A stretch of DNA of 64,000 nucleotides from Bdellovibrionales bacterium (GTDB taxonomy: Bacteria; Bdellovibrionota; Bdellovibrionia; Bdellovibrionales; UBA1609), in NCBI GenBank assembly GCA_965205645.1, contig OZ242172.1, forward strand, positions 576,122 through 640,121, given 5' to 3'. The notes below the pieces were generated by a model. The model saw only the letters and a program-made list of their open reading frames with translations, made no database searches and was not told the origin of the DNA. Shown here in pieces: positions 1 through 64,000 of this stretch. How positions within the stretch are numbered: the first letter of the stretch is position 1; each line of letters begins with the position of its first letter. Made by a program: the position numbers and the translations under genes.

Positions 1-1369
1 ATTTTTTAGAATCTTGATAGGTATCTATATATTGATGTATTTTCTTTATCTCGTTTTGACAGTTAACGAATTGCTTTCTAGCATAAAATTGTTGTCCCAT
101 GTGATAGGCATTCTTCACGTATTCTTGTTGTTCTGATGTTAAACTATTTAATTCAACGTCCTGGACCATTTTATTTTTAACCATATTCTCTGATGGTTTT
201 TCATTTGGTAGTAAGAAAAAACCAATGACCGCTGCAATGGATCCATAAATAAATATTCTTTTTTTATACTTTGCTAGAAAAGATGATGGAGGAGGAGCAT
301 TTTCTTGTGGTGTTTCCATAATGGCACCCGGGATATGGGCTGGCAGTGGCTGAGGTACGTAATGGCCTGGTAGATTCGCATAAGGTTGTTGTGTATTCTG
401 TTGATGTGCCACTAGGGCTTTACTGGTCGGTAATTTCATATTGGCAACTTCTTTTGCTAATGCCAGATTCTTTACTTCAAATATTATTTCAGTATCTACG
501 ATGAAGATTCCATCACTACTTTGGATAGGATAATATTTACCGGATGTTAATTTCTTATCGTTCAGGATAATACCATTGGAGCTTTTTAAATCTTTAATAT
601 AGTAAAGCCCTTGTTTTTGTTTAATTTTAAAATGCTTGCGACTAATGTTAGGACTATCTATAATAACATCAGCAGTTTCGTCCCGACCAATCATCCACGT
701 AGACTGATTTTCCTCTAGTTTGAAAATATCCAATGGAGCTTCTTCTTCAATAGATATTTTTAAATACGCCGTTAATTGATCTTGACCCTTACTCATGTTC
801 ATAATTGTCGTTTGATCGCCAGGATTTACGCCAGAAATATTGGTATTGTTTGCTAGGACCAGGTTAGCTTCTGGTTCATTTAGTGGATCATCAACTAGAT
901 TATTATTGTCATTTGTTGGTGAATCTTTTTGCTGTGAAGTGACGACATCATCCGAATAAACAGGTATGTCTACCTGATTAGTTGATTCTGCGAATTCATT
1001 ACCTGCTAAGTTCATTTCTGCTGCATTTTTTTTAGAATCCATACTAGATGCAGAAGATTGTTTTTCTAAACTATGTACTTTAAACAGGCAGAATTCATAA
1101 TTTTGTACATAAAAAGGCTGACCAGAATCAATAATCCCTTCTGTTATTTCACTACCCTCTATAATTAAAGTACTGTTCTGGGATAAGTTAGTGATTTTCC
1201 ACTGTCCATCTTCTGTTCGTTGGAGCTGTAAATGTTTACGTGAGATACTATGCTCTGCTGGTAGCACGACATCACAATCTTGTGCGCGACCAATAAGAAA
1301 TTCACTTTTATCTTTCAGTATAATTTCTTGCTGTAGTTTTCCAGTTTTTTTTATGACTAATTTAAACAT
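1..1369 (-). CDS. Protein with two FHA modules (partial; C-terminal end runs off the window)
   Basis: Absent from the ORF track because the frame is open at the window edge. My minus-strand translation from the ATG at 1369-1367 gives MFKLVIKKTGKLQQEIILKDKSEFLIGRAQDCDVVLPAEHSISRKHLQLQR. A second in-frame FHA core reads WMIGRDETADVIIDSPNISRKHFKIKQKQGLYYIKDLKSSNGIILN. ATGA start/stop overlap with the upstream gene. Confidence 0.6.
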   Translation of the reverse strand, partial: MFKLVIKKTGKLQQEIILKDKSEFLIGRAQDCDVVLPAEHSISRKHLQLQRTEDGQWKITNLSQNSTLIIEGSEITEGIIDSGQPFYVQNYEFCLFKVHSLEKQSSASSMDSKKNAAEMNLAGNEFAESTNQVDIPVYSDDVVTSQQKDSPTNDNNNLVDDPLNEPEANLVLANNTNISGVNPGDQTTIMNMSKGQDQLTAYLKISIEEEAPLDIFKLEENQSTWMIGRDETADVIIDSPNISRKHFKIKQKQGLYYIKDLKSSNGIILNDKKLTSGKYYPIQSSDGIFIVDTEIIFEVKNLALAKEVANMKLPTSKALVAHQQNTQQPYANLPGHYVPQPLPAHIPGAIMETPQENAPPPSSFLAKYKKRIFIYGSIAAVIGFFLLPNEKPSENMVKNKMVQDVELNSLTSEQQEYVKNAYHMGQQFYARKQFVNCQNEIKKIHQYIDTYQDSKK

Positions 1370-2493
1370 CAATAACGGTCCTTATATTGTATTTGGCATA
1401 TTTTATAATTTTCCCAAGCTTCTTTATAAGTAATATTGGTGGTGTCTTGTATGGAATATACGACATTTTGAAAAGCCGCCATACAAGCATTAAACTCTCT
1501 TTTTTCTCTGTAATATTTGCCAGCAATCATCCACGATTGTATCAGTTGTTGTTGTTTGATTTGTGATTTTTGCAAATAGCTGGAACATAAATTATGTTTG
1601 GGGTAAAGTGTTTTACAAACACGAAAAGATTCAACCGCTCTGTCATATAATCCTTTTCTGTAATCTCTAATCCCTTTAGTATAAGCGAATTGAGCGTTTT
1701 TATAATTAGGTAAGCTATTGATTTGTCTTTTCGCTTGTTCCTTTTCTTTTAACTGAGATAATATTTTAACATCCCGTTCTTTATCTTGTCGTGTAATGAG
1801 TATATCTTTTTTCTCTTCGGCTGATTTGTTTTCAGAATCGCTAAGAAGTAACCAAGCGATGAATACAATCCCTAGTGCTAAAATAATTTTTGATTTCATC
1901 GTTCTTTTTTTACTTGTTTGACTATAGGCGTTTTGTTTTTGTCCTATTTCGCCTGGGAACGACATATGTGGTTGATACGGAGATATCCCACCGCTATTCG
2001 CTAAATCGTGAGGAGAGATTTCCTGTGAATTGTTTTTTTGTACATGTGCTGGTGTGAGATGAATGTTTTCATTTTTATTTTGGAGTGGAATAATTTCTTT
2101 TCCGGCTGGAGCAATGACAGGAATAGGTGGTGGTGCAGGGGCTGTTGTCATTGGTTTTTTGTATTCAAACTGTAGGGTAGAATTTCCACATTGAATCATA
2201 TCTCCATCTTTCAATTTGGAATGGATTTGATGGAAGTTATTGATTTTTAAGGAAGATCTACTACTGGTATCTTTAATAGAATAGCCATCTGGGCCAAAAG
2301 TAATAACGGCTTGTTTGCGAGAGCATTTGTCGTCATCTATTAGGCATATATCGCTTTCTGAGTTACGACCAATAGTGATTTTACCTGCTACTAATTTATA
2401 TACAGCTCCTTTATGAGGACCGTTGTTAATTTTAATACGTGCGGTTGCTAGTGGGATGTGAGCAGGTACTGGCATATTAGAAGAACGATTCAT
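1369..2493 (-). CDS. FHA-domain membrane protein with TPR-like C-terminal region
   Basis: Start preferred at the internal ATG (MNRSSNMPVP), just downstream of the upstream stop at 2498. FHA core ITIGRNSESDICLIDDDKCSRKQAVITF...IKDTSSRSSLKINN, Pro-rich linker, TM segment IILALGIVFIAWLLL, helical repeat-like tail. Confidence 0.6.
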   Translation of the reverse strand: MNRSSNMPVPAHIPLATARIKINNGPHKGAVYKLVAGKITIGRNSESDICLIDDDKCSRKQAVITFGPDGYSIKDTSSRSSLKINNFHQIHSKLKDGDMIQCGNSTLQFEYKKPMTTAPAPPPIPVIAPAGKEIIPLQNKNENIHLTPAHVQKNNSQEISPHDLANSGGISPYQPHMSFPGEIGQKQNAYSQTSKKRTMKSKIILALGIVFIAWLLLSDSENKSAEEKKDILITRQDKERDVKILSQLKEKEQAKRQINSLPNYKNAQFAYTKGIRDYRKGLYDRAVESFRVCKTLYPKHNLCSSYLQKSQIKQQQLIQSWMIAGKYYREKREFNACMAAFQNVVYSIQDTTNITYKEAWENYKICQIQYKDRY

Positions 2494-2497
2494 TTTA

Positions 2498-4144
2498 CTA
2501 TGCCTCTTCTTGTTGTGCTTGGTTAACTGGTATAAAGGAAACCAATGCATAAGACAGGTGATCTTTGCCATAAACACCTTTAGCGGAAAGTTGAAATTCC
2601 ACTCCGCTGAACTCTAAATTATCTGTAGCGATTTCATTTGGATGTTGTGAGATTTTTTCTAATAGTCCGGTGATGTTGAGTTTTAAAGCTTGATCATCAA
2701 TGTCTTCTATTGCACTATTTAAAATTCTTTCAGAACTAATACCGGTTTCTTCTTCAAAATGTGCACTCACTCCATCTATTTTATTTGTATCTAAATTAAT
2801 ACCTAATGTTGGGTATCCAATCATTTCAATCAGGTGGTTCATTTCATTTTGTCGATCGTATTCAATGATGGATTGGTTACTATCCTGAACAGCGGAGATT
2901 CGTGACAAAGCAGAATTAATATTACTAGCTAAATTTTGTAGAGGAGTAAACTGATAGTCTGTTTTTACATCTAATGTGTCATCTTTAAGGGCAGAATCTA
3001 GTTGCTGGTTAATATCCAAAACAGGATATTCAATCATTTTGTATAAAAAGAAAAATAGTAAAACACCTAAAACCGTGGCGATAAAACAAGTTTGCACTAA
3101 CAGACTGAGAACTCTTTTATTGCCATATGCTAGTGCTCCGATGTTGTAAATGACGGCAGCGTAGGCAGCCGCTCTATGTGTATTGGTTTGACTGTTAAAA
3201 AATTGAATAGGTACCATAGCTGCTACGGTATTAGAATCCAGTTTTTTAACAGAGATGGCGTCTTTTTTACGTGCTTCGTTAATGAAAGGTAATTTGGAAT
3301 AAGTGTGTGCTTGTTCAGAAGGGGCTAAGATACGTCCATCCGCGGCGTTAATAATAAATGCTTTAGTCACGCCTGGTCTTCTGAGTGCGTATTCTACACT
3401 GGCAGAAGAGTGGATTTTATTTTTTATGGATTCTCGGTTTTCCTGAGCGAGTATTGTGGCAATCGTCTCTGCGTGGTTCATGCTTTCTTGTTCTACACTG
3501 GAATTTAAAATACGAATCAGTGGTACAGAAGATAAAGCCGTCATCACAACAACAAAGAATACCAAGAATCCGGCAATGACTAATTTTAATTCCAGCCAAG
3601 TAGGAAGTTTGTACACACCGGGTAATACCACTTTATCCATATAATTTTTAAACCAGTTTTTTAAAGTAAGTTTAAGTGCTGGTTCTGCGGGTGAGTGACT
3701 CGCTCCAGTGACAGGAGGGTATCCGTAGGGTGGAAGATGAGGTTGTTGCGGAGTTGGTATTCCTCCGACAGCACCAGTAGCTATTGGGAAAGTGGGTTGA
3801 CCTGGTTGAGGGGCAAGTGATTGTTCTGTAGATGATGATTGTAGACTCAGATTACCAGAATGGCGGATAATATCAAAAGTGCATTGATAAAGGGATATTT
3901 TATCTTGTGGTTTGATTTTACTTTCTCGTACTTTAACTCCGTTAACAAAAGTACCGTTACTGGAATTTAAGTCTTCAATAAAAATCTCATCTTTGGACAC
4001 TTCCATTTGTAGATGTTTTTTTGAAACACCTTGTTCCTGGATAGTAATTTGGCATTCTTCAGCTCGGCCAAGCGTGTATTGACCTTCCTGCAGATGCATT
4101 TCTTGTCCAGCCAGTTTGCCGTTTAAAAATCTAATCGTCCACAT
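2498..4144 (-). CDS. FHA-domain protein with two TM helices and a periplasmic/linker domain
   Basis: N-terminal FHA core YTLGRAEECQITIQEQGVSKKHLQMEV...IEDLNSSNGTFVNG, Pro-rich linker, TM helices LVIAGFLVFFVVVMTALSSV and CFIATVLGVLLFFFLY. Overlaps the upstream gene by 14 nt. Confidence 0.6.
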   Translation of the reverse strand: MWTIRFLNGKLAGQEMHLQEGQYTLGRAEECQITIQEQGVSKKHLQMEVSKDEIFIEDLNSSNGTFVNGVKVRESKIKPQDKISLYQCTFDIIRHSGNLSLQSSSTEQSLAPQPGQPTFPIATGAVGGIPTPQQPHLPPYGYPPVTGASHSPAEPALKLTLKNWFKNYMDKVVLPGVYKLPTWLELKLVIAGFLVFFVVVMTALSSVPLIRILNSSVEQESMNHAETIATILAQENRESIKNKIHSSASVEYALRRPGVTKAFIINAADGRILAPSEQAHTYSKLPFINEARKKDAISVKKLDSNTVAAMVPIQFFNSQTNTHRAAAYAAVIYNIGALAYGNKRVLSLLVQTCFIATVLGVLLFFFLYKMIEYPVLDINQQLDSALKDDTLDVKTDYQFTPLQNLASNINSALSRISAVQDSNQSIIEYDRQNEMNHLIEMIGYPTLGINLDTNKIDGVSAHFEEETGISSERILNSAIEDIDDQALKLNITGLLEKISQHPNEIATDNLEFSGVEFQLSAKGVYGKDHLSYALVSFIPVNQAQQEEA

Positions 4145-4487
4145 AGAGTTGATCTCCTGGCTGTAACGGATGGTGTTTTAAACTGGATGCTTTAAATTCA
4201 AATACGGAATGCGTGTTAGAAAACAAAGGAGGATAGATGAGTTTCATTGCTGTGATTTGTTGAAGAACACGAGTAATTTTTAAAGCATGTGTGACAAAGA
4301 TCACGTCAATGGGAAATTTCATAAAGAAAGTGTGGATGCCTCCTCTGCATGGAATAATCCAAAGTGTATGAAATAAAGGAAAGTCTGTTTTTCCCAACAG
4401 ACCTTTTATACGTGCAGGTAGGCGACTAGCTGTTACAATTTTTTCAGCTAAAGTTTTCCCAGTTTTTTTATGGATAAGTTTTGACAT
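4131..4487 (-). CDS. DUF192-family small protein
   Basis: Pattern RIKGLLGKTDFP...GGIHTFFMKFPIDVIFV...VFEFKASSL...GDQL matches the usual DUF192 (COG1430) layout. Translationally coupled to the flanking genes. Confidence 0.55.
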   Translation of the reverse strand: MSKLIHKKTGKTLAEKIVTASRLPARIKGLLGKTDFPLFHTLWIIPCRGGIHTFFMKFPIDVIFVTHALKITRVLQQITAMKLIYPPLFSNTHSVFEFKASSLKHHPLQPGDQLYVDD

Positions 4488-5410
4488 TATCCTCCTCCAT
4501 AGAAGAATTGAAGGCTGATAGGTGCTAGAACAGCAATAAACACAGCGGGTAGAATGAATATAATCATGGGTAATAGCATTTTTTGTGAAGCTTTAGCGCC
4601 TTGTTCTTCTGCGCGAGTGAATCGTTCATGTCGCATTTGTTCTGATTTTGCTTTAAGAGTTTTGGAGATACTGGCTCCTGTTTCTTCAGAGTCAATAATT
4701 GTCATACAGAAACTGGAGACTTCATCTATATCTAATCGTTTAGCCATATTAGCAAGGGCATCTTTGCGGGAGCTACCTAGTTTAATATCTTTTTGTATCG
4801 TTAGAAATTCAGTCGCGAGAGCAGAGTCAGTGGCTTTTTCCGTAATTCTTTGAATAGAACCAAAAAAGTCCAAACCGGCTTCGGCACTCAGAGCTAGTAA
4901 ATCAATAAAAAAAGGTAAATCTCTAAGGACTTCACTATCTCTTTGTTTTTTTCGACTGGTACAGTACCAGTGTGGAAAATAAAATCCCACTGCACTAACT
5001 ACTATTGCTGCCCATAAAGGAAAGTTGAATTGCAAAGCGAAATTAATAATTAGAAATAAAATAGGGAAAAGCAGTCCCCACAGCAATTGCAGGCCAATAA
5101 ACTCATCGGTATTGATTTCTTTGCTTAGTCCAGCAGTAAGGATTTTATGTTCCACTGATTCACGGTACTTAGCGGACTTAATTCTTTTTACATGTTGTAA
5201 AGTTAAGTTGTGGACTAAAGGCCGGGATAGTTGAATTAATGGCATTTTAGAGGGGCTAGGTTCTTGGCCTTCTGCCCATGCAAGGGATTCTGAGTCAGTG
5301 TTTTTAGTAAACATCACTGTGCAGAACAGGTAAATAGATGTAGCTCCCAAGGCTAGACCGGAAAATAAAAAAATATAATCAAATGGCATATTATTCCTTT
5401 GTGGATTCAT
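4487..5410 (-). CDS. tadC: Type II secretion system F-family / TadC-like pilus assembly membrane protein
   Basis: N-terminal TM, central TM pair, T2SSF-type cytoplasmic domain (DLPFFIDLLALSAEAGLDFFGSIQRI...IQKDIKLGSSRKDALANMAKR) and C-terminal TM. Confidence 0.7.
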   Translation of the reverse strand: MNPQRNNMPFDYIFLFSGLALGATSIYLFCTVMFTKNTDSESLAWAEGQEPSPSKMPLIQLSRPLVHNLTLQHVKRIKSAKYRESVEHKILTAGLSKEINTDEFIGLQLLWGLLFPILFLIINFALQFNFPLWAAIVVSAVGFYFPHWYCTSRKKQRDSEVLRDLPFFIDLLALSAEAGLDFFGSIQRITEKATDSALATEFLTIQKDIKLGSSRKDALANMAKRLDIDEVSSFCMTIIDSEETGASISKTLKAKSEQMRHERFTRAEEQGAKASQKMLLPMIIFILPAVFIAVLAPISLQFFYGGG

Positions 5411-5602
5411 TCAATTGACTATAAAAAGATCGGAAATTAGACTGTTAAACATAAAAAAAACTGCACTTATGCCTTTAAATTTCCCTTTTAATTTTTCCCC
5501 TATCGTGTACAAGGCGGATAGTTTGCGAACTGCCAGACAGTGTTTAAGTACGCATTACAAGGGGGGGAGATATAAAATACCCTAAAGAATAGGGCTTCTC
5601 TA

Positions 5603-6496
5603 ATGGGTTATTGGGAGGAATATCTAATGAAATCAAATCAAAAGCCACTATTTGAGAAAGTATTTTCCAAATTAACTTATGGCTTTCTAGGTGCGGGTTC
5701 TTTGTGCCAAGCTTTGTTAGAAGGGTTTTTGAGACAGGCAAATGTGCCTCCGGGAAATATCTTTTTAAGTTCACGTTCGGAGAAACGTTTATGTAAAGTT
5801 GCTGAGCGTTTTGGTGTGCAAAAAGTAGCTGAAAACGAAGAACTTTTGCAAAAAGCGCACGTGATTTTTTTATGTGTTAAGCCACAGGATATTACTATTG
5901 CGATGGAATCTTTGGCCGGTCGTTTTAGTCGTGAACAAACAGTTATTAGTTTTGCAGCTGGTGTTTCTTTAGCTAGGTTAACGGAATTAGTATCTTGTGA
6001 TTGCCGGTTAGTACGTGTGATGCCAAGCATGCCGGCGAGTATTGGACAAGGGTTATTTGGATATAGTGTATTGGGTAAGGATAGCAGTTTAAATTTTTTT
6101 ATAGAGGAATTATTTGCTCCTTTAGGTCTTGTCTTACCAGTGAGGGAACAGGATATGGGAGTATTGACAGTAGCAGGAGCTAGCGGAGTGGGTTTTGTTC
6201 TGGAACTTATGCAATATTGGAGTGAATGGTTAGAGAGTTATCAGTTATCTGAAGAAGTTGCGCGCCGAATCACAATACAAACTTTTGCAGGAACCGCTCT
6301 ATGGGCAAAGGCTTTTCCAAGTATATCTTTATCAGAGCTTCAGCGCCGTGTGGCATCTAAAAAAGGAGTAACTGCTGCAGGTTTAAAAGCTTTTGTTGAT
6401 TCTGAATTGGATACTATTTTACGTATGGGGTTTGAAAAATCCGTTTTATGTGAACAAAAATTATATGCATCAGCAAAACTTTCCAGTAAAAACTAA
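5603..6496 (+). CDS. proC: Pyrroline-5-carboxylate reductase
   Basis: NADP-binding GFLGAGSLCQAL, VRVMPSMPASIGQG and SKKGVTAAGL motifs typical of ProC. The true start may be the internal ATG at 5627. Confidence 0.85.
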   Translation: MGYWEEYLMKSNQKPLFEKVFSKLTYGFLGAGSLCQALLEGFLRQANVPPGNIFLSSRSEKRLCKVAERFGVQKVAENEELLQKAHVIFLCVKPQDITIAMESLAGRFSREQTVISFAAGVSLARLTELVSCDCRLVRVMPSMPASIGQGLFGYSVLGKDSSLNFFIEELFAPLGLVLPVREQDMGVLTVAGASGVGFVLELMQYWSEWLESYQLSEEVARRITIQTFAGTALWAKAFPSISLSELQRRVASKKGVTAAGLKAFVDSELDTILRMGFEKSVLCEQKLYASAKLSSKN

Positions 6497-6709
6497 CGCA
6501 TAGAATAAGTATTGGATTTATAATGTCTTTTTTTGTTATCCTACTTTCTAAGCAGGAAGCTGATAGCTTTTGTAACTGTTCGATAAAAGCTTTAGGACAA
6601 GGATGTTCTTTATTTTTTTTTATCGGACAGGGCTTGTTGTTTCTGAATGTCTCTGATATAGGATGTGCTAGGCTTTAGGACTTTAGGCTATATAACAAAG
6701 GCACAAGCT

Positions 6710-7372
6710 ATGGCATTTCATCCAGATGATATTTTAACAAAAGTTTTTACTCGCAAGGTTGTCGGTGGATTCAATCCATCAGAAGTCACTCATTTTTTAA
6801 AATCTATTGCAGAAGATGTAGACCAGCGGAATAAAGATAAACAAGCTTTAAGAGATAAGTTAAGTGAGATGGAGGTATTTGTTCGGGAGTATCGTGATCG
6901 GGAGGAGCTATTAAAGAGTACGATTTTATCTGTGCAGAAGATGGCGGATAAAATTAAGCAGGACGCAGAAAAAGAAGCGAGATTTATATTGGAGGATGCT
7001 CACCAAAAAGCGGATTTATTAATTGCGGATGCACGGGACTCGCTAAAGACGGCGTATCAGGATTTATCGGATTTACGTAGGATGCACATTCAGTTAAAAA
7101 ATGCGTTAAAGGCAGTATTACAGTCGCATCAGGATTTATTGGAGCAGGATCCGTTTCATTCTATTTTACCAACCTCATTAAGTGGTCAGAGGGCGGATAT
7201 ACCTCTGATGGAAAAAAAAATGATGGAATCTCTAGGTCAGGCGGCACAGATGTCTACACAAGCATTTAGTAAACATGGTGTGAAGAATGATAATGTTGGT
7301 ACAGTTGACTCGCAGCAAAATATTTCCTCCAAATCGAAGGCACAGCAAAAGCACTCTTCTTTGGAAATTTAA
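6710..7372 (+). CDS. divIVA: DivIVA-domain cell-division/polarity protein
   Basis: MAFHPDDILTKVFTRKVVGGFNPSEVTHFLKSIAEDV is the canonical DivIVA N-terminus, followed by coiled-coil sequence. Start moved to the internal ATG of ORF 6665..7372. Confidence 0.8.
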   Translation: MAFHPDDILTKVFTRKVVGGFNPSEVTHFLKSIAEDVDQRNKDKQALRDKLSEMEVFVREYRDREELLKSTILSVQKMADKIKQDAEKEARFILEDAHQKADLLIADARDSLKTAYQDLSDLRRMHIQLKNALKAVLQSHQDLLEQDPFHSILPTSLSGQRADIPLMEKKMMESLGQAAQMSTQAFSKHGVKNDNVGTVDSQQNISSKSKAQQKHSSLEI

Positions 7373-7410
7373 GTTGACGCATAGTGATTTATCATTTGTG
7401 AGATAGTAAT

Positions 7411-8169
7411 ATGAAAATATTAATTGGTAAGCATAATTTGCGACTTAGTAAAATTATTTTTTTATTAGGTATTTTATGGGGTTGTTCATCTCCGCAATCT
7501 TCTGTTGCGCCGGAAGAGACAGAGCAAGAAGATTCTGGTGTGTTTGGAGTTCAGACGATATGTCATCGGGATGAAGGTTGCACAGCTTCTTGTCACGAAT
7601 TATTTGTCGGAGATTCGGATCATGCAAACAAATGTATGGATCAGACGGTAGGGGATGTGAGGGCATTAAAAGTAGTATTGGCAGCGATGGAAAAAGGTTC
7701 TTGGTCTTCTATTAAACCGGATCAATTAGAGAGGGCTTTGAATTTTGATTCAGATCTTTGGCTTCCTTATGTGGACATTAACAAACCATGGAGCAGGGCT
7801 TTTTTAAAGCGGGTGGCGGAAGAACCTAAGATAGCGGAGTTACTAGACGATAATGAGGTTTTGCGGCGAGCTTTTATGTCTTTGGTGTTATTAGGTTCTC
7901 AGGACGATCAGATTTTAGGTGGAATGCGGGAATATGTGGATACAGATGAGAATCAGACTTTTCTTGGAGTGGCGGCATTAAATAAAAACGATAAAGCATT
8001 TGAAGAGGGGCATCGTTTGTTATCTGATGTTTGTCAGAAGAGGCAGTTATGCATTCAACGTGTGTATTGTGCCATTTACGAAGATATTGTGTTTACACGT
8101 TTGAACGATTTAAGTTTATCAGATGAAGTCACAGATAGTGGTCGTGTCTCAGTTGCTATTTGCAATTAA
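7411..8169 (+). CDS. Cys-rich secreted lipoprotein, paralog family member 1 of 8 (short form)
   Basis: Lipobox-like LLGILWG|C. CHRDEGCTASCHELF (C-x5-C-x3-C) motif and C-terminal CQKRQLCIQRVYC motif, both shared with the other members. Confidence 0.6.
   Translation: MKILIGKHNLRLSKIIFLLGILWGCSSPQSSVAPEETEQEDSGVFGVQTICHRDEGCTASCHELFVGDSDHANKCMDQTVGDVRALKVVLAAMEKGSWSSIKPDQLERALNFDSDLWLPYVDINKPWSRAFLKRVAEEPKIAELLDDNEVLRRAFMSLVLLGSQDDQILGGMREYVDTDENQTFLGVAALNKNDKAFEEGHRLLSDVCQKRQLCIQRVYCAIYEDIVFTRLNDLSLSDEVTDSGRVSVAICN
8147..8169 (+). repeat. Left copy of the 23-bp direct repeat bracketing the inserted cassette (also the 3' end of family member 1)
   Basis: tctcagttgctatttgcaattaa versus tctcagtcgctatttgcaattaa at 9553-9575 (one mismatch). 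Confidence 0.85.
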
Positions 8170-8368
8170 TGGGGACAAATTTCTAAAAAAATTAAACACA
8201 ACCAAAAATAGTGGTAAGTTGCTTGAGATAATAAGTTTTTATATTATAATTTTGCTATGGAAATCTGCAAGCAGTCATAGAATTACTGCTAAAGATGTTG
8301 CTTTTCTTTAAGTTTGTGCTTGAATGAATTTAAATTCATGACGATAATAAAAGAAGGAGTTTATTACT

Positions 8369-8578
8369 ATGAATCGTCTAAAAGAATTTCAAACATCCGA
8401 TTTGAAATATATATCAAAAAAGAGAAGAGAAGAGATTGAACAGGTGTTTAATACTTTAGGCTTGATGAATCAGAGCAATTTACCAAATTATTCTTATCCA
8501 TCTGATGGCTATAATATGCCATTTAAACAGTTTTCTGTATTAGAGAATAAAAAGATCATTTTCAGTAGTTCCAGTTAG
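8369..8578 (+). CDS. Small hypothetical protein (first gene of the inserted cassette)
   Basis: 69-aa ORF preceded by aaggag about 9 nt upstream. Its stop lies 3 nt before the start of the protease gene. No motif recognised. Confidence 0.4.
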   Translation: MNRLKEFQTSDLKYISKKRREEIEQVFNTLGLMNQSNLPNYSYPSDGYNMPFKQFSVLENKKIIFSSSS

Positions 8579-8581
8579 ATT

Positions 8582-9490
8582 ATGCCCAGTTGGAATGACA
8601 TTTTAAAAGAAATACAAAAAGAAATACAAAAAGATTCTGACAAAAATCCTTTTCATACTGTCAGACAAAAATATATTGATAAGCTTTTTAAAAAACGTCA
8701 GAGAAATGTTATTACTTACTATTCTGGCTGGCTTCAAAAATCTAATATAAAAGGTATTGAAATAAACGATAATGATAAAAATGCTTTTATGGCAGTTATT
8801 TATCAATTAGATCGATCGAAAGGATTAGATTTAATACTTCATACTCCTGGCGGTGAAGTAGCTGCAACAGAATCCTTAATTGATTATTTGAGAGAAATGT
8901 TTGATTTAAACATTGAAGTGTTTGTTCCTCAGATTGCTATGTCAGCGGGAACAGTGGTTGCTTGTGCTTCCAAACTGATACATATGGGAAAACAATCTAA
9001 TTTAGGTCCCATTGACCCTCAAATTGGAGGGCTGCCAGCTAGTGCTATATTGGATGAATTTGAAAAAGCGGCGCGAGAGATTAAAGAGCAACCAGAAAAA
9101 ATTCCATTATGGCAAGTTATTGTCAGTAAATATCATCCCAGTCTTATATTATCTTGTGAAAACGCCATTGAATGGTCGAAGGAAATAGCAAAGAAATACT
9201 TAGAGACAGGGATGTTTTCTAAGGATGCAGATATAGATATTTCTAAAATAGTGAATCATCTTTCGGATCACAAAAAAATGAAAACTCATTTTAGACATAT
9301 TGGCCTTAAGGAAGCTCAAAAGATTGGCTTAAAGATTACTCCTCTTGAAGAAGATAATGAACTTCAAGATATAGTTTTAACAATTCATCATTCCTATATG
9401 CATACATTGAATAGCACTCCTGCCATTAAAATTGTAGAAAATCATATTGGAGTTGGCCAGCTCCAGAGTTTACCAGTAGCTTCTAAATAA
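8582..9490 (+). CDS. SDH-family (Clp/SppA-fold) serine protease
   Basis: LDLILHTPGGEVAATESL and IAMSAGTVVACASKLIHMGKQSNLGPIDPQIGG match the PF01972 serine dehydrogenase proteinase / ClpP-fold signature, with the Ser in MSAG. Confidence 0.75.
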   Translation: MPSWNDILKEIQKEIQKDSDKNPFHTVRQKYIDKLFKKRQRNVITYYSGWLQKSNIKGIEINDNDKNAFMAVIYQLDRSKGLDLILHTPGGEVAATESLIDYLREMFDLNIEVFVPQIAMSAGTVVACASKLIHMGKQSNLGPIDPQIGGLPASAILDEFEKAAREIKEQPEKIPLWQVIVSKYHPSLILSCENAIEWSKEIAKKYLETGMFSKDADIDISKIVNHLSDHKKMKTHFRHIGLKEAQKIGLKITPLEEDNELQDIVLTIHHSYMHTLNSTPAIKIVENHIGVGQLQSLPVASK

Positions 9491-9510
9491 AATTGAAATC
9501 TTCTCCAGAT

Positions 9511-9543
9511 GCGGGAGTGGTGAAGTCACACCCCTTTGGGAGG
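9511..9543 (+). repeat. A-repeat, partial (head end only)
   Basis: gcgggagtggtgaagtcacacccctttgggagg corresponds to the CGCGGCGAAGTCAC-C5TTG5 end of the family. Confidence 0.6.
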
Positions 9544-9552
9544 CGAGTTATA

Positions 9553-9575
9553 TCTCAGTCGCTATTTGCAATTAA
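9553..9575 (+). repeat. Right copy of the 23-bp direct repeat bracketing the inserted cassette
   Basis: tctcagtcgctatttgcaattaa. It could also encode VAICN-stop like the left copy. Confidence 0.85.
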
Positions 9576-9580
9576 CGTAG

Positions 9581-9631
9581 TTTCTCAGGTAAAAATTTCT
9601 GTTCAAAGATTCAGACATATGTTTTGCCACC
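9581..9631 (+). repeat. Solo half of a B-repeat
   Basis: tttctcaggtaaaaatttctgttcaaagattcagacatatgttttgccacc matches the TCAAAAG-TCAGACATGCGTTTTG arm of the B family. Confidence 0.6.
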
Positions 9632-9688
9632 TTGCCATTGGGTCGGCGAGGACATTTATTTGTTAAAATGATTTACTAGTTTCTTCAG

Positions 9689-9788
9689 TTAAAAATCCAC
9701 CTCAAAAGTTCAGACATGCGTTTTGTTGTAAAGCGGACTTGCAGTCGCTTTGCAACAAAGCCGAACTCGTTTTGAGATGGATTTTTAA
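9689..9788. repeat. B-repeat hairpin element (100 bp)
   Basis: ttaaaaatccacctcaaaagttcagacatgcgttttgttgtaaagcggacttgcagtcgctttgcaacaaagccgaactcgttttgagatggatttttaa. The outer 19 nt are perfectly self-complementary. Confidence 0.85.
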
Positions 9789-9797
9789 TTAAAGAAA

Positions 9798-9875
9798 TTT
9801 ACATGATTTGTAAATATAATATGCGTGCAAGGAATCGCGGTGAAGTCACTCCCCCTTGGGGGGGCTAAGGTCTGG
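9798..9875 (+). repeat. A-repeat copy (short-core variant)
   Basis: tttacatgatttgtaaatataatatgcgtgcaaggaatcgcggtgaagtcactcccccttgggggggctaaggtctgg. Confidence 0.8.
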
Positions 9876-9999
9876 ATTTTTATTTCGATTTCAGATTTTT
9901 TAATTCCATGACCGATACTTAAGTATAGTGAAGTATGCACAATAGGTCTTTGCTGACATAATTTATAAATGAGTGAGGTAAATACCAAATAGGTTGTCT

Positions 10000-11091
10000 A
10001 TGAAGTTTAAAATATTTGTTTTATTTATTTGTTTGGTAGTGGCTTATTTATCTGCTTGTGGTCTTTACAACAGTAGCACGGATGATGTGTTTAGTTATAG
10101 CAATTCTAGTCGCTCGGGAGATGCGGGTGACGGGGATATTCCGCGCTTGTCTGAACGTTCAAAATCACGTCCAGATTTAGACGATCAACCTTGTGAAGAT
10201 CGAGAGGCTTGTCGCATTGTGTGTAAGGCTATGTATGATGATGTAGATAGTGAAGAAGAGTGTGTAGAATTAACTTATGGCAAGGTGGAAGCTTTAGAGG
10301 AAGTGTATTTAGCTTTAAGAAATGGCGAAACTGACGACACTGACGAAAATGCCGATCCCAATTTAAATGACATAGATTTTGATGATTTAGAAGAATATTT
10401 AGATATTGGATGGGATGGTTGGCTAGATGTTGTGATTCCTAAACATGTAAGGGATAAAGATTATGATAAAATATTTAATACTCTAAAATGGATTGCAGAT
10501 AATGGTGGAGCATCGGATGCACTGATGAATGTCCGGCGAGACACTAGGTACGAGCACCATGGTATTTTAAAAGGATTATTTTTAAATTATTGTCGTCCTG
10601 ATTCTGCTGGCGGTTGTGGTGCAGATAGTAGTGTAACTACAGTAACTACTTCTGCAGATGTAGCTGTTGGTCACAGTATTGAGTTTGATTATAACGCTGG
10701 TGAATTAAAGTGTTCTATATCGTCGCCGTCACAGTCTGAAATAATAATTGCATCTATTACAGAAGATCGTAAGAAAGAATTATTGATTGCGTTGAGTGCA
10801 TTAGGATCTAACTATCTAAGTAGTATTCAAAGTTTTTTTAATTATGCAGCAAATCGTAGGTATGATAATGCTCTTGAGTTAGCTCATCAGCTATTGGAAG
10901 TTGCGTGTGAAACGGATTCTGGTACTGGGTCGGTTAAATTTGAGCAATGTATTCGTGGATTTTATTGTTGGTTAAATGCTCACCATTCTGATAGTGACAG
11001 TCAAATCCTGCCAGCCGATTTTGAAGAAATAGAAATGAGTTTAAATAGTATTAATTTATCCTGTACTTGCGCTAATTTTACAGACATATAG
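10000..11091 (+). CDS. Cys-rich acidic secreted lipoprotein, paralog family member 2
   Basis: Canonical lipobox LSA|C. CEDREACRIVCKAMY, LEEYLDIGWDGW, LKWIADNG and C-terminal CIRGFYCW motifs. Confidence 0.65.
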   Translation: MKFKIFVLFICLVVAYLSACGLYNSSTDDVFSYSNSSRSGDAGDGDIPRLSERSKSRPDLDDQPCEDREACRIVCKAMYDDVDSEEECVELTYGKVEALEEVYLALRNGETDDTDENADPNLNDIDFDDLEEYLDIGWDGWLDVVIPKHVRDKDYDKIFNTLKWIADNGGASDALMNVRRDTRYEHHGILKGLFLNYCRPDSAGGCGADSSVTTVTTSADVAVGHSIEFDYNAGELKCSISSPSQSEIIIASITEDRKKELLIALSALGSNYLSSIQSFFNYAANRRYDNALELAHQLLEVACETDSGTGSVKFEQCIRGFYCWLNAHHSDSDSQILPADFEEIEMSLNSINLSCTCANFTDI

Positions 11092-11121
11092 TCAGTGAAT
11101 ATTATTTAGATGTTTTAAAAT

Positions 11122-12294
11122 ATGGAAAAGGTAAAAAAGATGGAACAACAATTAAACAGTGATTTTAAAAAAATTAGACAGCCAACTACTTGGTTTTTTA
11201 TGGCTATGATTTTTATTTTTACTTTGCTAATAGGTATGGAGTTATTTGGTTGTTCGGGTCGTCCTGGTGCTTCTGGGGTATTTGATAATAATCAGAATCA
11301 ATTTTCTTCAGATGATAGTACGGAAAATTCCGGCATATTTGAAAGTGCTGATGGGCGATTAAATTCAGATGATTTGTGCTATAACAATGAATCGTGTGTG
11401 GAATTATGTAACTCTATGCTGAAAGATTTTTCCGATCAAAAGAGATGTTATTCTTATCAAGAAGTGGATGTGCAGGCGTTTAGGGATACTTATAACAATC
11501 TGGCTTTAGGTCAAAATTTAGGTGATGTAGACTCGGATGAAATGGAATCTTTTTTGGATTTTGGTGTGGAGATATGGCGGGACGCCATTACAGGTTTTGA
11601 GCGAGATTGGCAAAGTGGTTGTGAAGTAGGTGCAGATGAACGGCTAAGTGATTGCCAGGGTGATGATTATTATTTGCAACGTGGTTATACCCGGCAAGGT
11701 GCAGCAGCGGCGCTTAGTTGGATTGCCCGTAGTGATTGGCTCGCAAAACTATTGCTAGATTATGATAATGATTTTGTCGTTATAGACGCACTGGTTGCTG
11801 TTTTAATAGATCCTGATCTTCCTAAAAAATATATAAATTTAGATTCGCCTAATACAGAAGTGATTGAATCAATTAAAGTATTTCCTGATGAAGAGCAGTG
11901 TCGGTCATATGTTAATCCAACATCAGATAATGATCCAGCTGAACCTTTAACAGAAAATTTAGCATTTAATATTCCCTGTTTAGATCAGAATTTAAATTAT
12001 ATATTATTAGCTCGGAAATATGATAATGAAGAATCTATTTTGTTAGGTGATAGGTATTGTAGTTATCTGGGTGTAGATTGTACTTTAGAAACAGCTGAGA
12101 TTTTGTTTCAAGCCGCTCAAAATGAAGGCAGAGTATATTCTTTTATTTGTGATTTACTTAGAGATGCTGGACTGATCAGTAATTGTGGTAATGATGAATG
12201 CACAGCTTGTCAAAGTTTTCAGAGAATGCTTGGTAATCCTGTTTCTGCGTGTGAAGCTGATCCTATTACTGATCAGCAACCTTGTCTTCCTTAG
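11122..12294 (+). CDS. Cys-rich acidic secreted lipoprotein, paralog family member 3
   Basis: Lipobox LFG|C. CYNNESCVELCNSML, MESFLDFGVEIW and LSWIARSDW motifs, many further Cys. Start uncertain (several in-frame ATGs). Confidence 0.65.
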   Translation: MEKVKKMEQQLNSDFKKIRQPTTWFFMAMIFIFTLLIGMELFGCSGRPGASGVFDNNQNQFSSDDSTENSGIFESADGRLNSDDLCYNNESCVELCNSMLKDFSDQKRCYSYQEVDVQAFRDTYNNLALGQNLGDVDSDEMESFLDFGVEIWRDAITGFERDWQSGCEVGADERLSDCQGDDYYLQRGYTRQGAAAALSWIARSDWLAKLLLDYDNDFVVIDALVAVLIDPDLPKKYINLDSPNTEVIESIKVFPDEEQCRSYVNPTSDNDPAEPLTENLAFNIPCLDQNLNYILLARKYDNEESILLGDRYCSYLGVDCTLETAEILFQAAQNEGRVYSFICDLLRDAGLISNCGNDECTACQSFQRMLGNPVSACEADPITDQQPCLP

Positions 12295-12295
12295 T

Positions 12296-12332
12296 AAAAA
12301 ACCTTGTTTAAAAGTTCAGACATATGTTTTAC
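12296..12332 (+). repeat. Solo half of a B-repeat directly after the stop of family member 3
   Basis: aaaaaccttgtttaaaagttcagacatatgttttac. Confidence 0.55.
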
Positions 12333-12368
12333 TTCAGACATTTGTAAAAATGATTACAAAATTGTAAG

Positions 12369-12486
12369 TTTCTCTATTTAAAAACTCTACTCAAAACGAG
12401 TTCGGCTTTGGTGCAGAGCGACTGTAAGTCTGCTTTGCAACAAAACGCATGTCTGAGTTTTTGAGTAGAGTTTTTAAATAGAGAAA
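12369..12486. repeat. B-repeat hairpin element (118 bp)
   Basis: tttctctatttaaaaactctactcaaaa-cgagttcggctttggtgcagagcgactgtaagtctgctttgcaacaaaacgcatgtctgagt-ttttgagtagagtttttaaatagagaaa. The 28-nt outer arms are perfectly complementary. Confidence 0.9.
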
Positions 12487-12505
12487 TATACATCATAATT
12501 AGTGA

Positions 12506-12574
12506 AGTCGTGACAGGTGTGCAGCGGAGTTGCGGCGAAGTCACTCCCCCTTGGGGGGCGGGGCTTAGGTCTGG
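12506..12574 (+). repeat. A-repeat copy (short-core variant)
   Basis: agtcgtgacaggtgtgcagcggagttgcggcgaagtcactcccccttggggggcggggcttaggtctgg. Shares the trailing ggct(a/t)aggtctgg with the copy at 9798. Confidence 0.8.
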
Positions 12575-12770
12575 TAATTGGTGAAAAATCTAAGGAAATA
12601 TGTTTAAGAATCCGAATTTATATTAAGATAAAGATTGTGTCAGTAGACATCATCTGGAGAGATAACACAATAATAAACATTAAAAGTAATCATTGGACAT
12701 TAGTAAAAGCTGACAGAGTGATTAAGACATAATAAAGGATGAAAAAAAAATTAACGAAGGGGAATAGGCA

Positions 12771-13913
12771 ATGCGTGGAATTAAAGAAGTATGGAATTTC
12801 ATTTGTGGTGCAGATAAAAAACTTATTCAAAAAGTTTTTGGCATATTAGTCAGTGGTTTTATTTTAACGGCGATTGTGTCAGCGGGCTTTATGTCTTGCA
12901 CACCGAATTTTGATGTGGATTCTGGCAGTTCCAGGGATAGCAATAACAATAGTGATGACGACGATGATGACGAAGATGATGGAGAAAAGTGCCTAGGTCA
13001 CGAAACTTGTGAAAAAATTTGTGAAAAAATTTATTATGCAGGCAGAGATCAAGTGGATTGCCAGGAAGAAGGCAGGAACAAAGTTGGTCGTTTGGATGAA
13101 ATATATGATCTTTTAAAAACAGGCGATTCTAGAGATTTAGAGAAAATTTTCCCAGATGAAGATGGGGTAGAACTAGATGATTTGGAAGATTATTTAAATA
13201 TTGGTATTTCTGGTGTGGAGGATTTGATTGATGAGAATAGTAAGGGTGATGATTATTGGGATGACATAAATAAGTTGGGATCTGTTTTAAAATGGATTAT
13301 TGATGAAGAAGATGTAGCAAATGTGTTAAATGGGTTAGATGATAATGGAGGACATCGTATTTTAGAAGAGCTTCTTGATAGAATGGAGGTTACTAAAGAC
13401 GGCGATTGTATTAGTAAGAATAGCCTTGCTTGTGGTACTAGTCCAACTATTAATCACGTAAATCATTATGACTATGATAGTAATAGTGGCCAAATTGAAA
13501 TTTGTACTGATAATAGAGATCCAACATTAAAAGGATCTGTTGATCTAGTTAATGGCGCTGATATACAATTATATGATGCTTTATCTTGTGTATATAATGA
13601 CTTAAGGGCTAATGGAAAAGATCAAAATGTGTTTTCTTATGCTAGTGTAAAAAATAATAGCATTATTTTTAATATGGCTTATAATTTATTAAATGATATT
13701 TGTGAAAATGTAGATGATCGCGATCCTGATCATCAAAGAGCTTGTAGAAAAGCTTTACTTTGTTGGACAGGTGTTCAAAGTGAAGAAGGTGATGATCCAA
13801 ATGAAAATTTTTTTAGGGAGTATGTGAATGATCATAGAAATGATTTAGAAAAAGATAGCGGTGGTTCTGACTATAATCAATGTCAACCAAGACATTTTGC
13901 CGATTTCTTTTAA
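12771..13913 (+). CDS. Cys-rich acidic secreted lipoprotein, paralog family member 4
   Basis: FMS|C lipobox-like site, poly-Asp/Glu linker, CLGHETCEKICEKIY, LEDYLNIGISG, LKWIIDEEDV, CRKALLCW, C-terminal NQCQPRHFADFF. Closest paralog of member 5. Confidence 0.7.
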   Translation: MRGIKEVWNFICGADKKLIQKVFGILVSGFILTAIVSAGFMSCTPNFDVDSGSSRDSNNNSDDDDDDEDDGEKCLGHETCEKICEKIYYAGRDQVDCQEEGRNKVGRLDEIYDLLKTGDSRDLEKIFPDEDGVELDDLEDYLNIGISGVEDLIDENSKGDDYWDDINKLGSVLKWIIDEEDVANVLNGLDDNGGHRILEELLDRMEVTKDGDCISKNSLACGTSPTINHVNHYDYDSNSGQIEICTDNRDPTLKGSVDLVNGADIQLYDALSCVYNDLRANGKDQNVFSYASVKNNSIIFNMAYNLLNDICENVDDRDPDHQRACRKALLCWTGVQSEEGDDPNENFFREYVNDHRNDLEKDSGGSDYNQCQPRHFADFF

Positions 13914-14360
13914 CCAGTTTTTTTCATTTCCTTTCAGTGCATCTTAAATTAGCAAAAAAATCCATGGAATATTATTATGAAAAATTTAATTCCACAAATT
14001 GTACTAGAATTAGTTAGCCTTATTAATAAAAGGTTTAGTAGTAGTTTGACAGAAAAGGAAAAAGAAAAGGAAAAAGAAAAGCTCCAATTTTTGATTGAAC
14101 AAGTTGAGCAAAAATATAAAGATTTAAAAAATTTCATTCTTTATGTGGCTGTCGGGCAGTTTATTTTAACCATTGTTGCTATGAGTGCTATTGTAACTAT
14201 GGTTGTAAATAAGATTTAATGTGAAACAATATCCAATTCTTTCATAAAATTGATCTTTATAACAATATAGCCGTTTACTCCGCTGCTATTCCAAACTTTT
14301 GTATCTATAGTTTTTTATATTTTCTAATGATCTTAATATGTTTTATACAATGCATTGGCA

Positions 14361-14512
14361 CAGTCGTGACATGCGTGCAAGGATTCACAGCGGCCGGCGA
14401 CTCGCCGCAGACATTTACTTGTAAACTTAATTAGCAAAGTTGTGACATGCGTGCAAAGAACTCGCGGCGAAAATGTCACCGGCAACTCGCCGGCCACTTT
14501 GAAGGGGGTGGA
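14361..14512 (+). repeat. Two tandem A-repeat copies (variant with a CCGGCGACTCGCCGG-type hairpin)
   Basis: cagtcgtgacatgcgtgcaaggattcacagcggccggcgactcgccg... then tttacttgtaaac...gtgacatgcgtgcaaagaactcgcggcgaaaatgtcaccggcaactcgccggccactttgaagggggtgg. Confidence 0.75.
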
Positions 14513-15128
14513 ATGGATTTTGCTAGAAGAGCTTGCAGGATTGAAAAGTGTATTCATTCACAAGCAAGAGGGCCTTCAGGAAGAGGATTTTAAATTCTTT
14601 TTTTCTAAGATTCCTGCTGAATCCAGAAAAATTATGCTAAATTATGGTTTGAAGATAATAGATACTCAGGATTCAAAGGTACGAAAAGCTTATAAAGGTC
14701 ATCAATTAAGAGGTCGTGGTGTTATAAAGCTATTATCTGAGATATGGAGTATAAAAAGACCTGCTCCGTCTAAAGTAAAGGAAATTTTTCACGATTTTGC
14801 CGATATACTGAAAAAGCTGAAAGGAAAACAAAGAAAGGACACAAGTCTAAGGATACTGGAATACTTAATTGATAATACGGGCTTAGATTTAAGGACATGG
14901 AAGAAAGCAGAGAAGTTGATTATAGAAGAGGGAATTTTAACCAGAGGAGGTGTTATGGACATAAGAGAACATATTAAAGAAAAAGGCCGTTGGGAAGGAA
15001 GACAGGAACGAAACAAGGAAGTTATTTTAAATATGCTAAAAGAGAAGGCAGATATTTCCTTTATTTCCAAAATTACAGGTTTGTCTGAGAAAGAAATAAA
15101 GAAACTAAAAAACGGTTTTTCATTATAA
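14442..15128 (+). pseudogene. Rpn/YhgA-like recombination-promoting nuclease (putative transposase), C-terminal fragment only
   Basis: The C-terminus GRWEGRQERNKEVILNMLKEKADISFISKITGLSEKEIKKLKN resembles the tail characteristic of Rpn-family proteins. No PD-(D/E)XK core is visible, and the first ~24 codons are read from an A-repeat copy. Confidence 0.4.
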
Positions 15129-15150
15129 AAAATCTGAAGATCTAATTCCC

Positions 15151-15440
15151 CTATACATTCAGCTTCATTTTCGGGTGATCTGCTGAATACGATTAATGTC
15201 TTTCACATTTTGATTACTACTTTCTTTAAGCCATGATAAAGCGATTCACAAATTAAAGTATGTCCAATTTAATATATTAAATTCATTAAATCTTGTATTC
15301 ACTCCAGTGAATCTTGTTGACACTGAAACTTATTAAATACTTCACCACTTGATCTCAGTTATGTAAATTTTTCACCTGTGCATTTCTATGAGTAATTGTT
15401 TTATTGACATTAACACTCAGTCTGTCTATAAAATTTTCAG
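15151..15440 (-). pseudogene. Scrambled pdxJ gene fragments (duplicate of the pdxJ 3' end, middle and 5' end)
   Basis: 15151-15211 matches 17282-17342. 15213-15268 matches 16790-16848, with only about 3 mismatches by eye over ~50 nt. 15310-15440 matches 17385-17512. Order is rearranged and no ORF remains. Confidence 0.7.
15404..15432 (+). promoter_or_regulatory. Candidate sigma-70 promoter (duplicate of the pstS promoter) upstream of family member 5
   Basis: TTGACA, 17-nt spacer, TATAAA. Lies in the duplicated block homologous to 17478-17506. Confidence 0.4.
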
Positions 15441-15497
15441 CAGCTCATTCAGTGAAAATCACTCAATCTTATGACATACATCAAAAGGGATGTGGAG

Positions 15498-16658
15498 ATG
15501 ACTCAAAAGAAAAATTCTGATGCATTAATAAAGCCAGTTTTTAGTCATTTAACATTTGTCATCACATTGTTTCTACAATCAACCTTTATTAGCTTGTTAT
15601 TAGCACACCCTACATTCGCCCGTTCATCCATGACAGACCGGCCGATCATTGCTGTGGCAACCAATATCGATAGAGAGAGAAAAGGTGTGAATAATGAAAA
15701 AAAATGTATGGGTCACAAAACTTGTGAGATGTGTGAAAAAATTTATGGTGCGGACAATGATAAAATAGCTTGTCAAAAAGAGAGCCTTAACAAAGTAAAT
15801 CATTTGAATAAAATATATGCTTTTTTAAAAGATGGAGATTATGAGGATTGGGATAAATTTTTCCTGGATGAAGATGAAGTGAATCTAAAATATCTAAAAG
15901 ATTACTTAAATATTGGCGATTCCGGTATAGAAAATCTTATTAAGAATCATTGGAGTGAAGATCAACTGATAAAATTCTTACAATTGATTATTGATAAAAT
16001 ACAGGTAGCGGAAATTTTATATAACTTAGCTGGAGGAAAATATCTTTTAAAAGAAATACTTCTAGCAATAAGAAATAAAACCGATCAATGTATTGGAAAT
16101 AACACTCTTAATGATTGTAATGATTCACCACACGGACATTATGGCAGAACTGGTTATGGTGTAGATTATAGTTTAGACGATGACACCGTTAATATTTGTA
16201 CTGAGGATAAAAACCCCAGTTGGTCATATACATTGGATCATCTTTTTCCATTTCCCAAAGAATTCATTTGGAAGAAAAGGAGTTTTACTTTTTTAGATGA
16301 TGATAACACGTCATTATATGACGCTTTATCTTGTTTCTCATTAATAGATAAAAGTAGCTTTTCAATTACACATTACAATGTATTTTCTTATGCTAGTATG
16401 AAAGAAAATGATTTTATTTTTAATATGGCTTATGATTTATTAAATGATACTTGTGAAGATTTTGATACTGATGAGAACGATTATAAACAACTCTGCAAAA
16501 AAGTTTCGTTTTGTTGGATTCATGAAGTAGATGAGAAACAAGGAGAGAGGAGTTTTAAATATCTTGTTGAGTTTGACTATGATGATGGTTTAGAAGGGGA
16601 TAGCGGTGGTTCTAACTATAATCAATGTGCACCAAGACATTTTGCCGAATTCTTTTAA
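15498..16658 (+). CDS. Chimeric paralog family member 5: PstS-derived leader/signal peptide fused to the Cys-rich family domain
   Basis: N-terminus MTQKKNSDAL...LLLAHPTFARSSMTDRPIIAVA is homologous at DNA and protein level to the PstS N-terminus MTQKKRSNLL...LLLATSTLAYSSMTDMPLVAAS. The rest carries CMGHKTCEMCEKIY, LKDYLNIGDSG, CKKVSFCW and NQCAPRHFAEFF. Confidence 0.75.
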   Translation: MTQKKNSDALIKPVFSHLTFVITLFLQSTFISLLLAHPTFARSSMTDRPIIAVATNIDRERKGVNNEKKCMGHKTCEMCEKIYGADNDKIACQKESLNKVNHLNKIYAFLKDGDYEDWDKFFLDEDEVNLKYLKDYLNIGDSGIENLIKNHWSEDQLIKFLQLIIDKIQVAEILYNLAGGKYLLKEILLAIRNKTDQCIGNNTLNDCNDSPHGHYGRTGYGVDYSLDDDTVNICTEDKNPSWSYTLDHLFPFPKEFIWKKRSFTFLDDDNTSLYDALSCFSLIDKSSFSITHYNVFSYASMKENDFIFNMAYDLLNDTCEDFDTDENDYKQLCKKVSFCWIHEVDEKQGERSFKYLVEFDYDDGLEGDSGGSNYNQCAPRHFAEFF

Positions 16659-16753
16659 CCAGCTTTTTCGCTCAAGTTACTTTACATAGTATATTAACTG
16701 TGTAGTTAGAGAACCAGTAATATCTATCATTAAAGTATTTTAAATGACTAATT

Positions 16754-17503
16754 TTATAATTTCTCTGTCTGGCAGATATTTAGATACTTAGTCACTACCT
16801 TCTTTAAGCCATGATAAAGCGATTCACAAATTAAAGCATGCCCAATAGAAACTTCACTCACACCTGGTACTCTTTGCAAAAAATAAGAAAGATTGTCTAA
16901 ATTTAAATCATGTCCGGCATTGATTTCTATTTTTAAATTTTTTAACTGCTCGGCTGCGCGAACATAAACAGCCGTGACTGTTTCCCTCTGAACAGTAGGC
17001 CATGCATTTGCATAAGCTTCTGTGTAAAGCTCTACACGATCCGATTGAATTTTCTGCAAAGCGCTTAATTCGGATTCTTCTAAATTAAAAGGATCTACAA
17101 ATAAAGAAGAACGAACATAGTGTTTTTTTAAAAATAAAATATTTTCAGTTAATTGGTGTATATTTTCCTTAAGCTTCCAACCGGCATTAGAAGTAAGCGC
17201 ATCAGGAGAATCCGGTACGAAAGTGCACTGGCTTGGCTTCACTGATTCAATCAGTTGCAAAAACGACCGATCCGGATATCCCTCTACATTTAACTCCACT
17301 TCCGGGTGATCCGCTAAAATACCTTTAATGTCTTTTACATCCTGGTATAAAATGTGCCGCCCATCCGGACGCGGATGCACCGTAATGCTTGTCACACCGA
17401 AACTAATTAAATCCCGCACCACTTGTCTCAGGTTAGGCAAGTTTTTCCCCCTCGCATTTCTGAGAGTGGCAATTTTATTGACATTAACACTTAGTCTAGC
17501 CAT
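16754..17503 (-). CDS. pdxJ: Pyridoxine 5'-phosphate synthase
   Basis: LSVNVNKIATLRNARG, HPRPDGRHI and the EINAGHDLN-type motif; the 249-aa length is typical for PdxJ. Confidence 0.9.
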   Translation of the reverse strand: MARLSVNVNKIATLRNARGKNLPNLRQVVRDLISFGVTSITVHPRPDGRHILYQDVKDIKGILADHPEVELNVEGYPDRSFLQLIESVKPSQCTFVPDSPDALTSNAGWKLKENIHQLTENILFLKKHYVRSSLFVDPFNLEESELSALQKIQSDRVELYTEAYANAWPTVQRETVTAVYVRAAEQLKNLKIEINAGHDLNLDNLSYFLQRVPGVSEVSIGHALICESLYHGLKKVVTKYLNICQTEKL

Positions 17504-17506
17504 AAA
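17478..17506 (+). promoter_or_regulatory. Candidate pstS promoter lying inside the 5' end of divergent pdxJ
   Basis: TTGACA, 17-nt spacer, CATAAA, about 65 nt upstream of the pstS ATG. Conserved in the duplicated copy at 15404-15432. Confidence 0.35.
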
Positions 17507-17572
17507 ATCCTTAGGCGGTTTATTCAGTAAAAATCATTCAAGCTTATAACATACATCAAAAGGGATGTGGAG

Positions 17573-18766
17573 ATGACTCAAAAGAAAAGATCTAATTTGC
17601 TGAAAAATTCGCTCTTCTTTTCTGCATTTTTACGTTTAACATTTGTTGCTGCATGGGTCATAAGCTCAATATTTACTTTGCTATTGGCAACATCCACGCT
17701 CGCTTATTCATCCATGACGGACATGCCACTTGTCGCTGCATCCGCTATCACGCAAATTAAAAAATTTGTTCGCGGAAAAAACCGCCGTCCATTACTCATT
17801 AATGGTGCAGGCGCTTCTTTCCCCTATATCCTGTACTCCAAATGGTTTTCAGAATATCAAAAGATAGATCCTTCTGTGAGAATTAATTATCGCTCCATCG
17901 GAAGCGGAGGAGGAATCCGCCAGTTCTTAATAGGTACTTTAGATTTTGGAGCTACCGATGTGCCAATTATAAAAAGTAAAATGCGCACACTCAAAACACC
18001 TCCACTACATATTCCTACCGCATTAGGCGCTGTGGTTATTAGCTATTATTTACCAACACTGAAAAATACAGATACCCTACAGCTGACACCTGTTATCCTA
18101 GCAGACATTTACCAAGGTAAAATTAAAAAATGGAATCATAAAAAAATAGTGGCCATTAACCCTAAGCTGTCTTTACCAGATCAGCAAATTGTGCCAGTGT
18201 ATCGCGCAGATGGTAGTGGTACAACAGCTGTGTTTACAGAATACCTGGCTCACTTTTCCACAGAATGGCTGCAACAAGCAGGAAAAGGTAAAGCTGTTAA
18301 CTGGCCAACCGGTATCGGAGGTAAAGGGAATGAAGGCGTGATGGGTCTTGTCCGCAAAATACCAGGCGCGATTGGTTACATTGCCTGGAGCTATGCCGCT
18401 AATATCCGATTCCCCACAGCAGCTGTCCAAAATGCATCCGGACATTTTGTAAAAGTTAGTCATGAAAATGCTAGTAACTCCGCTACACAAATTTGGAAAA
18501 AACACCACGACTTGTTTAAACCATTAGCTACTGCCAAAGGCGCTGACGCTTATCCTCTATCCTCTTATACCTACTTGCTTGTGAATCAAAAAATGCTTTC
18601 TCAAAAAGGACTCGCCATCGTAAAATTCCTTAAATGGGCTATGCAAAAAGGACAAACATTTTGCAAACCACTGCATTATATTCCACTTCCTCAACCTGTT
18701 ATACAAGCTACACTTAAACAAATAGATTCCATTTATATACCGAAAGATAATCCTATAAAAAAATGA
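17573..18766 (+). CDS. pstS: Phosphate ABC transporter substrate-binding protein
   Basis: Signal peptide, GSGGGI and YRADGSGTT motifs typical of PstS. Start moved to the ATG at 17573 (MTQKK). Confidence 0.9.
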   Translation: MTQKKRSNLLKNSLFFSAFLRLTFVAAWVISSIFTLLLATSTLAYSSMTDMPLVAASAITQIKKFVRGKNRRPLLINGAGASFPYILYSKWFSEYQKIDPSVRINYRSIGSGGGIRQFLIGTLDFGATDVPIIKSKMRTLKTPPLHIPTALGAVVISYYLPTLKNTDTLQLTPVILADIYQGKIKKWNHKKIVAINPKLSLPDQQIVPVYRADGSGTTAVFTEYLAHFSTEWLQQAGKGKAVNWPTGIGGKGNEGVMGLVRKIPGAIGYIAWSYAANIRFPTAAVQNASGHFVKVSHENASNSATQIWKKHHDLFKPLATAKGADAYPLSSYTYLLVNQKMLSQKGLAIVKFLKWAMQKGQTFCKPLHYIPLPQPVIQATLKQIDSIYIPKDNPIKK

Positions 18767-19758
18767 TTCGACTACGTAAAAATTTAAAAAAAAATGACGT
18801 ACATCTTCAAGATCAAGTGTTCTATCTTGGCTTAAAATCATTATCTATTTTTTTTATCTTTATTTTTTTATATATGCTGTTCTCTATTTTTAAAATGTCA
18901 TGGCCGGCTTTCGCTCATTTTGGAACAAATTTTTTTATCAACCCAGCATGGAATAGCTGGACAGAAAACTTCGGAGCACTTTCTTTAATATACGGTACAG
19001 TCGTTAGTTCTATCTTGGCACTCATACTCGCCGTACCGATCAGTGTGGCCACGGCACTGTGCTTGACAGAACTAGCTCCACGTTGGTTGGCACGACCTTT
19101 AAGTTTCATCGTGGAAATGCTGGCTGCTGTGCCCTCTATCGTATATGGCCTGTGGGGTTTATTTATTTTAGCACCTTTTTTACGGGATTATATCCAACCG
19201 TTTTTAGCTAAATATTTATCTTTTATACCTTTTTTTCAAGGATCTCACTACGGAGTAGGGATGATGTGCGGAGGAGTGATCTTAGCTATTATGATTGTTC
19301 CCACAATTTCATCCGTGTGCCGAGAAGTATTTAACGCCATTCCTAAATCACATCGTGAAGCTGTGCTTAGCCTAGGTGCTACCCGTTGGGAAATGCTAAA
19401 ACTAGCTGTTCTCAAAGGTGGTTTTGCCGGCATTGTTGGAGCTATTGTCATGGGCTTAGGCCGCGCACTCGGTGAAACCATGGCAATTACTATGGTCATT
19501 GGTAACGCTCCCTCCATTAAATTATCTTTGTTTGAACCTGCACAAACGATGGCTAGCATTCTAGCGAATCAATACGCAGAAGCAGATAGTGACCTGCATC
19601 TTGCCTCTTTAACGGCTATAGGTTTTACACTTTTTTGCTTGTCTCTACTTATCAATGCACTAGCACTATGGATGGTGTGGAGAATAGAAAAACAATTTCA
19701 CCCACAAACAAAAACTCCTCATAACCAAATGCTTGATTCACTGACGGAGGTGCAATGA
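18763..19758 (+). CDS. pstC: Phosphate ABC transporter permease PstC
   Basis: Six-TM permease with EAA-type loop EAVLSLGATRWEMLKLAVL. Coupled to pstS and pstA by 4-nt overlaps. Confidence 0.9.
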   Translation: MIRLRKNLKKNDVHLQDQVFYLGLKSLSIFFIFIFLYMLFSIFKMSWPAFAHFGTNFFINPAWNSWTENFGALSLIYGTVVSSILALILAVPISVATALCLTELAPRWLARPLSFIVEMLAAVPSIVYGLWGLFILAPFLRDYIQPFLAKYLSFIPFFQGSHYGVGMMCGGVILAIMIVPTISSVCREVFNAIPKSHREAVLSLGATRWEMLKLAVLKGGFAGIVGAIVMGLGRALGETMAITMVIGNAPSIKLSLFEPAQTMASILANQYAEADSDLHLASLTAIGFTLFCLSLLINALALWMVWRIEKQFHPQTKTPHNQMLDSLTEVQ

Positions 19759-20600
19759 ATCACCCCATCAGATACCAATGGCGTAAACTGGTTAACCATA
19801 CAATGATTGGCACTTTGTTTTTACTTAGCCTAGCAGCCGGTGCTACATTTTTCTTTATTGTGTACTACGTGACCAAACAAGGCTTGGGTGCTATTAACTT
19901 AAATTTTTTTACTGAACTGCCAAAGCCAGCTGGAGAAAGTGGTGGAGGAATGGCTAATGCACTGATCGGTAGTAGCTTAATTGTTGGACTCGCTTCCCTC
20001 GTCGGTATTCCTTGGGGAATCGCAATGGGTATCTACTTAACCGAATATAGGGATACATATACAGCTAAAGTTTTGCGCTTCACAGCGAATCTCTTAATGA
20101 GTGCACCCTCTATTGTTATTGGTATTTTTATTTACGGATTAGTTGTCAAAAGATATGGCTTCTCCTCCTACGCTGGTTCAATGGCGCTGCTGCTTATTAT
20201 GCTGCCAGTAGTAACACGCGGAACAGAAGAAATTTTAAAAATGATTCCTCACCATATCCGAGAAGCAGGACTCGCCCTCGGCGTGCCTCGATGGAAAACG
20301 ATCCTCTATATTCTCATCCCGGGATCCTTTAGTATGCTCCTAACTATTATCATGCTCGCTATTGCCCGTATTGCTGGAGAAACCGCACCCTTGCTCTTTA
20401 CCTCCCTTGGAAATCAATTTCATATCAATAGCTTAAATGAACCAACTGCTTCTTTGCCTGTTCAAATATACGAATTTTCCAAAAGCGGAATTGAACAAAT
20501 GGAACAACAAGCCTGGGCCGGTGCAATGGTGCTCGTCTTATTTATATTTTTTATTAACCTACTGACCCGAGTTAGCCTCTTTTTCTACGCAAAACAATAA
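19755..20600 (+). CDS. pstA: Phosphate ABC transporter permease PstA
   Basis: Permease with loop EAGLALGVPRWKTILYILIP and IAGETAPLLFT, typical of PstA. Confidence 0.9.
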   Translation: MNHPIRYQWRKLVNHTMIGTLFLLSLAAGATFFFIVYYVTKQGLGAINLNFFTELPKPAGESGGGMANALIGSSLIVGLASLVGIPWGIAMGIYLTEYRDTYTAKVLRFTANLLMSAPSIVIGIFIYGLVVKRYGFSSYAGSMALLLIMLPVVTRGTEEILKMIPHHIREAGLALGVPRWKTILYILIPGSFSMLLTIIMLAIARIAGETAPLLFTSLGNQFHINSLNEPTASLPVQIYEFSKSGIEQMEQQAWAGAMVLVLFIFFINLLTRVSLFFYAKQ

Positions 20601-20674
20601 ATTTAGATCAATTAGGCACGCTCTATGCTATACTACAATAGTCAATCTAATAAAATATAAACAAGGTGACCTTA

Positions 20675-21277
20675 ATGGATGTTGAAAAAAAAGATATACT
20701 CGTGCGCATGCTGACTACACCTAATCCTTATGCTTTAAAATTTGTTTTAAACGTGCCTCTAAAAAACATCGGTCGCGCATCTTTCTACAGTAAACAAGAA
20801 ACCACTCATCTACCCTTATTCCATTCTCTGTTTGATATTAAAGGCATAAAACAAATCTATGTGTTTCAAAATCAAATAACCATTACACATGAGGGAGCCC
20901 TTGGTGAAGAAGATATGGAAAAACAAGTAACAGCTGTGATCGGTACCCGATTGCCCATTCATGATCCAAACTTTATATCCCCAGAGGAAGAACAACAAAA
21001 CTCTACCCCTGCCAATAAAATAAAAACCGCAAAAGAAAAAACACCAGAGATGCTAAAAATAGAAGCCATCTTAGATCGCACCGTCCGACCCGGATTAAGA
21101 GCGGATGGAGGAGATATGGAAGTGCTTTCTGTTAAACAAAACGAAGTACACATTGCCTACCAAGGAGCTTGTAGCGGATGCCCCAGCGCATTTATGGGTA
21201 CACTAGAAGCTGTGGAAAGTATCCTACGACAAGAAACTGGTTGCGATACACTAAAAGTTATTCCCATAGATTCATAA
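20675..21277 (+). CDS. NFU-type Fe-S cluster scaffold/carrier (Nfu_N plus NifU C-terminal domain)
   Basis: N-terminal TPNPYALKFVLN (Nfu_N-like) and C-terminal RPGLRADGGDMEVL...GACSGCPSAFMGTL with the CxxC motif. Confidence 0.8.
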   Translation: MDVEKKDILVRMLTTPNPYALKFVLNVPLKNIGRASFYSKQETTHLPLFHSLFDIKGIKQIYVFQNQITITHEGALGEEDMEKQVTAVIGTRLPIHDPNFISPEEEQQNSTPANKIKTAKEKTPEMLKIEAILDRTVRPGLRADGGDMEVLSVKQNEVHIAYQGACSGCPSAFMGTLEAVESILRQETGCDTLKVIPIDS

Positions 21278-21333
21278 ATATTTTTTTTATAAGTTTTTTT
21301 AAATTAAAAATAGTTTTAGTGATGATACAATCA

Positions 21334-22545
21334 TTAAGCTCCATCTAAAATATTTTTTGCCTTTCGGACGGCATGAACCAATAACTGAATGTCCTCTTCA
21401 TTATTGTAAATAGAAAAAGATGCTCGCACCACACCAGATGGCAAACCATAACGTTTCATCAAAGGTAAACAACAATGATGCCCAGCTCGTACCGCCGCAC
21501 CTGCTTGCGAAATCAACTGACCCAAATCACTACAATGCAAACCGTCTATTATAAAAGATAAAATATTTACCCGTGAAGATGACCGCCCAATAATACGCAA
21601 ACCCTCTATACTCTTTAACTCTGTCTCTGCATAATGCAATAAAGCGGTAGATTTACTTTTTGTTTCCTCCAAAGAACAATTTTGATTGAGAAATTCTAAT
21701 ACCGCACCCAAAGCTAATACCGCACCAATCGCCGGCGTGCCCGCTTCAAAACGATGCGGTACGTCCGCCCATACCGCACTTAACTCATCCACATCCGATA
21801 CCATGCCGCCACCTAACTGATACGGCTGTATATTTTGCATCACCTCTTCACGCGCATAAAGTACCCCCACTCCCTCTGGTGCAAATAACTTATGCCCGGA
21901 AAAGACCAAACAATCACAACCGATTTTTTGCACATCCACCGGCTCCACCGTCATTGCCTGCGCAGCATCCACTACTGTAAGCACTCCACGCTTACGCGCC
22001 CACGCGACTAACTTCTCCACAGGATTGCACGTGCCTAATACATTAGAATAATATACAAAAGAAAATATCTTTGTCCGATCGCTCACTAAATTGTCTAACT
22101 CAGATAATACTAATTCACCCACATCATCTACTGGTAAAAATTTTAACCGTAAATTCCGCCGCTTGGCTAAAGCCTGCCAAGGTAATAAATTAGAATGATG
22201 CTCCATCTGCGTTAGTAAAATCTCGTCCCCCTCCTTTAAAGAATCTCCCAAACACGTCGCTAAAAAGTTAATACCCTCCGTAGCACTCTTTGTAAAAATA
22301 ACTTCCTCTACCTTCGCCGCACTAATCCATTTCCGTACTAGATCCCGTACCCGCTCATACCGAGTAGTTAATTGCGTACTTAAATAATGATCTCCACGAT
22401 GCACATTCGATACCTGCTGTTCATACAATTGCTTTAAAGTGTCCGGTACACACTGAAGCTTTAAAGACGTCGCGGCACTATCTAAGTACACCTGACTCTT
22501 CTGCTTCAAAAATTCCACCTGAGGAAAATGTTTCCGAAAATCCAT
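21334..22545 (-). CDS. sufS: Cysteine desulfurase, SufS type
   Basis: PLP lysine motif SGHKLFAPEGVGVLY and catalytic-Cys motif RAGHHCCLPL. Adjacent to sufD. Confidence 0.9.
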   Translation of the reverse strand: MDFRKHFPQVEFLKQKSQVYLDSAATSLKLQCVPDTLKQLYEQQVSNVHRGDHYLSTQLTTRYERVRDLVRKWISAAKVEEVIFTKSATEGINFLATCLGDSLKEGDEILLTQMEHHSNLLPWQALAKRRNLRLKFLPVDDVGELVLSELDNLVSDRTKIFSFVYYSNVLGTCNPVEKLVAWARKRGVLTVVDAAQAMTVEPVDVQKIGCDCLVFSGHKLFAPEGVGVLYAREEVMQNIQPYQLGGGMVSDVDELSAVWADVPHRFEAGTPAIGAVLALGAVLEFLNQNCSLEETKSKSTALLHYAETELKSIEGLRIIGRSSSRVNILSFIIDGLHCSDLGQLISQAGAAVRAGHHCCLPLMKRYGLPSGVVRASFSIYNNEEDIQLLVHAVRKAKNILDGA

Positions 22546-22728
22546 GTTTTTACTTCCCGTGTTTTTACTTCCCGTATTTTTACTTCCCGTTGCTTCGTGC
22601 TGCTGCAGACTTTGATCTCTAATTACATTTTTACTTCCCGTTGCTTCGTGCTGCTACATGCCCGGATTTCTAATCATGTTTTTACTTCCCGTTGCTTCGT
22701 GCTGCTACATACCCGGATCTCTAATTAT
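22546..22728. repeat. Tandem array between sufD and sufS: 15-bp unit x2 followed by a 51-bp unit x3
   Basis: Units begin (g/a)tttttacttcccgt at 22546, 22561, 22576, 22627 and 22678. The three long units continue tgcttcgtgctgct(g/a)ca... On the gene strand each unit ends ACGGGAAGTAAAAA(C/T), and the last is followed directly by the sufS ATG. Confidence 0.9.
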
Positions 22729-24146
22729 GTGACTTGTGCTTTTTTCACTTCATTCGCTAAATTTAATAATACGCTTTTATTGCGATGAATCATCTGATTT
22801 AAATGCTCCAAGCAACTATCCGCTGGAAACTGATGTAAAACATCCTTTATATAAGCAAATATCAAAAGCTCCCAAGCAGACTTCATGTCCAATCCACGAG
22901 TTTGTAAATAAAATATTTCGTTCGGATCAAAATTTCCCACCGCAGAACCATGCTGCGCCTGCACCTCGCTGCAATCAATCGCTAATTCCGGTTGGATGCA
23001 AGAGTGCGCACGATCACTTAATAATAAATTCTTGGCCGACTGACTGCAATCCACACCCTTTGCCCAAGATTCAACGTGTACCCGACCATGAAAAATACCC
23101 TTGGATTCATCATTCAATATCCCACGGCAAAATTGACGAGAATAACCCCCTGGCTTTAAATGATGCACATTAAACCGATGATCACTCTGATTCTTATTCT
23201 TTAAAATAGATAAACCTAATAATGTACTACGAGCTTTTTCCCCAACATGCACCACATCCGCCCTGTCCCTGGAAAACCGAGAACCTAAGCTAAAATGCAA
23301 ACGATCTATACTTGATTCTTTCTCCATCTCACTAATCGATTGATTAAAATAACAAGAAGAGCCACTGCCTTGCTCCACCCGAATCCATCGTAAAGCCGAC
23401 TGCTCAGAGTGATACACATTGGATACCGTATTCACTACTGCCTGTCCGTAATGAGAAATGTTCTCCACTAAAGTGAGCCGAGCTCCCTTACCCATAAAAA
23501 TAAAATTCCACCCCCCTAAGGGGGTTACTTTCGCCGCGGCTTCATTTACGTTATTGTCACTATCTTGCAAATCATGTTTACCCAGTGTCTCTGCCGACTC
23601 GGCGGCAAATACAGAATGAATGTGCAAAGCCTTAGAAGACTCATACCCATCCGGTATAAATAAAATATACCCACTTGGAAAAGCCCCAGCTAAATGAAAT
23701 AAACCATCTCCATTTCCAGCTACTTTTTTTTCTCCACGAAAACAATCCAATAACCAAGACCAACACGGAAAATCAGCATTCAACTGATCCCAAGTGCACC
23801 AACGCAAACCATCATCAATAGACGCTTCCACTAATTGATCATTATGAAAATGCAAACGATCTACATTTGGAAAATCAGCAATTAACTCTTCATTAATACT
23901 GTGCCGATCACTTACATTATTGCGCTCGGCATTCTGAAAAATGCTACGTAAAATATTCTGCACATAAGTAAACTGCCACCACTTGTCCGAACCCGACGGA
24001 AATCCCTTCTTTAAAAATTGAGCAAAATGCTTGTCCCGCATTTCACCCAATACCCGCCGCGAGTCCTCGGACGATAAGCCAAGCCATCCTTGCCGCTCCT
24101 GCTCAAATTCCTTTTTTAAAAATTCTATCCATCTGTCATCTGTCAT
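22725..24146 (-). CDS. sufD: Fe-S cluster assembly protein SufD (carries an in-frame A-repeat insertion)
   Basis: SufB/SufD C-terminal signature ...AQHGSAVGNFDPNEIFYLQTRGLDMKSAWELLIFAYI. Internal GKHDLQDSDNNVNEAAAKVTPLGG is encoded by the repeat at 23508-23583. Confidence 0.8.
   Translation of the reverse strand: MTDDRWIEFLKKEFEQERQGWLGLSSEDSRRVLGEMRDKHFAQFLKKGFPSGSDKWWQFTYVQNILRSIFQNAERNNVSDRHSINEELIADFPNVDRLHFHNDQLVEASIDDGLRWCTWDQLNADFPCWSWLLDCFRGEKKVAGNGDGLFHLAGAFPSGYILFIPDGYESSKALHIHSVFAAESAETLGKHDLQDSDNNVNEAAAKVTPLGGWNFIFMGKGARLTLVENISHYGQAVVNTVSNVYHSEQSALRWIRVEQGSGSSCYFNQSISEMEKESSIDRLHFSLGSRFSRDRADVVHVGEKARSTLLGLSILKNKNQSDHRFNVHHLKPGGYSRQFCRGILNDESKGIFHGRVHVESWAKGVDCSQSAKNLLLSDRAHSCIQPELAIDCSEVQAQHGSAVGNFDPNEIFYLQTRGLDMKSAWELLIFAYIKDVLHQFPADSCLEHLNQMIHRNKSVLLNLANEVKKAQVT
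23508..23583 (-). repeat. A-repeat copy (long-core form) inserted in frame in sufD
   Basis: ccacccccctaagggggttactttcgccgcggcttcatttacgttattgtcactatcttgcaaatcatgtttaccc. Confidence 0.9.
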
Positions 24147-24422
24147 ACCACATGAATTAAACAGGATTTCTAAAGGTTTTCAATGACTTAAATTTCTACA
24201 TCCATAAATCATAGGTGTATTTCGCCTTAGCCAATAAAATCGCCATTCAAAGTGCCGCTCGTTTATTCCAACTATTGCCATATATGTATCATTCCATAAA
24301 AGAAGTTTGACGCAATAAGGGAGTTCCATGTAACTTTTTAATAAAAAATAGGAAAAGAAATAATTGCTATTCAAACAAATAATCTTCTTCTGTTCTTTTT
24401 TAAGTAAACTAATGAAAGATAT

Positions 24423-24632
24423 ATGAAAAAATCTTTTTTGTTGATCGGTCTGAGCTTTGAAGTTGCCTTGCTCCTATGGTTTGCTGTCGTTGCTGGCCAG
24501 AAATTAGATCAACAAATAGGTAACGGTAACACCGCTACACTAATATTCATTGTACTGGTCCTCCTGGTATGGATCTATCAGTTACTACGCCTGTTTGCTA
24601 TCAACCAAAAAAATAAAACAAACGAAACATAG
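24423..24632 (+). CDS. AtpI/AtpZ-like small membrane protein preceding atpB
   Basis: 69 aa with two hydrophobic helices, located immediately upstream of atpB. Confidence 0.5.
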   Translation: MKKSFLLIGLSFEVALLLWFAVVAGQKLDQQIGNGNTATLIFIVLVLLVWIYQLLRLFAINQKNKTNET

Positions 24633-24714
24633 CACTCATTAACTAAACCTATCATTAGATGACAAACCACAAATGCATCAGCTATAACAACAATTAATTA
24701 TTTAGGATATTTTA

Positions 24715-25404
24715 ATGACACATTTTGCACTGCTAGAACTGCTGCCTTTTATTGATAGTTCCAATGTACACATCGCTTACACAGTACTGGTCAGTTGTTT
24801 CCTTGTTCTACTCACTATCCTTGCTAGAAGAATCCTCAAAAATCATAAAGATCCACTCGTCCCTGATAAACATCTGTCTATAAAAGCCTTTCTGGAAACG
24901 TTTCTGCTGGCCATTACCGAACTGTCCGATCTGGTCATCGGAAAAGTCGGTCGTAGCTTCGTACCCTATTTTGCTACTTTGTTTTTGTTTATATGGCTGA
25001 ATAATCTCTTTGGATTACTGCCAGGTATGGGTGCCGCTACTGCTAACCTTAATACCACCTTCGCTCTCGGCTTGTTTTCCTTTTTTATCTATAACATTCA
25101 TGGATTTAAAGAACATGGCTGGGGTTATTTGAAACAGCTGATGGGGCCTGTTTTGTTCCTAGCCCCTATGATGTTTATTATAGAACTAATATCCCACCTC
25201 GTCCGCCCACTCAGCCTGGGACTTCGGTTGTACGGTAATATGATGGGAGACCATACCGTGCTATCCATTTTTCTAGACCTTGTCCCCATCGGAATACCCG
25301 TTATTTTTTACTTTTTAGGATTTTTTGTGTGCACGATGCAGGCTTTTATCTTTACTATTCTTAGTATGGTCTATATAAGTATTGCTCTATCTCATGAACA
25401 TTAA
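24715..25404 (+). CDS. atpB: F0F1 ATP synthase subunit a
   Basis: LSLGLRLYGNMMGDH motif with the essential Arg, multi-TM protein. Confidence 0.9.
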   Translation: MTHFALLELLPFIDSSNVHIAYTVLVSCFLVLLTILARRILKNHKDPLVPDKHLSIKAFLETFLLAITELSDLVIGKVGRSFVPYFATLFLFIWLNNLFGLLPGMGAATANLNTTFALGLFSFFIYNIHGFKEHGWGYLKQLMGPVLFLAPMMFIIELISHLVRPLSLGLRLYGNMMGDHTVLSIFLDLVPIGIPVIFYFLGFFVCTMQAFIFTILSMVYISIALSHEH

Positions 25405-25421
25405 AACAAGGAGAATATAAA

Positions 25422-25775
25422 ATGAAAAACCTCAGCAAAATATTTCATAACTGGTACGCAATGACCATATTTCTCGCATTGGAATGGAGCGTCCACGGCA
25501 TAGCATGGGCTGCGGATACCGCACATAACGCTGAGACAGCCGTTTCCAGCCATAGTGGACTTTATGCGATTGCTGCCGCTGCCGCTATCGCCATCGCTGC
25601 ATTTGGGGGAGCTGTCGGACAAGGACGTGTAGGCGCCGCTGCAATGGAAGGTATCGCACGAAATCCACAAGCACAAAAAATTATGTTCATTCCTATGATT
25701 ATCGTACTGGCTCTTATTGAGTCATTCGTGATCTTCTCCCTCGCCATCGCCATGATCATCGTTGGAAAAATATAA
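25422..25775 (+). CDS. atpE: F0F1 ATP synthase subunit c with N-terminal extension
   Basis: GQGRVGAAAMEGIARNPQA loop and LALIESFVIF helix with the carboxylate Glu. About 40 extra signal-like residues at the N-terminus. Confidence 0.85.
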   Translation: MKNLSKIFHNWYAMTIFLALEWSVHGIAWAADTAHNAETAVSSHSGLYAIAAAAAIAIAAFGGAVGQGRVGAAAMEGIARNPQAQKIMFIPMIIVLALIESFVIFSLAIAMIIVGKI

Positions 25776-25844
25776 AAAACAATCCATCGCGAATGAGTGA
25801 TAATAATATTGATAGTAGCTTAAGTTTAAAAAATTTAGCCTCAA

Positions 25845-27581
25845 TTAAGAACATTCTAATAAGCGATAAAAATCTGATTGGATTTTTTTTAGCTCTTTGT
25901 CAGATCGGCCGCCAAAACGAAAAGTAAACATGCTCTGTGTATTGGAAAGACGTGCCAGACCCCAAGCTTTCCCCGGAAAACATACCCGCACACCATCTAC
26001 TAAACATAACTGCGCTTCAGAATATTTCGCATAATGATCTTTGACTCGATTCAAAAGTTTGTGTGCCCGTGCTATGTCATTAACCGCTATACGTATCTCA
26101 TTCGTATGAACTCCAATGTTAGTAGGCAGTATTTTATCTAATAACTCTTCTACACGATACACACCACTCTCACATAAAATCCGTAACAAACGTAAAGTTG
26201 CATATACACCATCATCTAAAAAATAACCTTCATCACAAAAAAAGTAATGTCCGCTAAACTCACCACCGAATATCGCCCCTAATGCCAATGTTCGCCGACG
26301 AATTAAACTATGCCCCGACCCCCCAAGGGGGAGTGGTTTCGCCGCGGCTTCATTTACGTTATTGTCACGTCTTTGCTTCTCAAGGGGGAGTGGTTTCGCC
26401 GCGGCTTCATTTACGTTATTGTCACTATTTTGCAAATCATGTTTACCAAGTGCCAACGCAGATTTCTGCGTTTCTAAAAAATCAAAGAACCATGGGGCGC
26501 ATTTTACATCTGCGACAATAACACCGGCATCCTTATTCCGTTTCCATATATCAGAAATAAAAATCGCCATTAGCTCATCTCCATATAGCACCCTACCGGA
26601 TTCACTGATCACGACTAAACGATCCCCATCCCCATCCAAAGCCACTCCAAACTTTGCTCCACAGCTTCTTACCTTCTGACGTAAATCATTTAAATTTTCA
26701 TCTAAGGAAGGATCTGGATGATGATTCGGAAAACGTCCGTCCGGATCTGCATATAACCATTCAGCATTTAAACCTAACTCCTTAAAAACTGCTTGTGCCA
26801 CCGGCCCCGCTGCTCCATTTCCGCAATCCACTACAATGCTTCCCTGATCCTTCCACATTTTCCCTAACTGAGAAAATTTCTTTTTCATTAACTGAACATA
26901 AAAAGATATCACTGTATTATCTAAACTTTTGACTGACTTCTTCTCACGATTGATATTTGTTAAATGTCCACTGTCCGATACACAATGCTTGTCAGATAAA
27001 GATGTGGATTTTGTCTTTGCTAACAAAGAATCATCCGTAGATAATTGAAGGATAATATCTTTTAACTCTTGCAACTTCTCATCACATAAAGTTTCTTCAT
27101 ATACAGAAAATTTAAAGCCGTTAAAGTCAGCTGGGTTATGACTTGCCGTCACCATCACAGAAGCTGCGGTATCAGGAAAAAAATGGGAAGCAACAAAACA
27201 AACCGGAGTGGATACTAAACCTAAAAATTGTATCGGTGCTTGACCGGCAGTGAGTCCCTCTATTAAAGCATTTGTTACGTCTGGACTGCTTAAGCGACTG
27301 TCATGTCCCACTGCTACAAAGCTTAAAGACATAGGTGTGTCTAACAGTTTATCTTTTTTACTACTATGAAATGCCTTTTTGTCTTTTGTGATACTACGTT
27401 CACTGTTATTCCTAATGTTTGTGCGATATGAGATAAACTTAGCAAAAGCTATCCCCAAGTATCGCACGAAATCTAAATCAAAATCTTTTCCATATATTCC
27501 ACGAATATCATTTTTTCTAAAAATATCCGGATTCCATTTCATGTGCTTCAACCTAATATCCATCTCATACTCATTATGCAC
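25845..27581 (-). CDS. Phosphomannomutase/phosphoglucomutase (carries 1.5 in-frame A-repeat copies)
   Basis: Active-site TASHNPADFNGFKF, Mg site ALDGDGDRLVV, GHSLIRR sugar loop. The insertion ALGKHDLQNSDNNVNEAAAKPLPLEKQRRDNNVNEAAAKPLPLGG lies directly before GHS. Confidence 0.85.
   Translation of the reverse strand: MHNEYEMDIRLKHMKWNPDIFRKNDIRGIYGKDFDLDFVRYLGIAFAKFISYRTNIRNNSERSITKDKKAFHSSKKDKLLDTPMSLSFVAVGHDSRLSSPDVTNALIEGLTAGQAPIQFLGLVSTPVCFVASHFFPDTAASVMVTASHNPADFNGFKFSVYEETLCDEKLQELKDIILQLSTDDSLLAKTKSTSLSDKHCVSDSGHLTNINREKKSVKSLDNTVISFYVQLMKKKFSQLGKMWKDQGSIVVDCGNGAAGPVAQAVFKELGLNAEWLYADPDGRFPNHHPDPSLDENLNDLRQKVRSCGAKFGVALDGDGDRLVVISESGRVLYGDELMAIFISDIWKRNKDAGVIVADVKCAPWFFDFLETQKSALALGKHDLQNSDNNVNEAAAKPLPLEKQRRDNNVNEAAAKPLPLGGSGHSLIRRRTLALGAIFGGEFSGHYFFCDEGYFLDDGVYATLRLLRILCESGVYRVEELLDKILPTNIGVHTNEIRIAVNDIARAHKLLNRVKDHYAKYSEAQLCLVDGVRVCFPGKAWGLARLSNTQSMFTFRFGGRSDKELKKIQSDFYRLLECS
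26319..26447 (-). repeat. A-repeat, one truncated plus one full long-core copy, in frame in the phosphomannomutase gene
   Basis: ccccccaagggggagtggtttcgccgcggcttcatttacgttattgtcac, a 12-nt joint, then caagggggagtggtttcgccgcggcttcatttacgttattgtcactattttgcaaatcatgtttacc. Confidence 0.9.
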
Positions 27582-27602
27582 TAACTGCCTTCCAAAAGGG
27601 TA

Positions 27603-27708
27603 CTCCCAAAGAGAGTGACTTTCGCCGTCCGCGAGTTGCGACCCCCCAAGGGGGAGTGGTTTCGCCGCGATTCCTTCGTACTCATGTCACTATCTTGTAA
27701 ATGATATG
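27603..27708 (-). repeat. Two adjacent A-repeat copies (one partial), intergenic
   Basis: ctcccaaagagagtgactttcgccgtccgcgagttgcg then accccccaagggggagtggtttcgccgcgattccttcgtactcatgtcactatcttgtaaatgatatg. Confidence 0.8.
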
Positions 27709-27710
27709 GG

Positions 27711-27828
27711 TTTCTCCACTTAAAAATCTTATTCAAAACGAGTTTGGCTTTGAAGCAGAGCGACTGAAAGCTTGCTCTGCGGCAAAACGCATGTTTGAGC
27801 TTTTGAATAAGATTTTTAAGTGGAGAAA
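27711..27828. repeat. B-repeat hairpin element (118 bp)
   Basis: tttctccacttaaaaatcttattcaaaa-...core...-ttttgaataagatttttaagtggagaaa. Same core as 12369, different but self-complementary arms. Confidence 0.9.
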
Positions 27829-27843
27829 TGACTACCCCTGGAC

Positions 27844-27900
27844 TCCCTCACAAAGGGAGGTGACTTTACCGCAATTTCCTGCACTTATGTCATAATCTTG
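27844..27900 (-). repeat. A-repeat copy (diverged), intergenic
   Basis: ctccctcacaaagggaggtgactttaccgcaatttcctgcacttatgtcataatcttg. Confidence 0.65.
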
Positions 27901-27906
27901 TTCTGT

Positions 27907-28845
27907 TTACAAGTAAATGTTAACAGTGTTCATTGCCCACAGTAAAGCCCGCCGCATCGATTCCGCAGAAGCCTTGTTCTGTCCAAAAATATTTTTAGCG
28001 GTGCCATGACTCACACTAGTTCTTACAAAAGGTAACCCTAAACTCAGTTGAAAACTCTGTGTCCCATGTGCCATTTTAAATGGAATTAAAGCTTGATCAT
28101 GATACAAACAAACATATAGGGAAAAACAAGGCCAATTACTTTTTAAAAAGGCGCTATCCGGTACTAAAGGTCCTGTTACTTCCTTTGACCACTTTTTTAA
28201 ATATAATTTCAGAGTGGATTCTTCGGTGCCTAGTAATCCCTCTTCCCCTGCATGTGGGTTAAGTCCCAATATTGCTATTGGTTTGTTTTGGTAAGTTTCT
28301 GGTAAACACTTTCGTAGATGACAACATAAATGCAAACATCTGTCTAAGTCGTTGGGTGTCCATGTGATTTTCTTTAAAGGAACATGGCCAGTTAACAATG
28401 TCACATTAAAGTAATCCCCTAAGAAAGTCATAAACACTGTCTTTGCTCCGGAAATTCTCTGTAAAAGCGGTGTGTGTCCTTTTTCAGAAAAATGATCTGC
28501 TTGCATTTGTGTTTTAGATAAGGGACCTGTAACCATTATTTCATCAGACGGACTACGGGTGCATCGTTGCGCTACCGTTTCCACCCACTGTGTTGGACGG
28601 GTAACAGAAGCGATATCTAATAATATGTTTTCTGTTTTGGGTGCAGTATTTAAGTCATTTATATTATTGAGTGTAACGATTCGTCCAGGCCATTTAAAAA
28701 TGTGAAATAGATCTTGTCCAACTCCTTGTTGCCTCCATAACACAAATTGTACACCGGTGCATTGGCCTATTGTCGCTAACGCTTTTAAGCTAACTTCCAG
28801 TCCAATACCGTCTGTATCACCAGTGGTGATGTGAATGCGCTTCAT
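27907..28845 (-). CDS. pdxA: 4-hydroxythreonine-4-phosphate dehydrogenase
   Basis: ITTGDTDGIGLEV and GLNPHAGEEG motifs. Downstream of the surA-like gene, the same surA-pdxA order found in E. coli. Confidence 0.85.
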   Translation of the reverse strand: MKRIHITTGDTDGIGLEVSLKALATIGQCTGVQFVLWRQQGVGQDLFHIFKWPGRIVTLNNINDLNTAPKTENILLDIASVTRPTQWVETVAQRCTRSPSDEIMVTGPLSKTQMQADHFSEKGHTPLLQRISGAKTVFMTFLGDYFNVTLLTGHVPLKKITWTPNDLDRCLHLCCHLRKCLPETYQNKPIAILGLNPHAGEEGLLGTEESTLKLYLKKWSKEVTGPLVPDSAFLKSNWPCFSLYVCLYHDQALIPFKMAHGTQSFQLSLGLPFVRTSVSHGTAKNIFGQNKASAESMRRALLWAMNTVNIYL

Positions 28846-29777
28846 AAATTAACGCGAATAAAAGCTTTCGCCTTTTTTTGCTCTAACCAAGCTTTTAACT
28901 GCTGATGAAATAAGGTTTTAAACAACTGATCGGATAACTGTTTTTGCCGTAAACGATTTTGAATAATCGGGGTCTTCCATATCACTTTAAAAATATGATA
29001 CCCCAATTGTGGAATAAAAAGAACATAGGAATATTGTCCAACAGATAAATTTTTAACTGCGACTCTGATTTTCGGATGCAAAGACTGTAATTTCTGTTTC
29101 GTTAATCGTCTTTTCTTAGCGCCTTTGATGACTGGCTGATAGCGGTCAAAGTAAGCTGGATCTTGTGATAACAGTTTAAGTGTTTTATTTGCTTCCTTCT
29201 TTCCTCGTTTGACTGGCGGGAAAAATAAAAACTCCAGATCGTACTCAAAAGAACTGAATAAAGGTTTGCCCTGTTTTCGTGTGGCGTATTCATTCAGATC
29301 ATTGTCAGAGATTCTTATTTTTTCTAACACTTCTCGTTGAATAAGTATTTTTCTCAAAAGATTCTTTTTTAAAAAAGTTTTGTAAGAAGCTGCTGTAAAC
29401 TGATTTCGCACTAACAGGCGACTAAAATCCCGCTTGGATAATTTTCTTCTTTTACGTCGTTTCTTCAATTCCTGTTTTATCTGAGTCGAATGTATTGGAA
29501 TATTTAATGATTGAGCGGATTCATTCAGCAACATTTCGTAGGTCAGATATTCCAATGCCAGTTTTTTTGTTCTTAATCTTGTTTTTTTAAATAAAGATTC
29601 TAATACCGAATCTTTCATAAAACCGCGTTTCCATCTTTTTTGCGCTTCCAACACATCCAACAGAGAGATCATCTGTCCATTGACTTCTGCTAATGTTTTT
29701 TCCACTACCTTTGCTGTTGCAGATGGATGTAAAGAAAAAATAAACCATAAAAAACAAATGATCCGCTGTTTTATCAT
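28842..29777 (-). CDS. SurA-like periplasmic chaperone (SurA N-terminal-type domain)
   Basis: Signal peptide, Lys-rich helical protein, 4-nt overlap with pdxA. Assignment rests mainly on the conserved surA-pdxA context. Confidence 0.45.
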   Translation of the reverse strand: MIKQRIICFLWFIFSLHPSATAKVVEKTLAEVNGQMISLLDVLEAQKRWKRGFMKDSVLESLFKKTRLRTKKLALEYLTYEMLLNESAQSLNIPIHSTQIKQELKKRRKRRKLSKRDFSRLLVRNQFTAASYKTFLKKNLLRKILIQREVLEKIRISDNDLNEYATRKQGKPLFSSFEYDLEFLFFPPVKRGKKEANKTLKLLSQDPAYFDRYQPVIKGAKKRRLTKQKLQSLHPKIRVAVKNLSVGQYSYVLFIPQLGYHIFKVIWKTPIIQNRLRQKQLSDQLFKTLFHQQLKAWLEQKKAKAFIRVNL

Positions 29778-30026
29778 TGTATAAACTCGTTATGATTCCA
29801 TTCAGTTTTATTTCATTAAATCAAAGTACGTATTGAACACTTTTATTCTTAATATAATACGCTGCGCTTATTTGCCATGTTTTAAAAATAAAGAAACTAA
29901 AAACATTATGACAAAGTCCTCTTATAGTCTTGTTGATCCGCCCTGTCAATAAGTCCTGAAATCGCATTATCTATTAAGAAATCAAATGGATACTCCGAAG
30001 TGGAAAATAAGTGGAGAATTAAAAAA

Positions 30027-30977
30027 ATGAAATATTATCTGTGGTTGTGCTTAGTGCTACTAAGCATGGGTATTTTTTGTATCCAATGTTCTATGATTTC
30101 TTCCCCTCCAGATATACCGACTGTCACCAGGGATGCTCCGGAAAATGGATTGGACAATGAGTCTTTGTTCCCAAAGTGTGAGAGAGGAGAATGCTGTTCT
30201 GAAAATAAGGAGTGCGAAAGAATCTGTGATAATATTTTTAACAGTTTTGTACCAGCTAAGGATCGCTGTAGATCTTTGCCGCAACCATTAGTATTTGATA
30301 TTGGAGATCTGGTCAGAGGGTTGGAACACCCGATTGTTCAGGATTTAAGGCGGGTGGATGTGAAGGATGAATTTCGTCGTTTATTGGCCTTAGATTATAT
30401 GGTGTTGGTACGTATTGTAGAACGTTATAGAATAGATAAAGCACGAGAACTACTTTTATGGTTTGCTGAAGAAGATGCAGTAGCTAAGGAATTACTTAAA
30501 TTAAGGAGAGAAGATCGTAATCATTTAATGTATGCATTACTGGCTAGCGCAGGAGATCGTACTTTACCTGGATCTGCGGAAAATGGCTTAGCCAGAAACG
30601 TATCTTTTGATAAAACATTTTTTGCATTGCTTATAGATTTTCTTAATAATGATATGTTGCAAATTGTTCATGACATGCTTCGAGGGGAAATGTGTGCTCC
30701 AGACTTTGGAGAAGGTAAAAAAGCTGAGCTTTGTATATTGCGTATTTATTGTCGTGAAAGAGTTGGGTTAGATAATCAATATGTACATAATGAAGATTTG
30801 CGCACTGATATTTCTTTTCGTCTGGAAGATAAACAGTTTTTTGATTATATTCGACGAGAAGTTTACAATTCTTCTTTAGATGATTTTAATTTATCACAAC
30901 CTTTGATGAATGATATGACTTGCCAAATTGTTTGTAATGATACTTACCGTGGATGTGAAGGATGGAATTTACAATAA
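30027..30977 (+). CDS. Cys-rich secreted protein, paralog family member 6
   Basis: Signal peptide MKYYLWLCLVLLSMGIFC. CERGECCSENKECERICDNIF, LLWFAEEDAV and C-terminal CILRIYCRE motifs. Confidence 0.65.
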   Translation: MKYYLWLCLVLLSMGIFCIQCSMISSPPDIPTVTRDAPENGLDNESLFPKCERGECCSENKECERICDNIFNSFVPAKDRCRSLPQPLVFDIGDLVRGLEHPIVQDLRRVDVKDEFRRLLALDYMVLVRIVERYRIDKARELLLWFAEEDAVAKELLKLRREDRNHLMYALLASAGDRTLPGSAENGLARNVSFDKTFFALLIDFLNNDMLQIVHDMLRGEMCAPDFGEGKKAELCILRIYCRERVGLDNQYVHNEDLRTDISFRLEDKQFFDYIRREVYNSSLDDFNLSQPLMNDMTCQIVCNDTYRGCEGWNLQ

Positions 30978-32101
30978 AAAAACTACTCGCTACGATTCGT
31001 TCTTTTAGAGTGGGTGATTTTCAATGTGCATGTGCGCGCGTTATTGTCACATGTGTGCAAGGGATCATTACATACTTTCGCAGGTATTCACGCGCTATTG
31101 GTTTATTAGTGGCTTTAGTGGCATTGCTTGTGCACTGTACTTCGCCGGAACAACGGGCGACTCGCCGGATTGGTTCAACTCGTTTGGATACAAGAATTCC
31201 TGTGCGAAATGTATATAATGAGATATACGGTAGTTACCGAAAGCAGGATTATGATGGACCTTCGTGCAAGGATGAGGATGAAGATCGTAGCCAGTCTAGA
31301 AATGACAGAGAGGAAAACTGCGAATATATCTGTCGTGAGATGTATAATGAACACAGTCGGGAATGCGGAAGTGCTCCAGCAGAATTAGTGCATGCACTAT
31401 ATGATTTTTTTAAAAAGATGCGTCGTATTCGGCAGCCCAGTTCTTTATTCCGACAGGTAGATATTTCTAATTTTGGTGTGATGATTGATTTGGATGTGGA
31501 GCCAATGTTGGAGTTAATCTCTGATTGGAGTGTAAGAGAAACTAAATTATTTTTAATATGGACGGCAGAAACCATAGCGGTATCTGCGGCCATCCGACAT
31601 CATGATAGAGATAATCTGATCTTGGAACATGCTTTTGAAAAATTGGGTAAAGAACACGATTATGCCAGAGGACTGGAAGAGAGAGTTTTAGTGGGTTTTA
31701 GTGAAGATCTACATGGATTTACAGAAACTTTCTTATCTCTTGCTCAACACCAAAGAAATGAAGCAGCTTTTGTCATTGCTCATCGGGCGATAGAACAGGT
31801 GTGTGAGAATGAATCCTGTATCGTGCGTGCCTATTGCACAAGAGAAAGTTATGATCGGTTATTGAATGCTCCTCGATGTCCTTACCAGACTTCTGGCCGG
31901 TTAGCTGGTTCTAGGTCTAATCATTGTTATGTACATGGGGCGGAAGTCTGGAGTTATTGGGAAATATTAAACCGAGATAGAAAAATTGAGGACAAAGAAT
32001 TTCCATTTGACAGTGAATATAAAATCAATCAAGCTAAATGTGATAGTGAAGAAATATGTGGAGAAGATATAGACAGTTCTTGTAAAAGGAACTTGGATTA
32101 A
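30962..32101 (+). CDS. Cys-rich secreted protein, paralog family member 7 (start uncertain)
   Basis: Hydrophobic segment AIGLLVALVALLVHC, acidic linker, ENCEYICREMY, FLIWTAETIAV and CIVRAYCTRE motifs. The first ~60 codons overlap a degenerate A-like repeat and the end of member 6. Confidence 0.6.
   Translation: MEFTIKKLLATIRSFRVGDFQCACARVIVTCVQGIITYFRRYSRAIGLLVALVALLVHCTSPEQRATRRIGSTRLDTRIPVRNVYNEIYGSYRKQDYDGPSCKDEDEDRSQSRNDREENCEYICREMYNEHSRECGSAPAELVHALYDFFKKMRRIRQPSSLFRQVDISNFGVMIDLDVEPMLELISDWSVRETKLFLIWTAETIAVSAAIRHHDRDNLILEHAFEKLGKEHDYARGLEERVLVGFSEDLHGFTETFLSLAQHQRNEAAFVIAHRAIEQVCENESCIVRAYCTRESYDRLLNAPRCPYQTSGRLAGSRSNHCYVHGAEVWSYWEILNRDRKIEDKEFPFDSEYKINQAKCDSEEICGEDIDSSCKRNLD
31038..31170 (+). 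repeat. Degenerate A-like repeat inside the annotated 5' end of family member 7
   Basis: cgttattgtcacatgtgtgcaagggatca... and ...tacttcgccggaacaacgggcgactcgccgg resemble the gtgacatgcgtgcaagg and ccggcgactcgccg parts of the 14361 variant. Confidence 0.4.
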
Positions 32102-32137
32102 AAATAAGAAAATAGTCTTTTATATTAGGAGGATACT

Positions 32138-33148
32138 ATGAAATATGCGGCTATCAAATATTTTACAATATTTACTATTGCTAGTTCATTGGCGGCACTA
32201 ATGATTTTTGGTTGTTCTACGGAAACCGGCCGTAATGTTGGGACCACTGATAATGGTGGAACAAATAGTGGTAGTCGTCGTAGTCGTAGTACAACCAGTA
32301 CTTTAGATTGTTCTATGCCATCGGGTGGCAGCACATGTGAAGGGGATGAGGATTGTGAAGAACTATGTGAGGATAATGATCATTTGAATCTATCAGGCAG
32401 TGCGAGAAAGGAATGTTTTGATTGGCCAACAGCCTCTGTAGAAAAATTAGATGAGATATTTAAGGAGATAAAGGATCCAGAGGAAGATAAGTTAAATGAC
32501 TTAACAAACGACGACATTAATTTACTGTGTGCGGCGATAGAGATGGAAGAAGATTTTTGGCTTGACGAGATTAAGGGTTATACTCCTTCAGATTCCAAAT
32601 ATATTTTAAAATGGATCATTAATAATGAGCAAGTGACTTTTCTTTTAGATAGAGAAATAAAAGAAGAGGATAGGACAAACCATTTGAAATATTTGCTTGT
32701 AGCACTTGCTGACTCTCATGATATTCTAGATGATATGAAGATATTGGAAGGTTTAGGAGATAGAGTGGATACAGATGATGATGAGAATGTGATAGAATAT
32801 GCAGAGAGCGCAGGTAATGAAGACTTTATTAAAATGGTACATGAGCTAATTGTTGAGGAAGGTATATGTGACGTAACGGACAACCAGCCTACATTTACTG
32901 ATGCCTCTGCTAATTATCAGAAGTCCGCTTGTATGTTAGGGGTTTACTGTCACATAATAGATGATGAAGGTGTTAGAAAGAGCATTGCAGAGATTATTAA
33001 TAATGGGGATATTAAAGGTCTTATTGAATCAGACAATACCGGTGGTCTTGATTTAGGTGAGGAAGATGCAGAGGAATGGACTACTGTAGCTTGCGCAAAA
33101 CTAGTATCTGACTGGGCAGATACTGCTAATTTAGATTTAGGTTTATAA
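32138..33148 (+). CDS. Cys-rich acidic secreted lipoprotein, paralog family member 8
   Basis: Lipobox IFG|C. CEGDEDCEELCEDND, ILKWIINNEQV and CMLGVYCHI motifs. aggagg SD upstream. Confidence 0.65.
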   Translation: MKYAAIKYFTIFTIASSLAALMIFGCSTETGRNVGTTDNGGTNSGSRRSRSTTSTLDCSMPSGGSTCEGDEDCEELCEDNDHLNLSGSARKECFDWPTASVEKLDEIFKEIKDPEEDKLNDLTNDDINLLCAAIEMEEDFWLDEIKGYTPSDSKYILKWIINNEQVTFLLDREIKEEDRTNHLKYLLVALADSHDILDDMKILEGLGDRVDTDDDENVIEYAESAGNEDFIKMVHELIVEEGICDVTDNQPTFTDASANYQKSACMLGVYCHIIDDEGVRKSIAEIINNGDIKGLIESDNTGGLDLGEEDAEEWTTVACAKLVSDWADTANLDLGL

Positions 33149-33190
33149 TTTACCAGTTACTTTTTAATAAAATGAAAATATAATTTTTCT

Positions 33191-33224
33191 AACAGCCGGT
33201 AGTAAATACTACCGGTTGTTTTTT
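33191..33224 (+). terminator. Rho-independent terminator after family member 8
   Basis: Stem ccggtagt / actaccgg with loop aaat, followed by ttgtttttt. Confidence 0.7.
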
Positions 33225-33237
33225 AGAGGAGGATATA

Positions 33238-33840
33238 ATGAGAGATACTATTCAGTGCAGAGTATTTTACTATCTAAAAACCATGGTTTTTTTGTTTGCT
33301 TTATTTCCAATGATTAGTTTCGCATCACCTTTAGAGAATGTATGGGATACATTGTTTCCAACTACTAGAGCAATCTCAAGAAGTGAAGTTCAGAACCTTT
33401 TACAAAATTCTTCTGAAAAAAGTATAATGCATATTCAAACCTATAAAGGATGCGAACCAGCCTTTGTAACTCTTGGAACAAAAGTATGGTTGAGCATGAC
33501 GGCACAAAAGACGGAAAAAAAGACCTGTTCTGTTGCTGTTCATCCAGGCAATAAAATATCCGTTAGTTTTAGCAATAAAACTGTTCTTGTGGCACCAATG
33601 AGCAGTAGAGCGGTCGTTGGTGATATAAAATATAACCTAGCCATTGGTGAGATAGATGGACACAATGTTTTAATGGTTGCATATGATGAAAATGGTACAA
33701 TCTCTTATGCAATATATACTGTTTATGATTTAAATGACAATGTAGTAGATTCTTATCTACAAGATGAATGGGATACATGGAAAGATTCTATTAGATATTG
33801 TGTTATTGCACCTGTATATCAACAATCAATGTGTGATTAG
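33238..33840 (+). CDS. Small secreted hypothetical protein, tandem duplicate copy 1
   Basis: Signal peptide MVFLFALFPMISFA|SP, Cys-containing ~180-aa mature part. Near-identical to the next gene. Confidence 0.6.
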   Translation: MRDTIQCRVFYYLKTMVFLFALFPMISFASPLENVWDTLFPTTRAISRSEVQNLLQNSSEKSIMHIQTYKGCEPAFVTLGTKVWLSMTAQKTEKKTCSVAVHPGNKISVSFSNKTVLVAPMSSRAVVGDIKYNLAIGEIDGHNVLMVAYDENGTISYAIYTVYDLNDNVVDSYLQDEWDTWKDSIRYCVIAPVYQQSMCD

Positions 33841-33882
33841 TATTCCAATAAATAGTTTCAATTCCATTCAAAGAGTAGTGTA

Positions 33883-34497
33883 ATGAAATATATCATTAAA
33901 TGCAGGTGTTTTTATTATCTAAAAACCATGGTTTTTTTGTTTGCTTTATTCCCTATCATTAGTTCCGCATCACCTTTAGAGAATTTATGGGATACATTGT
34001 TCCCAACTACTGGAGCAATCTCAAGAAGTGAAGTTCAGAACCTTTTACAAAATTCTTCTGAAAAAAGTATAATGCATATTCGCACCTATAAAGGATGCGA
34101 AGCAGTCCCCTCTGTAATTCTTGTAACTCTTGGAACAAGAGTATGGTTGAGCATGATGGCACAAAAGACGGAAAAAGAGACCTGTTCTGTTACTGTTCAC
34201 TCAGGTAATAAAGTATCCGTTAGTTTTAGCAATAAAACTGTTCTTGTGGCACCAATGAGCATGAAACTGGTCGTTGGTGATATAAAAGAAAACATAGCCA
34301 TTGGTGAGATAGATGAACACAATGTTTTAATGGTTGCATATGATGAAAATGGTACAATCTCTTATGCAATATATACTGTTTATGATTTAAATGACAATGT
34401 AGTATATTCTGCTCTACAAGATGAATGGGATACATGGAAAGATTCTATTAGATATTGTGTTATTACACCTGTATATCAACAATCAATGTGTGATTAG
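33883..34497 (+). CDS. Small secreted hypothetical protein, tandem duplicate copy 2
   Basis: Same sequence as copy 1 apart from scattered substitutions and a 4-aa insertion (AVPSVILV region). The 3' flank tagtattccaataaatagtttcaattccattca is also duplicated. Confidence 0.6.
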   Translation: MKYIIKCRCFYYLKTMVFLFALFPIISSASPLENLWDTLFPTTGAISRSEVQNLLQNSSEKSIMHIRTYKGCEAVPSVILVTLGTRVWLSMMAQKTEKETCSVTVHSGNKVSVSFSNKTVLVAPMSMKLVVGDIKENIAIGEIDEHNVLMVAYDENGTISYAIYTVYDLNDNVVYSALQDEWDTWKDSIRYCVITPVYQQSMCD

Positions 34498-34616
34498 TAT
34501 TCCAATAAATAGTTTCAATTCCATTCATAGAAAATCTATTTTTCCTATCTATTGAATTTTCTGTTTATAACAAGAGCAATTTGAGTTCAACATTCAAATA
34601 TGCTATGACTTCTAAA

Positions 34617-34944
34617 GGGGATTGCGGGTGCTTGCTGAATTTATTTTAATAAATTTAGAGGAAAGTCCGGACTCCAATGGCAACGCAAAAGGTGAAAACC
34701 TTTCCACCGGAAACGGTGCGGACAAGTGGAACAGAAAGTATATCCGAGTCTTTATTGCTGTAATGAGTGGTGAGGATTGCTGGAGTGAAATCAGCTAAAC
34801 TCTGCGTGGAGCAAGATCAAATAAGGAAGTGCTTGAGTACCGCCAATACGATACTTCCGGGTCGATCGCATAGATGAATAAGTGCCTCCTCTGAGCTTTT
34901 GTCGGTTAAGCCAGAGAAGACAGAATCCGGCTTACAGCAACCCC
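34617..34944 (+). ncRNA. rnpB: RNase P RNA, bacterial type A
   Basis: Universally conserved GAGGAAAGTCCGGACTCC (P4 5' strand) and GACAGAATCCGGCTTACAG (P4 3' strand). P1 pairing ggggattgc / gcaacccc. Ends approximate. Confidence 0.9.
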
Positions 34945-35452
34945 TTAAAACCGGCCCTTTTAAAAAATATATCCTGTTTTTTTTTCGATTGTCGTGGCCA
35001 CGCACGTAGAGGATACAATTCCTCAATATCAGCTAAAATAGCAATTTTTAAGTCTTTTCTATACACTTACTATAAAATTTTGGATGTTTTCTATATAGTT
35101 GATATAAATTTTAGGGCTTTTCTATATATTACTGCATATAGTACTTCAATAATATAAAACAAGTAATAATGAGGTTTTAAAAAATATGAATAACCCGAGT
35201 AATCCTTTTAATCCAAGTTCAATAGTAACACCTACATTATTTGCTGGAAGAAGTCAGCAAGTGGTGAATGTTTTAAAAAAACTATCCAATGTGAGGGAAG
35301 GAATCTAAAATCCTTAGAAAGAGAATAAACAAAATTTTTTATTTTTTGCTTATACAAGATTTTCTGTCCTGTATTATCCGCTCCCCTTCGGTCGCAGATA
35401 CTATAGGCCGCTTCTTCGCTTCGAATTCTACCTTTTGTTTTTTAAATAAAAG

Positions 35453-35526
35453 TGATGGCGGTAGGACTCGAACCTACGACCTACGGCTTAGAAGGCCGTT
35501 GCTCTATCCAGCTGAGCTACGCCACC
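35453..35526 (-). tRNA. tRNA-Arg (anticodon UCU)
   Basis: Minus strand GGTGGCGTAGCTCAGCTGGATAGAGCAACGGCCTTCTAAGCCGTAGGTCGTAGGTTCGAGTCCTACCGCCATCA folds as a cloverleaf. 7-bp acceptor stem, anticodon loop CUUCUAA, TPsiC loop GGTTCGAGTCC, no encoded CCA. Confidence 0.9.
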
Positions 35527-35544
35527 AATAACATTACATGAGAT

Positions 35545-36837
35545 TTAACCACCATGTTTAACTAGCTTGTTATCTATAGCATATGAATGAGAAATAGCTA
35601 ATAAAGATAAACCAATTAACATGGCTAAAACACTAGCAACTAAGATACTTAATTTGGAATATACGGTTAACTCAAATACATTAAAACTTAAATGAGAAAT
35701 AAATAAAGACATTGTAAATCCAATCCCGGCTAAACATCCAACTCCTGCTAATCGTAGCCAATTAAATCCCTCTGGCCATTCTGCCAACTTCCAACGAATC
35801 GCTAAAAAAGAAAAAAGTAAAATTCCGATAGGTTTACCAATTAACAACCCTGTTAACACACCGATGGAAACCGGATGAGCAATAAACTCCATAAAAGAAA
35901 AATCAACCGGCAGAGATACCCCTGCATTAAAAAATGCAAATGTTGGCATAATGAACCAAGTAACATAAGGATGCATGCTTTCTATCAATCGATCAGCATG
36001 TGTGTGTAAACCACGAGCCGAACGAATAATTTGCTGAACTTCCTTATAAGAAGGCATTTGCTGAGTCAACTTTCGGATGTTTACCAGTTTTTCTTGCCGA
36101 TTGGTAAACCAGGCAGCTGGAGTCATTAAGCCTAAAATTACGCCAGACACCGTTGCATGCACGCCACTTTTTAAGACAAAAAACCAAGTCATTATTCCGC
36201 AAAAAATATAAAAAGCAAAATGTTTTATGCCAGCTTTTTTTGCACAATAAATAAGAAATAACATCAAACCGGCAAAAGCTAAAAACTGACTGGCAATTCC
36301 ATGCGAGTAAAAAAATGCAATAACTAATACAGCTCCCAAATCATCTACAATGGCCAAAGTTAATAAGAACACTTTTAATGATAGTGGTACCCTACCTGAC
36401 ATTAAGCTCAGTGCCCCGACGGCAAAAGCAATATCCGTGGCCATAGGGATTCCCCATCCTTCCTCACCACTGCCGTGCATATTAAATAGGAGATAACACA
36501 TAGCTGGAATTAACATTCCTCCTACTGCAGCGAAAATAGGTAGTGCCGCCTTCTTTGGTGTTGCTAATTCACCTACAGTCAATTCTCTTTTAATTTCCAG
36601 CCCAGCGACAAAAAAGAAAATCACCATCAAAGCATCATTCACCCAATGGTGTAAAGAATGCGACAGCGCAAAGTTTCCAATATGTAAACCGACTGGAAAA
36701 TGTAAAATACTGTCATAGGTAGCCGCCCAAGGGGAATTTGCTAAGAATAAAGCAGCCAGAGCGGAGATCAAAAGCGTCACACCCGCACTGGCTTCTAAAG
36801 AAAAAAATCGCTCAAATGGACTCAGCAGTTTTATCAT
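35545..36837 (-). CDS. nhaA: Na+/H+ antiporter NhaA
   Basis: About 12 TM helices with the conserved IVDDLGAVLVIAFFY (DD) motif and overall NhaA layout. Confidence 0.9.
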   Translation of the reverse strand: MIKLLSPFERFFSLEASAGVTLLISALAALFLANSPWAATYDSILHFPVGLHIGNFALSHSLHHWVNDALMVIFFFVAGLEIKRELTVGELATPKKAALPIFAAVGGMLIPAMCYLLFNMHGSGEEGWGIPMATDIAFAVGALSLMSGRVPLSLKVFLLTLAIVDDLGAVLVIAFFYSHGIASQFLAFAGLMLFLIYCAKKAGIKHFAFYIFCGIMTWFFVLKSGVHATVSGVILGLMTPAAWFTNRQEKLVNIRKLTQQMPSYKEVQQIIRSARGLHTHADRLIESMHPYVTWFIMPTFAFFNAGVSLPVDFSFMEFIAHPVSIGVLTGLLIGKPIGILLFSFLAIRWKLAEWPEGFNWLRLAGVGCLAGIGFTMSLFISHLSFNVFELTVYSKLSILVASVLAMLIGLSLLAISHSYAIDNKLVKHGG

Positions 36838-36838
36838 A

Positions 36839-37660
36839 TTACCTCTTAAAACTGTTTTTCTTCTTTTTTTGAATATGTGATTCTAACTCTTCTGTCCATG
36901 TTTTGTAGTTATTAAAAATAGTGTCAATGTCAGCTGGTGGCTGAATAGGACCTACATATAAGCGTGTTTTGCCAGGTCGTGGAAAGTAATTGTCTCTTGG
37001 CCACAAAGCGCGGTTGCCGCGAAAATAAAGAAATAAAATCGGCGTGTTCGTTCGTTGTGATAATATTGCTGCTCCCTTCTTAAATGGCTGCAATGTACCA
37101 TCTGAAGAACGAGTGCCTTCTGGGAACATAATCATCCATACTCGCTTTAAGGAACTTAAAATATTCAGACATTTTTTAACGGATTCGGATCGCCTCACTA
37201 TCGTTGTTTCAGTGGCATTTTGTATACCCTCAGTTGAAGCACTTTCACGATTTTTGCCTCTATTCATCGGAATGGCATTTAGAAAATGCTTTGAAAAAAA
37301 TCTTAATAATCCATTACTAAACCAATAATCCTGTGCAGCTAAAATATATAAATCCATCCAATGTGAAAACGAAATAGCAGATAAAATAGCTGGTCCATCC
37401 AAGTGACTTGTGTGATTGGAAATAATAATCAGCTTAGGGTATTTTTTATAAAATCCTTTAAAGCTACCTTTGATCTTCATGCGTATATAAAATTTAAAAG
37501 CCATTCGTAGGAATATGGCCCAAATGGCACGTGCAAATAAATGCCCAGATATTTTTTCATAATCAAATAGTTCCCAAAACCGAGGTTCATCATCTAATGG
37601 TGGTTCTTTTGTTTCCAGATCCATATCTTGCATGAGAATACGCCTTTCAATAATGTCCAA
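36839..37660 (-). CDS. 1-acyl-sn-glycerol-3-phosphate acyltransferase family protein
   Basis: HX4D motif NHTSHLDG and the FPEGTRS motif. Confidence 0.8.
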   Translation of the reverse strand: MDIIERRILMQDMDLETKEPPLDDEPRFWELFDYEKISGHLFARAIWAIFLRMAFKFYIRMKIKGSFKGFYKKYPKLIIISNHTSHLDGPAILSAISFSHWMDLYILAAQDYWFSNGLLRFFSKHFLNAIPMNRGKNRESASTEGIQNATETTIVRRSESVKKCLNILSSLKRVWMIMFPEGTRSSDGTLQPFKKGAAILSQRTNTPILFLYFRGNRALWPRDNYFPRPGKTRLYVGPIQPPADIDTIFNNYKTWTEELESHIQKKKKNSFKR

Positions 37661-37721
37661 TAATCATTTTAATATTAACTGCATTCTTTAAACTCTTAAA
37701 ATAAGCTATAAAATATGTTAT

Positions 37722-37826
37722 CGCCCCCCAAGGGGGGATGACTTCGCCGCGATTCCTCTGCACGCCTGTTACAACTTTGCCGATTATGTTTACAAATAAA
37801 AGCCTGTGGTAACTTGCTGCCGCCAC
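37722..37826 (-). repeat. A-repeat copy plus adjacent variant tail, intergenic
   Basis: cgccccccaaggggggatgacttcgccgcgattcctctgcacgcctgttacaactttgccgattatgtttacaaataaaagcctgtggtaacttgctgccgccac. Confidence 0.75.
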
Positions 37827-37915
37827 TGATAATACTCACTAGGATGACACATATTTCAACCATTAACTTGCCTGTCCAAAAAAATACAGCTTAACAAAAT
37901 AAGAATAAAAGTTTA

Positions 37916-39172
37916 ATGACAAGATACCAAATAAAAGGAAAGAATATGTATTTTTTGTTACTGGAAGGGATTCACCCTATAGCAAAGGCGCAACTAACAG
38001 CATACGGGTTATCTGTAAAGCAGCTAAAATCTCCCATTGATTGGAAAAAAATGTCATTTAGCGGCAATATTACAGGTTTATGTATTCGATCTCGCACAAA
38101 AATAACAAAAAATATTTTGCAGTCTTTACGCCAGCTCAGAGTCATTGGTGCGTTTTGTATCGGGACAGATCAAATAGATTTAACAGCTGCTTGTCAGCTA
38201 GGCATTCCTGTTTTTAATGCTCCCTATGGTAACACCCGTAGCGTAGCAGAGCTTACCATCGGACATATTATCGCTCTGTCTCGCCAAAGTTATCGCTTGA
38301 ACCACATGATGCATCAGGGGAAGTGGCGTAAAAGTTCTCAAGGTAGCCGTGAGGTACGTGGAAAAACACTTGGTATTTTAGGATATGGCCATATCGGAAC
38401 ACAAGTAGGCATACTCGCAGAATCCTTGGGAATGCAAGTCTTATACTTTGACATTGCTGAAATGCTTCCCATGGGTAATGCTCGTGCTGTTAAGAATATT
38501 AAGGAACTCTTATCTCGCAGTGATATAGTGACTTTGCATGTTCCTGAAACTCCTTTAACGAAAAATATGATTCAGTCTAAACAATTAAAATGGATGAAAA
38601 AAGGTAGTGTACTGATTAATACCAGTCGTGGGTCAGTCGTCAATATTCAAGACTTAAAATCGGCTTTGCAAACAAAGTGGCTATGTGGCGCAGCCATAGA
38701 CGTATTTCCCAAGGAACCTTTATCCGCTTCATATGATTCATTTGTGAATGCACTACAAGGAATGCCACAGGTGATTCTCACTCCACATATCGCTGGTAGT
38801 ACAGAAGAAGCGCAAGAAAATATTGCTCGGCAGGTTTCTGATTCTCTAAGAAGATATTTATTCCATGGAATATCTGAAGGTAGTGTTAACTTTCCCACTT
38901 TAAACCCTTCGCCTATTAGTAATACCAAGGAGTATCAGCGATTAGTAAATATTCATCATAATGTACCGGGAGTGCTTGCTCAAATTAACGGTTTGGTTTC
39001 TCAATTAAAAATTAATATTACAACACAACAGCTAGCGACTAATGAACATATTGGGTACTTGGTAATGGACGTAGAAAAAGAACATCAGAAACAACTATGC
39101 CAGGCGATTCACCAACTAAAAACGTCTATCCGTACTTTCATTCTCCCTCCTCCCCAGGAAGAATCCCCATAG
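37916..39172 (+). CDS. serA: D-3-phosphoglycerate dehydrogenase with C-terminal ACT domain
   Basis: NAD-binding GILGYGHIGTQVG, catalytic-region LTPHIAGST, C-terminal ACT-like RLVNIHHNVPGVLAQING. Confidence 0.9.
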   Translation: MTRYQIKGKNMYFLLLEGIHPIAKAQLTAYGLSVKQLKSPIDWKKMSFSGNITGLCIRSRTKITKNILQSLRQLRVIGAFCIGTDQIDLTAACQLGIPVFNAPYGNTRSVAELTIGHIIALSRQSYRLNHMMHQGKWRKSSQGSREVRGKTLGILGYGHIGTQVGILAESLGMQVLYFDIAEMLPMGNARAVKNIKELLSRSDIVTLHVPETPLTKNMIQSKQLKWMKKGSVLINTSRGSVVNIQDLKSALQTKWLCGAAIDVFPKEPLSASYDSFVNALQGMPQVILTPHIAGSTEEAQENIARQVSDSLRRYLFHGISEGSVNFPTLNPSPISNTKEYQRLVNIHHNVPGVLAQINGLVSQLKINITTQQLATNEHIGYLVMDVEKEHQKQLCQAIHQLKTSIRTFILPPPQEESP

Positions 39173-39182
39173 TTACTGCAAT

Positions 39183-40238
39183 TTACATTTGCAGTGATTT
39201 GTTGCTTTCTAATGGAGTCGAATGCATAGCATATTGCTCAAATACTCCATAATCATGCAGACGATTATATAAGGTTTTAATCGTAATCCCTAAAGCTTTG
39301 GCCGCTTCTCTCTTGGAAGTGAAATGTTCCAAAGCATGTAAGATATATATTTTATTCATTTCCGCTAATGACATGCTTGGATCATATTCAATGCCGACAT
39401 TTTGATACGGATTAGTCGCTAGGAGAGATTTTGGTAAATCATTTATTGTGATTCTATTTTCTGTTTTTAAAATACGCCATCTGCTGCAAAGATTTTGTAA
39501 TTCTCTCACATTACCTGGCCAATTATATTTTGTTAAGATACTCATAGCATCTGGAGCAATTTTCACATAAGGACCTAAAAAGTGCTCCAATAAAACAGGA
39601 ATGTCTTCCCGTCTTTCAGATAAAGAAGGAATCTCAAGCGTAATCGTATTGATACGATAAAATAAATCTTCACGGAAACGACCTTGTACCACTTCTTCTG
39701 CCAGGTTCTTATTAGTGATACATACCACGCGTACATCTAAATGAATGGGGGTTTTACTGCCTACTCTGTAGATTTCATTTTCCTGTAAAAACTTAAGTAG
39801 CTTGGCTTGTGTTTCGGGTTTTAAATCTCCAATTTCATCTAATACAATCGTGCCTTTATGGCTTTTTTCCAATAAACCTATTGTTTGCCGATTGGCTCCT
39901 GTAAAGGCCTCCTTTTCATAACCGAAAAGTTCACTGTTTGCTAAGTTGTCACTTAAGTAACTACAATTAATCACTGTAAAAGGTTTATTTTTGCGATAGC
40001 TTAATTGATGGATTTTAGAAGCCATTAGCTCCTTGCCTGTACCACTTTTACCAATCAGTAGAACAGAAGCATCTGTGGATGCTACCTTGTTAATAATTTT
40101 GATTAATTTAGCCATAGACTCATGGCGATAAACCATGTCTTCATCATTTACATCTTTTTGATCGTCTATCAAAGTGTTACCCTGGCCTTTATTAAGATAT
40201 GGAATCATTTGCCGTTCTCCTTCCGTGGTTAGACGCAT
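39183..40238 (-). CDS. Sigma-54-dependent transcriptional activator (AAA+ plus Fis-type HTH, no receiver or sensory domain)
   Basis: Walker A GKSGTGKE, GAFTGA-like EKEAFTGA, Walker B LDEIGDL, C-terminal HTH REAAKALGITIKTLYNRL. Only ~45 residues precede the AAA+ core. Confidence 0.85.
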   Translation of the reverse strand: MRLTTEGERQMIPYLNKGQGNTLIDDQKDVNDEDMVYRHESMAKLIKIINKVASTDASVLLIGKSGTGKELMASKIHQLSYRKNKPFTVINCSYLSDNLANSELFGYEKEAFTGANRQTIGLLEKSHKGTIVLDEIGDLKPETQAKLLKFLQENEIYRVGSKTPIHLDVRVVCITNKNLAEEVVQGRFREDLFYRINTITLEIPSLSERREDIPVLLEHFLGPYVKIAPDAMSILTKYNWPGNVRELQNLCSRWRILKTENRITINDLPKSLLATNPYQNVGIEYDPSMSLAEMNKIYILHALEHFTSKREAAKALGITIKTLYNRLHDYGVFEQYAMHSTPLESNKSLQM

Positions 40239-40322
40239 TGTGTCTCATAATAATACAGTGCATTATTATCTACCAGAGTTATGAATTTATTTCAATAGGA
40301 ATATGTAAATTTTTTACGAATT

Positions 40323-41612
40323 TTGAAAAAAATGTTTAACGTAAAATTATTTCACACTTGTATAAATATTAGACGATATATTCGTAAGTACTTAAAATAT
40401 ATAGAATTTAATAAAATTTTATCAGAAAATACCTGTCGAGCTTACCATATAGATTTAAGACAGTTGTTAATAAATTATCATCCGGTGCTTGGTAATTTAT
40501 TTTCTTTAAAAGGTTGGAAACTATACACTGATTTGTCTCAGGATGAGTCTGTTTTTGGCGTAGAGAGTGACTTATTTTCAGACATTGTTCATCAGCAGGT
40601 TGGTGGCGGGTTGCTACGGGCACTTACTTGTAAACATGATGTGCAAGATAGTGACAATAACGTAAATGCAGCCGCGGCGAAAGTAACCCCCTCTGGGGGT
40701 GGCAGGTCACCACGGGCACTTACTTGTAAACATGATGTGCAAGATAGTGACAATAACGTAAATGCAGCCGCGGCGAAAGTAACCCCCTCTGGGGGTATGG
40801 ATCCATTAGAGGAGAAGTGGGTAGGGGAGATGATGAAATACAGTTTTAAGAAGTGGGCTTCATTATCTCCGGCATCTCGTAATCGAAAGTATGCTTGTTT
40901 GAAAGCTTTTTTATCTTGGTTATTTGTTCATGGAGGAGTGCAGGTGGATATGCAGAGTTGGATTAAGCTACCACGTGTTCCTCAACGTATCCCTTATTAC
41001 TTATCTGTAGATGAGGCTCTTTACTTAATAAAGACTGTGCAAAAACAGGCAAACGCAAAAGAAAGAGATCGGGATTTATTATTAATTCTTTTGCTATATG
41101 GTGGCGGACTGAGGGTGAGTGAGGCTTGTGGTATGCAGTGGAATCAAGTGGATATAGCGAATGGTTGTTTACGTGTATTAGGTAAGGGTGGAAAAGAAAG
41201 GTTAGTGACAGTGCCAAAAGTGGTGTTAAAGGAGTTAGGTCGCTGTCAAAGTCTTCAGCATGACAAACATAATTTGCAAAGCAATAAAAAGGGAGCAGCG
41301 GAATCGCGGCGAAACGTTCCTCGCGACCCGCGAGTTTTTCCTGGGTTAGCGGTTAGGCAGGCTTATGAGATCGTTCGACGTTGGGGTCAGCGTGCGGGTT
41401 TAAGTAAACCGTTAAGTCCTCATGTTTTGCGACACAGTTTTGCGACACATTTATTAAGCAGTGGATCTGATTTACGTACTTTACAGGAGTTATTGGGGCA
41501 TCGTTCTTTGAGTGCTACTCAAAAGTATACGCACTTACAGATGTCACATTTGAATCGTTTGTTAGAATCTTATCATCCTTTACGTAATCGTCAGCGCGAT
41601 AAATCACGTTGA
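40323..41612 (+). CDS. Tyrosine site-specific recombinase XerC/XerD family (three in-frame A-repeat insertions)
   Basis: LRVSEA (Arg I), HVLRHSFATHLL and LLGHRSLSATQKYTH (catalytic Tyr). Two 32-codon tandem insertions LTCKHDVQDSDNNVNAAAAKVTPSGG in the N-terminal domain and a variant copy in the catalytic domain. Confidence 0.85.
   Translation: MKKMFNVKLFHTCINIRRYIRKYLKYIEFNKILSENTCRAYHIDLRQLLINYHPVLGNLFSLKGWKLYTDLSQDESVFGVESDLFSDIVHQQVGGGLLRALTCKHDVQDSDNNVNAAAAKVTPSGGGRSPRALTCKHDVQDSDNNVNAAAAKVTPSGGMDPLEEKWVGEMMKYSFKKWASLSPASRNRKYACLKAFLSWLFVHGGVQVDMQSWIKLPRVPQRIPYYLSVDEALYLIKTVQKQANAKERDRDLLLILLLYGGGLRVSEACGMQWNQVDIANGCLRVLGKGGKERLVTVPKVVLKELGRCQSLQHDKHNLQSNKKGAAESRRNVPRDPRVFPGLAVRQAYEIVRRWGQRAGLSKPLSPHVLRHSFATHLLSSGSDLRTLQELLGHRSLSATQKYTHLQMSHLNRLLESYHPLRNRQRDKSR
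40617..40796 (+). repeat. Two tandem long-core A-repeat copies (96-bp period) in frame in xerC/D
   Basis: cgggcacttacttgtaaacatgatgtgcaagatagtgacaataacgtaaatgcagccgcggcgaaagtaaccccctctgggggt occurs at 40617 and again at 40713. Confidence 0.9.
41259..41334 (+). repeat. Variant A-repeat copy in frame in the xerC/D catalytic domain
   Basis: catgacaaacataatttgcaaagcaataaaaagggagcagcggaatcgcggcgaaacgttcctcgcgacccgcgag. The tail and cgcggcgaa core are recognisable; the head resembles the partial copy at 27603. Confidence 0.6.
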
Positions 41613-41645
41613 TATATTGGTAAGTATTATTGATGCGTCTCTTAG

Positions 41646-41686
41646 ATTTAAATATTCTGCTCAAAAGCTCAGACATGCGTTTTGCC
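41646..41686 (+). repeat. Half B-repeat, left of the A copy
   Basis: gatttaaatattctgctcaaaagctcagacatgcgttttgcc. Confidence 0.7.
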
Positions 41687-41752
41687 CCCCAAGGGGGAGT
41701 GACTTCGCCGCGGCTGCATTTACGTTATTGTCACAGCTTTGCATATTTTGTG
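41685..41752 (-). repeat. A-repeat copy (long-core form), intergenic, flanked by two half B-repeats
   Basis: ccccccaagggggagtgacttcgccgcggctgcatttacgttattgtcacagctttgcatattttgtg. Confidence 0.85.
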
Positions 41753-41770
41753 ATTGTTTCTTAAGGGGGA

Positions 41771-41807
41771 ATCCTGCTCAAAAGTTCAAACATATGTTTT
41801 ATCCCCC
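41771..41807 (+). repeat. Half B-repeat, right of the A copy, same orientation as the left half
   Basis: atcctgctcaaaagttcaaacatatgttttatccccc. Confidence 0.7.
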
Positions 41808-42044
41808 AAATAATAAACAGTAGTATTAATTATATCTGTTTTATGTGTCTCATTTTGAGATTTTTATCTAAATTAGTAAAAAAAACCATTACTTATTAAA
41901 GTTAATGGAGCAAATAGCAGAGTAATTATTATGTAAATATCTAAGATAATATTTCGGAAGGAATAAAATAAGTCATCGTGTGCATTAAAATAAGAAGTTT
42001 GTCATAATCAATAGCAGTAAAAATAAAAAAATTAGGAATGTTTA

Positions 42045-43568
42045 ATGGGTAAAAGGTTAGATGAATTAAAGCAATGTTTTCGTTTAGATAATATTCGTCG
42101 CATAAAAGGTTCAGCAGCTATTTTAATGGCTTTAGTGGTGTCTGGTTCTGTCGCAACAGTGATTTTTGTGAGTCAGAACACTTTAACACAATTTATGTCT
42201 GCTCGGAGTAAAAGAACGGTTAATTGGCAGATGGATCTAGCGGTGCAGTATGGACTGCATTTAGGTGGATATTTAGTAGCTAATAATGTCATTTTATGTC
42301 GTGAAGGTGGATGGAGAGCTTTAGGTGATACTGGACCCTTATGTAAATGGACAGATGCTAAAGAAAAAGGGATTCCTTCACCGAGTGATTATGATCTGAC
42401 AGATAAGACAGCTGTTGTGGTTGGAGAGCAAAGTAGAAAACAGCTTCGTTATAATGGAACAAAAGATATTGAAGGTCAGGAATACTCTTATCAGTTATTT
42501 TTTGATTTAGTGAATTGGAAAGATGCCAGGATGAGTAGCTTGATGGGGGAAGTGCCAGATACGCTTTGTCGAAATACGAAATTACAAGTAGTGGAAGGTC
42601 TCTGTGATCAAGCGGATCAAGAGCATTGTAAAAAACCTGGAGGAGCAGATATTAAAGGCACGCATTGTGAATACATTGCCAATATGGATCAGGATATGAC
42701 GATTGTATTATTAAAAGTGGTTATATTGGATGAAGATGAAAATCCTGTGGGTAGTCCAAAATATGCTGGTATTAGAAGACCTTTGGCTGCTATCACATTG
42801 GAGGTGGCAACGCCGCCAAAGTGTGAGCTATCCTGTGCGTCTGGTTTCGGTGGTCTCTTCCCTGAATGCCGAAGTTCGCCAACGGCTGAATCTGCTGGTA
42901 TAAAAACTGGTGTTTCTTCTATGGAATTGCGAGTGCACAATCAAGGTCCTGGGGCTATTTATGCACTTTCATTGTTACGGATGGATAAGCCGACTAGTTC
43001 TACTGCTTCTTGTGAAGATAAAGCAGGTCATTCAGATTGCACATATATGGTGACTCCGGATTTGCTAAAATTTAAAACAATAGAAGTATTTTTTCCAGGT
43101 GATGAATTTACTTTTACAGAACCTGTAGACTGTTCAAAAAAGACAATTGTAAAAGAAATAGTTAAGCGTCAGATATGTCAAGGTGGACGATGGGAGAACA
43201 CAGATTGTAAAGTAGGAAGTCTTACTGTAGAGAGTGTATCTATTAATCCACATATTCAGCCGTTTTCAGAGATTGTTTTTGATTTATTTTCTATGCAATC
43301 TATGAAGAATTCATGGGGAGCATGTATGAAAGAGGGATTTGCAACCTCAACTATAGATTTGAAGGATTGGATTGTTGCAAAAGATAATAAAGACTGTGGA
43401 CCTGGAGGTATAGAAGGTAAAACTTGTGGAGAAGGTAAAGGTAAATGTCGTTATCCTGATATTGAACCAAAGCGAATTTTTGCTCCTGGTTCTGGATCAG
43501 GTCATGGCTCTTTTCATATACAGCAAGAGATATTAAAAGTAATTAATAAATTTGTTATGCCTCATTAA
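42045..43568 (+). CDS. Cys-rich exported protein with PilX-like N-terminal hydrophobic segment
   Basis: N-terminus RRIKGSAAILMALVVSGSVATVIFVS resembles PilX/minor-pseudopilin N-termini ([KR]G-small-x-[ILV]...). More than 20 Cys. No other domain recognised. Confidence 0.45.
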   Translation: MGKRLDELKQCFRLDNIRRIKGSAAILMALVVSGSVATVIFVSQNTLTQFMSARSKRTVNWQMDLAVQYGLHLGGYLVANNVILCREGGWRALGDTGPLCKWTDAKEKGIPSPSDYDLTDKTAVVVGEQSRKQLRYNGTKDIEGQEYSYQLFFDLVNWKDARMSSLMGEVPDTLCRNTKLQVVEGLCDQADQEHCKKPGGADIKGTHCEYIANMDQDMTIVLLKVVILDEDENPVGSPKYAGIRRPLAAITLEVATPPKCELSCASGFGGLFPECRSSPTAESAGIKTGVSSMELRVHNQGPGAIYALSLLRMDKPTSSTASCEDKAGHSDCTYMVTPDLLKFKTIEVFFPGDEFTFTEPVDCSKKTIVKEIVKRQICQGGRWENTDCKVGSLTVESVSINPHIQPFSEIVFDLFSMQSMKNSWGACMKEGFATSTIDLKDWIVAKDNKDCGPGGIEGKTCGEGKGKCRYPDIEPKRIFAPGSGSGHGSFHIQQEILKVINKFVMPH

Positions 43569-43625
43569 AAATAACTCAGTGGTTGAGCATGAGTGTAAAA
43601 TAATATGGAATGTTTTGGAGATTAA

Positions 43626-46600
43626 GTGAAAATTAAAAATAAAATTCTTTGGAATCAAAAAGGATCTCTGATTGGGAGCATAATGGCTCTTTCCATTATG
43701 GGGTTGAGCACTGTTGGTTTACTACATTATACGACAGGTTTTAGGAGTAATGTGGTAGAGCAAGTACAGCAGCGGGATAATGAAGTATTAATCAGCCGAC
43801 AGGCAATCAATCGCTTAAAAGCTTTGTTAGTTGAAAAAACAACTAAAGAAGATGGCGGTATCGCTCTACAAAATACTTATGGAATATGTTCTTTATTAGA
43901 AAGTCCAGGTATTTCAGTAGGTGCAGAAGCTATATTTCTAAATTTTAAATATGTTAATACAAAGGGTATTAATTGGAATAAATCCAGGTGGCAGGTAATT
44001 TTTGCCGCACCCGATTGGGAGTTTGCTGATGCTGCTTCATGCCAACGAATAGATGATAGTTTTACAGCAAGTGTTTTTGCCCGCTGCTTAGAATATAAAG
44101 GGGATAGTAGTGGTGCTTGGCAAACTTTCGTGATTGCAAAAATACGTCCAGAATATTTTCCAGGTGGCAAGATTATTGATATTAAAGATAAGTCAATAGA
44201 TCCAAAAAGTGTTATGTTTATTTTAACAGCTAAAACAGGATCTTTTTATGTGGGCACACCTTCTGCAGAAAATTCTCAGGAAGAATCTGAAGAGGTTCAG
44301 CAAGATATCGTTTATTTCCATCAAACGTCTGATATGTTATGGGCGAATAGTGTTGGTGAATGTCACGTTCAAACTAGGGATGATAAGGAATGGACAACTG
44401 TTCATTTTTCTGGATCTGGTACGGGATCTAATTCCAATAATAGAGTGATCAATGATTCTGCATTTCATGATACACATAATTGTGAAGCACTTGAGATACC
44501 AGATGATAGTATTAATGATGGTGTCGTACAGGCGGGACAATTGGCGGGACAATCAAATACTTTTAATTTAAGTTCCATTATTGGGTTAAATGTTAAATTA
44601 AGTTGTACTGCAAAAACATTTCGCTGTAAAAAATCTGGTGGAATTCCGGCTTTTGAGAATAAGGATATCGATCCATTTCGATTCACTTTTAAGGTTCGCA
44701 ATAGACATCCATATCCAATTACTTTAACAGCAATAAATATTACCTTAAAAAAGAAAAATTCAGGTGAGGTAGATGGTACTGCTAATCGTCGGTTAGACGG
44801 TGTATCTATGAATTTATATGATAGTGCGGATAGTGTTACTCCTATTATGGCTGCTAATATAGATGATGAAGAAAATAAATATGAGATCAATGGAGAAAAA
44901 GAGTTTGCTGTAGAAGCTGATGGTGTGCAAATGGATAATCATTGTCGGTCTATCTGCCAAAAAAACTCTGATTTTTATCCTGTCATTGACGTAGATACTG
45001 ATTATGATACAGATGGTTCTTGTTTTAGAAAAGATTTCAGTGATGATGAGAGTAATAAAGTGCATTGTACTGTGTGTTATATGAAGTCTTGTCAACGTTC
45101 TGGTTTAGGCACTTTTGGTCCGTTGCAACCAAGAGCTTTTGACAAAGAACGTTCCTCGGTACAATTAACAGGTGTGGACATAAAACAGCAACAGTTCCAA
45201 GGTTTACCGGATGAAGCCTTGGATTCTCAATTACCAGAATGTCATATTACTCAATCATATAAAGGGAGTGATTTACCAACAAAGGCTTTGGAAACAGTAA
45301 GTAATGGTAGTGATGATTGTTTAGCTGTTAGTGTATCTAGTGTGAATGATTTTAAGGATCTGCATTCACGTCCGTATCACCGATCAAGTTGTAAGACTAC
45401 AAAACCTGTCTTGTGTTTTATTAACGGTCATTATGTGCCGGCCGTGGAAATTGTAGGTTCTGATCCTGATCAGCTAAAAATGATTATTAAAAAAACTACT
45501 TTTGCTAATGCACAACAGGCATGTTTTGAGATGGGTCGGGAAATAGGAAGTATGTCTAGCTTAACTACTATGTTTCATAGCGCGTATGAAGCTGAAGATT
45601 CTCTAAAAGAGCAATTAGCAAAAATCCAAAATGAATTAGTTTTTGCATCAGATAAAGAAAAATTTGATTTTATTAACAATGCGACAAGGGGATTATTTTT
45701 AGCTCCTGTTAAGAGAACGTACAGTGTTATTCCTAATGGGCTAGTTCATTATATGGTGAACAAAGTAGTTAAGGATTACAGTTCTATGTGGACAGCCATA
45801 GAAATGGACGGTGGTGGTTCACCAGTGGCATCTGTTCCTTGGGCAGGGGTGGCATCCAGAGCTTTAAAAAAAGATCAGCCTTGGGCAGTATTTTTTAATA
45901 AGGATGGAGCTCGCCCTGTGCTGTTCAAAGAAACAAGCCAGTTACAAGATTCCTCAAAACATTTTGCTTTACATTATAATTTAAGATGGAAGGGTGCTGC
46001 TCCACAGTCTTCAACTACAGACGCACGTTTTGTATGCCTTAATCCAACTAACCAAAAATATGTTGTCACGTCGGATACAGGTACATTGGAAGAAGGTGCA
46101 AGTGTTTGTGCGAGAGAGGGTAACTTGTTTATTCCTCCGTTTAGTGGTGATGACTGGGCACAAGCCATGCTAAGTTTAAACCCTAACGATGAAATGTATC
46201 CTTTTCCTGATCCAAAATTAAGTGATGCCACACAAAAAGCTTTTGTATATTCTCATTCATTAGAAGATCCAGTTGCTTGGTTAGCTTTAGAAAGCACCTT
46301 ATCAAAACAGGCAGGTGATTCAGTACCTAAAGCTTCTGAATTAAATTTTTATGTGAGTCGCTGGTCAAATGGAGCAAATGTGTTAAGCAAATCTATTTTA
46401 AAAACACGTAGTACATTTACAAAAACAGGAATCACTTTGGATGGAGTGCCGAGAGGTACCTGTGATGATGCAGGTGATACACTTTTGTCTCTTTGTGTGA
46501 GTCGACAAGCTGGTGGTTTTTCACCAGTTGCCATTGTACCAGAATCTAGTACTAGTAGCTGTCCATCTGGTAGCCTGAAAGCAAGTGATGCAAAGGTAGC

Positions 46601-46961
46601 TAACAAATTTTTTAAACCACAAAGTTATCGGTACATGGCTAAATTGTATCAATTACTAGATAAGAAACGAAAAGATTATAGAAGTAAAAAACCCAAAGAA
46701 GTTATTATTGTTATTAATGCTAAAAAGTCCAAAGGTTGTACGAAACAGTGCAAGGAGACTAAGTCTCATTATGTTAGCTATATCGTTTCTGGATCTAAGC
46801 CACCAGAAACACAGTATAGGTGGGACAAGGTTAGCTCAAATAGCGTCAAGTGCCCTAAAAGTCCTCCTGACAACGATCGAGATTCATTTAAGGGTTCTAG
46901 TACAAGAAGCTGTGGCTCTAGTTGTAGGATAGTTACTACAAGAGAATTTCCACCTCTTTAA
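43626..46961 (+). CDS. Very large (1111 aa) Cys-rich exported protein with PilX-like N-terminus
   Basis: N-terminus NQKGSLIGSIMALSIMGLSTVGLL followed by a helical segment. Long Cys-rich body. Co-oriented with the preceding gene, 57 nt downstream. Confidence 0.5.
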   Translation: MKIKNKILWNQKGSLIGSIMALSIMGLSTVGLLHYTTGFRSNVVEQVQQRDNEVLISRQAINRLKALLVEKTTKEDGGIALQNTYGICSLLESPGISVGAEAIFLNFKYVNTKGINWNKSRWQVIFAAPDWEFADAASCQRIDDSFTASVFARCLEYKGDSSGAWQTFVIAKIRPEYFPGGKIIDIKDKSIDPKSVMFILTAKTGSFYVGTPSAENSQEESEEVQQDIVYFHQTSDMLWANSVGECHVQTRDDKEWTTVHFSGSGTGSNSNNRVINDSAFHDTHNCEALEIPDDSINDGVVQAGQLAGQSNTFNLSSIIGLNVKLSCTAKTFRCKKSGGIPAFENKDIDPFRFTFKVRNRHPYPITLTAINITLKKKNSGEVDGTANRRLDGVSMNLYDSADSVTPIMAANIDDEENKYEINGEKEFAVEADGVQMDNHCRSICQKNSDFYPVIDVDTDYDTDGSCFRKDFSDDESNKVHCTVCYMKSCQRSGLGTFGPLQPRAFDKERSSVQLTGVDIKQQQFQGLPDEALDSQLPECHITQSYKGSDLPTKALETVSNGSDDCLAVSVSSVNDFKDLHSRPYHRSSCKTTKPVLCFINGHYVPAVEIVGSDPDQLKMIIKKTTFANAQQACFEMGREIGSMSSLTTMFHSAYEAEDSLKEQLAKIQNELVFASDKEKFDFINNATRGLFLAPVKRTYSVIPNGLVHYMVNKVVKDYSSMWTAIEMDGGGSPVASVPWAGVASRALKKDQPWAVFFNKDGARPVLFKETSQLQDSSKHFALHYNLRWKGAAPQSSTTDARFVCLNPTNQKYVVTSDTGTLEEGASVCAREGNLFIPPFSGDDWAQAMLSLNPNDEMYPFPDPKLSDATQKAFVYSHSLEDPVAWLALESTLSKQAGDSVPKASELNFYVSRWSNGANVLSKSILKTRSTFTKTGITLDGVPRGTCDDAGDTLLSLCVSRQAGGFSPVAIVPESSTSSCPSGSLKASDAKVANKFFKPQSYRYMAKLYQLLDKKRKDYRSKKPKEVIIVINAKKSKGCTKQCKETKSHYVSYIVSGSKPPETQYRWDKVSSNSVKCPKSPPDNDRDSFKGSSTRSCGSSCRIVTTREFPPL

Positions 46962-46982
46962 GTTATTTAATCAAAATAATGA

Positions 46983-47043
46983 ACTGCGTGCAAGGAATCA
47001 CGGCGAAAATGTCACCGGCGACCTGCCGGCCCCTTTGAGGGAG
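46983..47043 (+). repeat. A-repeat copy (hairpin variant) between convergent genes, overlapping the enoyl-CoA hydratase 3' end
   Basis: actgcgtgcaaggaatcacggcgaaaatgtcaccggcgacctgccggcccctttgagggag. Confidence 0.8.
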
Positions 47044-47785
47044 TTAATAATTTTTTAATTCTAGCTTGAGTGGTTTTAGTTTTACGGGCAGTGTGAATCA
47101 TACTGATTGCCTGAGATTTAATTTTCTTAATAGGACAAAGATAAGCTTTGTTTAATATTCTCTTTGTTTTTTTAACAGCAGTTAGATCTAATTGTTTTAA
47201 GTGTTTCAATAATGTTTGTAAAAAAGTATCACATTGATTTGCACTGCCAATAAAATGCACTAAGCTAGCTTGCTGCGCTTCTTTTGCGGAAAAAGGTAAG
47301 GCGCTTAACATAAAAAATCGTGCCCAGGAAAATGGTATTTTTTTTAAAATAAAAGGGCTAATCATGGAAGGCACTAACCCTAAACGTGTTTCACTAAATT
47401 GAAAGCGTGAACCAAGCTCTGCAATCACTACGTCACATACACTCATTAGGCCAATACCACCACCCATGATAAAACCATGTACCTTTGCAATCACGGGTAC
47501 TTTGCAGTGATCTATTTGTTCTAATAAAGTAAATAATTGGCTTAAGGACTGCTTGCTAAAAGTTTTTTCATTTGTTAGCCATTTTAAGTCTGCACCGCTG
47601 CAAAACGCTTTGCCTTTTCCACTAAGTACAACCGCTTGAACAGTAGAATCTTGCTCAATAGATTTAAAAATTCTGGATAAGCCATGAATGACCTCAGGAT
47701 TTAAAGCATTGCGCTTTTCCGGTCGATTCAAAGTGATAAAAATAATATCTTTATTTTTTTTTAATTCCAGAAGGGATCTAGCCAT
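47012..47785 (-). CDS. Enoyl-CoA hydratase/isomerase family protein (likely methylglutaconyl-CoA hydratase by context)
   Basis: FCSGADLKW and GFIMGGGIGLMSVCDVVIA crotonase motifs. Downstream of the carboxyltransferase gene. The last ~10 codons and the stop lie in an A-repeat copy. Confidence 0.8.
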   Translation of the reverse strand: MARSLLELKKNKDIIFITLNRPEKRNALNPEVIHGLSRIFKSIEQDSTVQAVVLSGKGKAFCSGADLKWLTNEKTFSKQSLSQLFTLLEQIDHCKVPVIAKVHGFIMGGGIGLMSVCDVVIAELGSRFQFSETRLGLVPSMISPFILKKIPFSWARFFMLSALPFSAKEAQQASLVHFIGSANQCDTFLQTLLKHLKQLDLTAVKKTKRILNKAYLCPIKKIKSQAISMIHTARKTKTTQARIKKLLTPSKGPAGRR

Positions 47786-47806
47786 TATTTATCCTTTGCT
47801 CGTGTT

Positions 47807-49420
47807 TCACATTCGGTAAATGCCTTTTAACTTTTTAGGCAAGGGGGCGTATAAAGCAGCATCTAAACCTAAAGCCAAAACTTTTCTAGTATCTATTGGA
47901 TCAATAATTCCATCATCCCATAAGCGAGCTGTAGAATAATAAGCGGAACTTTGTCGTTGGTATTGTTCTACCAAAGATTCTTCTACTTTGTTATGTAGTT
48001 TTTCTTTATTTGCGTTTGAACGAATTTTGTGTAGCACTTTTTCCGCTTGGATTCCTCCCATGACAGCAATGCGTGCACTTGGCCACATCCATAACTGCCG
48101 AGGCTGATAGGCCCGTCCACACATTCCATAATTGCCAGCTCCATAGGAAGAACCAATAATGACAGTAAACTTAGGAACCCTTGCTAGACTCACCGCGGAT
48201 ACCATTTTAGCTCCATGTTTAACAATGCCCTCGCTTTCGTATTTTTGACCTACCATAAAACCAACGACATTTTGTAAGAACACAAGAGGGATTCCTCTTT
48301 GGTCACATAAATCAATAAAATGTGTAGCCTTTAATGCTGATTCACTAAATAAAATACCATTGTTTGCTAATATTCCGACAGGGTATCCGCATATATGCGC
48401 CCATCCGACCACTAAAGATGTGCCATAATTTTTCTTAAATTCATGGAAATCCGACCCATCTACTAAACGAGCAATGATTTCCCGTATATCAAACGGTGTT
48501 TTAAAATCAGTCGGTAAAATCCCATATATTTCTTCAGAAGGATAGAGAGGATCGCTACTTTCCCGTACGGACAAAGGTTGCACTGTGTGCGTGTTTCCTA
48601 AGTGAGAAACAATGTCACGTGCTATGCGTAAAGCACTATCTTCATCTGCCGCTAAATAATCACTGACACCAGAACGGGCTGTATGCAAGTCTGCTCCTCC
48701 TAAATCTTGTGCATTGACTGTTTCTCCGGTTGCGGCTTCCACTAGAGGTGGACCTCCTAAAAAAATCGTTCCATTCCCCTGGACAATGATATTTTCATCA
48801 GACATGGCTGGTACATAAGCGCCCCCTGCTGTGCAATGTCCAAAAACAACAGAGATTTGTGGAATCCCCTGTGCAGACATCTGCGCTTGATTATAAAAGA
48901 TTCGCCCAAAATGATTTTTGTCTGGAAAAACTTCATCTTGATATAATAAATAAGCTCCACCACTATCTACTAAATATAAGCAAGGTAGTTTATTTTCTTG
49001 TGCAATTTCCTGTGCTCGTAAATGCTTACGCACAGTTAATGGAAAGTAAGTTCCACCTTTCACTGTGGCATCATTAGCAACTACGACACAAGGTCGACCG
49101 GCAATGACGATGATACCAGTGACGATGCCTGCTGCTGCCACTTTCTCCTTATAGACATTTTGGCCGGCTAATGCAGAGAATTCCAAAAAACAAGTGCCCG
49201 GGTCTTTTAGTCGTTCAATTCTTTCTCGAACTAAATACTTGTTTCTACTTTTATGACGCTCTTGGTTTTTTTGCCCGCCTCCCTCTTTTGCCTGTTGGAT
49301 CGCTTTTTTAAGTTTTTCCACCTGCCCCTTCATGTAATGAAAGTTGTGTATAAATTGCTCAGAGCGGGTGTCCACTGTTGTCGTTAAAACCATAACTAGC
49401 AGTGTGCTATAGCAAAACAA
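47807..49420 (-). CDS. Acyl-CoA carboxylase carboxyltransferase (beta) subunit, methylcrotonyl-CoA carboxylase-like
   Basis: Full-length carboxyl transferase domain pair, similar throughout to MCCase/PCCase beta subunits. The start may be the internal ATG at 49393. Confidence 0.85.
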
Positions 49421-49502
49421 GAAAATAAAGCTTTTGCTCTCTGCTCCGCTTCATTTGTAAAACTTGATTTAATATATAAAACCAGCCATACTGAATCGGA
49501 AT

Positions 49503-50303
49503 ATGTTCATACACTGCCTTTCTAAACTGAAACTATATCGTTTCAGGATTTTAGCCGTATTTCTGCTTTGCGTGTTCTTAGCCGTAACTTGGTTTACTTT
49601 TCACGAACCTCCACAGCATTCAGAAGAGCTTCATATCAGTTTGAGAACGCAATTAAAGCAATTGATTCAAAAAACCTTATCTGAAAAAGAGCCGGATGCA
49701 AATAATGTTCAATTTCACAAAATGTGGACAGAGCCAACTAGGCAAAAAAATGAAATAACAGCACAATTTGAATATTCTTATGACCAGCAAAGTACCAATG
49801 TTCAGGTCAGTGGTGCTGCAGTGATTATTAAGCAAAGTATGCGATCACAAGATTATGAGTTATGGGTGGTGCACTCTATTCGGACAGACAATTGGTCTAT
49901 TGATTTTCAAGAGCCTGTCGTGCTGCTTTCGGATAAAGAATATAAAACGCCAGAGTCAAAATCCGATTCAGTCGGAAAAGATGCATCCGCTAAAGTAGAT
50001 AAAGCAGCTAAAACAGAGACCAGTGCGCCTGCAGCAGCAGGTACAGCACCAGAAAAAACATCCCCTGGTGCAGCCAGTGCAAAATCTAAAAAGCTTGCTC
50101 CTTCTGGTGCAGTGGGTACAAAATCTAAAGAACAAGTGCCAGCAACAACAAATACAGAATCTGGTAAAAAAACAGAATCTTCTGAAGAAAGTAAAGAGCC
50201 TTCTGCAGACAGTGCACCTGTGTCTCAAACAGATAAGACATCTGAATCAAAACCGCCTGAATCAAAACCGGCACCTGTTTCTTCTGATAATCCAACTCAG
50301 TGA
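49503..50303 (+). CDS. Membrane-anchored hypothetical protein with low-complexity Ser/Lys/Pro/Ala-rich tail
   Basis: N-terminal TM ILAVFLLCVFLAVTWFTF, a ~110-aa globular region, then a compositionally biased tail. Confidence 0.5.
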   Translation: MFIHCLSKLKLYRFRILAVFLLCVFLAVTWFTFHEPPQHSEELHISLRTQLKQLIQKTLSEKEPDANNVQFHKMWTEPTRQKNEITAQFEYSYDQQSTNVQVSGAAVIIKQSMRSQDYELWVVHSIRTDNWSIDFQEPVVLLSDKEYKTPESKSDSVGKDASAKVDKAAKTETSAPAAAGTAPEKTSPGAASAKSKKLAPSGAVGTKSKEQVPATTNTESGKKTESSEESKEPSADSAPVSQTDKTSESKPPESKPAPVSSDNPTQ

Positions 50304-50749
50304 AGAAACATAAAACGATTTTTAATGGGAATGCGAAAGGCTGGCCATCGTCAGTATGGATCTATACGGATGGAGCGTCTCGCGGTAACCCGGGTTTATC
50401 CTCTATTGGTATTGTCGTATATGATGAACAGGGCAAAACACTGTACGAAGAAGCTACCTTGTTAGGAGTACAGACGAATAATTATGCAGAATACTCTGCG
50501 GCACTTAAAGCTTTAAAGCTTAGCTGTAACAACAAAGTACAATCATTAGTTTTAAAAAGTGACAGTCAGTTATTGGTCAACCAATTATCTGGAAAATATA
50601 AAGTGCGCTCTCCTAATATTCGATCTCTATACCAGGCTTGTGCAAAATATGCGTTAAAGATTCCTGCTGCTCAGTTTCAACATATACCACGCGAACAAAA
50701 CACCAAAGCGGATGCAATGGCTAATCTTATTTTAGATACACATCAATAA
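50300..50749 (+). CDS. rnhA: Ribonuclease HI family protein
   Basis: IYTDGASRGNPG, NNYAEYSA, DSQLLVNQLSGKYKV and NTKADAMAN give the DEDD active-site pattern. Confidence 0.8.
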   Translation: MKKHKTIFNGNAKGWPSSVWIYTDGASRGNPGLSSIGIVVYDEQGKTLYEEATLLGVQTNNYAEYSAALKALKLSCNNKVQSLVLKSDSQLLVNQLSGKYKVRSPNIRSLYQACAKYALKIPAAQFQHIPREQNTKADAMANLILDTHQ

Positions 50750-50881
50750 CAGCGATTCCCTATCTAATTTTCTCTACTCCATGACCAAACTTTGTTTTTA
50801 TAATTTTTGCTATTTTAGGCAATTATTAAGCTTCTAAAGAATTTTATAAATATTTATTTTAATAAGATAACTAATATAAAT

Positions 50882-51496
50882 CTAATTAAAATAATTTGGG
50901 TAGTATTGTTTCATCAATTTAATTTGTTGTTCAGCTCTTTTTTTAAGAGATTGAGCCCAACGTTCTAATAAGTGTTTTTTAGCATCTTTCCAATTTCTTT
51001 GTTTTGGTTCTATATTTTTTGACCAATTACACTGAAAAGGAGGGTTATTTGGAGCTATTGCTATTTCCTTTAATCCTTTAAGGCTAATAATAAAAGTTTT
51101 CGTATCTCTCTTTCTAACAACGATAAAATAAAAATCTCTTTTTTCATTTTTATTTTCATTTTCACACATAGATTGAAAGAATTTATTATATTGATTAGGA
51201 GCATGTTTGCAGCCAGTTAAAAAATAGTAAATGACGGCTTTTCCTATAGTGTTATCGTTATTAGTCATTTCACTAATTTTTATATTACAATAAAATTTTC
51301 CAATTTTTATATCATACCAACATCTATTAGGAGGTATTTCAATTTCATATTGAGTTTTATTTTTTATAAATTTAGCAATAATTTTTTCTGATTCAATTGA
51401 ATTAACCCTTCCATCATTTGAATGTGTGGAAAGCTTAATTGAAGATGGATTTTTAGAAATTATATTAGCGACATCTTGTAAAATGGTAGGTATCAC
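50882..51496 (-). CDS. Putative type II restriction endonuclease (partner of the upstream methyltransferase)
   Basis: 204-aa ORF overlapping the methyltransferase stop by 4 nt, in very AT-rich DNA. No family recognised by eye; the call rests on context. Confidence 0.5.
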   Translation of the reverse strand: MIPTILQDVANIISKNPSSIKLSTHSNDGRVNSIESEKIIAKFIKNKTQYEIEIPPNRCWYDIKIGKFYCNIKISEMTNNDNTIGKAVIYYFLTGCKHAPNQYNKFFQSMCENENKNEKRDFYFIVVRKRDTKTFIISLKGLKEIAIAPNNPPFQCNWSKNIEPKQRNWKDAKKHLLERWAQSLKKRAEQQIKLMKQYYPNYFN

Positions 51497-52611
51497 AATT
51501 CACCAATAGGAGCATTTTGTAAGCTTTTTTGAGAAAAAATTAATCTTCCATCGCAAACAAAACCAAGAGTTTGCCAATCCATTTTATTTAATTTATCTAC
51601 AGCTTTAATTAGATTTAAATTATTGGTTGTTGGAAAAAGAGCTAAAACCGACCCATCATAAGCTTTGTCTTCACTAATAAAAAATGGCTTTGGATTCCGG
51701 GTTTTGCAATTAACATATATTCTTTCACCTTCTTGATAATGATAAGCTCTTCCCCACTTCCACCAATTGCTTTGATTAAAAGCTCTCACCCTGCGACTTA
51801 AAAGCCTATCCTTAAATTTTTCCAAGTAGCGACATTTTTTATTGTAAATCATTTTTCGTTTTTCACCAGATTTGCCAGTCAGAGAACATACCATGTTTAC
51901 ATTACCATACTTTTTATTTGAAAAAACATCATCTGCCCCGCTCACTGCTCCCACCTTAACATTAAAATAATTTGCCAAACTCGTTCTTGACAGCTTATTT
52001 CCAAACCATATTTGTCCATTTGAATAATGAAATATTTTTCCACATGATATTTTTTTTTCTTTGCGACCTTTCTCCCACCGCCAAATAGCACAATTAGGAG
52101 AATAGCCATTAAAAATAGAGGCATCACCTAATTCATAAAACTCAGTAAATGAACCTTGATCATATAATTTTTTATTTAATTTTCTAGAATTTGTTGATTT
52201 TAAAAAATCCCGAGGGGTGATAAAAATTAGTTCTCCACCTTTGTCTAGATGTTCAATACATTTTGCTATAAAAAATAAATACAGATTGCTCCTGTGATCA
52301 AATAAATTCATTGGTAGCAAATTTTTGGTTTTGCTTGGAATATCCTGGAATCGCACATAAGGAGGATTCCCTATGATAGTTTGAAATTTATTTTTTATTG
52401 GATATTCAAAAAAATCACCAACATGAATTCTGTTATCTATTACTACTTTTTCATCTAGCTCAATGCCAACAGCACTACTCTCTAGCACAGAAAGAAAAGC
52501 TCCATTTCCAGCTGAAGGTTCAAGTACAGAACCTTTACTTCTGCGAAGCGTAACCATTTTTTCTACTATTTTGTAGGGAGTGAATACTTGTCCTAGTTTT
52601 TTTACATTCAC
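51493..52611 (-). CDS. N6-adenine DNA methyltransferase (gamma class, Eco57I/TaqI-like)
   Basis: LGQVFTPYKIV, AdoMet motif VLEPSAGNGAF and catalytic motif IIGNPPYV. Confidence 0.85.
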   Translation of the reverse strand: MNVKKLGQVFTPYKIVEKMVTLRRSKGSVLEPSAGNGAFLSVLESSAVGIELDEKVVIDNRIHVGDFFEYPIKNKFQTIIGNPPYVRFQDIPSKTKNLLPMNLFDHRSNLYLFFIAKCIEHLDKGGELIFITPRDFLKSTNSRKLNKKLYDQGSFTEFYELGDASIFNGYSPNCAIWRWEKGRKEKKISCGKIFHYSNGQIWFGNKLSRTSLANYFNVKVGAVSGADDVFSNKKYGNVNMVCSLTGKSGEKRKMIYNKKCRYLEKFKDRLLSRRVRAFNQSNWWKWGRAYHYQEGERIYVNCKTRNPKPFFISEDKAYDGSVLALFPTTNNLNLIKAVDKLNKMDWQTLGFVCDGRLIFSQKSLQNAPIGEL

Positions 52612-52839
52612 AAAATGTCCCCTTACTATTAGCCCTTATTAGATTTGTACGTTAACTGATTAGGAACTAGCAACTAAAAATATTTTACAATGCTAATAGT
52701 TAGACTATGGTGAGAATTTTTATTATCACTATTAGTGTCTTTTGATAAGTTATATATCGCGTTAAGTGGTCAATATAAATACAATATGAAAGCTAAATAT
52801 AAATTTAAGATGCTAATGTTTAGTTTGTGTATATGAAAA

Positions 52840-53532
52840 TTAACAACACATTTTTTGAATGCGACGGCAGACAGTGGCTGGATCCTCCGCTGTATAAATA
52901 GGTCGTCCCATCACAAATGCGTTAGCTCCAGCTTGTAATACCTCCTTGGGAGTGCATACTCGATTTTGATCTTCACTTACTTGCTGTAACATACGCACAC
53001 CTGGTGTTAGTAAATACACTTCTGGATGCCGCTTTCGTAAAGCACATAACTCTTGCCCGGAACACACCAGCGCACTCAGTCCACTTTTAATAACCAAATC
53101 AGATAACATTTCCACTTGGGATGAAATGGCATAATGTCTGGTAAAATAAGGCATTGTCCGTTGTGAAAAACTGGTTAATACCGTGACCGCTAAAATGCGA
53201 AACTCTCGCCGCGCTTTTAATCGTTGTTCCAATTCAGCTAACTGACTTAAGGCCACCATTCCAGCACTTGCATGCACTGTTATAGAATCCACACCAAGAT
53301 CAAAAGCTGTTTGTACTGCACCCACCATAGAAGAGGGGATGTCAAAAAATTTAAAATCCAATAAGATTTTTCCAAAAGTTTTTAATTTTAAAATTAAAGA
53401 CGGGTGGGCTTTAAAAAAAAGTCGTGGACCCACTTTAAATCCCTCTACTTGATCCGCTACTTCTCGCGCAATCCATAGCGCCCTTTGCTCATCTTCCACA
53501 TCTAAGGCAACATAAAGCGGTAGTGGCTTCAC
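52840..53532 (-). CDS. pyrF: Orotidine 5'-phosphate decarboxylase
   Basis: LDFKFFDIPSSM (DxKxxDIxxT-type) motif and the C-terminal VMGRPIY motif. Confidence 0.9.
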   Translation of the reverse strand: MKPLPLYVALDVEDEQRALWIAREVADQVEGFKVGPRLFFKAHPSLILKLKTFGKILLDFKFFDIPSSMVGAVQTAFDLGVDSITVHASAGMVALSQLAELEQRLKARREFRILAVTVLTSFSQRTMPYFTRHYAISSQVEMLSDLVIKSGLSALVCSGQELCALRKRHPEVYLLTPGVRMLQQVSEDQNRVCTPKEVLQAGANAFVMGRPIYTAEDPATVCRRIQKMCC

Positions 53533-54803
53533 TCACTCTTCCTTACACCAGCTTCCGATGCGAAAGCTAAAATACAGTTAGATACTTCAGATAATAATAT
53601 TTTTTGTTTGTGATGATTTTTTCGATTCACTAATTCCACACCGGACGACGCAATATCTCTGGCGCCTATGTCAACTCTTAGTGGCATTCCTAATAAATCA
53701 GCATCTTTAAACTTCACACCTGGTTTTTCCAACCGGTCATCCAAAAAGACGTCTATTCCTTTATCCCATAAAGATTGATATAATTTTTCTGCTGCAGCCG
53801 CTGTTTCTTTATGCTCCGGATCCAATAAGCAAATATGTACTAAAAATGGAGCCACCGACACTGGCCATATCAACCCATTTGCATCATGGCTTTGCTCTAA
53901 AACTGCTTGAATCGTTCGTGTGATCCCAACACCATAACAACCCATCTGCACGTTTTGCTGTTCACCTTTTTTGTCCTTATAGACCACTGACATGGCTTTA
54001 GAATATTTGTCTCCTAGATAAAAAATATGTCCTGTTTCAATGCCTTTGGCTCTTTGAAAAACTTGTCCGTCTGGTGAAGTATCTCCGACGCGCAGTTTTA
54101 GATTTAAAGCCTGACTCACAGCCGTCGTGTCTGTGACTAATAATTCACTTTCTCCTTGCTGGGCTAAGATGTGAAATTCTTCTGACTGACTGCCCCCTAT
54201 TTCGCCACTGTCCGCTTGTACAATGCGGAATTTAACCCCTAGCTGCGAGAAAATAGCCTGATACGCCGTTCGCATTTTTTGATAACTCTTTTCCGCTTGC
54301 TGTACATCAGAGTCAAAGCTGTACGCATCTTTCATAATAAATTCTTTGGCTCTCATTAAACCAAATCGTGGGCGAATTTCATCACGAAACTTCGTTTGAA
54401 TCTGATATAAATACAAAGGTAAATCCCGATAACTATTAATGTCATTTTTCACATATTCCGCAATAACTTCTTCATGCGTGGGACCTAAGCAAAAATCCCG
54501 TCCAGTTCGGCTTGTCATCTTTTGCAATAGATCATCGTATAACTTCCACCGACCGCTTTGTACCCAAATTTCCTTCGGTTGTACCATCGGCATTAAGATT
54601 TCTATACAATCTATTTTATCTAATTCCTTACGTACAATTTGTTCAAATTTTTTAATAGAACGAAGAAGCAAAGGCCCATAAGTAAAAATCCCGGCAGATA
54701 ATTTTTTAAGATATCCCCCTCGCGCAAGTAAGGCATAACTGATGAGACCACTGTCCGCTGGGTCTTGTCTTAAAGTTTTTATGCCTACGTTCCGCCACTT
54801 CAT
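53529..54803 (-). CDS. proS: Prolyl-tRNA synthetase (short form without a large editing insertion)
   Basis: Class II motif 2 FRDEIRPRFGLMRAKEFIMKDAYSF, motif 3 GCYGVGITR, C-terminal anticodon-binding domain. Confidence 0.9.
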   Translation of the reverse strand: MKWRNVGIKTLRQDPADSGLISYALLARGGYLKKLSAGIFTYGPLLLRSIKKFEQIVRKELDKIDCIEILMPMVQPKEIWVQSGRWKLYDDLLQKMTSRTGRDFCLGPTHEEVIAEYVKNDINSYRDLPLYLYQIQTKFRDEIRPRFGLMRAKEFIMKDAYSFDSDVQQAEKSYQKMRTAYQAIFSQLGVKFRIVQADSGEIGGSQSEEFHILAQQGESELLVTDTTAVSQALNLKLRVGDTSPDGQVFQRAKGIETGHIFYLGDKYSKAMSVVYKDKKGEQQNVQMGCYGVGITRTIQAVLEQSHDANGLIWPVSVAPFLVHICLLDPEHKETAAAAEKLYQSLWDKGIDVFLDDRLEKPGVKFKDADLLGMPLRVDIGARDIASSGVELVNRKNHHKQKILLSEVSNCILAFASEAGVRKSE

Positions 54804-54821
54804 TCGTGTACTCGCTTTTTA

Positions 54822-56189
54822 CTAAGATTGAATCGTTTTAATGTTAACAAATTCATAAAATCCCCACTCAGAAAGTTCTCTTCCATAACCAGAATTTTTA
54901 ATACCTCCAAAAGGTAAAGCAGGATGAGAATGCATTGCATGGCCTATAGAACAACTCCCAACCTTTAATTCATCCCGCGCAATCCGTTCCGCTTTTTTTC
55001 TATCCGTGCCAAATACTGCCGCACCTAAACCATAATTAGAATGATTCGCTGCTTGTACCGCCTCTGCTTCATTTGATACAACAATAATCAAGGCCACAGG
55101 ACCAAATAACTCCTCTTTATATTCTTCTGTTAAAGAAAATTTATCTTGTCTTAATACTGTCGGAGGATAAAAATACCCTTTACGTTTCAAACATTTCCCT
55201 CCTAATAGTAATTTCATTGAATCATTTAATTTTTGCACTTGTCTATGTAAATTATCTCTCAACTCCTCCCTCGCTAAAGGGCCTAATAATGTGTCCGGTA
55301 AACTTGGATCGCCTGTGCGATAACCTCGCATTTTTTCTATTACTATGTCTGTAAAATAATCTGCATTTTTTCTTGTCACAATAAATCGCTTAGCTGCAAT
55401 ACAGCTTTGTCCATTGTTAACCATTCTACCAGCTACACATTCTTCTGCAGCAGACTCTACGTCTACTGAATCCAAAAGTAAATAAGGATCACTTCCTCCA
55501 AGCTCTAACACAGTTTTTTTTAGATGCCGTCCAGCTAATTCTGCCACTATGCGTCCTGCTCTCACACTGCCTGTTAAAGACACTCCTTGCACTCTCTGAT
55601 CTTGAATTAATTTTGCTGTTTGTTCTAAAGATACCGGTAGATTTTGATAGACACCTTTTGGAAAATCTGCTTCTTGAAATATTGTTTCTAATTGTTTTGC
55701 AGTGCCCATTGTATTAGGGGCATGCTTAATTAAGACCGTGTTTCCACTTAGTATACTCGGTAGTGCAAAACGACAGACCTGCCAAACCGGAAAATTCCAG
55801 GGCATAATACCCAAAATCACTCCCAGACTGCGGTACACGACATAAGAACCGGCCGGTGCCATTGGCAATTTTTGTTTCTCTGTTAAAAATTTCTCCGCAT
55901 TTTGAGATGCAAAGTCACAAAAATGAATACATTTTTTAATCTCCGCTTCTGACTGCTGAAGGGGTTTGCCCATCTCTTGAGTGATGAATGTTGCTAATTG
56001 TTTCTTGTTCTTTTCCAAAGATAATATCAGTCGACGAACAACTTCACACCGATTTTTTATCGCTTGCCGAGACCATGACATTTGCCACGTCCGATCAGCT
56101 AATTCTAAAGCCTGTTCCACTTTTTCATCTGAAAAAAGAGCAGTTTGTAAAAAACATTCTTCTGTATAAGGATTAACAGAACGAAACAT
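54822..56189 (-). CDS. NAD(P)-dependent aldehyde dehydrogenase, succinate-semialdehyde dehydrogenase-like
   Basis: VLELGGSDP and NNGQSCIAAKR (catalytic Cys) motifs; the 455-aa length matches this subfamily. Confidence 0.8.
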   Translation of the reverse strand: MFRSVNPYTEECFLQTALFSDEKVEQALELADRTWQMSWSRQAIKNRCEVVRRLILSLEKNKKQLATFITQEMGKPLQQSEAEIKKCIHFCDFASQNAEKFLTEKQKLPMAPAGSYVVYRSLGVILGIMPWNFPVWQVCRFALPSILSGNTVLIKHAPNTMGTAKQLETIFQEADFPKGVYQNLPVSLEQTAKLIQDQRVQGVSLTGSVRAGRIVAELAGRHLKKTVLELGGSDPYLLLDSVDVESAAEECVAGRMVNNGQSCIAAKRFIVTRKNADYFTDIVIEKMRGYRTGDPSLPDTLLGPLAREELRDNLHRQVQKLNDSMKLLLGGKCLKRKGYFYPPTVLRQDKFSLTEEYKEELFGPVALIIVVSNEAEAVQAANHSNYGLGAAVFGTDRKKAERIARDELKVGSCSIGHAMHSHPALPFGGIKNSGYGRELSEWGFYEFVNIKTIQS

Positions 56190-56880
56190 CAGATAATCTA
56201 GTTGGAATATTTTTCATCTTTTGTCGTTTCAGGATTGGCCAAAACCAGGACAACAGAGAATCTCCTTCAATCACTTCTTCCAATGTGATTGCTTTTTTCA
56301 TGATTCCCTTTTTTTCACGGCTTGAAACAGGCAAAATAGAAATATAATGATTAAAATATTGGGTTTTATTCCATTCCATAAATACTTTATTTTCCATTTT
56401 GGAAAAATATTGCATGGAAAAATAAGGAGATTGAGGGGATTTTCTTTTATAAACTTTTAATATCTTTTGATCAAAATCTTCTCCATGTACAATATTTAGT
56501 AATACTTTTTCAAATGTTTTAGCTCTTGCACAAACACATAATGCCGGAGATACACCGACTAAAAAATCCGGGTGTGCAGCTGTGACTCGTATTAGCCTCT
56601 CGTATAAGCCCATATTGACTAAGAAAGACATCAAACGTATATGAATCACTGAATCCAAAGATTCCTTGCGCTCCATTAAGCCCCATAACCATAAAGGGAC
56701 TGGTAAGCCACGATTTTTTAAAATCTGTCGCGCTTTACTCATACATAACATAACGTCCGGAATTCGGGCGTAATGACGGAATACGCTACTGGAATGAGAT
56801 ACCGATGGATAAAAAAACACCGCCTTTATCTTATTTTTTGCTATCACTCCGTTTGTCTTTACATTATCTATTCTCATCAA
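56173..56880 (-). CDS. Hypothetical protein
   Basis: 235-aa ORF overlapping the downstream dehydrogenase start by 17 nt. No motif recognised. Confidence 0.4.
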   Translation of the reverse strand: MMRIDNVKTNGVIAKNKIKAVFFYPSVSHSSSVFRHYARIPDVMLCMSKARQILKNRGLPVPLWLWGLMERKESLDSVIHIRLMSFLVNMGLYERLIRVTAAHPDFLVGVSPALCVCARAKTFEKVLLNIVHGEDFDQKILKVYKRKSPQSPYFSMQYFSKMENKVFMEWNKTQYFNHYISILPVSSREKKGIMKKAITLEEVIEGDSLLSWFWPILKRQKMKNIPTRLSDVSFC

Positions 56881-57075
56881 TATTCCATTTTTATTAAGAT
56901 TAATTTTTTAAGTATATTTGCTGTGTTTTCTATACTCCCTACATTAATATAACAACTTTGTTTACCACCTTTTAGTTATTAAAAACATAAAAATTAAATT
57001 TGATCACTAAAAAAAATTAAACACCACTTTTTTACACAAACAATGTACATTCTTACATCCTTTGTGAAAACATTT

Positions 57076-57141
57076 CACCCCCAAAGGGGGTTACTTTCGA
57101 CGCGGCTGCATTTACATTATTGTCACTACTGTGCAAATTAT
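57076..57141 (-). repeat. A-repeat copy (long-core form), intergenic
   Basis: cacccccaaagggggttactttcgacgcggctgcatttacattattgtcactactgtgcaaattat. Confidence 0.85.
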
Positions 57142-57149
57142 ATTATTCT

Positions 57150-57266
57150 CATAGGATTAAATATCCTGCTCAAAAGCTCAAACATGCGTTTTGCCCGCAG
57201 AGCAGACTTAACAGTCGCTCTGCGTCCAAAGCCGAACTCGTTTTGAGCAGAATATTTAATCCTATG
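57150..57266. repeat. B-repeat hairpin element (117 bp)
   Basis: cataggattaaatatcctgctcaaaagctcaaacatgcgttttgcccgcagagcagacttaacagtcgctctgcgtccaaagccgaactcgttttgagcagaatatttaatcctatg. Confidence 0.9.
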
Positions 57267-57439
57267 AAATCAATAAGCATTAATATGAAATAATCTCTAA
57301 GGAAAACAATTGTTAATACAAGTATCTATGTCTGTGTGATTTTTAAACGAGGAAGATAAGGGTATATTTAAAAACAGGCTACAAGGGCAGGAGACATAGC
57401 GTATTGAGAAACTAGAACTATCTTGCTAGACTTTTTGCT

Positions 57440-58414
57440 ATGAAGATTTCGTTTTCCCCAAATATAAAAATGCCAGTACTTCGTTTTAAAAACGTAGTTG
57501 TTGATTTCGTGTCCAAAAAAAGATACTGGCTGTTCGTCTTAATTTTAGCTTATTGTATAGCTGATTTACTCGTGCTCGCTATTCATCCTTACCTTGTATC
57601 TTCTCAAGTTAAAAACTGGAATCGGGGTCATTTATCCGCACAACAACCTCTTACAGAATACATACCAATATGGGACTTTAATGTATTTCACAATGCACCC
57701 ATTCCTCCATCTTTGTTTTCTCTGCAGAAAGGCCAGGAAATTAACAGTACCCAACCTAAAGTCTCTAATTTACCATTGACACTCAATGGCACGATTGTTT
57801 ATCAAAACCCTGTTTATTCTATTGCCAATATCACATTAAAAAATCAAAATAAATCAGATAGTTATCAAGTACAAGATGAAATAGAATCCTTAGCTCGTAT
57901 TACGGATATCATGAGTGCCAGAGTGTATTTGATTAACTTAACGAATAACAAGAGAGAATATATAGCTGTTTCAGATTTACCAGACATTAATTTGCAATTT
58001 AAGAAGAGAGAATCTTCATTATATACACCAAGAGGGAGGACACCGGCAAAAGGCTTTCACCAAAAAATTAATCGATCTTTTATTAATAAACACTTACGTT
58101 CTTTGCCGGAAGTTTTACAACAAGCTAGAGTCATGCCTCATTGGGAGAATGGAAAAATGATTGGATATCGTTTTAAACATATTCAGCCAGGTAGTCCTTA
58201 TGAACATTTAGGTTTTCAAGAAGCTGATATTATTAAGTCGGTAGAGGGAGAAGAAATTAAATCGGAGTTACAAGCGGCTGAGCTATTTCATCGTTTAAAG
58301 AATAGTTCTAAATTGAATATGATTCTTCAAAGAGAAGGGAAAGATGTTCCGTTTTCTTGGACAGTAGATGAAGATGCGGCTATTGAAGATGCCTCTACAG
58401 TCAATTTTCAATAA
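57440..58414 (+). CDS. gspC: Type II secretion system protein C-like (TM anchor plus PDZ domain)
   Basis: TM YWLFVLILAYCIADLLVLAI, C-terminal PDZ-like GYRFKHIQPGSPYEHLGFQEADIIKSVEGEEI. Immediately upstream of the secretin gene. Confidence 0.65.
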   Translation: MKISFSPNIKMPVLRFKNVVVDFVSKKRYWLFVLILAYCIADLLVLAIHPYLVSSQVKNWNRGHLSAQQPLTEYIPIWDFNVFHNAPIPPSLFSLQKGQEINSTQPKVSNLPLTLNGTIVYQNPVYSIANITLKNQNKSDSYQVQDEIESLARITDIMSARVYLINLTNNKREYIAVSDLPDINLQFKKRESSLYTPRGRTPAKGFHQKINRSFINKHLRSLPEVLQQARVMPHWENGKMIGYRFKHIQPGSPYEHLGFQEADIIKSVEGEEIKSELQAAELFHRLKNSSKLNMILQREGKDVPFSWTVDEDAAIEDASTVNFQ

Positions 58415-58437
58415 GGAGAATTAGATAGCAGGATTCT

Positions 58438-61206
58438 ATGAAGTATTTAGCAGGGACGCTTTTTATTAGTTTATTGGTAATAGCTCTGATTAGCAGTTGC
58501 GATCGCACGTCATCAGACAGAATTTTAGCCAGCACTCAAGAAAACACTAGTTCAGTGTCTTCGTCTAGTCAATCTGTTGGTGATGGTAGAATCAAAAGTA
58601 ATACAGCCATTCATAAAATAAAAGAAAATAAAATCCAAGCTCCTTTTATTGGCAAACGTACGGGTACACGTATTTTTCAGTCGCATCCAGAAGACATCAC
58701 TTCTGAAAATTATCCGGAAGTGATTGAAAGTTTTGTTTTTCCTAATGCAGAATTGAAAGATGTCATCAAAGCAATGAGTACGGACATGAATATTAACATC
58801 ATTATGGATCCGACGATTGCTAATAAAAAAATTAGCATTATTTCTTATTCTCCGATTACTGTTGCTGAAGCCTATCAGGCATTTTTATCTGCTTTAGCGG
58901 TACATGGTTTGACAGTTGTTCCCAGTGGATCTTTTTTAAAAGTAGTTTCTAAAGAAACTGCTTTAAAAAGTAATATTCACGTACACACCAAGTCCACTCC
59001 TCTGAAAACAGATCAATTTATCACTCAGATTATTAAGTTAAAACATATTAGTGCCGATTCTTTAGAGAAAAAAATTAAACCATTTATAGATTCAAAGTCC
59101 GTACAGTCTATGATTTTTTATGAACCATCCGATATAGTGATTATTTCTGATCATGGTTTGAATATTGAGCGATTTCAAAAAATTATTACAGCATTGGATA
59201 TTCCCACTAAAGAAATTATGTTTAAAGTTCTTCCTATTAAACATGCTGGTGCGAGTGATTTATCCAATATTATTTCTAACTTGTTGTCCGGTTCCATGCC
59301 TTCATCCACTTATTCTACTTTTGGAAAAAGAGGAAGAGGAAGAGGTAAATATCAAATCAAGCAGGATGGTATAAAAATCCAGTCTTTGTTTCATGATGAG
59401 AGAACCAATTCCATTATAGTCATGGGTAACAAAAAAGGTATACAAAAAGTGGAAAACTTAGTCGCGCAATTAGATTATTATAAAGACCCTGCATTAGCGG
59501 GAGGAATTTTTGTTTATAAAGTTAAACATGGCACAGCGAAAGAACTGGCTACAACACTCAATGCAGTCATTGGAAAGGAAACTTCATTAAGAGGTACTGC
59601 TTCTGTTGGAAAACGCTCTCGTCTTTCTAGATCCAGTTACCGAGGACGTCGTTCCAGCACTCTTTCTGCTCTACCTAGTGCACGCAGTATGCAAGAAGTG
59701 GACACAGCCAGATCTTTTAAAGATGTGCGTGTTATTGCAGAAAGTAATACAAACAGCCTGCTCATTGTATCTAACAAATACAATTATGAAACTATTTTGG
59801 ATATTTTAAATAAAGTGGATATTTCCCGCAACCAAGTATTTATTAAAACAATTATCATGGAGCTCAATACAGACAAAAATAAAGATTGGAAGATTGCCAA
59901 TTATTTTTTTCCTAAAGACGGTAAAGGTTTGGCTCGTATGGGATATGGGCTGAGTGATTTATCAGATTTAACTTCTCCATCCGGTGCGACTTTAATGTTT
60001 CCACTTTCTTTAATTTTAGATAAGAGCTTAACTGGTATCTCTGCAAAACAAATGACAGACATCAATCCACTTTTCCTTGGTAAAGCTATGCCTGGTACAG
60101 CAAAAGTTTTTTCCATTCCCTCTTTATCTTCTTTTGTGCAGTTTTTACAAAAAAATGTAGGAGCTAATATCTTATCTACTCCACAAGTCATGGCTCTCGA
60201 TCACCAGGAAGCGATTGTTACAATTAATGAAAGTATTCCGGTTATTGGTACCTTACTTCAATTTGGATCCGGTGCTAATTCTGTGCCTGGAGCTAACATC
60301 AATTATAAAAATGTGGAAACAGCGCTGAAAATTACACCTCATATCAATCCAGATGTTAGCTCTGTACGATTAAAAATTGAGCAAAAAATTGACAGCATTA
60401 TTAAGGAAGCTGACTTGCCTGCGCAAGTGCAAGATGCTGCAGTATCTATTAAGAAACGTACGATTAAAACGCATATCGCCTTAAAAGATAGGGAAACAGC
60501 TGTCTTAGGTGGGTTAGTTAAAGAATCCAATATTAAAAATGAATCTAAAGTTCCTTTGTTAGGAGATCTGCCTTTTATAGGTTGGTTGTTTAAGAATTCA
60601 AAGACAAGTAGAAAAAAATCTAATTTAATTGTATTTATTACACCACGGATCATTCGTTCAGCAGATGAACATCAAGTTATTTTGAATTCAAAATTGAAAG
60701 AAAGAATGAATTTCATTCACCGATTTGTTGGAGATAAGGATCCTTACGAACACACGACTAAACAAATGATACAAAACAATAAAGAGCCTCTTCACCAGAA
60801 TAAAGAAACTCTTCACCAGACAGGTACAATGCCTGATGAATCGGTGATAGATAGTACAGAAGGCATAGAATATGCAGAAGAGGAAGAAGAATCAGCAGAA
60901 GAAAAAGACACTAAAGAAGTAGTTCCCTCTGTGGATGAATCGTCTTCTTTGGAAGGAAACGAGGGAGATATAGGAACTATATCACCACCCACTCAATTGA
61001 ATGCTAATGAACAGAAAATAAATATAGAACAGACTTCTCCGACAGTCACTGCAGAGGATAGTCAAAAAGCAGATGAGATTAGTTCAAGTACAGAAGAAGA
61101 TAAGACTGGTCATAGCGAGCAACAAGAAAATTTTAACAATGATTCAGACATAAAAGATAGCTCTGGTGAAGTAGAAGAACATATATTGTTTCCGTCATCA
61201 GAGTAG
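58438..61206 (+). CDS. gspD: Type II secretion system secretin GspD with a long acidic C-terminal extension
   Basis: Lipobox-like LISS|C, N-domains, and secretin core STPQVMALDHQEAIVTINESIPV...VPLLGDLPFIGWLFKNSK...LIVFITPRII. About 190 extra Glu/Ser-rich residues at the C-terminus. Confidence 0.9.
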   Translation: MKYLAGTLFISLLVIALISSCDRTSSDRILASTQENTSSVSSSSQSVGDGRIKSNTAIHKIKENKIQAPFIGKRTGTRIFQSHPEDITSENYPEVIESFVFPNAELKDVIKAMSTDMNINIIMDPTIANKKISIISYSPITVAEAYQAFLSALAVHGLTVVPSGSFLKVVSKETALKSNIHVHTKSTPLKTDQFITQIIKLKHISADSLEKKIKPFIDSKSVQSMIFYEPSDIVIISDHGLNIERFQKIITALDIPTKEIMFKVLPIKHAGASDLSNIISNLLSGSMPSSTYSTFGKRGRGRGKYQIKQDGIKIQSLFHDERTNSIIVMGNKKGIQKVENLVAQLDYYKDPALAGGIFVYKVKHGTAKELATTLNAVIGKETSLRGTASVGKRSRLSRSSYRGRRSSTLSALPSARSMQEVDTARSFKDVRVIAESNTNSLLIVSNKYNYETILDILNKVDISRNQVFIKTIIMELNTDKNKDWKIANYFFPKDGKGLARMGYGLSDLSDLTSPSGATLMFPLSLILDKSLTGISAKQMTDINPLFLGKAMPGTAKVFSIPSLSSFVQFLQKNVGANILSTPQVMALDHQEAIVTINESIPVIGTLLQFGSGANSVPGANINYKNVETALKITPHINPDVSSVRLKIEQKIDSIIKEADLPAQVQDAAVSIKKRTIKTHIALKDRETAVLGGLVKESNIKNESKVPLLGDLPFIGWLFKNSKTSRKKSNLIVFITPRIIRSADEHQVILNSKLKERMNFIHRFVGDKDPYEHTTKQMIQNNKEPLHQNKETLHQTGTMPDESVIDSTEGIEYAEEEEESAEEKDTKEVVPSVDESSSLEGNEGDIGTISPPTQLNANEQKINIEQTSPTVTAEDSQKADEISSSTEEDKTGHSEQQENFNNDSDIKDSSGEVEEHILFPSSE

Positions 61207-61275
61207 AATGATTCAGTGGATAGTTTAAATGCTATTCACGTATCTCATTTCAGTGGGATTCAAAAATAATATATT

Positions 61276-62172
61276 TTATTTTAGATCTTTATAAGAAATG
61301 GAGTGTTGAAGCATATAAGCTGTACGCAGTTCCAACCAACCTAGCTTTTTCCATCTTTGAGAGGGTAATTGTTTTAATAAATGCTTTAGTACTTCTTGTT
61401 CATTGCCATAAAAATATTCTTTAGCAAATTGATTAAATCCCTCCTCATTTTTGTAACGAAGTCCTTGTTCACTCAGAAGTATTTCAACAAGTTCCTTTAC
61501 AGCGATAGATGGGTACGCTATTATTTTGCCTTCATTGGCCTTTATGATATGGAGAGAAATTGGTGTATCGGTGATGTCTGAATGTTTCCAACTAAGGGCA
61601 AAGAATTGATTTGAATCTAATAAATTTTCCACGACTGTATAGATTTTATTTGTATTCCCATTAGTATATTGATCCGCTAGTTGTTTTTGCTTGCTAGGAT
61701 CACGATAGTTTTTAATAAAGCTATCTGGATCTGGTTTGACAAGAAGATATATATTAAGAAGATTTGCTAATGTTGTATTTTTATCATAGTGTTTTTTGAA
61801 AAATACAGATTGGTTACTGCTCTCGTGGTATTTTTCAGTTGATTTGTTTGTTTCTTGTAATTGATCTGGTTCTGGCCATTCTAGATCAAGCAATTCATTT
61901 GGAGATAACGATTTCTTCATTATCGTATAAACTTTATCTGCTGTATAATTTTTATCTATTGTATCATTGTTCAGCTTTTTAACCAACCGTTCTAGACCAC
62001 TTGACCCTTTGTACTCTGTTTTTAATGTGTTTGCTAAACCATCTGATTTGCTGATAAATGGATGTAATTCACTCGTTGGAGAGTCAAAATTGCCACGGCA
62101 AGATTCAGATTCTGCCATTAGTGCTATCATCCAAAAAGTTGCTAAAAAAATACAAGCTATCTTGATGGTCAT
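61276..62172 (-). CDS. Hypothetical secreted protein
   Basis: Signal peptide IACIFLATFWMIALMA, no recognisable motif. Confidence 0.45.
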   Translation of the reverse strand: MTIKIACIFLATFWMIALMAESESCRGNFDSPTSELHPFISKSDGLANTLKTEYKGSSGLERLVKKLNNDTIDKNYTADKVYTIMKKSLSPNELLDLEWPEPDQLQETNKSTEKYHESSNQSVFFKKHYDKNTTLANLLNIYLLVKPDPDSFIKNYRDPSKQKQLADQYTNGNTNKIYTVVENLLDSNQFFALSWKHSDITDTPISLHIIKANEGKIIAYPSIAVKELVEILLSEQGLRYKNEEGFNQFAKEYFYGNEQEVLKHLLKQLPSQRWKKLGWLELRTAYMLQHSISYKDLK

Positions 62173-62383
62173 CAGCTTTCTCCTAATTTTTATAATATTT
62201 TAACACACTGCTTATGAGCAAAAATATAAGGTATTCACAACATATCATTCGCTCAGAACCAATGAAATACAATACACTCATGTAATAATTACACCAATTG
62301 ATATAATTAGTATTGTATTGTGATCCAGTTTTTTAATATAATAAATGGATAAAATAAAGATTTTTTTTCAAAAGGAGATTGGA

Positions 62384-63646
62384 ATGATTCAAAAGTTGCT
62401 GCTTGGATTAAGTTTCATAGCGGTATTATGTGTGACTACATCTTGTCAGTACTTGAAACTTGAACATTATCGGAACAAATATTCTCAATATCAGCGTCAA
62501 AGTGAGTCTAAGGCGATTATTCATCCTCTTGAGAAAAAGAATATTGGCGGGTGGGTGCATTTTAAACACGTTAAGAAAAAAGGAAAAGAACAAACTGCTT
62601 TGGTGACAGCGAAAATTACTGGATTAGAACCAAATAAAAAATATGGATTTCATGTCCATGAATATGGCGACTGCTCGGAACAAGGTCAGTATGTGGGAAA
62701 ACATTATAACCCTCATTATACTCGTCATGGATTGCCAGGAGATGAACAAAGACATTTAGGTGATATGGGTAATTTATCCGCTGGAGCAGATGGTACAGCT
62801 TTTTACAATAAACTTTTAAGTATGTGTATGTGGGGGACTGTGGGACGTTCTATTGTCATTCATGCAAAAATAGATGATGGACAAAGTCAGCCGTCAGGTA
62901 ATGCTGGTCCTTATATTGCTTGTGGTGTCATTGGCTATACCTCTTCTACTGAAGAAGGTGACATATTGGAAGATGAAAGTGAGTTGATATGGGAAGATGA
63001 AAAACAAGCTAAAAAAGCATCTCATGTAACAGTGAAGAAATTAGAATCATCCAAGCCAGCAGCTAATCAACAGCAAGATCACCCGCAGCAAATACCACCA
63101 AAGCCACCGATGTTTACGTCTTCACCGCCATCTACAGAATCTCCGAAACCTGCTGTGCTTAAAGTAGCCCCAACTACTTCAGCACCAGCACCTAAAAAAG
63201 CAGTACTACCTACTAAGGCAGTAAAGTCCGAGGCAGTACTACCCAAGGCAGTAAAGTCCAAAGCAGTACTACCCAAGGCAGTAAAATCCAAAGCAGTACT
63301 ACCCAAGGCAGTAAAATCCAAAGCAGTGCTACCCAAGGCAGTAAAGTCCAAGGCAGTAAAGTCCAAGGCAGTAAAGTCCAAGGCAGTACAATCTAAGACA
63401 GAGGTAAAGTCTGCAACAGAAACAAAGCCTGTAAAAAAGGAAAAGCCTAAGGAAGTAAAATCCAAGGCAGTAAAACCGAAAGTAGTTGCAGAACCTACCG
63501 CAGCATCGCCGAAAACAATGGAATTAAAAACTTCAGCAGCGCCAGCGCCAGTGCCACCAAAGTCGACAGTTACACCATCTCCTTCGGGTAAAAAAGGAAC
63601 TGTGCCATCATCTTCCACAATCGAGACCAACGAAAAAGCCAAGTAG
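62384..63646 (+). CDS. sodC: Cu,Zn superoxide dismutase with Lys/Ala/Pro/Val-rich repetitive C-terminal tail
   Basis: aaggag SD upstream of the ATG at 62384, signal/lipobox-like VLCVTTS|C. GFHVHEYGDC, HLGDMGN and SIVIHAKIDD metal-site motifs, then AVLPKAVKSK repeats. Confidence 0.85.
   Translation: MIQKLLLGLSFIAVLCVTTSCQYLKLEHYRNKYSQYQRQSESKAIIHPLEKKNIGGWVHFKHVKKKGKEQTALVTAKITGLEPNKKYGFHVHEYGDCSEQGQYVGKHYNPHYTRHGLPGDEQRHLGDMGNLSAGADGTAFYNKLLSMCMWGTVGRSIVIHAKIDDGQSQPSGNAGPYIACGVIGYTSSTEEGDILEDESELIWEDEKQAKKASHVTVKKLESSKPAANQQQDHPQQIPPKPPMFTSSPPSTESPKPAVLKVAPTTSAPAPKKAVLPTKAVKSEAVLPKAVKSKAVLPKAVKSKAVLPKAVKSKAVLPKAVKSKAVKSKAVKSKAVQSKTEVKSATETKPVKKEKPKEVKSKAVKPKVVAEPTAASPKTMELKTSAAPAPVPPKSTVTPSPSGKKGTVPSSSTIETNEKAK
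63200..63397 (+). repeat. In-frame tandem repeats in the sodC tail (30/33-bp unit x5, then 15-bp unit x3)
   Basis: gcagtactacccaaggcagtaaa(g/a)tccaa(a/g) reiterated from 63200, collapsing to gcagtaaagtccaag from 63353. Confidence 0.9.
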
Positions 63647-63660
63647 TTTTGGTTCAGTTT

Positions 63661-64000
63661 TTGTCTGTCTACTTTCAATGGCTACAAAAATATAAAGGTA
63701 GCTTTAAGTCTATTTTATTTTTAGGCCTGACTGGTTTATTGCTTATAGTTTTTATTTCTCAGAAGCAAAACTATCGGGAAATAATCAGTCAGGAAGTGCG
63801 TGAAAAATTTAAGGCAGAATTGCAATCAATACCTTTACCAGATTTTAAAGAACAACTGGGTTTTGAAGTTACAAAAGAGCTAGCGAATTTAGGACGAATG
63901 TTATTTAACGATCCGGTGCTTTCCAGAAACAATGATGTTTCCTGCGCTACCTGTCACTTAAGCAACCATGGTTTTGCAGATGGTAACCGATTAAATTTTG
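63661..64000 (+). CDS. Di-haem cytochrome c peroxidase (partial, N-terminal part only; start uncertain)
   Basis: My frame-1 translation gives ...LGRMLFNDPVLSRNNDVSCATCHLSNHGFADGNRLNF, the typical CCP/MauG first haem site (CxxCH), preceded by a TM/signal segment. TTG start candidates at 63649 and 63661. Confidence 0.7.
   Translation, partial: MSVYFQWLQKYKGSFKSILFLGLTGLLLIVFISQKQNYREIISQEVREKFKAELQSIPLPDFKEQLGFEVTKELANLGRMLFNDPVLSRNNDVSCATCHLSNHGFADGNRLNF

Follow-up and report, generated by a model that had tools for sequence, protein, structure and literature searches.

A mosaic palindromic repeat with a near-invariant asymmetric core and covarying outer arms in a clade of uncultured Bdellovibrionota

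The window analysed in this study is a 64,000-nucleotide stretch of the genome of a Bdellovibrionales bacterium (GCA_965205645.1, OZ242172.1:576122-640121) with a GC content of about 37%. It contains four full copies and four half copies of a palindromic repeat, here called the B-repeat or simply B. The parts of the focal copy, the other copies in the window and the A-type repeat beside the focal copy are as follows:

12369..12486, + strand: full B-repeat (focal copy), 118 nt, made up of left arm, X box, inner hairpin, Y box and right arm; nhmmer score 119 bits, MFE -61.8 kcal/mol
12369..12396, + strand: left outer arm of the focal copy, 28 nt, TTTCTCTATTTAAAAACTCTACTCAAAA; perfect complement of 12459-12486
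12393..12410, + strand: X box of the focal copy, AAAACGAGTTCGGCTTTG; near-invariant in 32 aligned copies from 11 genomes
12411..12440, + strand: inner variable hairpin (hp) of the focal copy; the stem covaries among copies, and the apex is an insertion site for other elements in relatives
12441..12462, + strand: Y box of the focal copy, CAAAACGCATGTCTGAG, with a T run; near-invariant, the sole variation being C/T at the two pyrimidines preceding GAG
12459..12486, + strand: right outer arm of the focal copy; reverse complement of the left arm
27711..27828, + strand: full B-repeat between pdxA and the phosphoglucomutase gene, antisense to both; six arm differences from the focal copy
9680..9797, - strand: full B-repeat with the core in the opposite orientation; three arm mismatches
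57149..57267, - strand: full B-repeat in a divergent intergenic region; one arm mismatch
9581..9629, - strand: half copy (arm and Y box only), 50 nt upstream of the 9680 copy; part of a composite in the order half-B, linker, B, A
12285..12334, - strand: half copy (arm and Y box) overlapping the 3' end of ORF 11122-12294; part of a composite of the same kind as that at 9581
41638..41687, - strand: half copy (arm and Y box) directly fused to an A-type repeat
41755..41804, - strand: half copy (arm and Y box), degenerate
12487..12560, + strand: A-type repeat adjoining the focal B

The four full copies named in an initial annotation of this DNA are all where it had placed them, with the limits given above once their arms are included. 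The X-box pattern CTCAAAACGAGTTYGGCTTTG has exactly four matches in the window, which are the full copies, and none is expected (100 shuffles); the Y-box pattern picks up the four half copies as well. A search of all 64 kb for perfect hairpins with a stem of 14 bp or more and a loop of up to 160 nt found only the copies at 12369, 27711 and 57149. The predicted folds of the four full copies are very stable, at about -50 to -70 kcal/mol, and reach -80 kcal/mol in relatives. The full copies other than the focal one also adjoin A-type repeats (9798-9863, 27642-27710 and 57076-57148), and the junction is the same in all four cases.

The arms of the 12369 and 27711 copies, 28 nt each and perfectly self-complementary within either copy, differ from one another at positions 7, 9, 17, 18, 19 and 22. 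All six differences are transitions and all are compensated. The annotation had counted five; it was right that every difference is compensated and that both 28-nt stems stay perfect. At the focal copy, weaker complementarity extends outward from the arms to 12363/12492. The copies had also been described as occupying intergenic, terminator-like positions, and here only the first adjective can be kept: they are intergenic, but one is sense to its neighbours, two are antisense and one lies in a divergent promoter region, and a promoter and terminator scan found nothing inside B above the shuffled background.

We compared 64 non-redundant copies, drawn both from the window and from 11 Bdellovibrionales MAGs related to it (12 genomes in all). 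An X-box scan of one genome per species gave at least 113 loci. Among the matches listed, nhmmer recognised the whole element only in MAGs labelled Bdellovibrionales, Bdellovibrionaceae, Oligoflexia or Bdellovibrionia, and the remaining loci of the X-box scan were chance 18-mer matches. A scan of viral contigs gave four chance 18-mer matches and no B element, and a metagenome scan with a 390-aa neighbouring protein found no relatives. The PdxA encoded in the window is 54-59% identical to its best hits past the closest relative, of which the named ones are "Bdellovibrionales bacterium" MAGs (57%), and 46% identical to the PdxA of B. bacteriovorus; no record matched it exactly. As far as the matches listed extend, B is confined to a clade of uncultured, small-genome Bdellovibrionota.

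The core of the element is asymmetric and about 65 nt long (62-70 nt), with the X box AAAACGAGTTCGGCTTTG followed by the short hairpin and then by the Y box, (G)CAAAACGCATGTYYGAGCTTTT. Both boxes are near-invariant in the 32 aligned copies, though orthologous proteins of the 11 genomes are just 55-69% identical. The hp stem covaries, with pairs 49-61, 50-60 and 52-57 changed on both sides; this result was obtained with RNAalifold, the MAFFT alignment of the inner hairpin being structurally inconsistent. There may also be a middle helix, in which variation is limited to C/T opposite G (G-C to G.U). Some B copies carry extra small hairpins at the hp apex. Small hairpin modules of the GATTCCCGCCTTCGCGGGAATGAC type occupy this position in some copies and also form short arrays beside B fragments (L012:935-1042, L083:1035-1139, L003:2179-2268, L044:5400-5480 and L043:3556-3640).

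Inverted outer arms of 19-39 bp are present in 62 of the 64 non-redundant copies, and their sequences vary both among genomes and among subfamilies inside one genome. The two arms of one copy are nearly always equal in length, while length varies over the whole of this range among copies. Over the 64 copies, 1441 arm pairs are Watson-Crick (96% of arm positions) and 61 are mismatched; a further 26 nucleotides are bulged. Of the stems, 26 are perfect. A formal count found changes on both sides in 19 of 22 outer pairs, with 92% of cells paired. The arm covariation score was 0.599, compared with 0.170 for shuffled arms (sd 0.012, 0/500) and 0.09-0.22 for slid partner columns. A copy's own arms gave pairing scores of 16-31, whereas a left arm combined with the right arm of another copy from the same genome gave 1-9; cross-copy pairing within a genome is far lower than own pairing in all but one young family. 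The covariation is genuine, and the finding is statistically solid and lineage-specific. The proposal that arm differences are compensated and a long stem preserved, made from the window alone, therefore extends to the 64-copy set, and with the exception of one young family the arms do not gather uncompensated mismatches at the rate of neutral decay.

The stems also have recurrent irregularities. The position lying 4 nt from the core is not Watson-Crick in 26 of 62 copies, which come from four genomes, and a bulge is retained in 16 of 16 JANQSP copies. The JAPPIY copies have just the inner 7 nt of the arm in common. Mismatches of the G.T and A.C kinds stand at 23:9 in one count and 28:18 in another, but since these counts are not independent the lean towards G.T carries little weight.

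Comparison of related genomes revealed rapid turnover of the element. All four B sites of the window are without B at the orthologous site in the closest available relative, although none of these comparisons is a clean filled-versus-empty pair, as each polymorphic site differs also in other modules or genes. Strain L115, whose flanks at the 57149 site are 95-97% identical, has a second A-type unit and a 311-aa ORF there in place of B. In contig L121, from the same sample, other gene cassettes occupy the 9680 and 12369 sites, and its 21 kb contain no B. At the 27711 site, the pdxA-pgm spacer of relative L114 is 45 nt long, against about 400 nt in the window, and is without B. Two JANQSX loci have B in intergenic regions whose window orthologues (21277-21334 and 54803-54822) have none. 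Gain and loss of B are rapid, and the intergenic sites that it shares with A-type repeats are strain-variable hot spots.

The arms belong to the element and not to its surroundings. L035 and L045 have a common 29-nt arm immediately outside which the sequences diverge, and in a five-copy JANQSP subfamily the flanks likewise diverge right at the arm end. No target-site duplication was found at the arm ends of the window copies or of those in relatives. B thus carries its own arms when spreading, and an origin of each arm pair by inverted duplication of local flanking DNA, which the annotation had named as a finding that would refute it, is at odds with the finding of the same arm with different flanks.

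Elements of this kind can be nested in or interrupted by one another. At L032, a B with 20-bp arms replaces exactly the hp of an outer, oppositely oriented B, and at L116 another B, together with an A unit, separates the Y box of one B from its X box. The full copy at L122 is followed by an array of units, each consisting of a partial X box, an arm and an A repeat, and its left arm pairs perfectly with the arm of the second unit and not with that of the nearest. The apex of B is a preferred landing site for further elements. Given this nesting and interruption, the half copies of the window are best read as halves of interrupted elements. The composites at 9581-9863 and 12285-12560 have the same order (half-B, linker, B, A) with the core flipped, and L122 has this composite too, located upstream of its orthologue of ORF 12771-13913; there the core is likewise flipped compared with the window. 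A core in opposite orientations between homologous flanks is consistent both with inversion of the spacer and with independent insertion in either orientation.

The sites that carry the repeats are hot spots at which accessory genes turn over, and in relatives they hold Fic, AbiE, Abi_alpha and DUF1016 genes. In the window, a 23-nt direct repeat, TCTCAGTYGCTATTTGCAATTAA, at 8147-8169 (the 3' end of ORF 7411-8169) and 9553-9575 bounds a 1.4-kb segment with an SDH-type protease gene (8582-9490) and an A-type unit. In a 97% identical strain (L121:8925-9865 and 12358-13856) an NYN-domain gene replaces this segment, and a different SDH-protease gene occupies the place of the 12285-12560 repeat composite. 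A (GTTCTATC)n microsatellite of about 25 units adjoins a B composite at L116:19575-19760, and a leader of the form GTTCTATC...ATTATTATTTATTA also precedes the B copy at L116:18285. The 228-aa ORF at 14442-15128 has multiple paralogues that adjoin B copies in OZ241921 and CBDETO.

A-type repeats (about 70-96 nt, for example GTGACAATAACGTAAATGCAGCCGCGGCGAAAGTAACCCCCTCTGGGGG) also occur inside long ORFs, which remain open:

26319-26452: A-type repeat in the phosphoglucomutase-like ORF 25845-27581
40602-40793: A-type repeat in the XerC/D-like integrase ORF 40323-41612, as two tandem 96-nt copies between its two domains
23512-23587: A-type repeat in the SufB/D-like ORF 22725-24146

Such in-frame insertion recalls the Rickettsia palindromic elements found inside genes. 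The window has several further repeats. Three tandem 51-nt repeats at 22577-22727 lie just upstream of the SufB/D-like ORF, and ORF 62345-63646 contains a tandem array of about 20 units of 15 nt (5 codons) at 63172-63486, the length of which differs between the window and L115 (multiple offset BLAST matches). Two paralogous gene pairs, tandem or nearby and neither with Pfam domains, were also observed: 33236-33840 with 33881-34497 (91-93% identical) and 12771-13913 with 15471-16658 (70-89% identical).

Pfam searches of 20 ORFs near the repeats yielded no transposase, autonomous partner or parent insertion sequence. The only recombinase, and the only tyrosine recombinase of the window, is the XerC/D-like gene, 30 kb from the focal copy. 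The RAYT (Y1 HUH) domain was absent from the 20 ORFs scanned, which come from 64 kb of a 1.56-Mb genome and from 8-kb pieces of relatives. As these ORFs include no mobilising enzyme, the case for mobility is entirely a comparative one.

B has points in common with several known kinds of bacterial repeat. Classical bacterial MITEs such as Correia/NEMIS and ERIC are about 100-150 bp long with terminal inverted repeats, are intergenic and found in either orientation, and form hairpins that may affect flanking transcripts. B is like them in size, terminal inverted repeats, intergenic location, use of either orientation and hairpin potential, and like them it displays insertion polymorphism between related genomes. 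The terminal repeats of MITEs, however, are their conserved part and are flanked by target-site duplications, while in B the arms are the least conserved part, no flanking duplication is present and no parent insertion sequence was found. The bacterial interspersed mosaic elements (BIMEs) of enterobacteria resemble B in being mosaics: B, half-B, linker and A modules occur in a fixed relative order and in arrays at intergenic sites. The difference from BIMEs is that the modules are unrelated in sequence and that the hairpin of B is much longer than a REP/PU unit. B and integron attC sites are alike in being imperfect palindromes (about 60-140 bp), in folding as single strands in which some bases are extrahelical, in conserving structure more than sequence and in adjoining strain-variable accessory genes. 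An attC site has conserved outer R''/R' boxes (RYYYAAC/GTTRRRY) and a variable apex; B has no R''/R' ends and occurs in either orientation, and no IntI gene was seen.

Further parallels are found in the REPINs described by Bertels and Rainey (2011, PMC3116915), which are doublets of REP sequences that form a hairpin and are mobilised by RAYT transposases. Like B, REPINs are short, non-coding, intergenic and high-copy, and form a long hairpin with two-sided compensatory changes; they too occur as singlets, as remnants comparable to our half copies and in ordered clusters, and persist within a lineage (PMC3116915). The layout is different. A REPIN has a conserved REP at both ends, mutually inverted, around a variable spacer with compensating changes (PMC3116915), whereas the X and Y boxes of B are central and are not mutually inverted. 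In B both the outer arms and the innermost hairpin are variable, and neither a GTAG/CGTC head nor a RAYT was seen. In behaviour B comes closest to REPINs, MITEs and BIMEs. Since it lacks defining features of each, and attC-type end boxes as well, we regard it as a new family with an unusual layout and not as a member of any named family.

The manner in which the arms stay perfect was approached through minimum-spanning-tree contrasts within genomes, which are roughly independent. These gave 34 compensated and 15 one-sided differences. Eleven of the 34 compensated contrasts involve transversions, for which there is no wobble intermediate. Copies with cores only 1-2 of 66 nt apart can be separated by 5-6 compensated pairs in the arms. 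Pairwise arm differences in the young OZ241921 family, on the other hand, comprise 0 compensated and 60 one-sided changes, which means that correction in place is not rapid. The mismatch and the bulge retained near the core indicate that some structure-specific constraint acts as well, since indiscriminate homogenising should erase both.

A second family in OZ241921.1, with an unrelated core, is built in the same way as B: a conserved 32-nt core, GGTGAGTGTCCAAGGTATTCCGTCACGAACAA, lies between perfect arms of 14-22 bp that vary among copies, single compensated changes included. Its loci are the following:

L028:831-904, 4436-4511 and 6771-6846: second-family copies, OZ241921.1
L009:7064-7140: second-family copy, OZ241921.1
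L042:3248-3323: second-family copy, OZ241921.1
L102:4267-4340: second-family copy, OZ241921.1
L113:1577-1652 and 4431-4506: second-family copies, OZ241921.1

The GGTGAGTGTCCAAGGTATTCCGTCACGAACAA core is seen as both reverse complements among these loci, but because the arms are perfect palindromes the sequence by itself gives no orientation relative to the context.

Inverted repeats that are imperfect are known to be made perfect by template switching, which can also turn the loop around and lengthen the stem (PMC5941160, PMC8794818, PMC8604942). The process predicts features like those of B, namely perfected arms, multi-base compensated changes and stem extension, and also an inverted spacer, with which the two core orientations would agree. 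By this analogy, the compensated changes, the opposite core orientations and the second family would represent known signatures of template switching between inverted repeats. Template switching is a general mutational process acting on any inverted repeat, whereas B is a specific multi-copy element with a structured spacer of 62-70 nt and a retained mismatch.

We favour, at roughly even confidence, the view that B is a non-coding, non-autonomous palindrome of the MITE/REPIN/BIME kind whose arms are produced mainly by templated re-copying at the DNA level, with an additional filter on hairpin formation. The arms would be free to drift, and one would repeatedly be re-copied from the other, either by template switching during replication or by gene conversion between the inverted arms. 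Copies that pair badly would probably be filtered out as well, through a requirement for hairpin or cruciform extrusion in propagation. The X and Y boxes presumably serve for recognition by a putative protein, which could be a transposase, a recombinase or a host factor.

The two processes combined in this reading could also be separated, and selection might do all the work. B would then spread much as REPINs do, as a single-stranded DNA hairpin mobilised by an enzyme specific to that structure, for instance a RAYT or an IS200-type HUH transposase, and independent mutations would be filtered for pairing with no templated copying. Compensatory changes are common in the REPIN hairpin (PMC3116915). 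That the mismatch and the bulge beside the core persist in a stem that otherwise covaries is what a specific recognised structure would lead one to expect, the G.T-compatible middle helix and G.T-leaning arms suggest that one strand is functional, and the young family displays uncompensated decay alone. Other properties are harder to reconcile with selection acting on independent mutations. Arm sequence changes at about the rate of the flanks and much more rapidly than the core, and still mismatched intermediates are very few; the share of transversions among the compensated contrasts (11/34) and the shifting of arm lengths in step on both sides also tell against it. The conserved sequence of B is central while that of REP elements is terminal, and no RAYT or Y1 gene was seen in the small parts of the genomes that were searched. 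Pure selection of this kind and templated copying coupled to propagation fit the data alike; of the two we favour templated copying with a hairpin filter, and consider selection alone a possible but doubtful explanation.

A more specific version of templated copying can be imagined, in which B and the second family propagate through a fold-back hairpin. A putative enzyme would act on the X and Y boxes, and the outer arm would be synthesised using the other arm as template, sometimes into the former flank. We put this forward tentatively, with little more than a minor share of our confidence. If true, it would be a self-templating form of transposition not described for bacterial repeats. It would explain the perfect but fast-diverging arms and their variable but matched lengths, as well as the fall of conservation with distance from the core and the irregularities kept beside the core.

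The covariation could also be thought to mark a structured RNA, such as an sRNA, a cis-regulatory hairpin or an RNase III substrate, with the helix under selection. This reading draws on the strong covariation of both arms and inner hairpin, on the very stable predicted folds, and on X and Y boxes that stay invariant between genomes with 55-69% protein identity. In addition, the one-sided C/T variation opposite G keeps pairs on the X-to-Y strand only. This variation, together with the G.T lean, weakly fits a strand-specific single-stranded form, which could be single-stranded DNA as well as RNA. The arms, however, are nearly all Watson-Crick and contain little G.U, which is not typical of an RNA helix. 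With respect to flanking genes the copies show no preferred orientation (10 sense, 17 antisense, 7 convergent and 9 divergent). On the complete OZ241921 chromosome, no two-replichore orientation pattern was obvious by eye. The Rfam search that the annotation had proposed matched B to no family at the gathering threshold; at E<=10 it gave just plant miRNA-precursor models, far below threshold, which marks B as a generic long hairpin. The only Rfam matches of the window are a class A RNase P RNA at 34616-34950 (+) and a tRNA gene at 35453-35526 (-).

Two further functional candidates were rejected. Compared by eye with the sigma-54 consensus, the Y box is missing the -12 GC and its GG is not conserved. 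The arms as "guides" to other loci were dismissed because their matches in the window are limited to their own partner arm and one half copy.

The annotation had left open whether the long stem reflected an RNA or cruciform on the one hand or palindrome homogenisation on the other. The evidence favours a DNA-level reading over a functional RNA stem. It includes the lack of orientation preference and of Rfam, promoter or terminator signals, the loss or replacement of the element between strains 95-97% identical, and the occurrence of interrupted, nested, halved and arrayed copies. It further includes the two orientations of the core within homologous contexts and arms that are almost purely Watson-Crick with G.U not clearly above A.C. 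We consider a structured RNA unlikely.

According to another explanation, only the core is mobile, and it either enters the centre of pre-existing palindromes or makes an inverted duplication of the flank on entry, so that no selection or correction is needed. The high variability of arm length (19-39 bp) and of outer sequence could be understood in this way, as could the restriction of the common part of the JAPPIY arms to the inner 7 nt; elements do land in hairpin apexes, and weaker complementarity often runs past the arm end. Against it, identical or homologous arms recur at unrelated loci with different flanks, half copies have an arm, and the arms of one genome share a common descent, the differences among them being compensated point changes. 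Core-less arm palindromes, the "empty targets" that such insertion implies, were found neither in the window nor in the Bdellovibrionales loci with full copies (about 0.4 Mb). We rejected target-derived arms as decidedly improbable on account of the recurring arms at unrelated loci, the arm-bearing half copies and the zero count of core-less palindromes. An inverton, in which the arms would be inverted repeats of a site-specific invertase and the core would flip as a switch, could accommodate both core orientations between homologous flanks but is highly implausible, as the invertible segment would be merely 62-70 bp, no promoter-like sequence lies in the core and no invertase gene beside any copy, 26 OZ241921 copies are in a single orientation relative to their flanks, and recombinase sites are expected to be conserved whereas the arms are the variable part.

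To return to the reading we prefer, the covariation most likely reports that the arms of a selfish mosaic repeat evolve in concert at the DNA level, and not a functional RNA helix. B is a well-defined new repeat family for a poorly known, uncultured lineage, with about four full copies per 64 kb here. Its layout reverses that of the textbook MITE or REPIN, having an invariant asymmetric centre and hypervariable, perfectly paired ends. It provides a natural multi-copy system in which structure selection and templated DNA copying can be compared as sources of "compensatory" stem evolution. As B would pass a covariation test without having to be RNA, this question bears on all RNA structure calls based on covariation. 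The repeats mark strain-variable hot spots of accessory genes, and they are therefore useful markers of genome plasticity in these symbiont-like bacteria.

Follow-up and report, generated by a model that had tools for sequence, protein, structure and literature searches.

A diverged copy of the segment 17270-17738, which spans pdxJ codons 1 to ~78, the pdxJ-pstS intergenic region and the pstS leader, is present at positions 15140-15654 of the analyzed stretch of Bdellovibrionales DNA (64,000 nucleotides; hereafter, the window), where it runs in frame into the body of M5, the fifth member of a family of Cys-rich lipoproteins (the M family). The comparisons described below support the view that M5 is a chimeric gene, with the promoter region, Shine-Dalgarno sequence, start context and N-terminal leader derived from pstS, and that the capture proceeded in the direction from pstS to M5. 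The relevant features of the locus, in window coordinates, are the following:

12771-13913, + strand: M4 (family member 4), the closest paralogue of M5, with a lipoprotein leader (…SAGFMSC/TP) followed by an acidic linker
14574-15128, + strand: 5'-deleted remnant of an Rpn-family (recombination-promoting nuclease; TIGR01784) gene, C-terminal part only
15140-15208, - strand: pdxJ pseudogene fragment (codons ~55-78), the left end of the duplicated segment; 77% identical to 17270-17340
15216-15268, - strand: 53-bp patch from the pdxJ 3' end (codons 220-239) within the pseudogene; 94% identical to 16794-16846
15269-15319, - strand: strongly diverged stretch in place of pdxJ codons 41-54; 49% identity to 17341-17393
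15320-15432, - strand: pdxJ pseudogene fragment (codons 1-40); start CAT changed to TAT, internal stop
15404-15432, + strand: promoter-like site from upstream of pstS, TTGACA-17 nt-TATAAA; no differences between the window and the second assembly, L001
15433-15497, + strand: 5' UTR copied from pstS; repeat match 88%, Shine-Dalgarno AAGGGA at 15485-15490
15498-15654, + strand: PstS-derived M5 leader (residues 1 to ~52; tblastn and alignment), without a lipobox Cys
15655-15690, + strand: fusion junction, 12 codons assignable to neither parent
15691-16658, + strand: Cys-rich family domain of M5, with every family-invariant Cys kept
16754-17503, - strand: intact pdxJ (PF03740, 243.7 bits), the origin of the duplicated fragments
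17504-17572, + strand: pdxJ-pstS intergenic region, source copy, 69 bp
17573-18766, + strand: intact pstS (TIGR00975, 336.4 bits, cut-off 205), the first ~52 codons of which gave the M5 leader

Extent and composition of the duplicated segment

A blastn search of the whole window with the region 15050-15750 as the query yielded four matches, all in the same orientation, and bore out the original prediction that the upstream region and leader of M5 duplicate the pdxJ-pstS region. The core match pairs 15320-15521 with 17394-17596 (81% over 204 nt, E 9e-48); the others connect 15216-15268 to 16794-16846 (94% over 53 nt, E 7e-18), 15149-15208 to 17280-17340 (80% over 61 nt, E 3e-9) and, weakly, 15538-15638 to 17627-17722 (69%). 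Using tblastn, we assigned the pdxJ pieces near M5 to PdxJ residues 54-62, 220-239 and 3-40, the last of these interrupted by a stop, and obtained an alignment of PstS residues 1-70 with M5 residues 1-65 (44% identity, E 8e-9), the M5 body being without similarity to PstS.

The same prediction described three rearranged pdxJ pieces without an open reading frame (ORF). The fragments are indeed dead: they cover only pdxJ codons 1 to ~78 and 220-239, contain a stop and have lost the start codon, whereas the full-length domain and an intact ORF are found at 16754-17503. They are not scrambled, however, because a four-way alignment shows the copy of 17270-17738 to be collinear with its source, the sole out-of-place piece being the 53-bp one (with ~7 additional nt), which is inserted between the material of pdxJ codons 55-78 and the remainder of the copy. 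With this insert removed, the first and third pdxJ pieces are 51 nt apart, compared with 53 nt in the source; thus the intervening 15269-15319 stretch, which may be filler DNA, has kept its length (51 nt versus 53 nt). The 94% identity of the 53-bp patch, against 69-77% in the adjoining pseudogene pieces, argues that the patch is younger than the remaining copy.

The left end of the duplicated segment lies 12 nt past the stop codon of the rpn remnant. The listed ORF (14442-15128) starts with a spurious GTG extension, and the remnant matches TIGR01784 with 32.8 bits over model positions 169-273 only, in the C-terminal third, below the cut-off of 52.1, the nuclease half being lost. The orthologue in a second assembly, derived from another sample (ENA ERZ25067264; hereafter L001), is full-length (349 aa) and scores 62.7 bits, above the cut-off; L001 positions 8605-9080 are absent from the window.

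The chimeric gene and its expression and export signals

The original prediction also specified the TTGACA-17-TATAAA promoter, the Shine-Dalgarno sequence and the ATG context, all of which are present with coordinates differing by ~1 nt: TTGACA at 15404-15409, a 17-nt spacer, TATAAA at 15427-15432 and the start codon ATG at 15498, as well as a 40-nt stretch, ACATACATCAAAAGGGATGTGGAGATGACTCAAAAGAAAA, without any difference between copy and source. An alternative -10 element in the M5 copy, TAAAAT, is located at 15429-15434, and the hexamers of the source are TTGACA (17478-17483) and CATAAA (17501-17506). The promoter-like site at 15404-15432 was not reported by a scan for the sigma-70 consensus, the reason being that the second hexamer, TATAAA, is without the T of position 6. 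In the source, TTGACA falls within conserved pdxJ codons (SVNVNK) and is therefore constrained by the coding sequence, so that its conservation there is uninformative on promoter function. Between the window and L001, the promoter and UTR show 0 differences in 99 positions, as opposed to 14 in 268 and a further 2 indels in the pseudo-pdxJ alongside (Fisher p = 0.011). This region is thus better conserved than the flanking pseudogene, which speaks for constraint on the 5' signals and, indirectly, for expression of M5 from the captured promoter.

Accepting these signals at face value, M5 would be transcribed and translated from pstS-type elements and hence probably co-expressed with pstS, and pstS-like regulation of M5 appears to be a reasonable proposition. 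No Pho box of the E. coli type (CTGTCAT, 4 nt, CTGTCAT) with up to 3 mismatches was detected near 15380-15497 or 17450-17572, a result that is compatible with phosphate control, since the PhoB motif of this phylum may differ from the E. coli one. The scanned stretch 20666-33840 contains no phoU, phoB or phoR, and an Rfam search of 7000-18000 returned nothing supportive.

By inspection, the M5 leader consists of a positively charged N-terminal region (MTQKK…), an unusually long hydrophobic core of ~23 residues, LTFVITLFLQSTFISLLLA, and the sequence HPTFA/RS, which resembles a signal peptidase I site. Its differences in length from pstS, a deletion of 12 nt and an insertion of 3 nt, both keep the frame. 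No Cys of a signal peptidase II lipobox closes the hydrophobic region; the first Cys of M5, C70, is already within the folded domain. The lipobox Cys is present in 74 of the 76 aligned family members and is absent only from M5 and its orthologue (P0001); M4, in particular, bears the normal lipoprotein leader (GFMSC) that had been ascribed to it, as do nearly all family members. The PstS leader of a relative, L072 (Logan SRR1576521), is of the same type (…ATPAFARSS…), with the residues R, D and H in common with the M5 copy. M5 would probably leave the cytoplasm through Sec by means of a non-lipidated type I leader, in which case it would be a soluble or N-terminally anchored periplasmic protein, not a lipid-anchored one.

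The anticipated switch from the PstS leader to the Cys-rich family domain is located between ~15654, near which the pstS homology stops, and 15691, by which the M4 homology begins; the ORF runs unbroken and in frame across this junction (15498-16658, 386 codons). The M5 body follows the conserved Cys pattern of the family (C70, C76, C79, C92, C319, C333, C339 and C377 in M5 numbering) and is 38% identical to M4 at the amino acid level; apart from the M5 orthologue, the databases searched contain no protein nearer to M5 than the M4 type. A profile search for the M family identified 553 cluster representatives at E ≤ 1e-3, and no Pfam or NCBIfam model matches the family domain of M5. The AlphaFold2 model of M5 is confident (pLDDT 82.5; an earlier model from 8 sequences was unusably poor, with pLDDT 59.7), and a fold search with this model against PDB produced no match (best E 0.19, TM 0.2). 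A search of representative genomes with M5 detected no relative, which implies that the lineage is known from metagenome assemblies only; a scan with a family alignment brought up a single distant member, from the metagenome-assembled genome to which L003 belongs.

Origin of the chimera and alternative explanations

The region 14574-16857 of the window corresponds to L001 9081-11387 (93.7% identity), and L001 carries the same chimera (90% identical at the amino acid level), the same pdxJ debris and the same 53-bp patch, so that the fusion is not strain-specific, a possibility that had been raised for checking in related genomes. The direction from pstS to M5 is indicated by the fact that the pdxJ copy beside M5 is dead, whereas the one beside pstS belongs to an intact divergent pair, pdxJ<>pstS, that is conserved in the relatives L003, L072, L073 and L074. 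In L072, the 167 nt past the pdxJ stop are similar to the M4 3' flank of L001 (78.8%, E 2e-27), and no other copy of this L072-type flank was found in the DNA examined; L072 thus probably displays the unoccupied site. Its character states fit a duplication either before or after the L072 split. The pdxJ neighbors in L073 and L074 encode unrelated proteins, which makes these genomes uninformative with regard to an unfused M5.

In the scenario that we propose, ~515 bp comprising the first ~78 pdxJ codons, the 69-bp intergenic region and ~52 pstS codons would have been duplicated and placed, in frame, before the mature portion of a lipoprotein gene of the M4 type, with the join in the linker that separates the lipobox from the first Cys motif. 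The pdxJ piece carried along would then have decayed into a pseudogene, which later gained the 53-bp patch, templated by the 3' end of pdxJ, and was cut short on the left by an rpn gene. The molecular route could be either a replicative template-switch insertion or a tandem duplication that created the fusion at its junction. Taken as a whole, from duplication, fusion, decay, patching and rpn truncation to pstS-type expression and Sec export, this account appears probable to us.

The simplest version of the tandem route, duplication of a unit consisting of the M4 body, the M4 3' flank, pdxJ and the leader, was rejected: it should have left a second M4 flank downstream of M5, which is absent, the 95-nt spacer between M5 and pdxJ having no similarity to the M4 flank of L001 or L072. 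The 3'-flank similarity between M4 and M5 (68.7%) does not extend outside the terminal 84 nt of the genes and ~10 nt beyond, and this 3'-end similarity is specific to the M4 allele of the window (0.83-0.88, compared to 0.67-0.74 for other M4 alleles), a pattern that looks like gene conversion.

The data support a function of M5 only in part. Between the window and L001, the M5 coding sequence has accumulated 53 substitutions (4.6%), a rate close to that of the flanking pseudogene (5.2%); dN/dS of the body is 0.91 (34 non-synonymous and 8 synonymous changes), indistinguishable from neutrality, and 21% of neutral simulations retain M5 without a premature stop. Such figures would be expected if M5 were a non-functional by-product of local rearrangement, a young pseudogene so far without disabling mutations. 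We nevertheless regard this explanation as unlikely, considering that the 386-codon ORF is intact in both strains with 0 indels, whereas the pdxJ fragment of the same age beside it has indels, a lost start codon and a gained stop; that no leader indel since the fusion has shifted the frame; that every family-invariant Cys is retained; and that the promoter and UTR are invariant between the strains (p about 0.01). The dN/dS values of other family members are high as well (0.35-0.65), as expected of fast-evolving exported proteins. A different question is whether the leader is cleaved. A hydrophobic segment of ~23 residues could be an uncleaved N-terminal anchor tethering M5 to the inner membrane, and the AlphaFold2 prediction of a single helix (residues 11-35) followed by a disordered linker (37-62) is compatible with this arrangement; furthermore, the L001 pstS tolerates a 29-codon repeat-derived insertion directly after the hydrophobic segment, suggestive of a tether-like linker. 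Against this stands the conservation of (T/H)P(T/A)FA/(R/Y)SS in M5, PstS and the L072 PstS, a motif in which positions -1 and -3 are small and a Pro precedes them at -4 or -5, and which is, by inspection, typical of a signal peptidase I site; hence we view the anchor as a minor possibility, albeit one to be kept in mind.

The reverse transfer, in which an M-family gene supplied pstS with the leader and the region upstream of it, draws on nothing beyond the symmetry of pairwise homology and appears very improbable, given that pdxJ is fragmentary and dead beside M5 but intact beside pstS, that the divergent pdxJ<>pstS arrangement is older than the family array, and that the usual leader of the family is a lipoprotein signal. 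Finally, because the window contig is apparently metagenome-derived, one might suspect a chimeric or collapsed assembly; we consider the chance of such an artefact negligible, since the independent L001 assembly shows the same structure with its own 4-6% divergence, and copies that differ by 20-30% are not mis-joined reads from one locus. The preferred reading is the capture of the pstS leader and promoter region by an M4-like gene.

Relation to known captures and significance

Promoter and signal-peptide capture is a known kind of event, and no new mechanism is revealed here. A case in point is provided by the 'upstream homology box' genes of Borrelia burgdorferi (ospE/ospF/elp, the Erp family). 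In these, recombination reportedly put one promoter region and leader before unrelated mature exported proteins, as proposed for M5, but the shared leader is itself of the lipoprotein type, and many genes, on multicopy cp32 prophage plasmids, are involved. In M5, by contrast, a chromosomal housekeeping gene for a transporter would have been the source of one capture only, with a lipoprotein leader giving way to a non-lipoprotein one and a piece of the divergent neighbor pdxJ brought along. Marconi et al. (1996, PMC178399) and Akins et al. (1999, PMC96492), both cited in PMC10016077, deal with the Borrelia genes.

In E. coli, promoter capture by tandem duplication or deletion has been shown experimentally to activate a transferred gene, usually via microhomology-mediated illegitimate recombination (PMC6614815), and the Cit+ duplication that arose in the long-term evolution experiment, cited there, is a further example. 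The likeness is that a local duplication places a gene under the promoter of its neighbor; however, the E. coli captures are laboratory events that involve transcription signals only, whereas the M5 event is natural, predates the split of two strains ~5% apart and took the translation start and an export signal too, as an in-frame protein fusion. In eukaryotes, chimeric genes form at tandem-duplication junctions as well, the 5' part of one gene meeting the 3' part of another at the breakpoint while the parents are kept; Drosophila is an example (PMC4069613). M5, by comparison, is bacterial, and what was fused is not a catalytic or structural domain but a targeting signal. On the left, the duplication is bordered by a gene of the Rpn (YhgA-like) recombination-promoting nucleases (PMC5350276), and the difference in the number of GRQE repeats in rpn (3 in L001, 1 in the window) is a 4-aa repeat variation of the kind described for RpnS domains (PMC10400941). 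Nothing in this analysis ties Rpn activity to the rearrangement.

It is conceivable, but in our estimate improbable, that the leader swap was adaptive and at the same time a product of a locally active rearrangement regime, with Rpn genes, duplications of the pdxJ 3' end and a palindromic repeat. If the swap is adaptive, it would have turned one copy of this fast-evolving, lipid-anchored family of the surface or periplasm into a soluble protein co-induced with phosphate uptake in a Bdellovibrio-like, possibly predatory bacterium; if such a regime exists, a dispersed palindromic repeat would insert in frame at the signal-peptide/mature-domain boundary of coding regions. Under the main scenario, the locus would be a natural and unusually legible case of a single local duplication that rewires transcription, translation initiation and cellular targeting together, with both parents, the debris and the probable empty site still visible. 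M5 thereby may offer a testable handle on a widespread uncharacterized lipoprotein family of Bdellovibrionota, through the questions of whether it is made together with pstS and whether it is released from the membrane.

The duplicated pdxJ-pstS segment

M5, the fifth and chimeric member of the tandem array of Cys-rich lipoprotein genes, had been described from the sequence as carrying a duplicate of the pdxJ-pstS region at its 5' end. A blastn search of 15050-15750 against the whole window bears this out, with four same-strand matches: 15320-15521 to 17394-17596 (81%, 204 nt, E 9e-48), 15216-15268 to 16794-16846 (94%, 53 nt, E 7e-18), 15149-15208 to 17280-17340 (80%, 61 nt, E 3e-9) and, weakly, 15538-15638 to 17627-17722 (69%); no comparable matches were detected elsewhere in the 64-kb window. 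In protein-level comparisons, the copied pieces encode PdxJ residues 3-40 (with an internal stop), 220-239 and 54-62, and M5 residues 1-65 align with PstS residues 1-70 (44% identity, E 8e-9).

Genes of the array and the source region
7411-8169, family member
9994-11091, family member
11122-12294, family member
12771-13913, family member M4, the closest paralogue of M5
15498-16658, family member M5
16754-17503, minus strand, pdxJ, intact (PF03740)
17573-18766, pstS, intact (TIGR00975, 336 bits)

Contrary to the earlier description, the pdxJ pieces are not really scrambled. In a four-way alignment of source and copy, each from the window and from L001 (an assembly of a sister strain), 15140-15654 is a single collinear copy of 17270-17738. 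The sole piece out of place is a 53-bp patch from the pdxJ 3' end, located between the material of codons 55-78 and the remainder; without the patch, the pieces on either side of it lie 51 nt apart in the copy versus 53 nt in the source. The patch is 94-96% identical to its source, so it either postdates the main duplication or was homogenised after it. The pdxJ copy has lost its start codon and gained a stop. Homology to pstS ends near 15654 and homology to M4 begins by 15691 (repeat D11), so that the junction is a 12-codon stretch within the equivalent of M4's acidic linker.

Identity between copy and source by segment
pdxJ codons 55-78: 77%
pdxJ codons 41-54: 49%
pdxJ codons 11-40: 69%
promoter block: 84%
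upstream UTR: 79%
final 51 nt, start codon included: 92%
rest of leader: 62%

The divergent pdxJ-pstS arrangement is also found in four relatives (L003, L072, L073 and L074); thus, it is ancestral and the direction of copying was from pstS to M5. L072 (Logan SRR1576521) encodes a PdxJ with 87% identity and a homologous PstS leader (…ATPAFARSS…); the R, D and H states common to this leader and the M5 copy appear to be ancestral states since lost from the window pstS. Codon 2 of pstS (17576) is ACT in the window and in both M5 copies, GCT in L001 and GTT in L072; the window ACT is perhaps a relic of gene conversion of pstS by the M5 copy. In the window, pstS is followed by pstC and pstA, and directly thereafter by an Nfu/NifU gene (17573-21277). 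Neither pstB nor phoU follows pstS-pstC-pstA, and the layout in L074 is identical, which implies that the ATPase is encoded elsewhere.

Predicted export, maintenance and expression of M5

The array (7411-16658) represents an uncharacterised family with a Cys pattern invariant across the five members, none of which matches a Pfam or NCBIfam model. A profile search of 1.84 billion representatives identified 553 metagenomic cluster representatives at E<=1e-3 (260 at E<=1e-10). The column of the lipobox Cys shows at least 90% conservation in a 76-sequence alignment, and the lipobox is present in 74 of the 76 proteins (counted by script and inspection), the exceptions being M5 and P0001, its L001 orthologue. 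The AlphaFold2 model of M5 built from this alignment (pLDDT 82.5, pTM 0.78) consists of a leader helix (11-35), a disordered linker (37-62) and, from about residue 68 on, a domain of helices and sheet; a Foldseek search of the model against the PDB yielded no match (best E 0.19, TM 0.2). Given that the M5 leader contains no Cys and has a candidate signal peptidase I site, HPTFA|RS, it is plausibly a signal peptidase I-type leader that has lost lipidation, although its long hydrophobic segment would also suit the alternative, an uncleaved membrane anchor.

We interpret M5 as a gene that is being maintained, with selection either weak or diversifying. Its ORF remains open in both strains, which differ in it by 53 substitutions but by no indel, compared to 14 substitutions and 2 indels in 268 nt of the adjacent pseudo-pdxJ; the length changes in the leader since the fusion (-12 and +3 nt) are both multiples of three, whereas the same-age pdxJ piece has lost its start and gained a stop. 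Between the window and L001, the leader has 6 non-synonymous and 5 synonymous changes (dN/dS 0.34) and the body has 34 and 8 (dN/dS 0.91); for the whole gene the ratio is 0.69, against 0.35-0.65 for members M1-M3 and 0.04-0.20 for pstC, pstA, pstS and pdxJ. A recent loss of function is possible, considering the value for the body and the 21% expectation of a stop-free ORF under neutrality, but the absence of indels, the strictly in-frame leader changes and the conservation of the promoter and 5' UTR argue against it: the latter show 0/99 differences between the strains (Fisher p = 0.011 versus the pseudogene, 0.009 versus pseudogene plus spacer).

The predicted promoter motif is present in the copy (TTGACA 15404-15409, 17 nt, TATAAA 15427-15432), as are the Shine-Dalgarno sequence (AAGGGA 15485-15490) and ATG (15498). 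The source equivalent is TTGACA 17478-17483, 17 nt, CATAAA 17501-17506, in which CAT is the pdxJ start codon on the opposite strand. Because M5 inherits the pstS upstream block together with an identical 40-nt translation-initiation region, co-expression with pstS would be the default expectation. Three points weaken the case for pstS-like regulation. In every relative, the -35 element falls within conserved pdxJ codons (SVNVNK), and its presence in the source thus carries no information on promoter function; the -10 hexamer TATAAA lacks the canonical final T, and a sigma-70 scan did not list the M5 site; and there is no E. coli-type Pho box near M5 or pstS (a consensus that may not be that of this phylum), nor phoU, phoB or phoR in the stretch scanned beyond the pst genes (20666-33840). 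In both strains, the M5 copy also contains an upstream in-frame ATG (15471-15473; MTYIKRDVE-MTQKK…) that is ATA in pstS and is not preceded by a Shine-Dalgarno sequence; gene callers starting there give a 395-aa product.

Rearrangements around the locus

To the left of the copy, the ORF at 14442-15128 corresponds to the 3' portion of a gene of the Rpn family (remnant 14574-15128). The L001 orthologue (8610-9659) encodes 349 aa and scores 62.7 bits against TIGR01784 (cut-off 52.1), whereas the window version, which lacks L001 8605-9080, scores 32.8 bits and matches only the C-terminal third of the model; it keeps the RpnS-like part, the nuclease half being deleted. The GRQE repeat occurs three times in L001 and once in the window, the kind of difference in four-residue repeats reported for RpnS antitoxin domains (PMC10400941). 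The rpn stop codon and the left end of the duplication are separated by 12 nt, indicating that the pdxJ pseudogene was cut off at about codon 78 by the rpn gene. Rpn proteins are horizontally transferred PD-(D/E)XK nucleases rather than conventional transposases (PMC10400941; the family is also treated in PMC5350276), and a role in the rearrangement is possible.

In L001, a RelE/ParE-type toxin-antitoxin pair (TIGR02683, TIGR02684; 11522-12185) lies between M5 and pdxJ, with directly repeated copies of the final ~109 bp of pdxJ on either side (11279-11387 and 12311-12419). The patch upstream of M5 derives from this same pdxJ segment; hence the pdxJ 3' end has been duplicated repeatedly.

Immediately after the leader, where M5/pstS homology ends, L001 pstS contains an in-frame insertion of 29 codons (13281-13431) from a dispersed GC-rich hairpin repeat (…CCCCCAGGGGGAGTTACTTTCGCCGCG…), with related window copies at 14402-14472, 40627-40699, 40723-40795, 37726-37795, 23513-23581, 9821-9861 and 12519-12556. 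The phosphoglucomutase ORF (25845-27581, minus strand) carries a tandemly duplicated in-frame insert of the same repeat family (26308-26451; …DNNVNEAAAKPLPL…, twice), missing from the L074 orthologue. The in-frame insertion of such repeats into coding sequence is reminiscent of the Rickettsia palindromic elements. Self-complementary repeats of 100-200 bp, forming a MITE- or REP-like family, occupy intergenic sites at 9490-9870, 12280-12570, 27642-27829, 57157-57260, 37722-37809, 41646-41712 and 46972-47041, several of them between array members; an Rfam search of 7000-18000 gave no match to them.

Age and origin of the chimera

The organism belongs to Bdellovibrionota, its nearest species representative being a Bdellovibrionales MAG (L003; PstS 67%). 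At E<=1e-3, a database search with M5 finds only three relatives, among them P0001 (90% aa identity). L001, an independent ENA assembly (ERZ25067264) syntenic with the window and 94-98% identical at the nucleotide level in housekeeping genes, carries the same chimera, pdxJ fragments and patch, so that the fusion is not strain-specific and predates a split of ~5% neutral divergence. A contig from a more distant relative, L002, carries a tandem pair of M4-type genes, each with a lipoprotein leader, but lacks an M5-type gene.

In L072, the sequence following the pdxJ stop (167 nt) resembles the 3' flank of L001 M4 (78.8%, E 2e-27), and no further copies of this flank were found in the DNA examined. 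L072 thus probably represents the empty site, where pdxJ directly adjoins the M4 flank without an intervening rpn, pseudo-pdxJ or M5; the contig ends there. This site and the position of the debris fit a model in which a tandem duplication, with one end within an M4-like gene and the other shortly after the pstS leader, would produce the in-frame junction and place between the parent and the chimera a second copy of pdxJ, which rpn insertion then destroyed. Yet the copy of the M4 3' flank that tandem duplication predicts after M5 is absent, and a replicative template switch with templated patches would be an equally good description. Window M4 and M5 share 89% identity over their final 84 nt; this is specific to the window M4 allele and looks like gene conversion. 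Window M4 has only 58% aa identity to its L001 counterpart (7174-8310; dS 0.82), compared to 78-98% for neighbouring genes, and the 3' flank also differs; either the allele was replaced by recombination or the locus is hypervariable, which makes M4 a poor witness to the parent gene.

The M5 event belongs to a known class, resembling both the promoter capture by local duplication or deletion obtained experimentally in E. coli (PMC6614815) and the Borrelia upstream-homology-box genes, in which common promoter-plus-leader modules precede different mature proteins (work cited in PMC10016077). Less usual are the donor, a housekeeping transporter gene, the change of leader class from lipoprotein to non-lipoprotein, and the survival of the two parent genes, the debris and, probably, the empty site.

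Follow-up and report, generated by a model that had tools for sequence, protein, structure and literature searches.

Rickettsia palindromic elements (RPEs) have served for 25 years as the standard example of selfish DNA in essential proteins, and convincing independent cases are, to our knowledge, scarce. Short repeats read in frame within housekeeping genes are given as the hallmark of RPEs (Ogata et al. 2000, as presented in PMC10969869), and in-frame repeats have occasionally been reported also for ERIC, for Coxiella QMITE1 and for Anabaena and cyanobacterial MITEs (PMC10969869, PMC5896051). REPs, which are extragenic by definition, are palindromes of 20-40 bp headed by GTAG or CGTC, and they are associated with RAYT transposases (PMC3733652).

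Here, we analysed a 64-kb stretch of DNA (the window) in which a first-pass annotation had noted a repeat lying in frame within sufD and had likened it to RPEs. The segment is very probably one copy of a lineage-specific short interspersed repeat, which we term A, inserted in frame, RPE-like in character and tolerated by the function of the protein. The interpretation in the first-pass annotation is essentially correct, and the A copy in sufD is not a new principle; it represents an independent RPE-like instance from another phylum and with a different element architecture. Its interest stems from the high intragenic share of the copies, from nested in-frame composites of A with a second element, B, from the probable replacement of a copy at a fixed site, and from a graded series of relatives at 97% nucleotide identity (L001 and L082), 80% amino acid identity (L084) and ~74% nucleotide identity (L083, in which the family is absent at the compared sites). 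With this series it can be tested how elements come to lie in proteins and are lost from them, whether the copies are homogenised by conversion, and what the copies contribute to loop evolution in reduced genomes.

The RPE precedent fits the A copies, which lie in frame in unrelated genes, encode a conserved peptide and occupy loop sites. Relative to RPEs as outlined in the account cited above, A is likewise short, multi-copy and non-autonomous, and lies in intergenic DNA as well as within unrelated housekeeping genes, with a conserved peptide read in frame at points where the fold can accommodate an additional loop; the bacterium that carries A, too, has a small genome and probably lives in association with a host. 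On the same account, however, the A unit is shorter (70-96 nt against about 100-150 nt) and is not palindromic overall, having only a 6-bp terminal hairpin and a folding z of about 0. Moreover, A is directional, with a variable central module, frequent tandem arrays and a coupling to the palindromic B, and its host is Bdellovibrionota-like rather than an alphaproteobacterium. It is by its architecture that A is set apart from the RPEs described there.

With MITEs, A shares its small size, the lack of a transposase, strain-to-strain insertion polymorphism and translational fusion with host genes, which is occasional among MITEs, and B is a classical MITE-like palindrome; A itself, in contrast, has neither terminal inverted repeats nor definable direct repeats. 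The share of A copies inside conserved housekeeping genes (6/16 in the window) lies far above that described for QMITE, which is found mostly in hypothetical ORFs or at gene ends. As in BIMEs and REPs, a few short motifs are combined in different orders into modular mosaics with hairpin-forming units, but A displays no REP trait: 6 of the 16 copies are intragenic, a GTAG or CGTC head is absent, and no RAYT was found in the sequences covered here. Collectively, the A family behaves like RPEs yet fails the structural definitions of RPE, MITE and REP.

A repeat copy is read in frame within sufD

Residues 189-212 of SufD (GKHDLQDSDNNVNEAAAKVTPLGG; nt 23511-23582) derive from a single A copy, which lies on the (-) strand at 23511..23590 with its core at 23511-23581 and is read in frame as (T)LGKHDLQDSDNNVNEAAAKVTPLGG (nhmmer E 3.8e-19). 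The core measures ~70 nt and the copy ~80 nt including its 5′ extension (23511-23590); on the gene strand, the sequence shared with copies in two other genes, one for a phosphoglucomutase/phosphomannomutase (PGM/PMM) and one for a xerC-like recombinase, extends a further ~8 nt in the 5′ direction (..CACTg/tGGTAAAC, read as 'TLGK', 'ALGK' or 'ALTCK'). The earlier placement of the element at 23508-23583 was right in its 24-aa peptide and translation, whereas the element itself extends over about 23511-23590. SufD-type sequence had been noted on both sides of the repeat, and it is indeed found there, reading ...AAESAETL GKHDLQDSDNNVNEAAAKVTPLGG WNFIFMGKG.... That the repeat passes through the gene without breaking its frame was likewise borne out by a stop-free ORF, and that it is a genuine repeat by a 41-mer of the repeat with four matches in the window at <=3 mismatches against 0.00 expected (100 shuffles), and by a family of 16 copies. 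With the xerC-like copies 17 kb away, at 40630-40699 and 40726-40795, the sufD copy shares 94% identity.

A profile built from aligned copies located 16 A copies at 11 loci of the window (E 1e-19 to 4e-4), amounting to ~1.6% of its bases; ten are intergenic and six lie in frame in three genes (sufD, PGM/PMM and xerC-like). The unit is directional, spans 70-96 nt and comprises a constant 5′ module, (G)CACTT..GTAAACATGATTTGCAAGATAGTGACA, a variable middle of ~17 nt that defines subfamilies (ATAACGTAAATGAAGCC in the sufD type), and a constant 3′ module, GCGGCGAAAGTCAC, followed by a CCCCCC-TT-GGGGGG (C6/G6) hairpin. When six copies were folded as RNA, their z scores against shuffles ranged from -0.84 to +0.30 and only the 6-bp terminal hairpin was constant; the label 'palindromic element' was dropped for A, which has no whole-element structure past that hairpin. 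Neither a GTAG nor a CGTC head is present in the A consensus, and no terminal inverted repeats were found in A, whereas B has them. Rfam yielded no match to A, its matches in the window being RNase P RNA and one tRNA only.

Besides the sufD copy, the coding copies consist of 1.5 tandem copies at a 57-nt offset, read in frame as GKHDLQNSDNNVNEAAAKPLPLEKQRRDNNVNEAAAKPLPLGG, at 26319..26452 (-) in the PGM/PMM gene 25845-27581 (ORF, repeat comparison and nhmmer); two tandem 96-nt units at 40602..40795 (+), in frame in the xerC-like gene 40323-41612 (repeat comparison and nhmmer); and, at the second site in that gene, a variant copy (KHNLQSNKKGAAESRRNVPRD), likewise in frame, at 41265..41323 (+; nhmmer E 1.2e-11).

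B is a ~125-nt palindrome with ~35-nt inverted arms, recognised by inverted-repeat matches at 9680..9803 and, as the reference copy, at 12363..12486. Most intergenic A copies, all detected by nhmmer, sit immediately 3′ of a B element, as do those at 9799..9863 (+) and 12492..12558 (+). A 1.5-unit tandem lies at 14353..14480 (+), an A-B-A composite at 27642..27910 (-) (A at 27847-27910 and 27642-27707, B at 27710-27828), and a copy present in L082 but not in L083 at 37724..37793 (-). At 41646..41804 (-), an A copy (41685-41751) is enclosed by two direct B half-arms and matches its L082 orthologue at 69/69 nt. A weak partial copy is located between convergent genes at 46972..47016 (+; E 4e-4); at the equivalent place in L084, B is clustered with three A copies. 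B (57157-57259) is followed by A (57078-57144) at 57078..57259 (-). The borders of B are partial A 5′ modules, not short direct repeats, and no target-site duplication is definable for A, for which there is no clean filled/empty nucleotide pair. Furthermore, neither a transposase, RAYT or reverse transcriptase nor a cognate IS for A or B turned up in the window (64 kb) or in the loci of relatives that were covered (77 kb). A is small and multi-copy, has no transposase of its own, and is polymorphic between strains, as the comparison of the window with L001 and L082 demonstrates.

Copies turn over between sister genomes

L001 and L082, both from one metagenome, share ~97% nucleotide identity with the window. 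At the sufD site, L001 carries an A variant, a complete 125-nt B palindrome and a further A, which together encode 91 aa in frame as against 24 in the window. The A copy at the same position differs between the window and L001 at 14/66 nt (binomial P 3e-9), compared with 37/1347 nt in the sufD flanks, whereas two other orthologous A copies are identical at 69/69 nt between genomes that differ by 2-3% elsewhere. Moreover, the two sufD copies are of different types, 'xer type' in the window and 'B-linked type' in L001. Mere deletion of A′-B from an L001-like ancestor is insufficient by itself as the origin of the window copy, since the copy types differ and 14/66 nt are changed. The excess of differences over the flanks, together with the 94% match to the xerC-like copies, suggests replacement or gene conversion; judged from these sequences, another member of the family probably converted the sufD copy, or took its place, in one of the lineages.

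Other sites differ as well. In L001, pstS holds a reverse-orientation A-family copy, in frame just after the signal peptide and encoding an unrelated peptide; window pstS has no A copy, and the site is also rearranged there. The xerC-like gene of L082 has one A unit against two in the window, with B at the second site, and L082 carries a B between its enoyl-CoA hydratase and carboxyltransferase genes that the window does not have.

The two xerC-like sites could be followed through increasingly distant proteins. With the window as reference (two A units at site 1, a variant copy at site 2), P0070 (97%) has one A unit at site 1 and an A5′-B-A composite at site 2; P0071 (80%) has a remnant and an A5′-B-A-A composite; P0073 (74%), a protein that stops at the contig end, has a variant copy and a partial composite; and P0072 (69%) is empty at both. 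Among xerC-like proteins more distant than P0072, most are empty at both sites, and P0074 and P0075 have short unrelated inserts. Consistent with these empty sites, L083, the locus of P0072, which is syntenic over 21 kb at ~74% nucleotide identity, has no A copy at six window sites. Scanned for exact matches to the A core GTGACAATAAYGTAAATGNNGCCGCGGCGAA, GTDB representative genomes and JGI metagenomes contained none; by exact pattern, the A family was not seen beyond the clade in these collections.

Selection for a function of the DNA or RNA, be it in attenuating or terminating transcription within the gene, in stabilising RNA through the hairpin, or as a place for binding or recombination, would offer another account of A in sufD, and an unlikely one. 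In its favour, the 3′ hairpin of the sufD copy (ACCCCC-TTAG-GGGGGT; 23510..23525, (-)) is followed by native T-rich codons (TGGAATTTTATTTTTAT), together with which it gives a terminator-like score on the gene strand; a similar terminator-like site follows the xerC-like variant copy. The sister-genome sufD copy retains the hairpin through paired changes (CCCGC..GCGGG), and the complete conservation of two orthologous copies described above points in the same direction. As predicted from this hairpin and T-run at its 3′ junction, the sufD copy could also affect transcription. Nevertheless, whole copies fold no better than shuffles, with z between -0.45 and +0.30, no Rfam match exists and the promoter scan found no promoter-like site in the sufD copy. 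Copies may also point either way with respect to genes and form tandem arrays whose number of units varies, and syntenic relatives are without copies at every site examined.

The single open forward frame is shared by the coding copies of the window

One forward frame of A is open and two hold stops, and two reverse frames are open. All six coding copies of the window share the same orientation and the same frame, which filtering by stop codons explains, given the single stop-free forward frame. A special frame-targeting mechanism was considered and rejected on the grounds that the other forward frames hold stops and that a reverse copy is in frame in L001 pstS. The tandem periods within coding sequences (96, 57 and 69 nt) are all multiples of three, whereas the intergenic tandem at 14353..14480 has a period of 76 nt, which is not.

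The insert in the PGM/PMM protein adds ~41 residues relative to P. aeruginosa PMM/PGM, between residues 288 and 304 of the latter, and the domain III match is cut to profile positions 52-110. Similarly, the match to the N-terminal SAM-like domain of the xerC-like protein is interrupted and cut to its first 30 positions. Annotation and structure prediction are affected accordingly: in ~5% of the window genes, loops derived from the repeat disrupt the matches to Pfam domains. Queried with a translated tandem, an exhaustive HMMER search detected the A peptide in further proteins of relatives, namely a pilM-like protein (5 units), an amidase, an exonuclease III (xth-like) and one uncharacterised protein; these coding copies often form arrays and sometimes follow the B-arm peptide LKSSDMRFA. 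The earlier proposal that the repeat is tolerated inside proteins is strengthened by these in-frame copies in PGM/PMM and xerC-like proteins and in the pstS, pilM-like, amidase and xth-like genes of relatives.

The same peptide frame occurs in at least seven unrelated proteins of the clade, as would be expected if the peptide were a functional module (a linker, tag or interaction motif) selected at the amino acid level, with the DNA repeats as a by-product. We consider this very unlikely. Ten of the 16 copies are intergenic, with nucleotide identity comparable to that of the coding ones, and the single open forward frame accounts for the shared peptide without selection. In addition, the L001 pstS copy is read in the opposite orientation and yields an unrelated peptide, copy number differs between near-identical genomes, and the segment in SufD is predicted to be disordered.

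The host gene is intact and the insert falls in a variable loop

The sufD coding sequence (22725..24146, (-); 473 aa) was assigned from its ORF, from Pfam SUFBD_core and NCBIfam sufD, and from an AlphaFold match to E. coli SufD. Its translation is full-length and stop-free; residues 215-431 match SUFBD_core (E 2.6e-52), and the protein matches NCBIfam sufD (E 2.7e-54). The AlphaFold model (mean pLDDT 81.7, pTM 0.86) had as its top PDB matches E. coli SufD 2zu0_B and 5awf_B, from the SufC-SufD and SufBCD crystal structures. The sufS gene directly follows, at 21334-22545, and is itself conserved. Neither sufB nor sufC is adjacent to sufD within the window.

Aligned end to end with its orthologues, the window SufD keeps 35/35 invariant alignment columns, and the flanks of the insert show a dN/dS of 0.14 against the ~97%-identical L001; the same genome comparison revealed purifying selection on sufS and neighbouring genes. 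The sufD gene is still under purifying selection. The alignment comprised 17 proteins, 15 of them from outside the immediate clade at 27-47% identity, and all 15 have a short variable loop at the insert point and no A segment. The insertion was thus seen as extra sequence, as the first-pass annotation had anticipated, and no clean empty sufD site, about which it had also asked, was found in a close relative, the nearest insert-free SufD being 41-47% identical.

These data bear directly on whether sufD might be a decaying pseudogene, or the segment ancestral SufD sequence, the two outcomes named in the first-pass annotation as fatal to its claim. A small genome in a probably host-associated lineage is a setting in which pseudogenes are common, and the separation of sufB and sufC from sufD would fit such a decay. 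The intact ORF, the end-to-end alignment with every invariant residue kept, the dN/dS of 0.14 and the conserved sufS directly after the gene nevertheless argue against a pseudogene, and the absence of the 24 aa from all orthologues outside the immediate clade argues against ancestry, making either highly improbable.

The position of the insert agrees with a tolerated addition. AlphaFold pLDDT falls below 50 at SufD residues 184-206, in a loop between strands 173-181 and 210-218, the latter being the first beta-helix rung in the model; this low-confidence stretch begins five residues before the 24-aa peptide and spans its first 18. The suggestion that the insert lies in a surface loop was thus supported by the model, which places it in a predicted disordered loop before the first rung, and A is accordingly predicted to add a floppy surface loop to SufD. 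Aligned to the orthologue profile, E. coli SufD has a 4-residue gap at the insert point. Another orthologue, P0022, has unrelated long insertions in the same loop, which indicates that the loop is intrinsically tolerant. The functionally key parts of E. coli SufD are the SufC-binding helical domain at its C terminus and, near His360, the face of the beta-helix that meets SufB. Presumably, the insert lies at the opposite, N-terminal end of the beta-helix from these contacts. In all three window hosts the position is compatible with the fold, the segment being extra sequence relative to solved homologues. Removal of the segment before the mature protein forms, through splicing of an intron or intein or through translational bypass, has nothing but the presence of the hairpin to suggest it and a next to negligible probability, as a group I/II intron would need far more than 72-84 nt and Rfam detects nothing, 24-28 aa without Cys/Ser/Thr ... 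His-Asn boundaries is not an intein, and no in-frame stop calls for bypass.

A model for the spread and persistence of the copies

For A as a tolerated repeat, the following course would account for these observations. Copies would reach their sites by a transposition or recombination process, and selection would leave only stop-free insertions of length 3n in tolerant loops. The sufD copy would then be transcribed and translated within the protein, so that the loop joining the final strand of the N-terminal part to the first beta-helix rung, which varies naturally, would grow by ~24-28 hydrophilic, disordered residues, with SufD function presumably kept despite the insert. Surviving copies would subsequently be reshaped by tandem duplication and deletion (through slippage or unequal exchange), by association with the palindromic, MITE-like B, by decay, and by the exchange of sequence between copies, whether through gene conversion or re-insertion. 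The distribution of A and its polymorphism suggest that it is mobile and that its spread is selfish or neutral; the word 'mobile' is circumstantial here, because A has no terminal inverted repeats or definable target-site duplication.

A bolder reading, which we offer tentatively and think rather doubtful, is that A and B together form an undescribed mobile or recombining element with constant ends around an exchangeable middle and without terminal inverted repeats. Such an element would be renewed by copy-to-copy conversion or by re-use of sites rather than by cut-and-paste, and would be a main source of new housekeeping-protein loops in a whole sponge-associated clade with reduced genomes. 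The host contig measures 1.56 Mb, and the nearest named relatives of the host are Bdellovibrionales/Oligoflexia MAGs, with one relative from a sponge metagenome; this small-genome lineage is probably host-associated. We found no description of the A and B repeats or of the host lineage in the literature.

Among the protein-search matches, no second SufD was assignable to the contig of the window, which is weak evidence that the gene described here is the only one. The A-derived peptide is probably present in mature SufD, and the tryptic peptides expected from the insert region are HDLQDSDNNVNEAAAK and VTPLGGWNFIFMGK.

A and B repeats in the window and its sister genome

The palindromic, MITE-like element B is a clean presence/absence polymorphism at the junction of the enoyl-CoA hydratase and carboxyltransferase genes: a copy occupies positions 17582-17700 of the sister-genome locus L082, whereas the same gene pair in the window is separated by merely a 22-nt spacer (47785-47807) without B. 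Moreover, pstS of the sister genome carries a reverse-oriented copy of the dispersed repeat family A, which is read in frame and adds approximately 28 residues past the signal peptide (L001, 10703-10854). The counterpart of this copy in the window (17718-17782) is a short diverged stretch, possibly a remnant left by deletion.

Within sufD, the 3′ hairpin of A is followed by native T-rich codons, together composing a terminator-like site (window 23495-23525, minus strand), and a second such site lies after the variant A copy in the xerC-like gene (41320-41344, plus strand). Each site may cause attenuation of transcription inside its gene.

A further relative with A and B repeats, 80% identical and represented by loci L084 and L085, derives from a sponge metagenome (SRR1576521). 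Taken with the contig size of 1.56 Mb, this origin is a hint of host association and genome reduction in the clade.

Other repeats and insertions

The stop codon of sufD is separated from the start of sufS by a 180-nt spacer that consists almost entirely of three 51-nt tandem units with 84-90% identity (window 22577-22727); the sister genome has a comparable array (L001, 3812-3966). The 51-nt repeat is distinct from both A and B. Between sufS and an nfu-like gene, the sister genome also encodes a GmrSD-type (type IV restriction) gene (L001, 5242-6960); the equivalent site in the window (21282-21332) is without it.

The RNase P RNA region is doubled in the sister genome, with both copies (L082, 960-1342 and 3393-3773) matching window positions 34589-34970. 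Because these copies bracket an insert of approximately 2 kb that encodes an AAA_14/DUF4143 ATPase, the arrangement suggests that an element inserted itself at rnpB and duplicated its target in the process.

Two paralogous gene sets, neither with any Pfam match, are located in a region of the window dense in A and B repeats. The first pair (12771-13913 and 15471-16658; 380 and 395 aa) shares 70-89% nucleotide identity in blocks, and the second, arranged in tandem (33238-33840 and 33883-34497; 200 and 204 aa), shares 91-93% identity. Additionally, 15-nt tandem repeats form a long array (63172-63486) within the gene for Cu/Zn superoxide dismutase (62345-63646), where they encode a pentapeptide-repeat extension past the SOD domain.

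Follow-up and report, generated by a model that had tools for sequence, protein, structure and literature searches.

The PMM/PGM gene and its product

The window, i.e., the whole 64-kb stretch of DNA analyzed in this study, was drawn from a 1.56-Mb contig. Its minus strand carries an open reading frame of 578 codons (25845..27581), which was identified as a PMM/PGM (alpha-D-phosphohexomutase) gene from the ORF list, Pfam and its orthologues. PMM/PGM is an essential sugar-phosphate enzyme. The frame is open throughout, as the earlier note had stated, but the true start is probably the ATG of codon 14 (27542), yielding a protein of 565 aa, because the orthologues begin at MKWN and 565 aa is also the length of the database protein P0001. 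Pfam reports the domains PGM_PMM_I/II/III in the product; the domain IV model gave no report for this protein, and its C-terminal region aligns to residues 304-452 of AlgC, the PMM/PGM of Pseudomonas aeruginosa. AlgC is also the best solved relative (E 3e-73, HMMER, 1k35/2h4l). Both proteins have the same four-domain fold (PDB 1K35, 2FKM), with a TM score of 0.85 in the Foldseek comparison of the model with 2fkm/1k35, and they share the phosphoserine, metal-, sugar- and phosphate-binding loops as well as the equivalents of K285, H308 and H329. They differ in that a stretch of 15 residues in AlgC (289-303) corresponds to 56 residues in the window protein, and in two further low-confidence, lineage-specific segments (70-84 and 196-221). 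The closest named relatives of the PMM and SufD proteins are Bdellovibrionales/Oligoflexia MAGs.

The hallmarks of the alpha-D-phosphohexomutases are present, namely the phosphoserine loop TASHNP, the metal loop DGDGDR, the sugar loop GE(x)SGH and the phosphate loop RxSxT, and TASHNP, DGDGDR, DVKC, GHS, GGEFSGH and RLSNTQ are all invariant in an alignment of 27 PMM/PGM sequences (the window protein and 26 orthologues). The insert described below had been placed directly before a ‘GHS sugar-binding loop’. This name does not fit codons 423-425, since the canonical loop, GGEFSGH (26247..26267, minus strand, codons 439-445), lies 17 residues downstream; sugar binding is the role of the Glu/Ser loop in this superfamily (PMC6443537, PMC5570346). 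What does hold is the proximity to the sugar. The SGHS motif (S422-S425; 26307..26318, minus strand) has invariant G423, H424 and S425, and the HMMER alignment to 1k35/2h4l equates H424 with His308 of the P. aeruginosa enzyme and His303 of Xanthomonas citri PGM, whose backbone amide contacts sugar O3/O4 (PMC6443537).

A relative with a nucleotide identity of 97% shares the insert, and the comparison with its PMM covers the 3′ junction and the 164 codons downstream. Over these codons, dN/dS is 0.14 (binomial test against neutrality, P = 2e-5), and purifying selection thus acts on the gene. With its invariant active-site motifs and this low dN/dS, the gene looks functional, and the enzyme presumably keeps its activity.

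Architecture of the insert

The net insertion comprises 123 nt or 41 codons (H381-G421; HDLQNSDNNVNEAAAKPLPLEKQRRDNNVNEAAAKPLPLGG) at 26319..26441 on the minus strand, as delimited in the alignment. The translation quoted in the earlier note (minus strand, 26319-26447, codons 379-421) is exact. The insert consists of two A-cores of the 66-nt type in head-to-tail orientation. The first core (CATGAT...CCCCCTTG; 26381..26441, minus strand; nhmmer E 9e-20) has no terminal G-run. It is followed by a 12-nt linker, AGAAGCAAAGAC (26369..26380, minus strand), which was delimited by comparison with composite copies and codes for part of EKQRR, and by the 3′ 50 nt of a second core (26319..26368, minus strand; nhmmer E 8e-16) with an exact 45-mer and the G-run. 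The 45-mer is present twice without a single mismatch (26324-26368 and 26381-26425), while no such pair is expected in 100 shuffles.

Tandem Repeats Finder gives a period of 57 and 1.9 copies with 94% matches (26324-26433), so the count of ‘one and a half copies’ in the earlier note becomes two cores, the first without its terminal G-run. The description ‘duplicated in tandem’ needs revision as well. A plain 57-nt, VNTR-like duplication was rejected because the linker differs at six positions from what it predicts, whereas the other 90 nt (45 + 45) show no difference. The linker appears to combine the right end of the B palindrome described below (GAGAAA) with a 5′-truncated core (GCAAAG..GTGACA). 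A simple duplication does not account for two identical 45-mers next to a strongly diverged linker. The two-core structure most likely goes back to a larger composite of cores, possibly core-B palindrome-core, that would have collapsed when its sub-modules recombined or slipped.

At the 5′ side, element-homologous DNA reaches 12 nt farther than the net insert. These 12 nt, GCACTTGGTAAA (A377-K380; 26442..26453, minus strand), form the conserved 5′ ‘H-module’ motif of the element. The motif is also found ahead of the sufD copy and, in the form RCAYTTAYTTGTAAA, ahead of the copies in xerC and of three intergenic ones (37725, 14424 and 27847). In the alignment, they stand at the [I/V]MWK of the orthologues. 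Rather than being a pure addition, the insert thus seems to have replaced this conserved native tetrapeptide by the element-like ALGK; the Lys is kept and the Trp is lost. One orthologue, P0035, natively reads LIGK in place of MWK. Directly 5′ of the motif lies an 8-bp perfect hairpin, AACGCAGA-AA-TCTGCGTT (26455..26472, minus strand); stems of at least 7 bp occur in 1.6% of random 36-nt windows. The 5′ junction departs from that of a clean insertion, with element-like DNA over four conserved-aligned codons and possibly over ten.

Absence from orthologues

The earlier note had suggested an orthologue alignment and had named conserved ancestral sequence in repeat-free relatives as an observation that would speak against it. 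The 41-residue columns are occupied by the window protein and by none of the 26 orthologues, all of which read xxxMWK-SGHS without these residues. An ancestral origin of the region was therefore rejected, and the proposed in-frame insertion of a dispersed repeat into the PMM/PGM gene is supported. Copies are absent from the orthologues and likewise from the loci that are syntenic in two more distant relatives, L088 and L089 (33 kb). The exact core pattern had no match in the genome collection scanned or in the JGI metagenomes, and blastn found no match to the core in plasmids.

A repeat family in the window

Using nhmmer, we found about 16 related cores in the window, six of them within genes (sufD, PMM and xerC) and the others intergenic. 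The core has a size of about 66 nt and may be preceded by a 5′ module of about 30 nt. The two cores in PMM encode a hydrophilic segment rich in Ala, Asn, Pro and Gly. Four of the six frames of the core are open, namely one in sense and three in antisense direction, and the sense frame ranks as the most hydrophilic among them. All six genic cores lie in this one sense frame without stop codons.

The gene sufD contains a single A-type copy in frame (TLGKHDLQDSDNNVNEAAAKVTPLGG; 23511..23587, minus strand), which was identified by sequence comparison and nhmmer. The xerC-like integrase gene carries two tandem 96-nt units, each composed of H-module and A-core, in frame (40602..40796, plus strand). 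Its catalytic domain additionally contains an in-frame V-type core (KHNLQSNKKGAAESRRN; 41266..41314, plus strand). As noted earlier, the PMM insert has the same orientation relative to the gene and the same reading frame as the copies in sufD (23511-23587) and xerC (40602-40796).

The spacer between pdxA and PMM is itself built of repeats (27603..27900, minus strand). It comprises an H-module with a V core (27847-27900), a B palindrome with terminal inverted repeats of about 25 nt (27711-27828), a V core (27642-27707) and a partial 3′ end (27603-27627), all on the minus strand. Intergenic cores often adjoin such a B palindrome of 115-130 nt, a separate sequence with inverted repeats of 25-35 nt. 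Another A-core between genes is flanked by B-module sequence (41685..41752, minus strand), and further intergenic copies are located at 57078-57144 and 37725-37791 on the minus strand and at 12492-12557, 9800-9863 and 14424-14472 on the plus strand. The intergenic copies are as well conserved as the genic ones and some have frameshifts or stops in the ‘coding’ frame, which indicates conservation at the DNA level.

The terminal CCCCC-TT-GGGGG hairpin of the element is conserved. Folding of the whole element as DNA gave z = -3.0 for a xerC unit and -1.9, -1.1, +0.3 and +1.0 for other copies. The A-core begins with CATGAT... and finishes with ...CCCCCTTGGGGGG, which do not form inverted repeats, and the PMM, sufD and xerC copies lack a flanking target-site duplication. 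Rfam contains no family for the core at either the gathering or the E-value threshold, and the B palindrome gave only spurious microRNA matches. We searched the paralogous ORFs of the window for a transposase but obtained no Pfam match, and no RAYT gene was identified.

Two other low-confidence segments of the PMM protein (46-88 and 177-247) were considered as older copies of the repeat. This was rejected, since they have no significant similarity to anything else in the window.

Copies in other genes and differences between genomes

When a profile of the repeat peptide was run against 5.8 billion proteins, the sole match was a 36-aa ORF, and not even PMM and sufD were recovered. A phmmer search of a representative library with the xerC double unit as query performed better and revealed a PilM-like protein of the same genome in which five units follow one another in tandem and in frame. 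Repeat units are also present in an Amidase_2 protein and in an ExoIII-family protein. In this genome, at least seven genes of unrelated function are hosts, specifically sufD, PMM, xerC, the PilM-like gene, the amidase gene, a TTL-like gene and pdxA (at the stop codon). The ExoIII-family gene is an eighth host, located on a separate contig of 64 kb that was assigned to neither genome. In the clustering of the window genes, pdxA, a surA-like gene and further neighbors are singleton clusters.

In the 97%-identical relative, a contig ends inside the same PMM 3′ junction, CGAAACCACTCCCCCTTGGGGGGTCGGGGCAT, so that the PMM insert predates one split between lineages. At other sites, the two relatives do not have the same element content. 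In the relative, sufD has an additional 178 nt (V core and B palindrome) at the same point; pstS encodes 427 aa in one and 399 aa in the other, with the copy in antisense; and the TTL-like proteins P0189 and P0194 differ by one unit. The repeat family is thus dynamic.

Predicted structure of the insert

AlphaFold modeled the window protein with a pTM of 0.83. Residues 379-422 have a pLDDT of 30-35 and no secondary structure, while the rest of the fold is confident; the segment is flanked by a strand at 376-377 and a helix starting at H424. In this model, which the earlier note had also proposed to make, the insert is predicted as a disordered loop, while the PMM/PGM fold around it is modeled confidently. 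Only two residues separate the end of the insert from H424, the counterpart of the ligand-contacting His303 of X. citri PGM, and for this reason the loop may have some functional cost or effect.

Comparison with known elements

Rickettsia palindromic elements (RPEs) are found in frame in unrelated housekeeping genes, where the encoded peptide is compatible with the fold and function of the host protein (Ogata et al., 2000, 2002, as summarized in PMC10969869 and PMC1779305). Like the RPEs, the window repeat is short and interspersed in intergenic and protein-coding DNA, occupies housekeeping genes of different kinds without breaking their frame, and shows lineage-specific proliferation in a small genome with copies that deteriorate or are truncated. 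Its dispersed copies in both types of DNA, the kept frame and the absence from orthologues all correspond to the RPE class. This likeness is one of functional class, because the two probably have no sequence relationship and reside in different host lineages; given that the nearest relatives of the host proteins are Bdellovibrionales/Oligoflexia MAGs, homology to RPE-1 to RPE-10 is not expected. The unit is also smaller (66-96 nt versus 100-150 bp) and only partly palindromic, single-strand folding being significant in one of five copies. In addition, its sub-modules are often amplified in tandem and in frame, up to five units, and it is nested with a separate palindrome bearing terminal inverted repeats.

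Bacterial MITEs with ORFs inside genes include ERIC, BOX, Coxiella QMITE1 and the Anabaena MITEs (PMC10969869). The window repeat resembles them in being small, non-autonomous, structured and able to fuse in frame with host ORFs. It differs in that the A-core has neither terminal inverted repeats nor a target-site duplication, inverted repeats being confined to the neighboring B palindrome, and neither a transposase nor a parent insertion sequence turned up in the window. With REP/BIME sequences, the repeat shares short GC-rich hairpins (CCCCCTTGGGGGG, GCCGCGGC), dispersal, mosaic clusters and a common location between genes. REPs, however, are extragenic by definition, whereas six of the approximately 16 cores of the window lie inside sufD, PMM and xerC.

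Short repeats that colonize housekeeping genes in frame and at high frequency have been considered peculiar to Rickettsia. The family described here appears to be an RPE-like selfish repeat in a new lineage, in which an unrelated repeat family does likewise in uncultured bacteria with a small genome. It would provide a second natural system for asking how selfish DNA makes new protein segments and how much insertion beside an active site an enzyme tolerates.

Origin and fate of the insert

The reading that we favor, with a probability of about 0.8, is that the insert is a lineage-specific, short, dispersed and selfish repeat, MITE-like or RPE-like, that is tolerated as a passenger in PMM. We infer its mobility from distribution only, as the A-core has no assigned transposase, terminal inverted repeats or target-site duplication. 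Such a selfish repeat would have landed in the PMM/PGM gene, where the two head-to-tail cores sit in the only stop-free sense frame and would be translated. The resulting segment would loop out after the final strand of domain 3, ahead of the helix whose first residue is the ligand-contacting His. As a disordered loop, it would leave the enzyme its fold and activity, and the insertion would persist as a tolerated passenger.

The most far-reaching alternative, which we regard as unlikely, is that the 5′ module overwrote the [I/V]MWK strand end of domain 3 and supplies ALGK as working residues, that the loop, anchored two residues from the substrate-contacting His, acts as a lid or regulator of the PMM/PGM cleft, and that the family is a new protein-remodeling mobile element. 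Such an element would combine a strict sense-frame coding bias with a 5′ hairpin that changes fast and with modules that are amplified in tandem and in frame, and its remodeling would span many housekeeping enzymes of a reduced, Bdellovibrionota-like genome. Slightly less probable still, in our view, is that the repeat peptide was exapted as a functional module, either a lid or regulatory loop or a shared interaction or localization tag, and is kept by selection. The end of the insert two residues before the counterpart of a substrate-contacting His would fit such a role, as would the position of the element-derived ALGK at the conserved MWK with its Lys retained, and the PMM insert is retained in two lineages. 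The genic copies moreover have a single orientation and frame though three antisense frames are open (P ~0.016, 4/5 events), but this bias is explained equally well by the hydrophilicity of the open sense frame, the highest of the four. Against exaptation also stand the equal conservation of intergenic, partly frame-broken copies, which points to conservation at the DNA level, the unrelated nature of the hosts (SufD, integrase, PilM-like, amidase, ExoIII family, TTL-like), a copy number that varies freely between relatives and the predicted disorder of the segment.

A PMM gene on its way to inactivation, in which the ORF is open but the insertion beside the active site has abolished activity, is very improbable. 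The conserved Trp of MWK is lost, a 41-residue loop stands beside the GHS motif, and the genome is small (1.56-Mb contig) and may be in reduction; nevertheless, the codons after the insertion have a dN/dS of 0.14, the catalytic residues are invariant without exception, P0035 naturally has LIGK instead of MWK, and the remaining fold is modeled confidently. Inserts of this kind also call for caution in annotation, since assemblies break at them and both alignments and domain calls are distorted. In the relative, the assembly ends exactly within the PMM repeat, and the two 45-mers are identical, but an assembly artefact as the source of the two-core structure or its copy number is highly doubtful, given that the window comes from a 1.56-Mb contig, that the 12-nt linker at the junction is unique and the reading frame is preserved there, that the relative's contig independently confirms the 3′ junction, and that several other genes hold in-frame tandem units.

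The repeat family in the window

Related cores number about 16 across the 64-kb window, as judged from a search for repeats, an alignment and an nhmmer profile. Read on the coding strand, the A-core (CATGATTTGCAAGATAGTGACAATAACGTAAATGMAGCCGCGGCGAAA....CCCCCTTGGGGGG) spans about 66 nt and encodes the peptide HDLQxSDNNVNEAAAKxxPLGG, while the V core is a variant differing from it in the middle part. A 5' module, RCAYTT(AYT)TGTAAA (H-module), precedes many cores, and a GC-rich hairpin is often present ahead of it. Intergenic copies are frequently joined to a separate palindrome (B), which measures about 115-130 nt and whose termini are inverted over 25-35 nt. A search of Rfam with the core matched no family.

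Genic copies are found in sufD (one copy, 23511-23587), in the phosphomannomutase/phosphoglucomutase (PMM/PGM) gene (two copies, 26319-26441) and in a xerC-like integrase gene (two 96-nt tandem units at 40602-40796 and one V core at 41266-41314). They are all sense to the host gene and share one frame, in line with the common orientation and frame that the earlier note had described for PMM, sufD and xerC. Of the element's three sense frames, a single one is free of stop codons; in antisense every frame is open, and the peptides encoded there are more hydrophobic. Were insertion random and every open frame tolerated, three in four surviving genic copies would be expected in antisense; the sense orientation in four of five independent events (the fifth being an antisense copy in the pstS gene of a close relative) has P ~0.016.

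All four differences between the two xerC units (40602-40620 versus 40698-40716) lie within the 5' GC-rich hairpin region, which suggests a fast-changing, perhaps hairpin-templated segment. The 3' end of pdxA (27907-27920, ...NIYL*) falls inside an H-module (ACATTTACTTGTAA), and the repeat therefore supplies its last codons and stop codon. The 325-nt spacer between pdxA and PMM (27582-27906) consists nearly entirely of repeat modules (H-module and V core, B palindrome, V core and a partial 3' end).

The PMM/PGM gene and its insert

The minus strand of 25845-27581 is open throughout as a single reading frame of 578 codons, as had been reported from the sequence. Since the orthologues start at MKWN and the protein is 565 aa long in the database, the ATG of codon 14, at 27542, is probably the true start. 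Codons 379-421 (26319-26447) translate to GKHDLQNSDNNVNEAAAKPLPLEKQRRDNNVNEAAAKPLPLGG, followed by SGHSLIRR, exactly matching the earlier reading. We aligned the protein with 26 orthologues (37-56% identical; those with names are Bdellovibrionales/Oligoflexia MAGs). The stretch xxxMWK-SGHSLIR is uninterrupted in all 26, whereas the window protein runs from SALALGK through 41 residues to SGHSLIR, a net gain of 41 codons. The insert columns are absent from every orthologue, which excludes ancestral sequence.

PGM_PMM domains I-III are present (Pfam), and the motifs TASHNP (residues 145-150), DGDGDR (316-321), DVKC (358-361), GHS (423-425), GGEFSGH (439-445) and RLSNTQ (544-549) are all invariant in the alignment. 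Among solved structures, P. aeruginosa PMM/PGM (AlgC) comes closest (E 3e-73); its residues 288 and 304 pair with query residues 363 and 420, leaving 56 residues in the window protein against 15 in AlgC over the insert region. GHS had been taken for the sugar-binding loop, but in this superfamily that is the Glu/Ser loop (PMC6443537, PMC5570346), here GGEFSGH, 17 residues past the insert. The proposed closeness to a catalytically relevant loop holds in another form: in X. citri PGM, sugar O3/O4 is contacted by the His303 backbone amide (PMC6443537), and H424 corresponds to this residue (and to AlgC His308), so that the insert ends two residues before a ligand-contacting residue.

Many differing lineage-specific insertions occur in the PMM/PGM proteins of the whole clade (P0015, P0045, P0024, P0026, P0048 and P0050 in the alignment). 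Those of P0015 and P0045 are placed just before the xxMWK strand, and P0050, when compared with P0048, carries a duplication that is in frame. The clade may be prone to in-frame insertion.

Junctions and internal organization

The 45-nt string GTGACAATAACGTAAATGAAGCCGCGGCGAAACCACTCCCCCTTG (coding strand) occurs twice without mismatch (26381-26425 and 26324-26368), and no such repeat arose in 100 shuffles. Tandem Repeats Finder reports a period of 57 with 1.9 copies and 94% matches over 26324-26433. The tandem duplication put forward in the earlier note is nevertheless ruled out in its plain 57-nt form, since the 12-nt linker between both cores (AGAAGCAAAGAC) has six differences from it and the other 90 nt have none. 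The sequence of the linker looks like the B palindrome's right end (..GAGAAA..) joined to a core without about 15 nt of its 5' part. Because core-B-core composites occur in the sufD gene of the close relative and upstream of PMM (27603-27900), we infer that in PMM a composite collapsed or sub-modules recombined.

Element-homologous DNA reaches 12 nt further 5' of the net insert (GCACTTGGTAAA, A377-K380), for which reason the conserved native [I/V]MWK seems to be overwritten by ALGK, with a Lys codon seemingly derived from GTAAAC of the element. The same 5' motif is found in the sufD copy, and intergenic copies have a longer form. One orthologue (P0035) naturally has LIGK, so the change may be benign. 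A perfect 8-bp hairpin lies directly upstream of the motif (26455-26472), and a hairpin occupies the equivalent position in five or six of nine H-type copies; a stem of at least 7 bp is found in 1.6% of random 36-nt windows.

Structure model and fate of the insert

An AlphaFold model built on the alignment (mean pLDDT 80.6, pTM 0.83) matched P. aeruginosa PMM/PGM in Foldseek (TM 0.85, normalised by target). The insert is modeled with little confidence: residues 379-422 have a pLDDT of ~30-35 and no secondary structure, between a short strand (376-377) and a helix from H424 to 433. Confidence is also low in two other lineage-specific insertions (70-84 and 196-221), which have no repeat relatives in the 64-kb window.

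We favor, with a probability of about 0.8, a selfish lineage-specific interspersed repeat that would have entered PMM in its one tolerable frame and then been carried as a disordered loop, a passenger in an enzyme that meanwhile continued under purifying selection. Exaptation of the insert as a functional loop or tag appears improbable.

A SufD search found P0122, which apart from one indel is 96% identical; its contig (L007, ENA sample ERZ25067264), from a close relative, is collinear with the window (~97% nucleotide identity). Its end starts with CGAAACCACTCCCCCTTGGGGGGTCGGGGCAT..., translating to KPLPLGGSGHSLIRRR, hence the element in the relative's PMM has the 3' junction of the window copy, and it was inside this element that the assembly broke. 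That the copy number of the PMM insert is an assembly artefact is very doubtful, even with an element at which one assembly broke. The shared junction dates the insertion before the split of the two genomes. Over the 164 codons downstream of the insert, dS is 0.135 and dN 0.019 (dN/dS 0.14), with seven non-synonymous and 14 synonymous differences (binomial P = 2e-5 against neutrality), and we consider it highly unlikely that PMM, interrupted as it is, is a decaying gene. The two parts of sufD flanking its insert have dN/dS of 0.26 and 0.04.

The relative's sufD (540 aa) contains an additional V core and B palindrome of 178 nt, 67 aa in frame (L007 2787-2964 versus window 23555-23577), exactly between GGTAAA of the H-module and the A-core; nested insertions or deletions may be particularly frequent at this boundary. 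Its pstS (L007 9716-10999, minus strand, 427 aa) contains the antisense H-module and V copy at 10704-10853; this copy, whose 3' end is duplicated, is read in frame behind the signal peptide. The corresponding stretch of the window pstS (17567-18766, 399 aa) is merely short and degenerate (17718-17782).

Directly 3' of sufD, the window has three 51-nt units in tandem (22577-22727); the relative aligns there in two registers, which suggests a different copy number. The relative also has a GmrSD-family gene (GmrSD_N/GmrSD_C) of ~1.9 kb between sufS and an Nfu-like gene (L007 5242-6960) that the window genome lacks (matching site 21282-21332).

Distribution and comparison with known repeats

In more distant relatives, the loci L088 (from a 1.41-Mb circular contig) and L089 have the order surA-pdxA-PMM-atpE-atpB-sufD-sufS, and no copy of the family was found in their 33 kb of syntenic DNA. 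In both, pdxA and PMM abut or overlap, and L088 carries palindromic repeats of its own between genes (2782-2928 and 7421-7897). Neither the genome collection searched nor JGI metagenomes gave a match to the core pattern. We sought further hosts by phmmer, using the xerC double unit against 1.8 billion representative proteins. In-frame units were found in a PilM-like protein (five tandem 23-aa units, HDLQGSDNNVNAAAAKVSPATRG, and a V unit), an Amidase_2 protein, the TTL-like protein P0189, with one unit more than P0194 of the relative, and the ExoIII-family protein P0187 on a 64-kb ENA contig. The first three, P0182, P0186 and P0189, are encoded outside the window on the same 1,555,701-bp contig.

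[quoted passage not shown] The window family behaves alike in these respects, with compatibility with protein function as a prediction, but differs in sequence, host lineage and unit length (66-96 nt versus 100-150 bp), is weakly palindromic overall, has sub-modules frequently amplified in tandem and in frame, and is nested with a palindrome having terminal inverted repeats. The A-core lacks the terminal inverted repeats and target-site duplications of a MITE and the extragenic location of a REP. The PMM feature is real and belongs to an RPE-like family of in-frame selfish repeats, of which we found no description for this lineage in the literature searched.

Other features of the window

A long array with a period of 15 nt (GGCAGTAAAGTCCAA-like units, 63172-63486) near the window end is probably a pentapeptide-repeat coding region. 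Two paralogous ORF pairs (12771-13913/15471-16658 and 33238-33840/33883-34497) share 70-93% DNA identity over parts and match no Pfam family; around the former pair, the DNA is rearranged when compared with L007. Bacterial RNase P RNA class A is encoded at 34616-34950 (plus strand, 161.6 bits) and a tRNA at 35453-35526 (minus strand).
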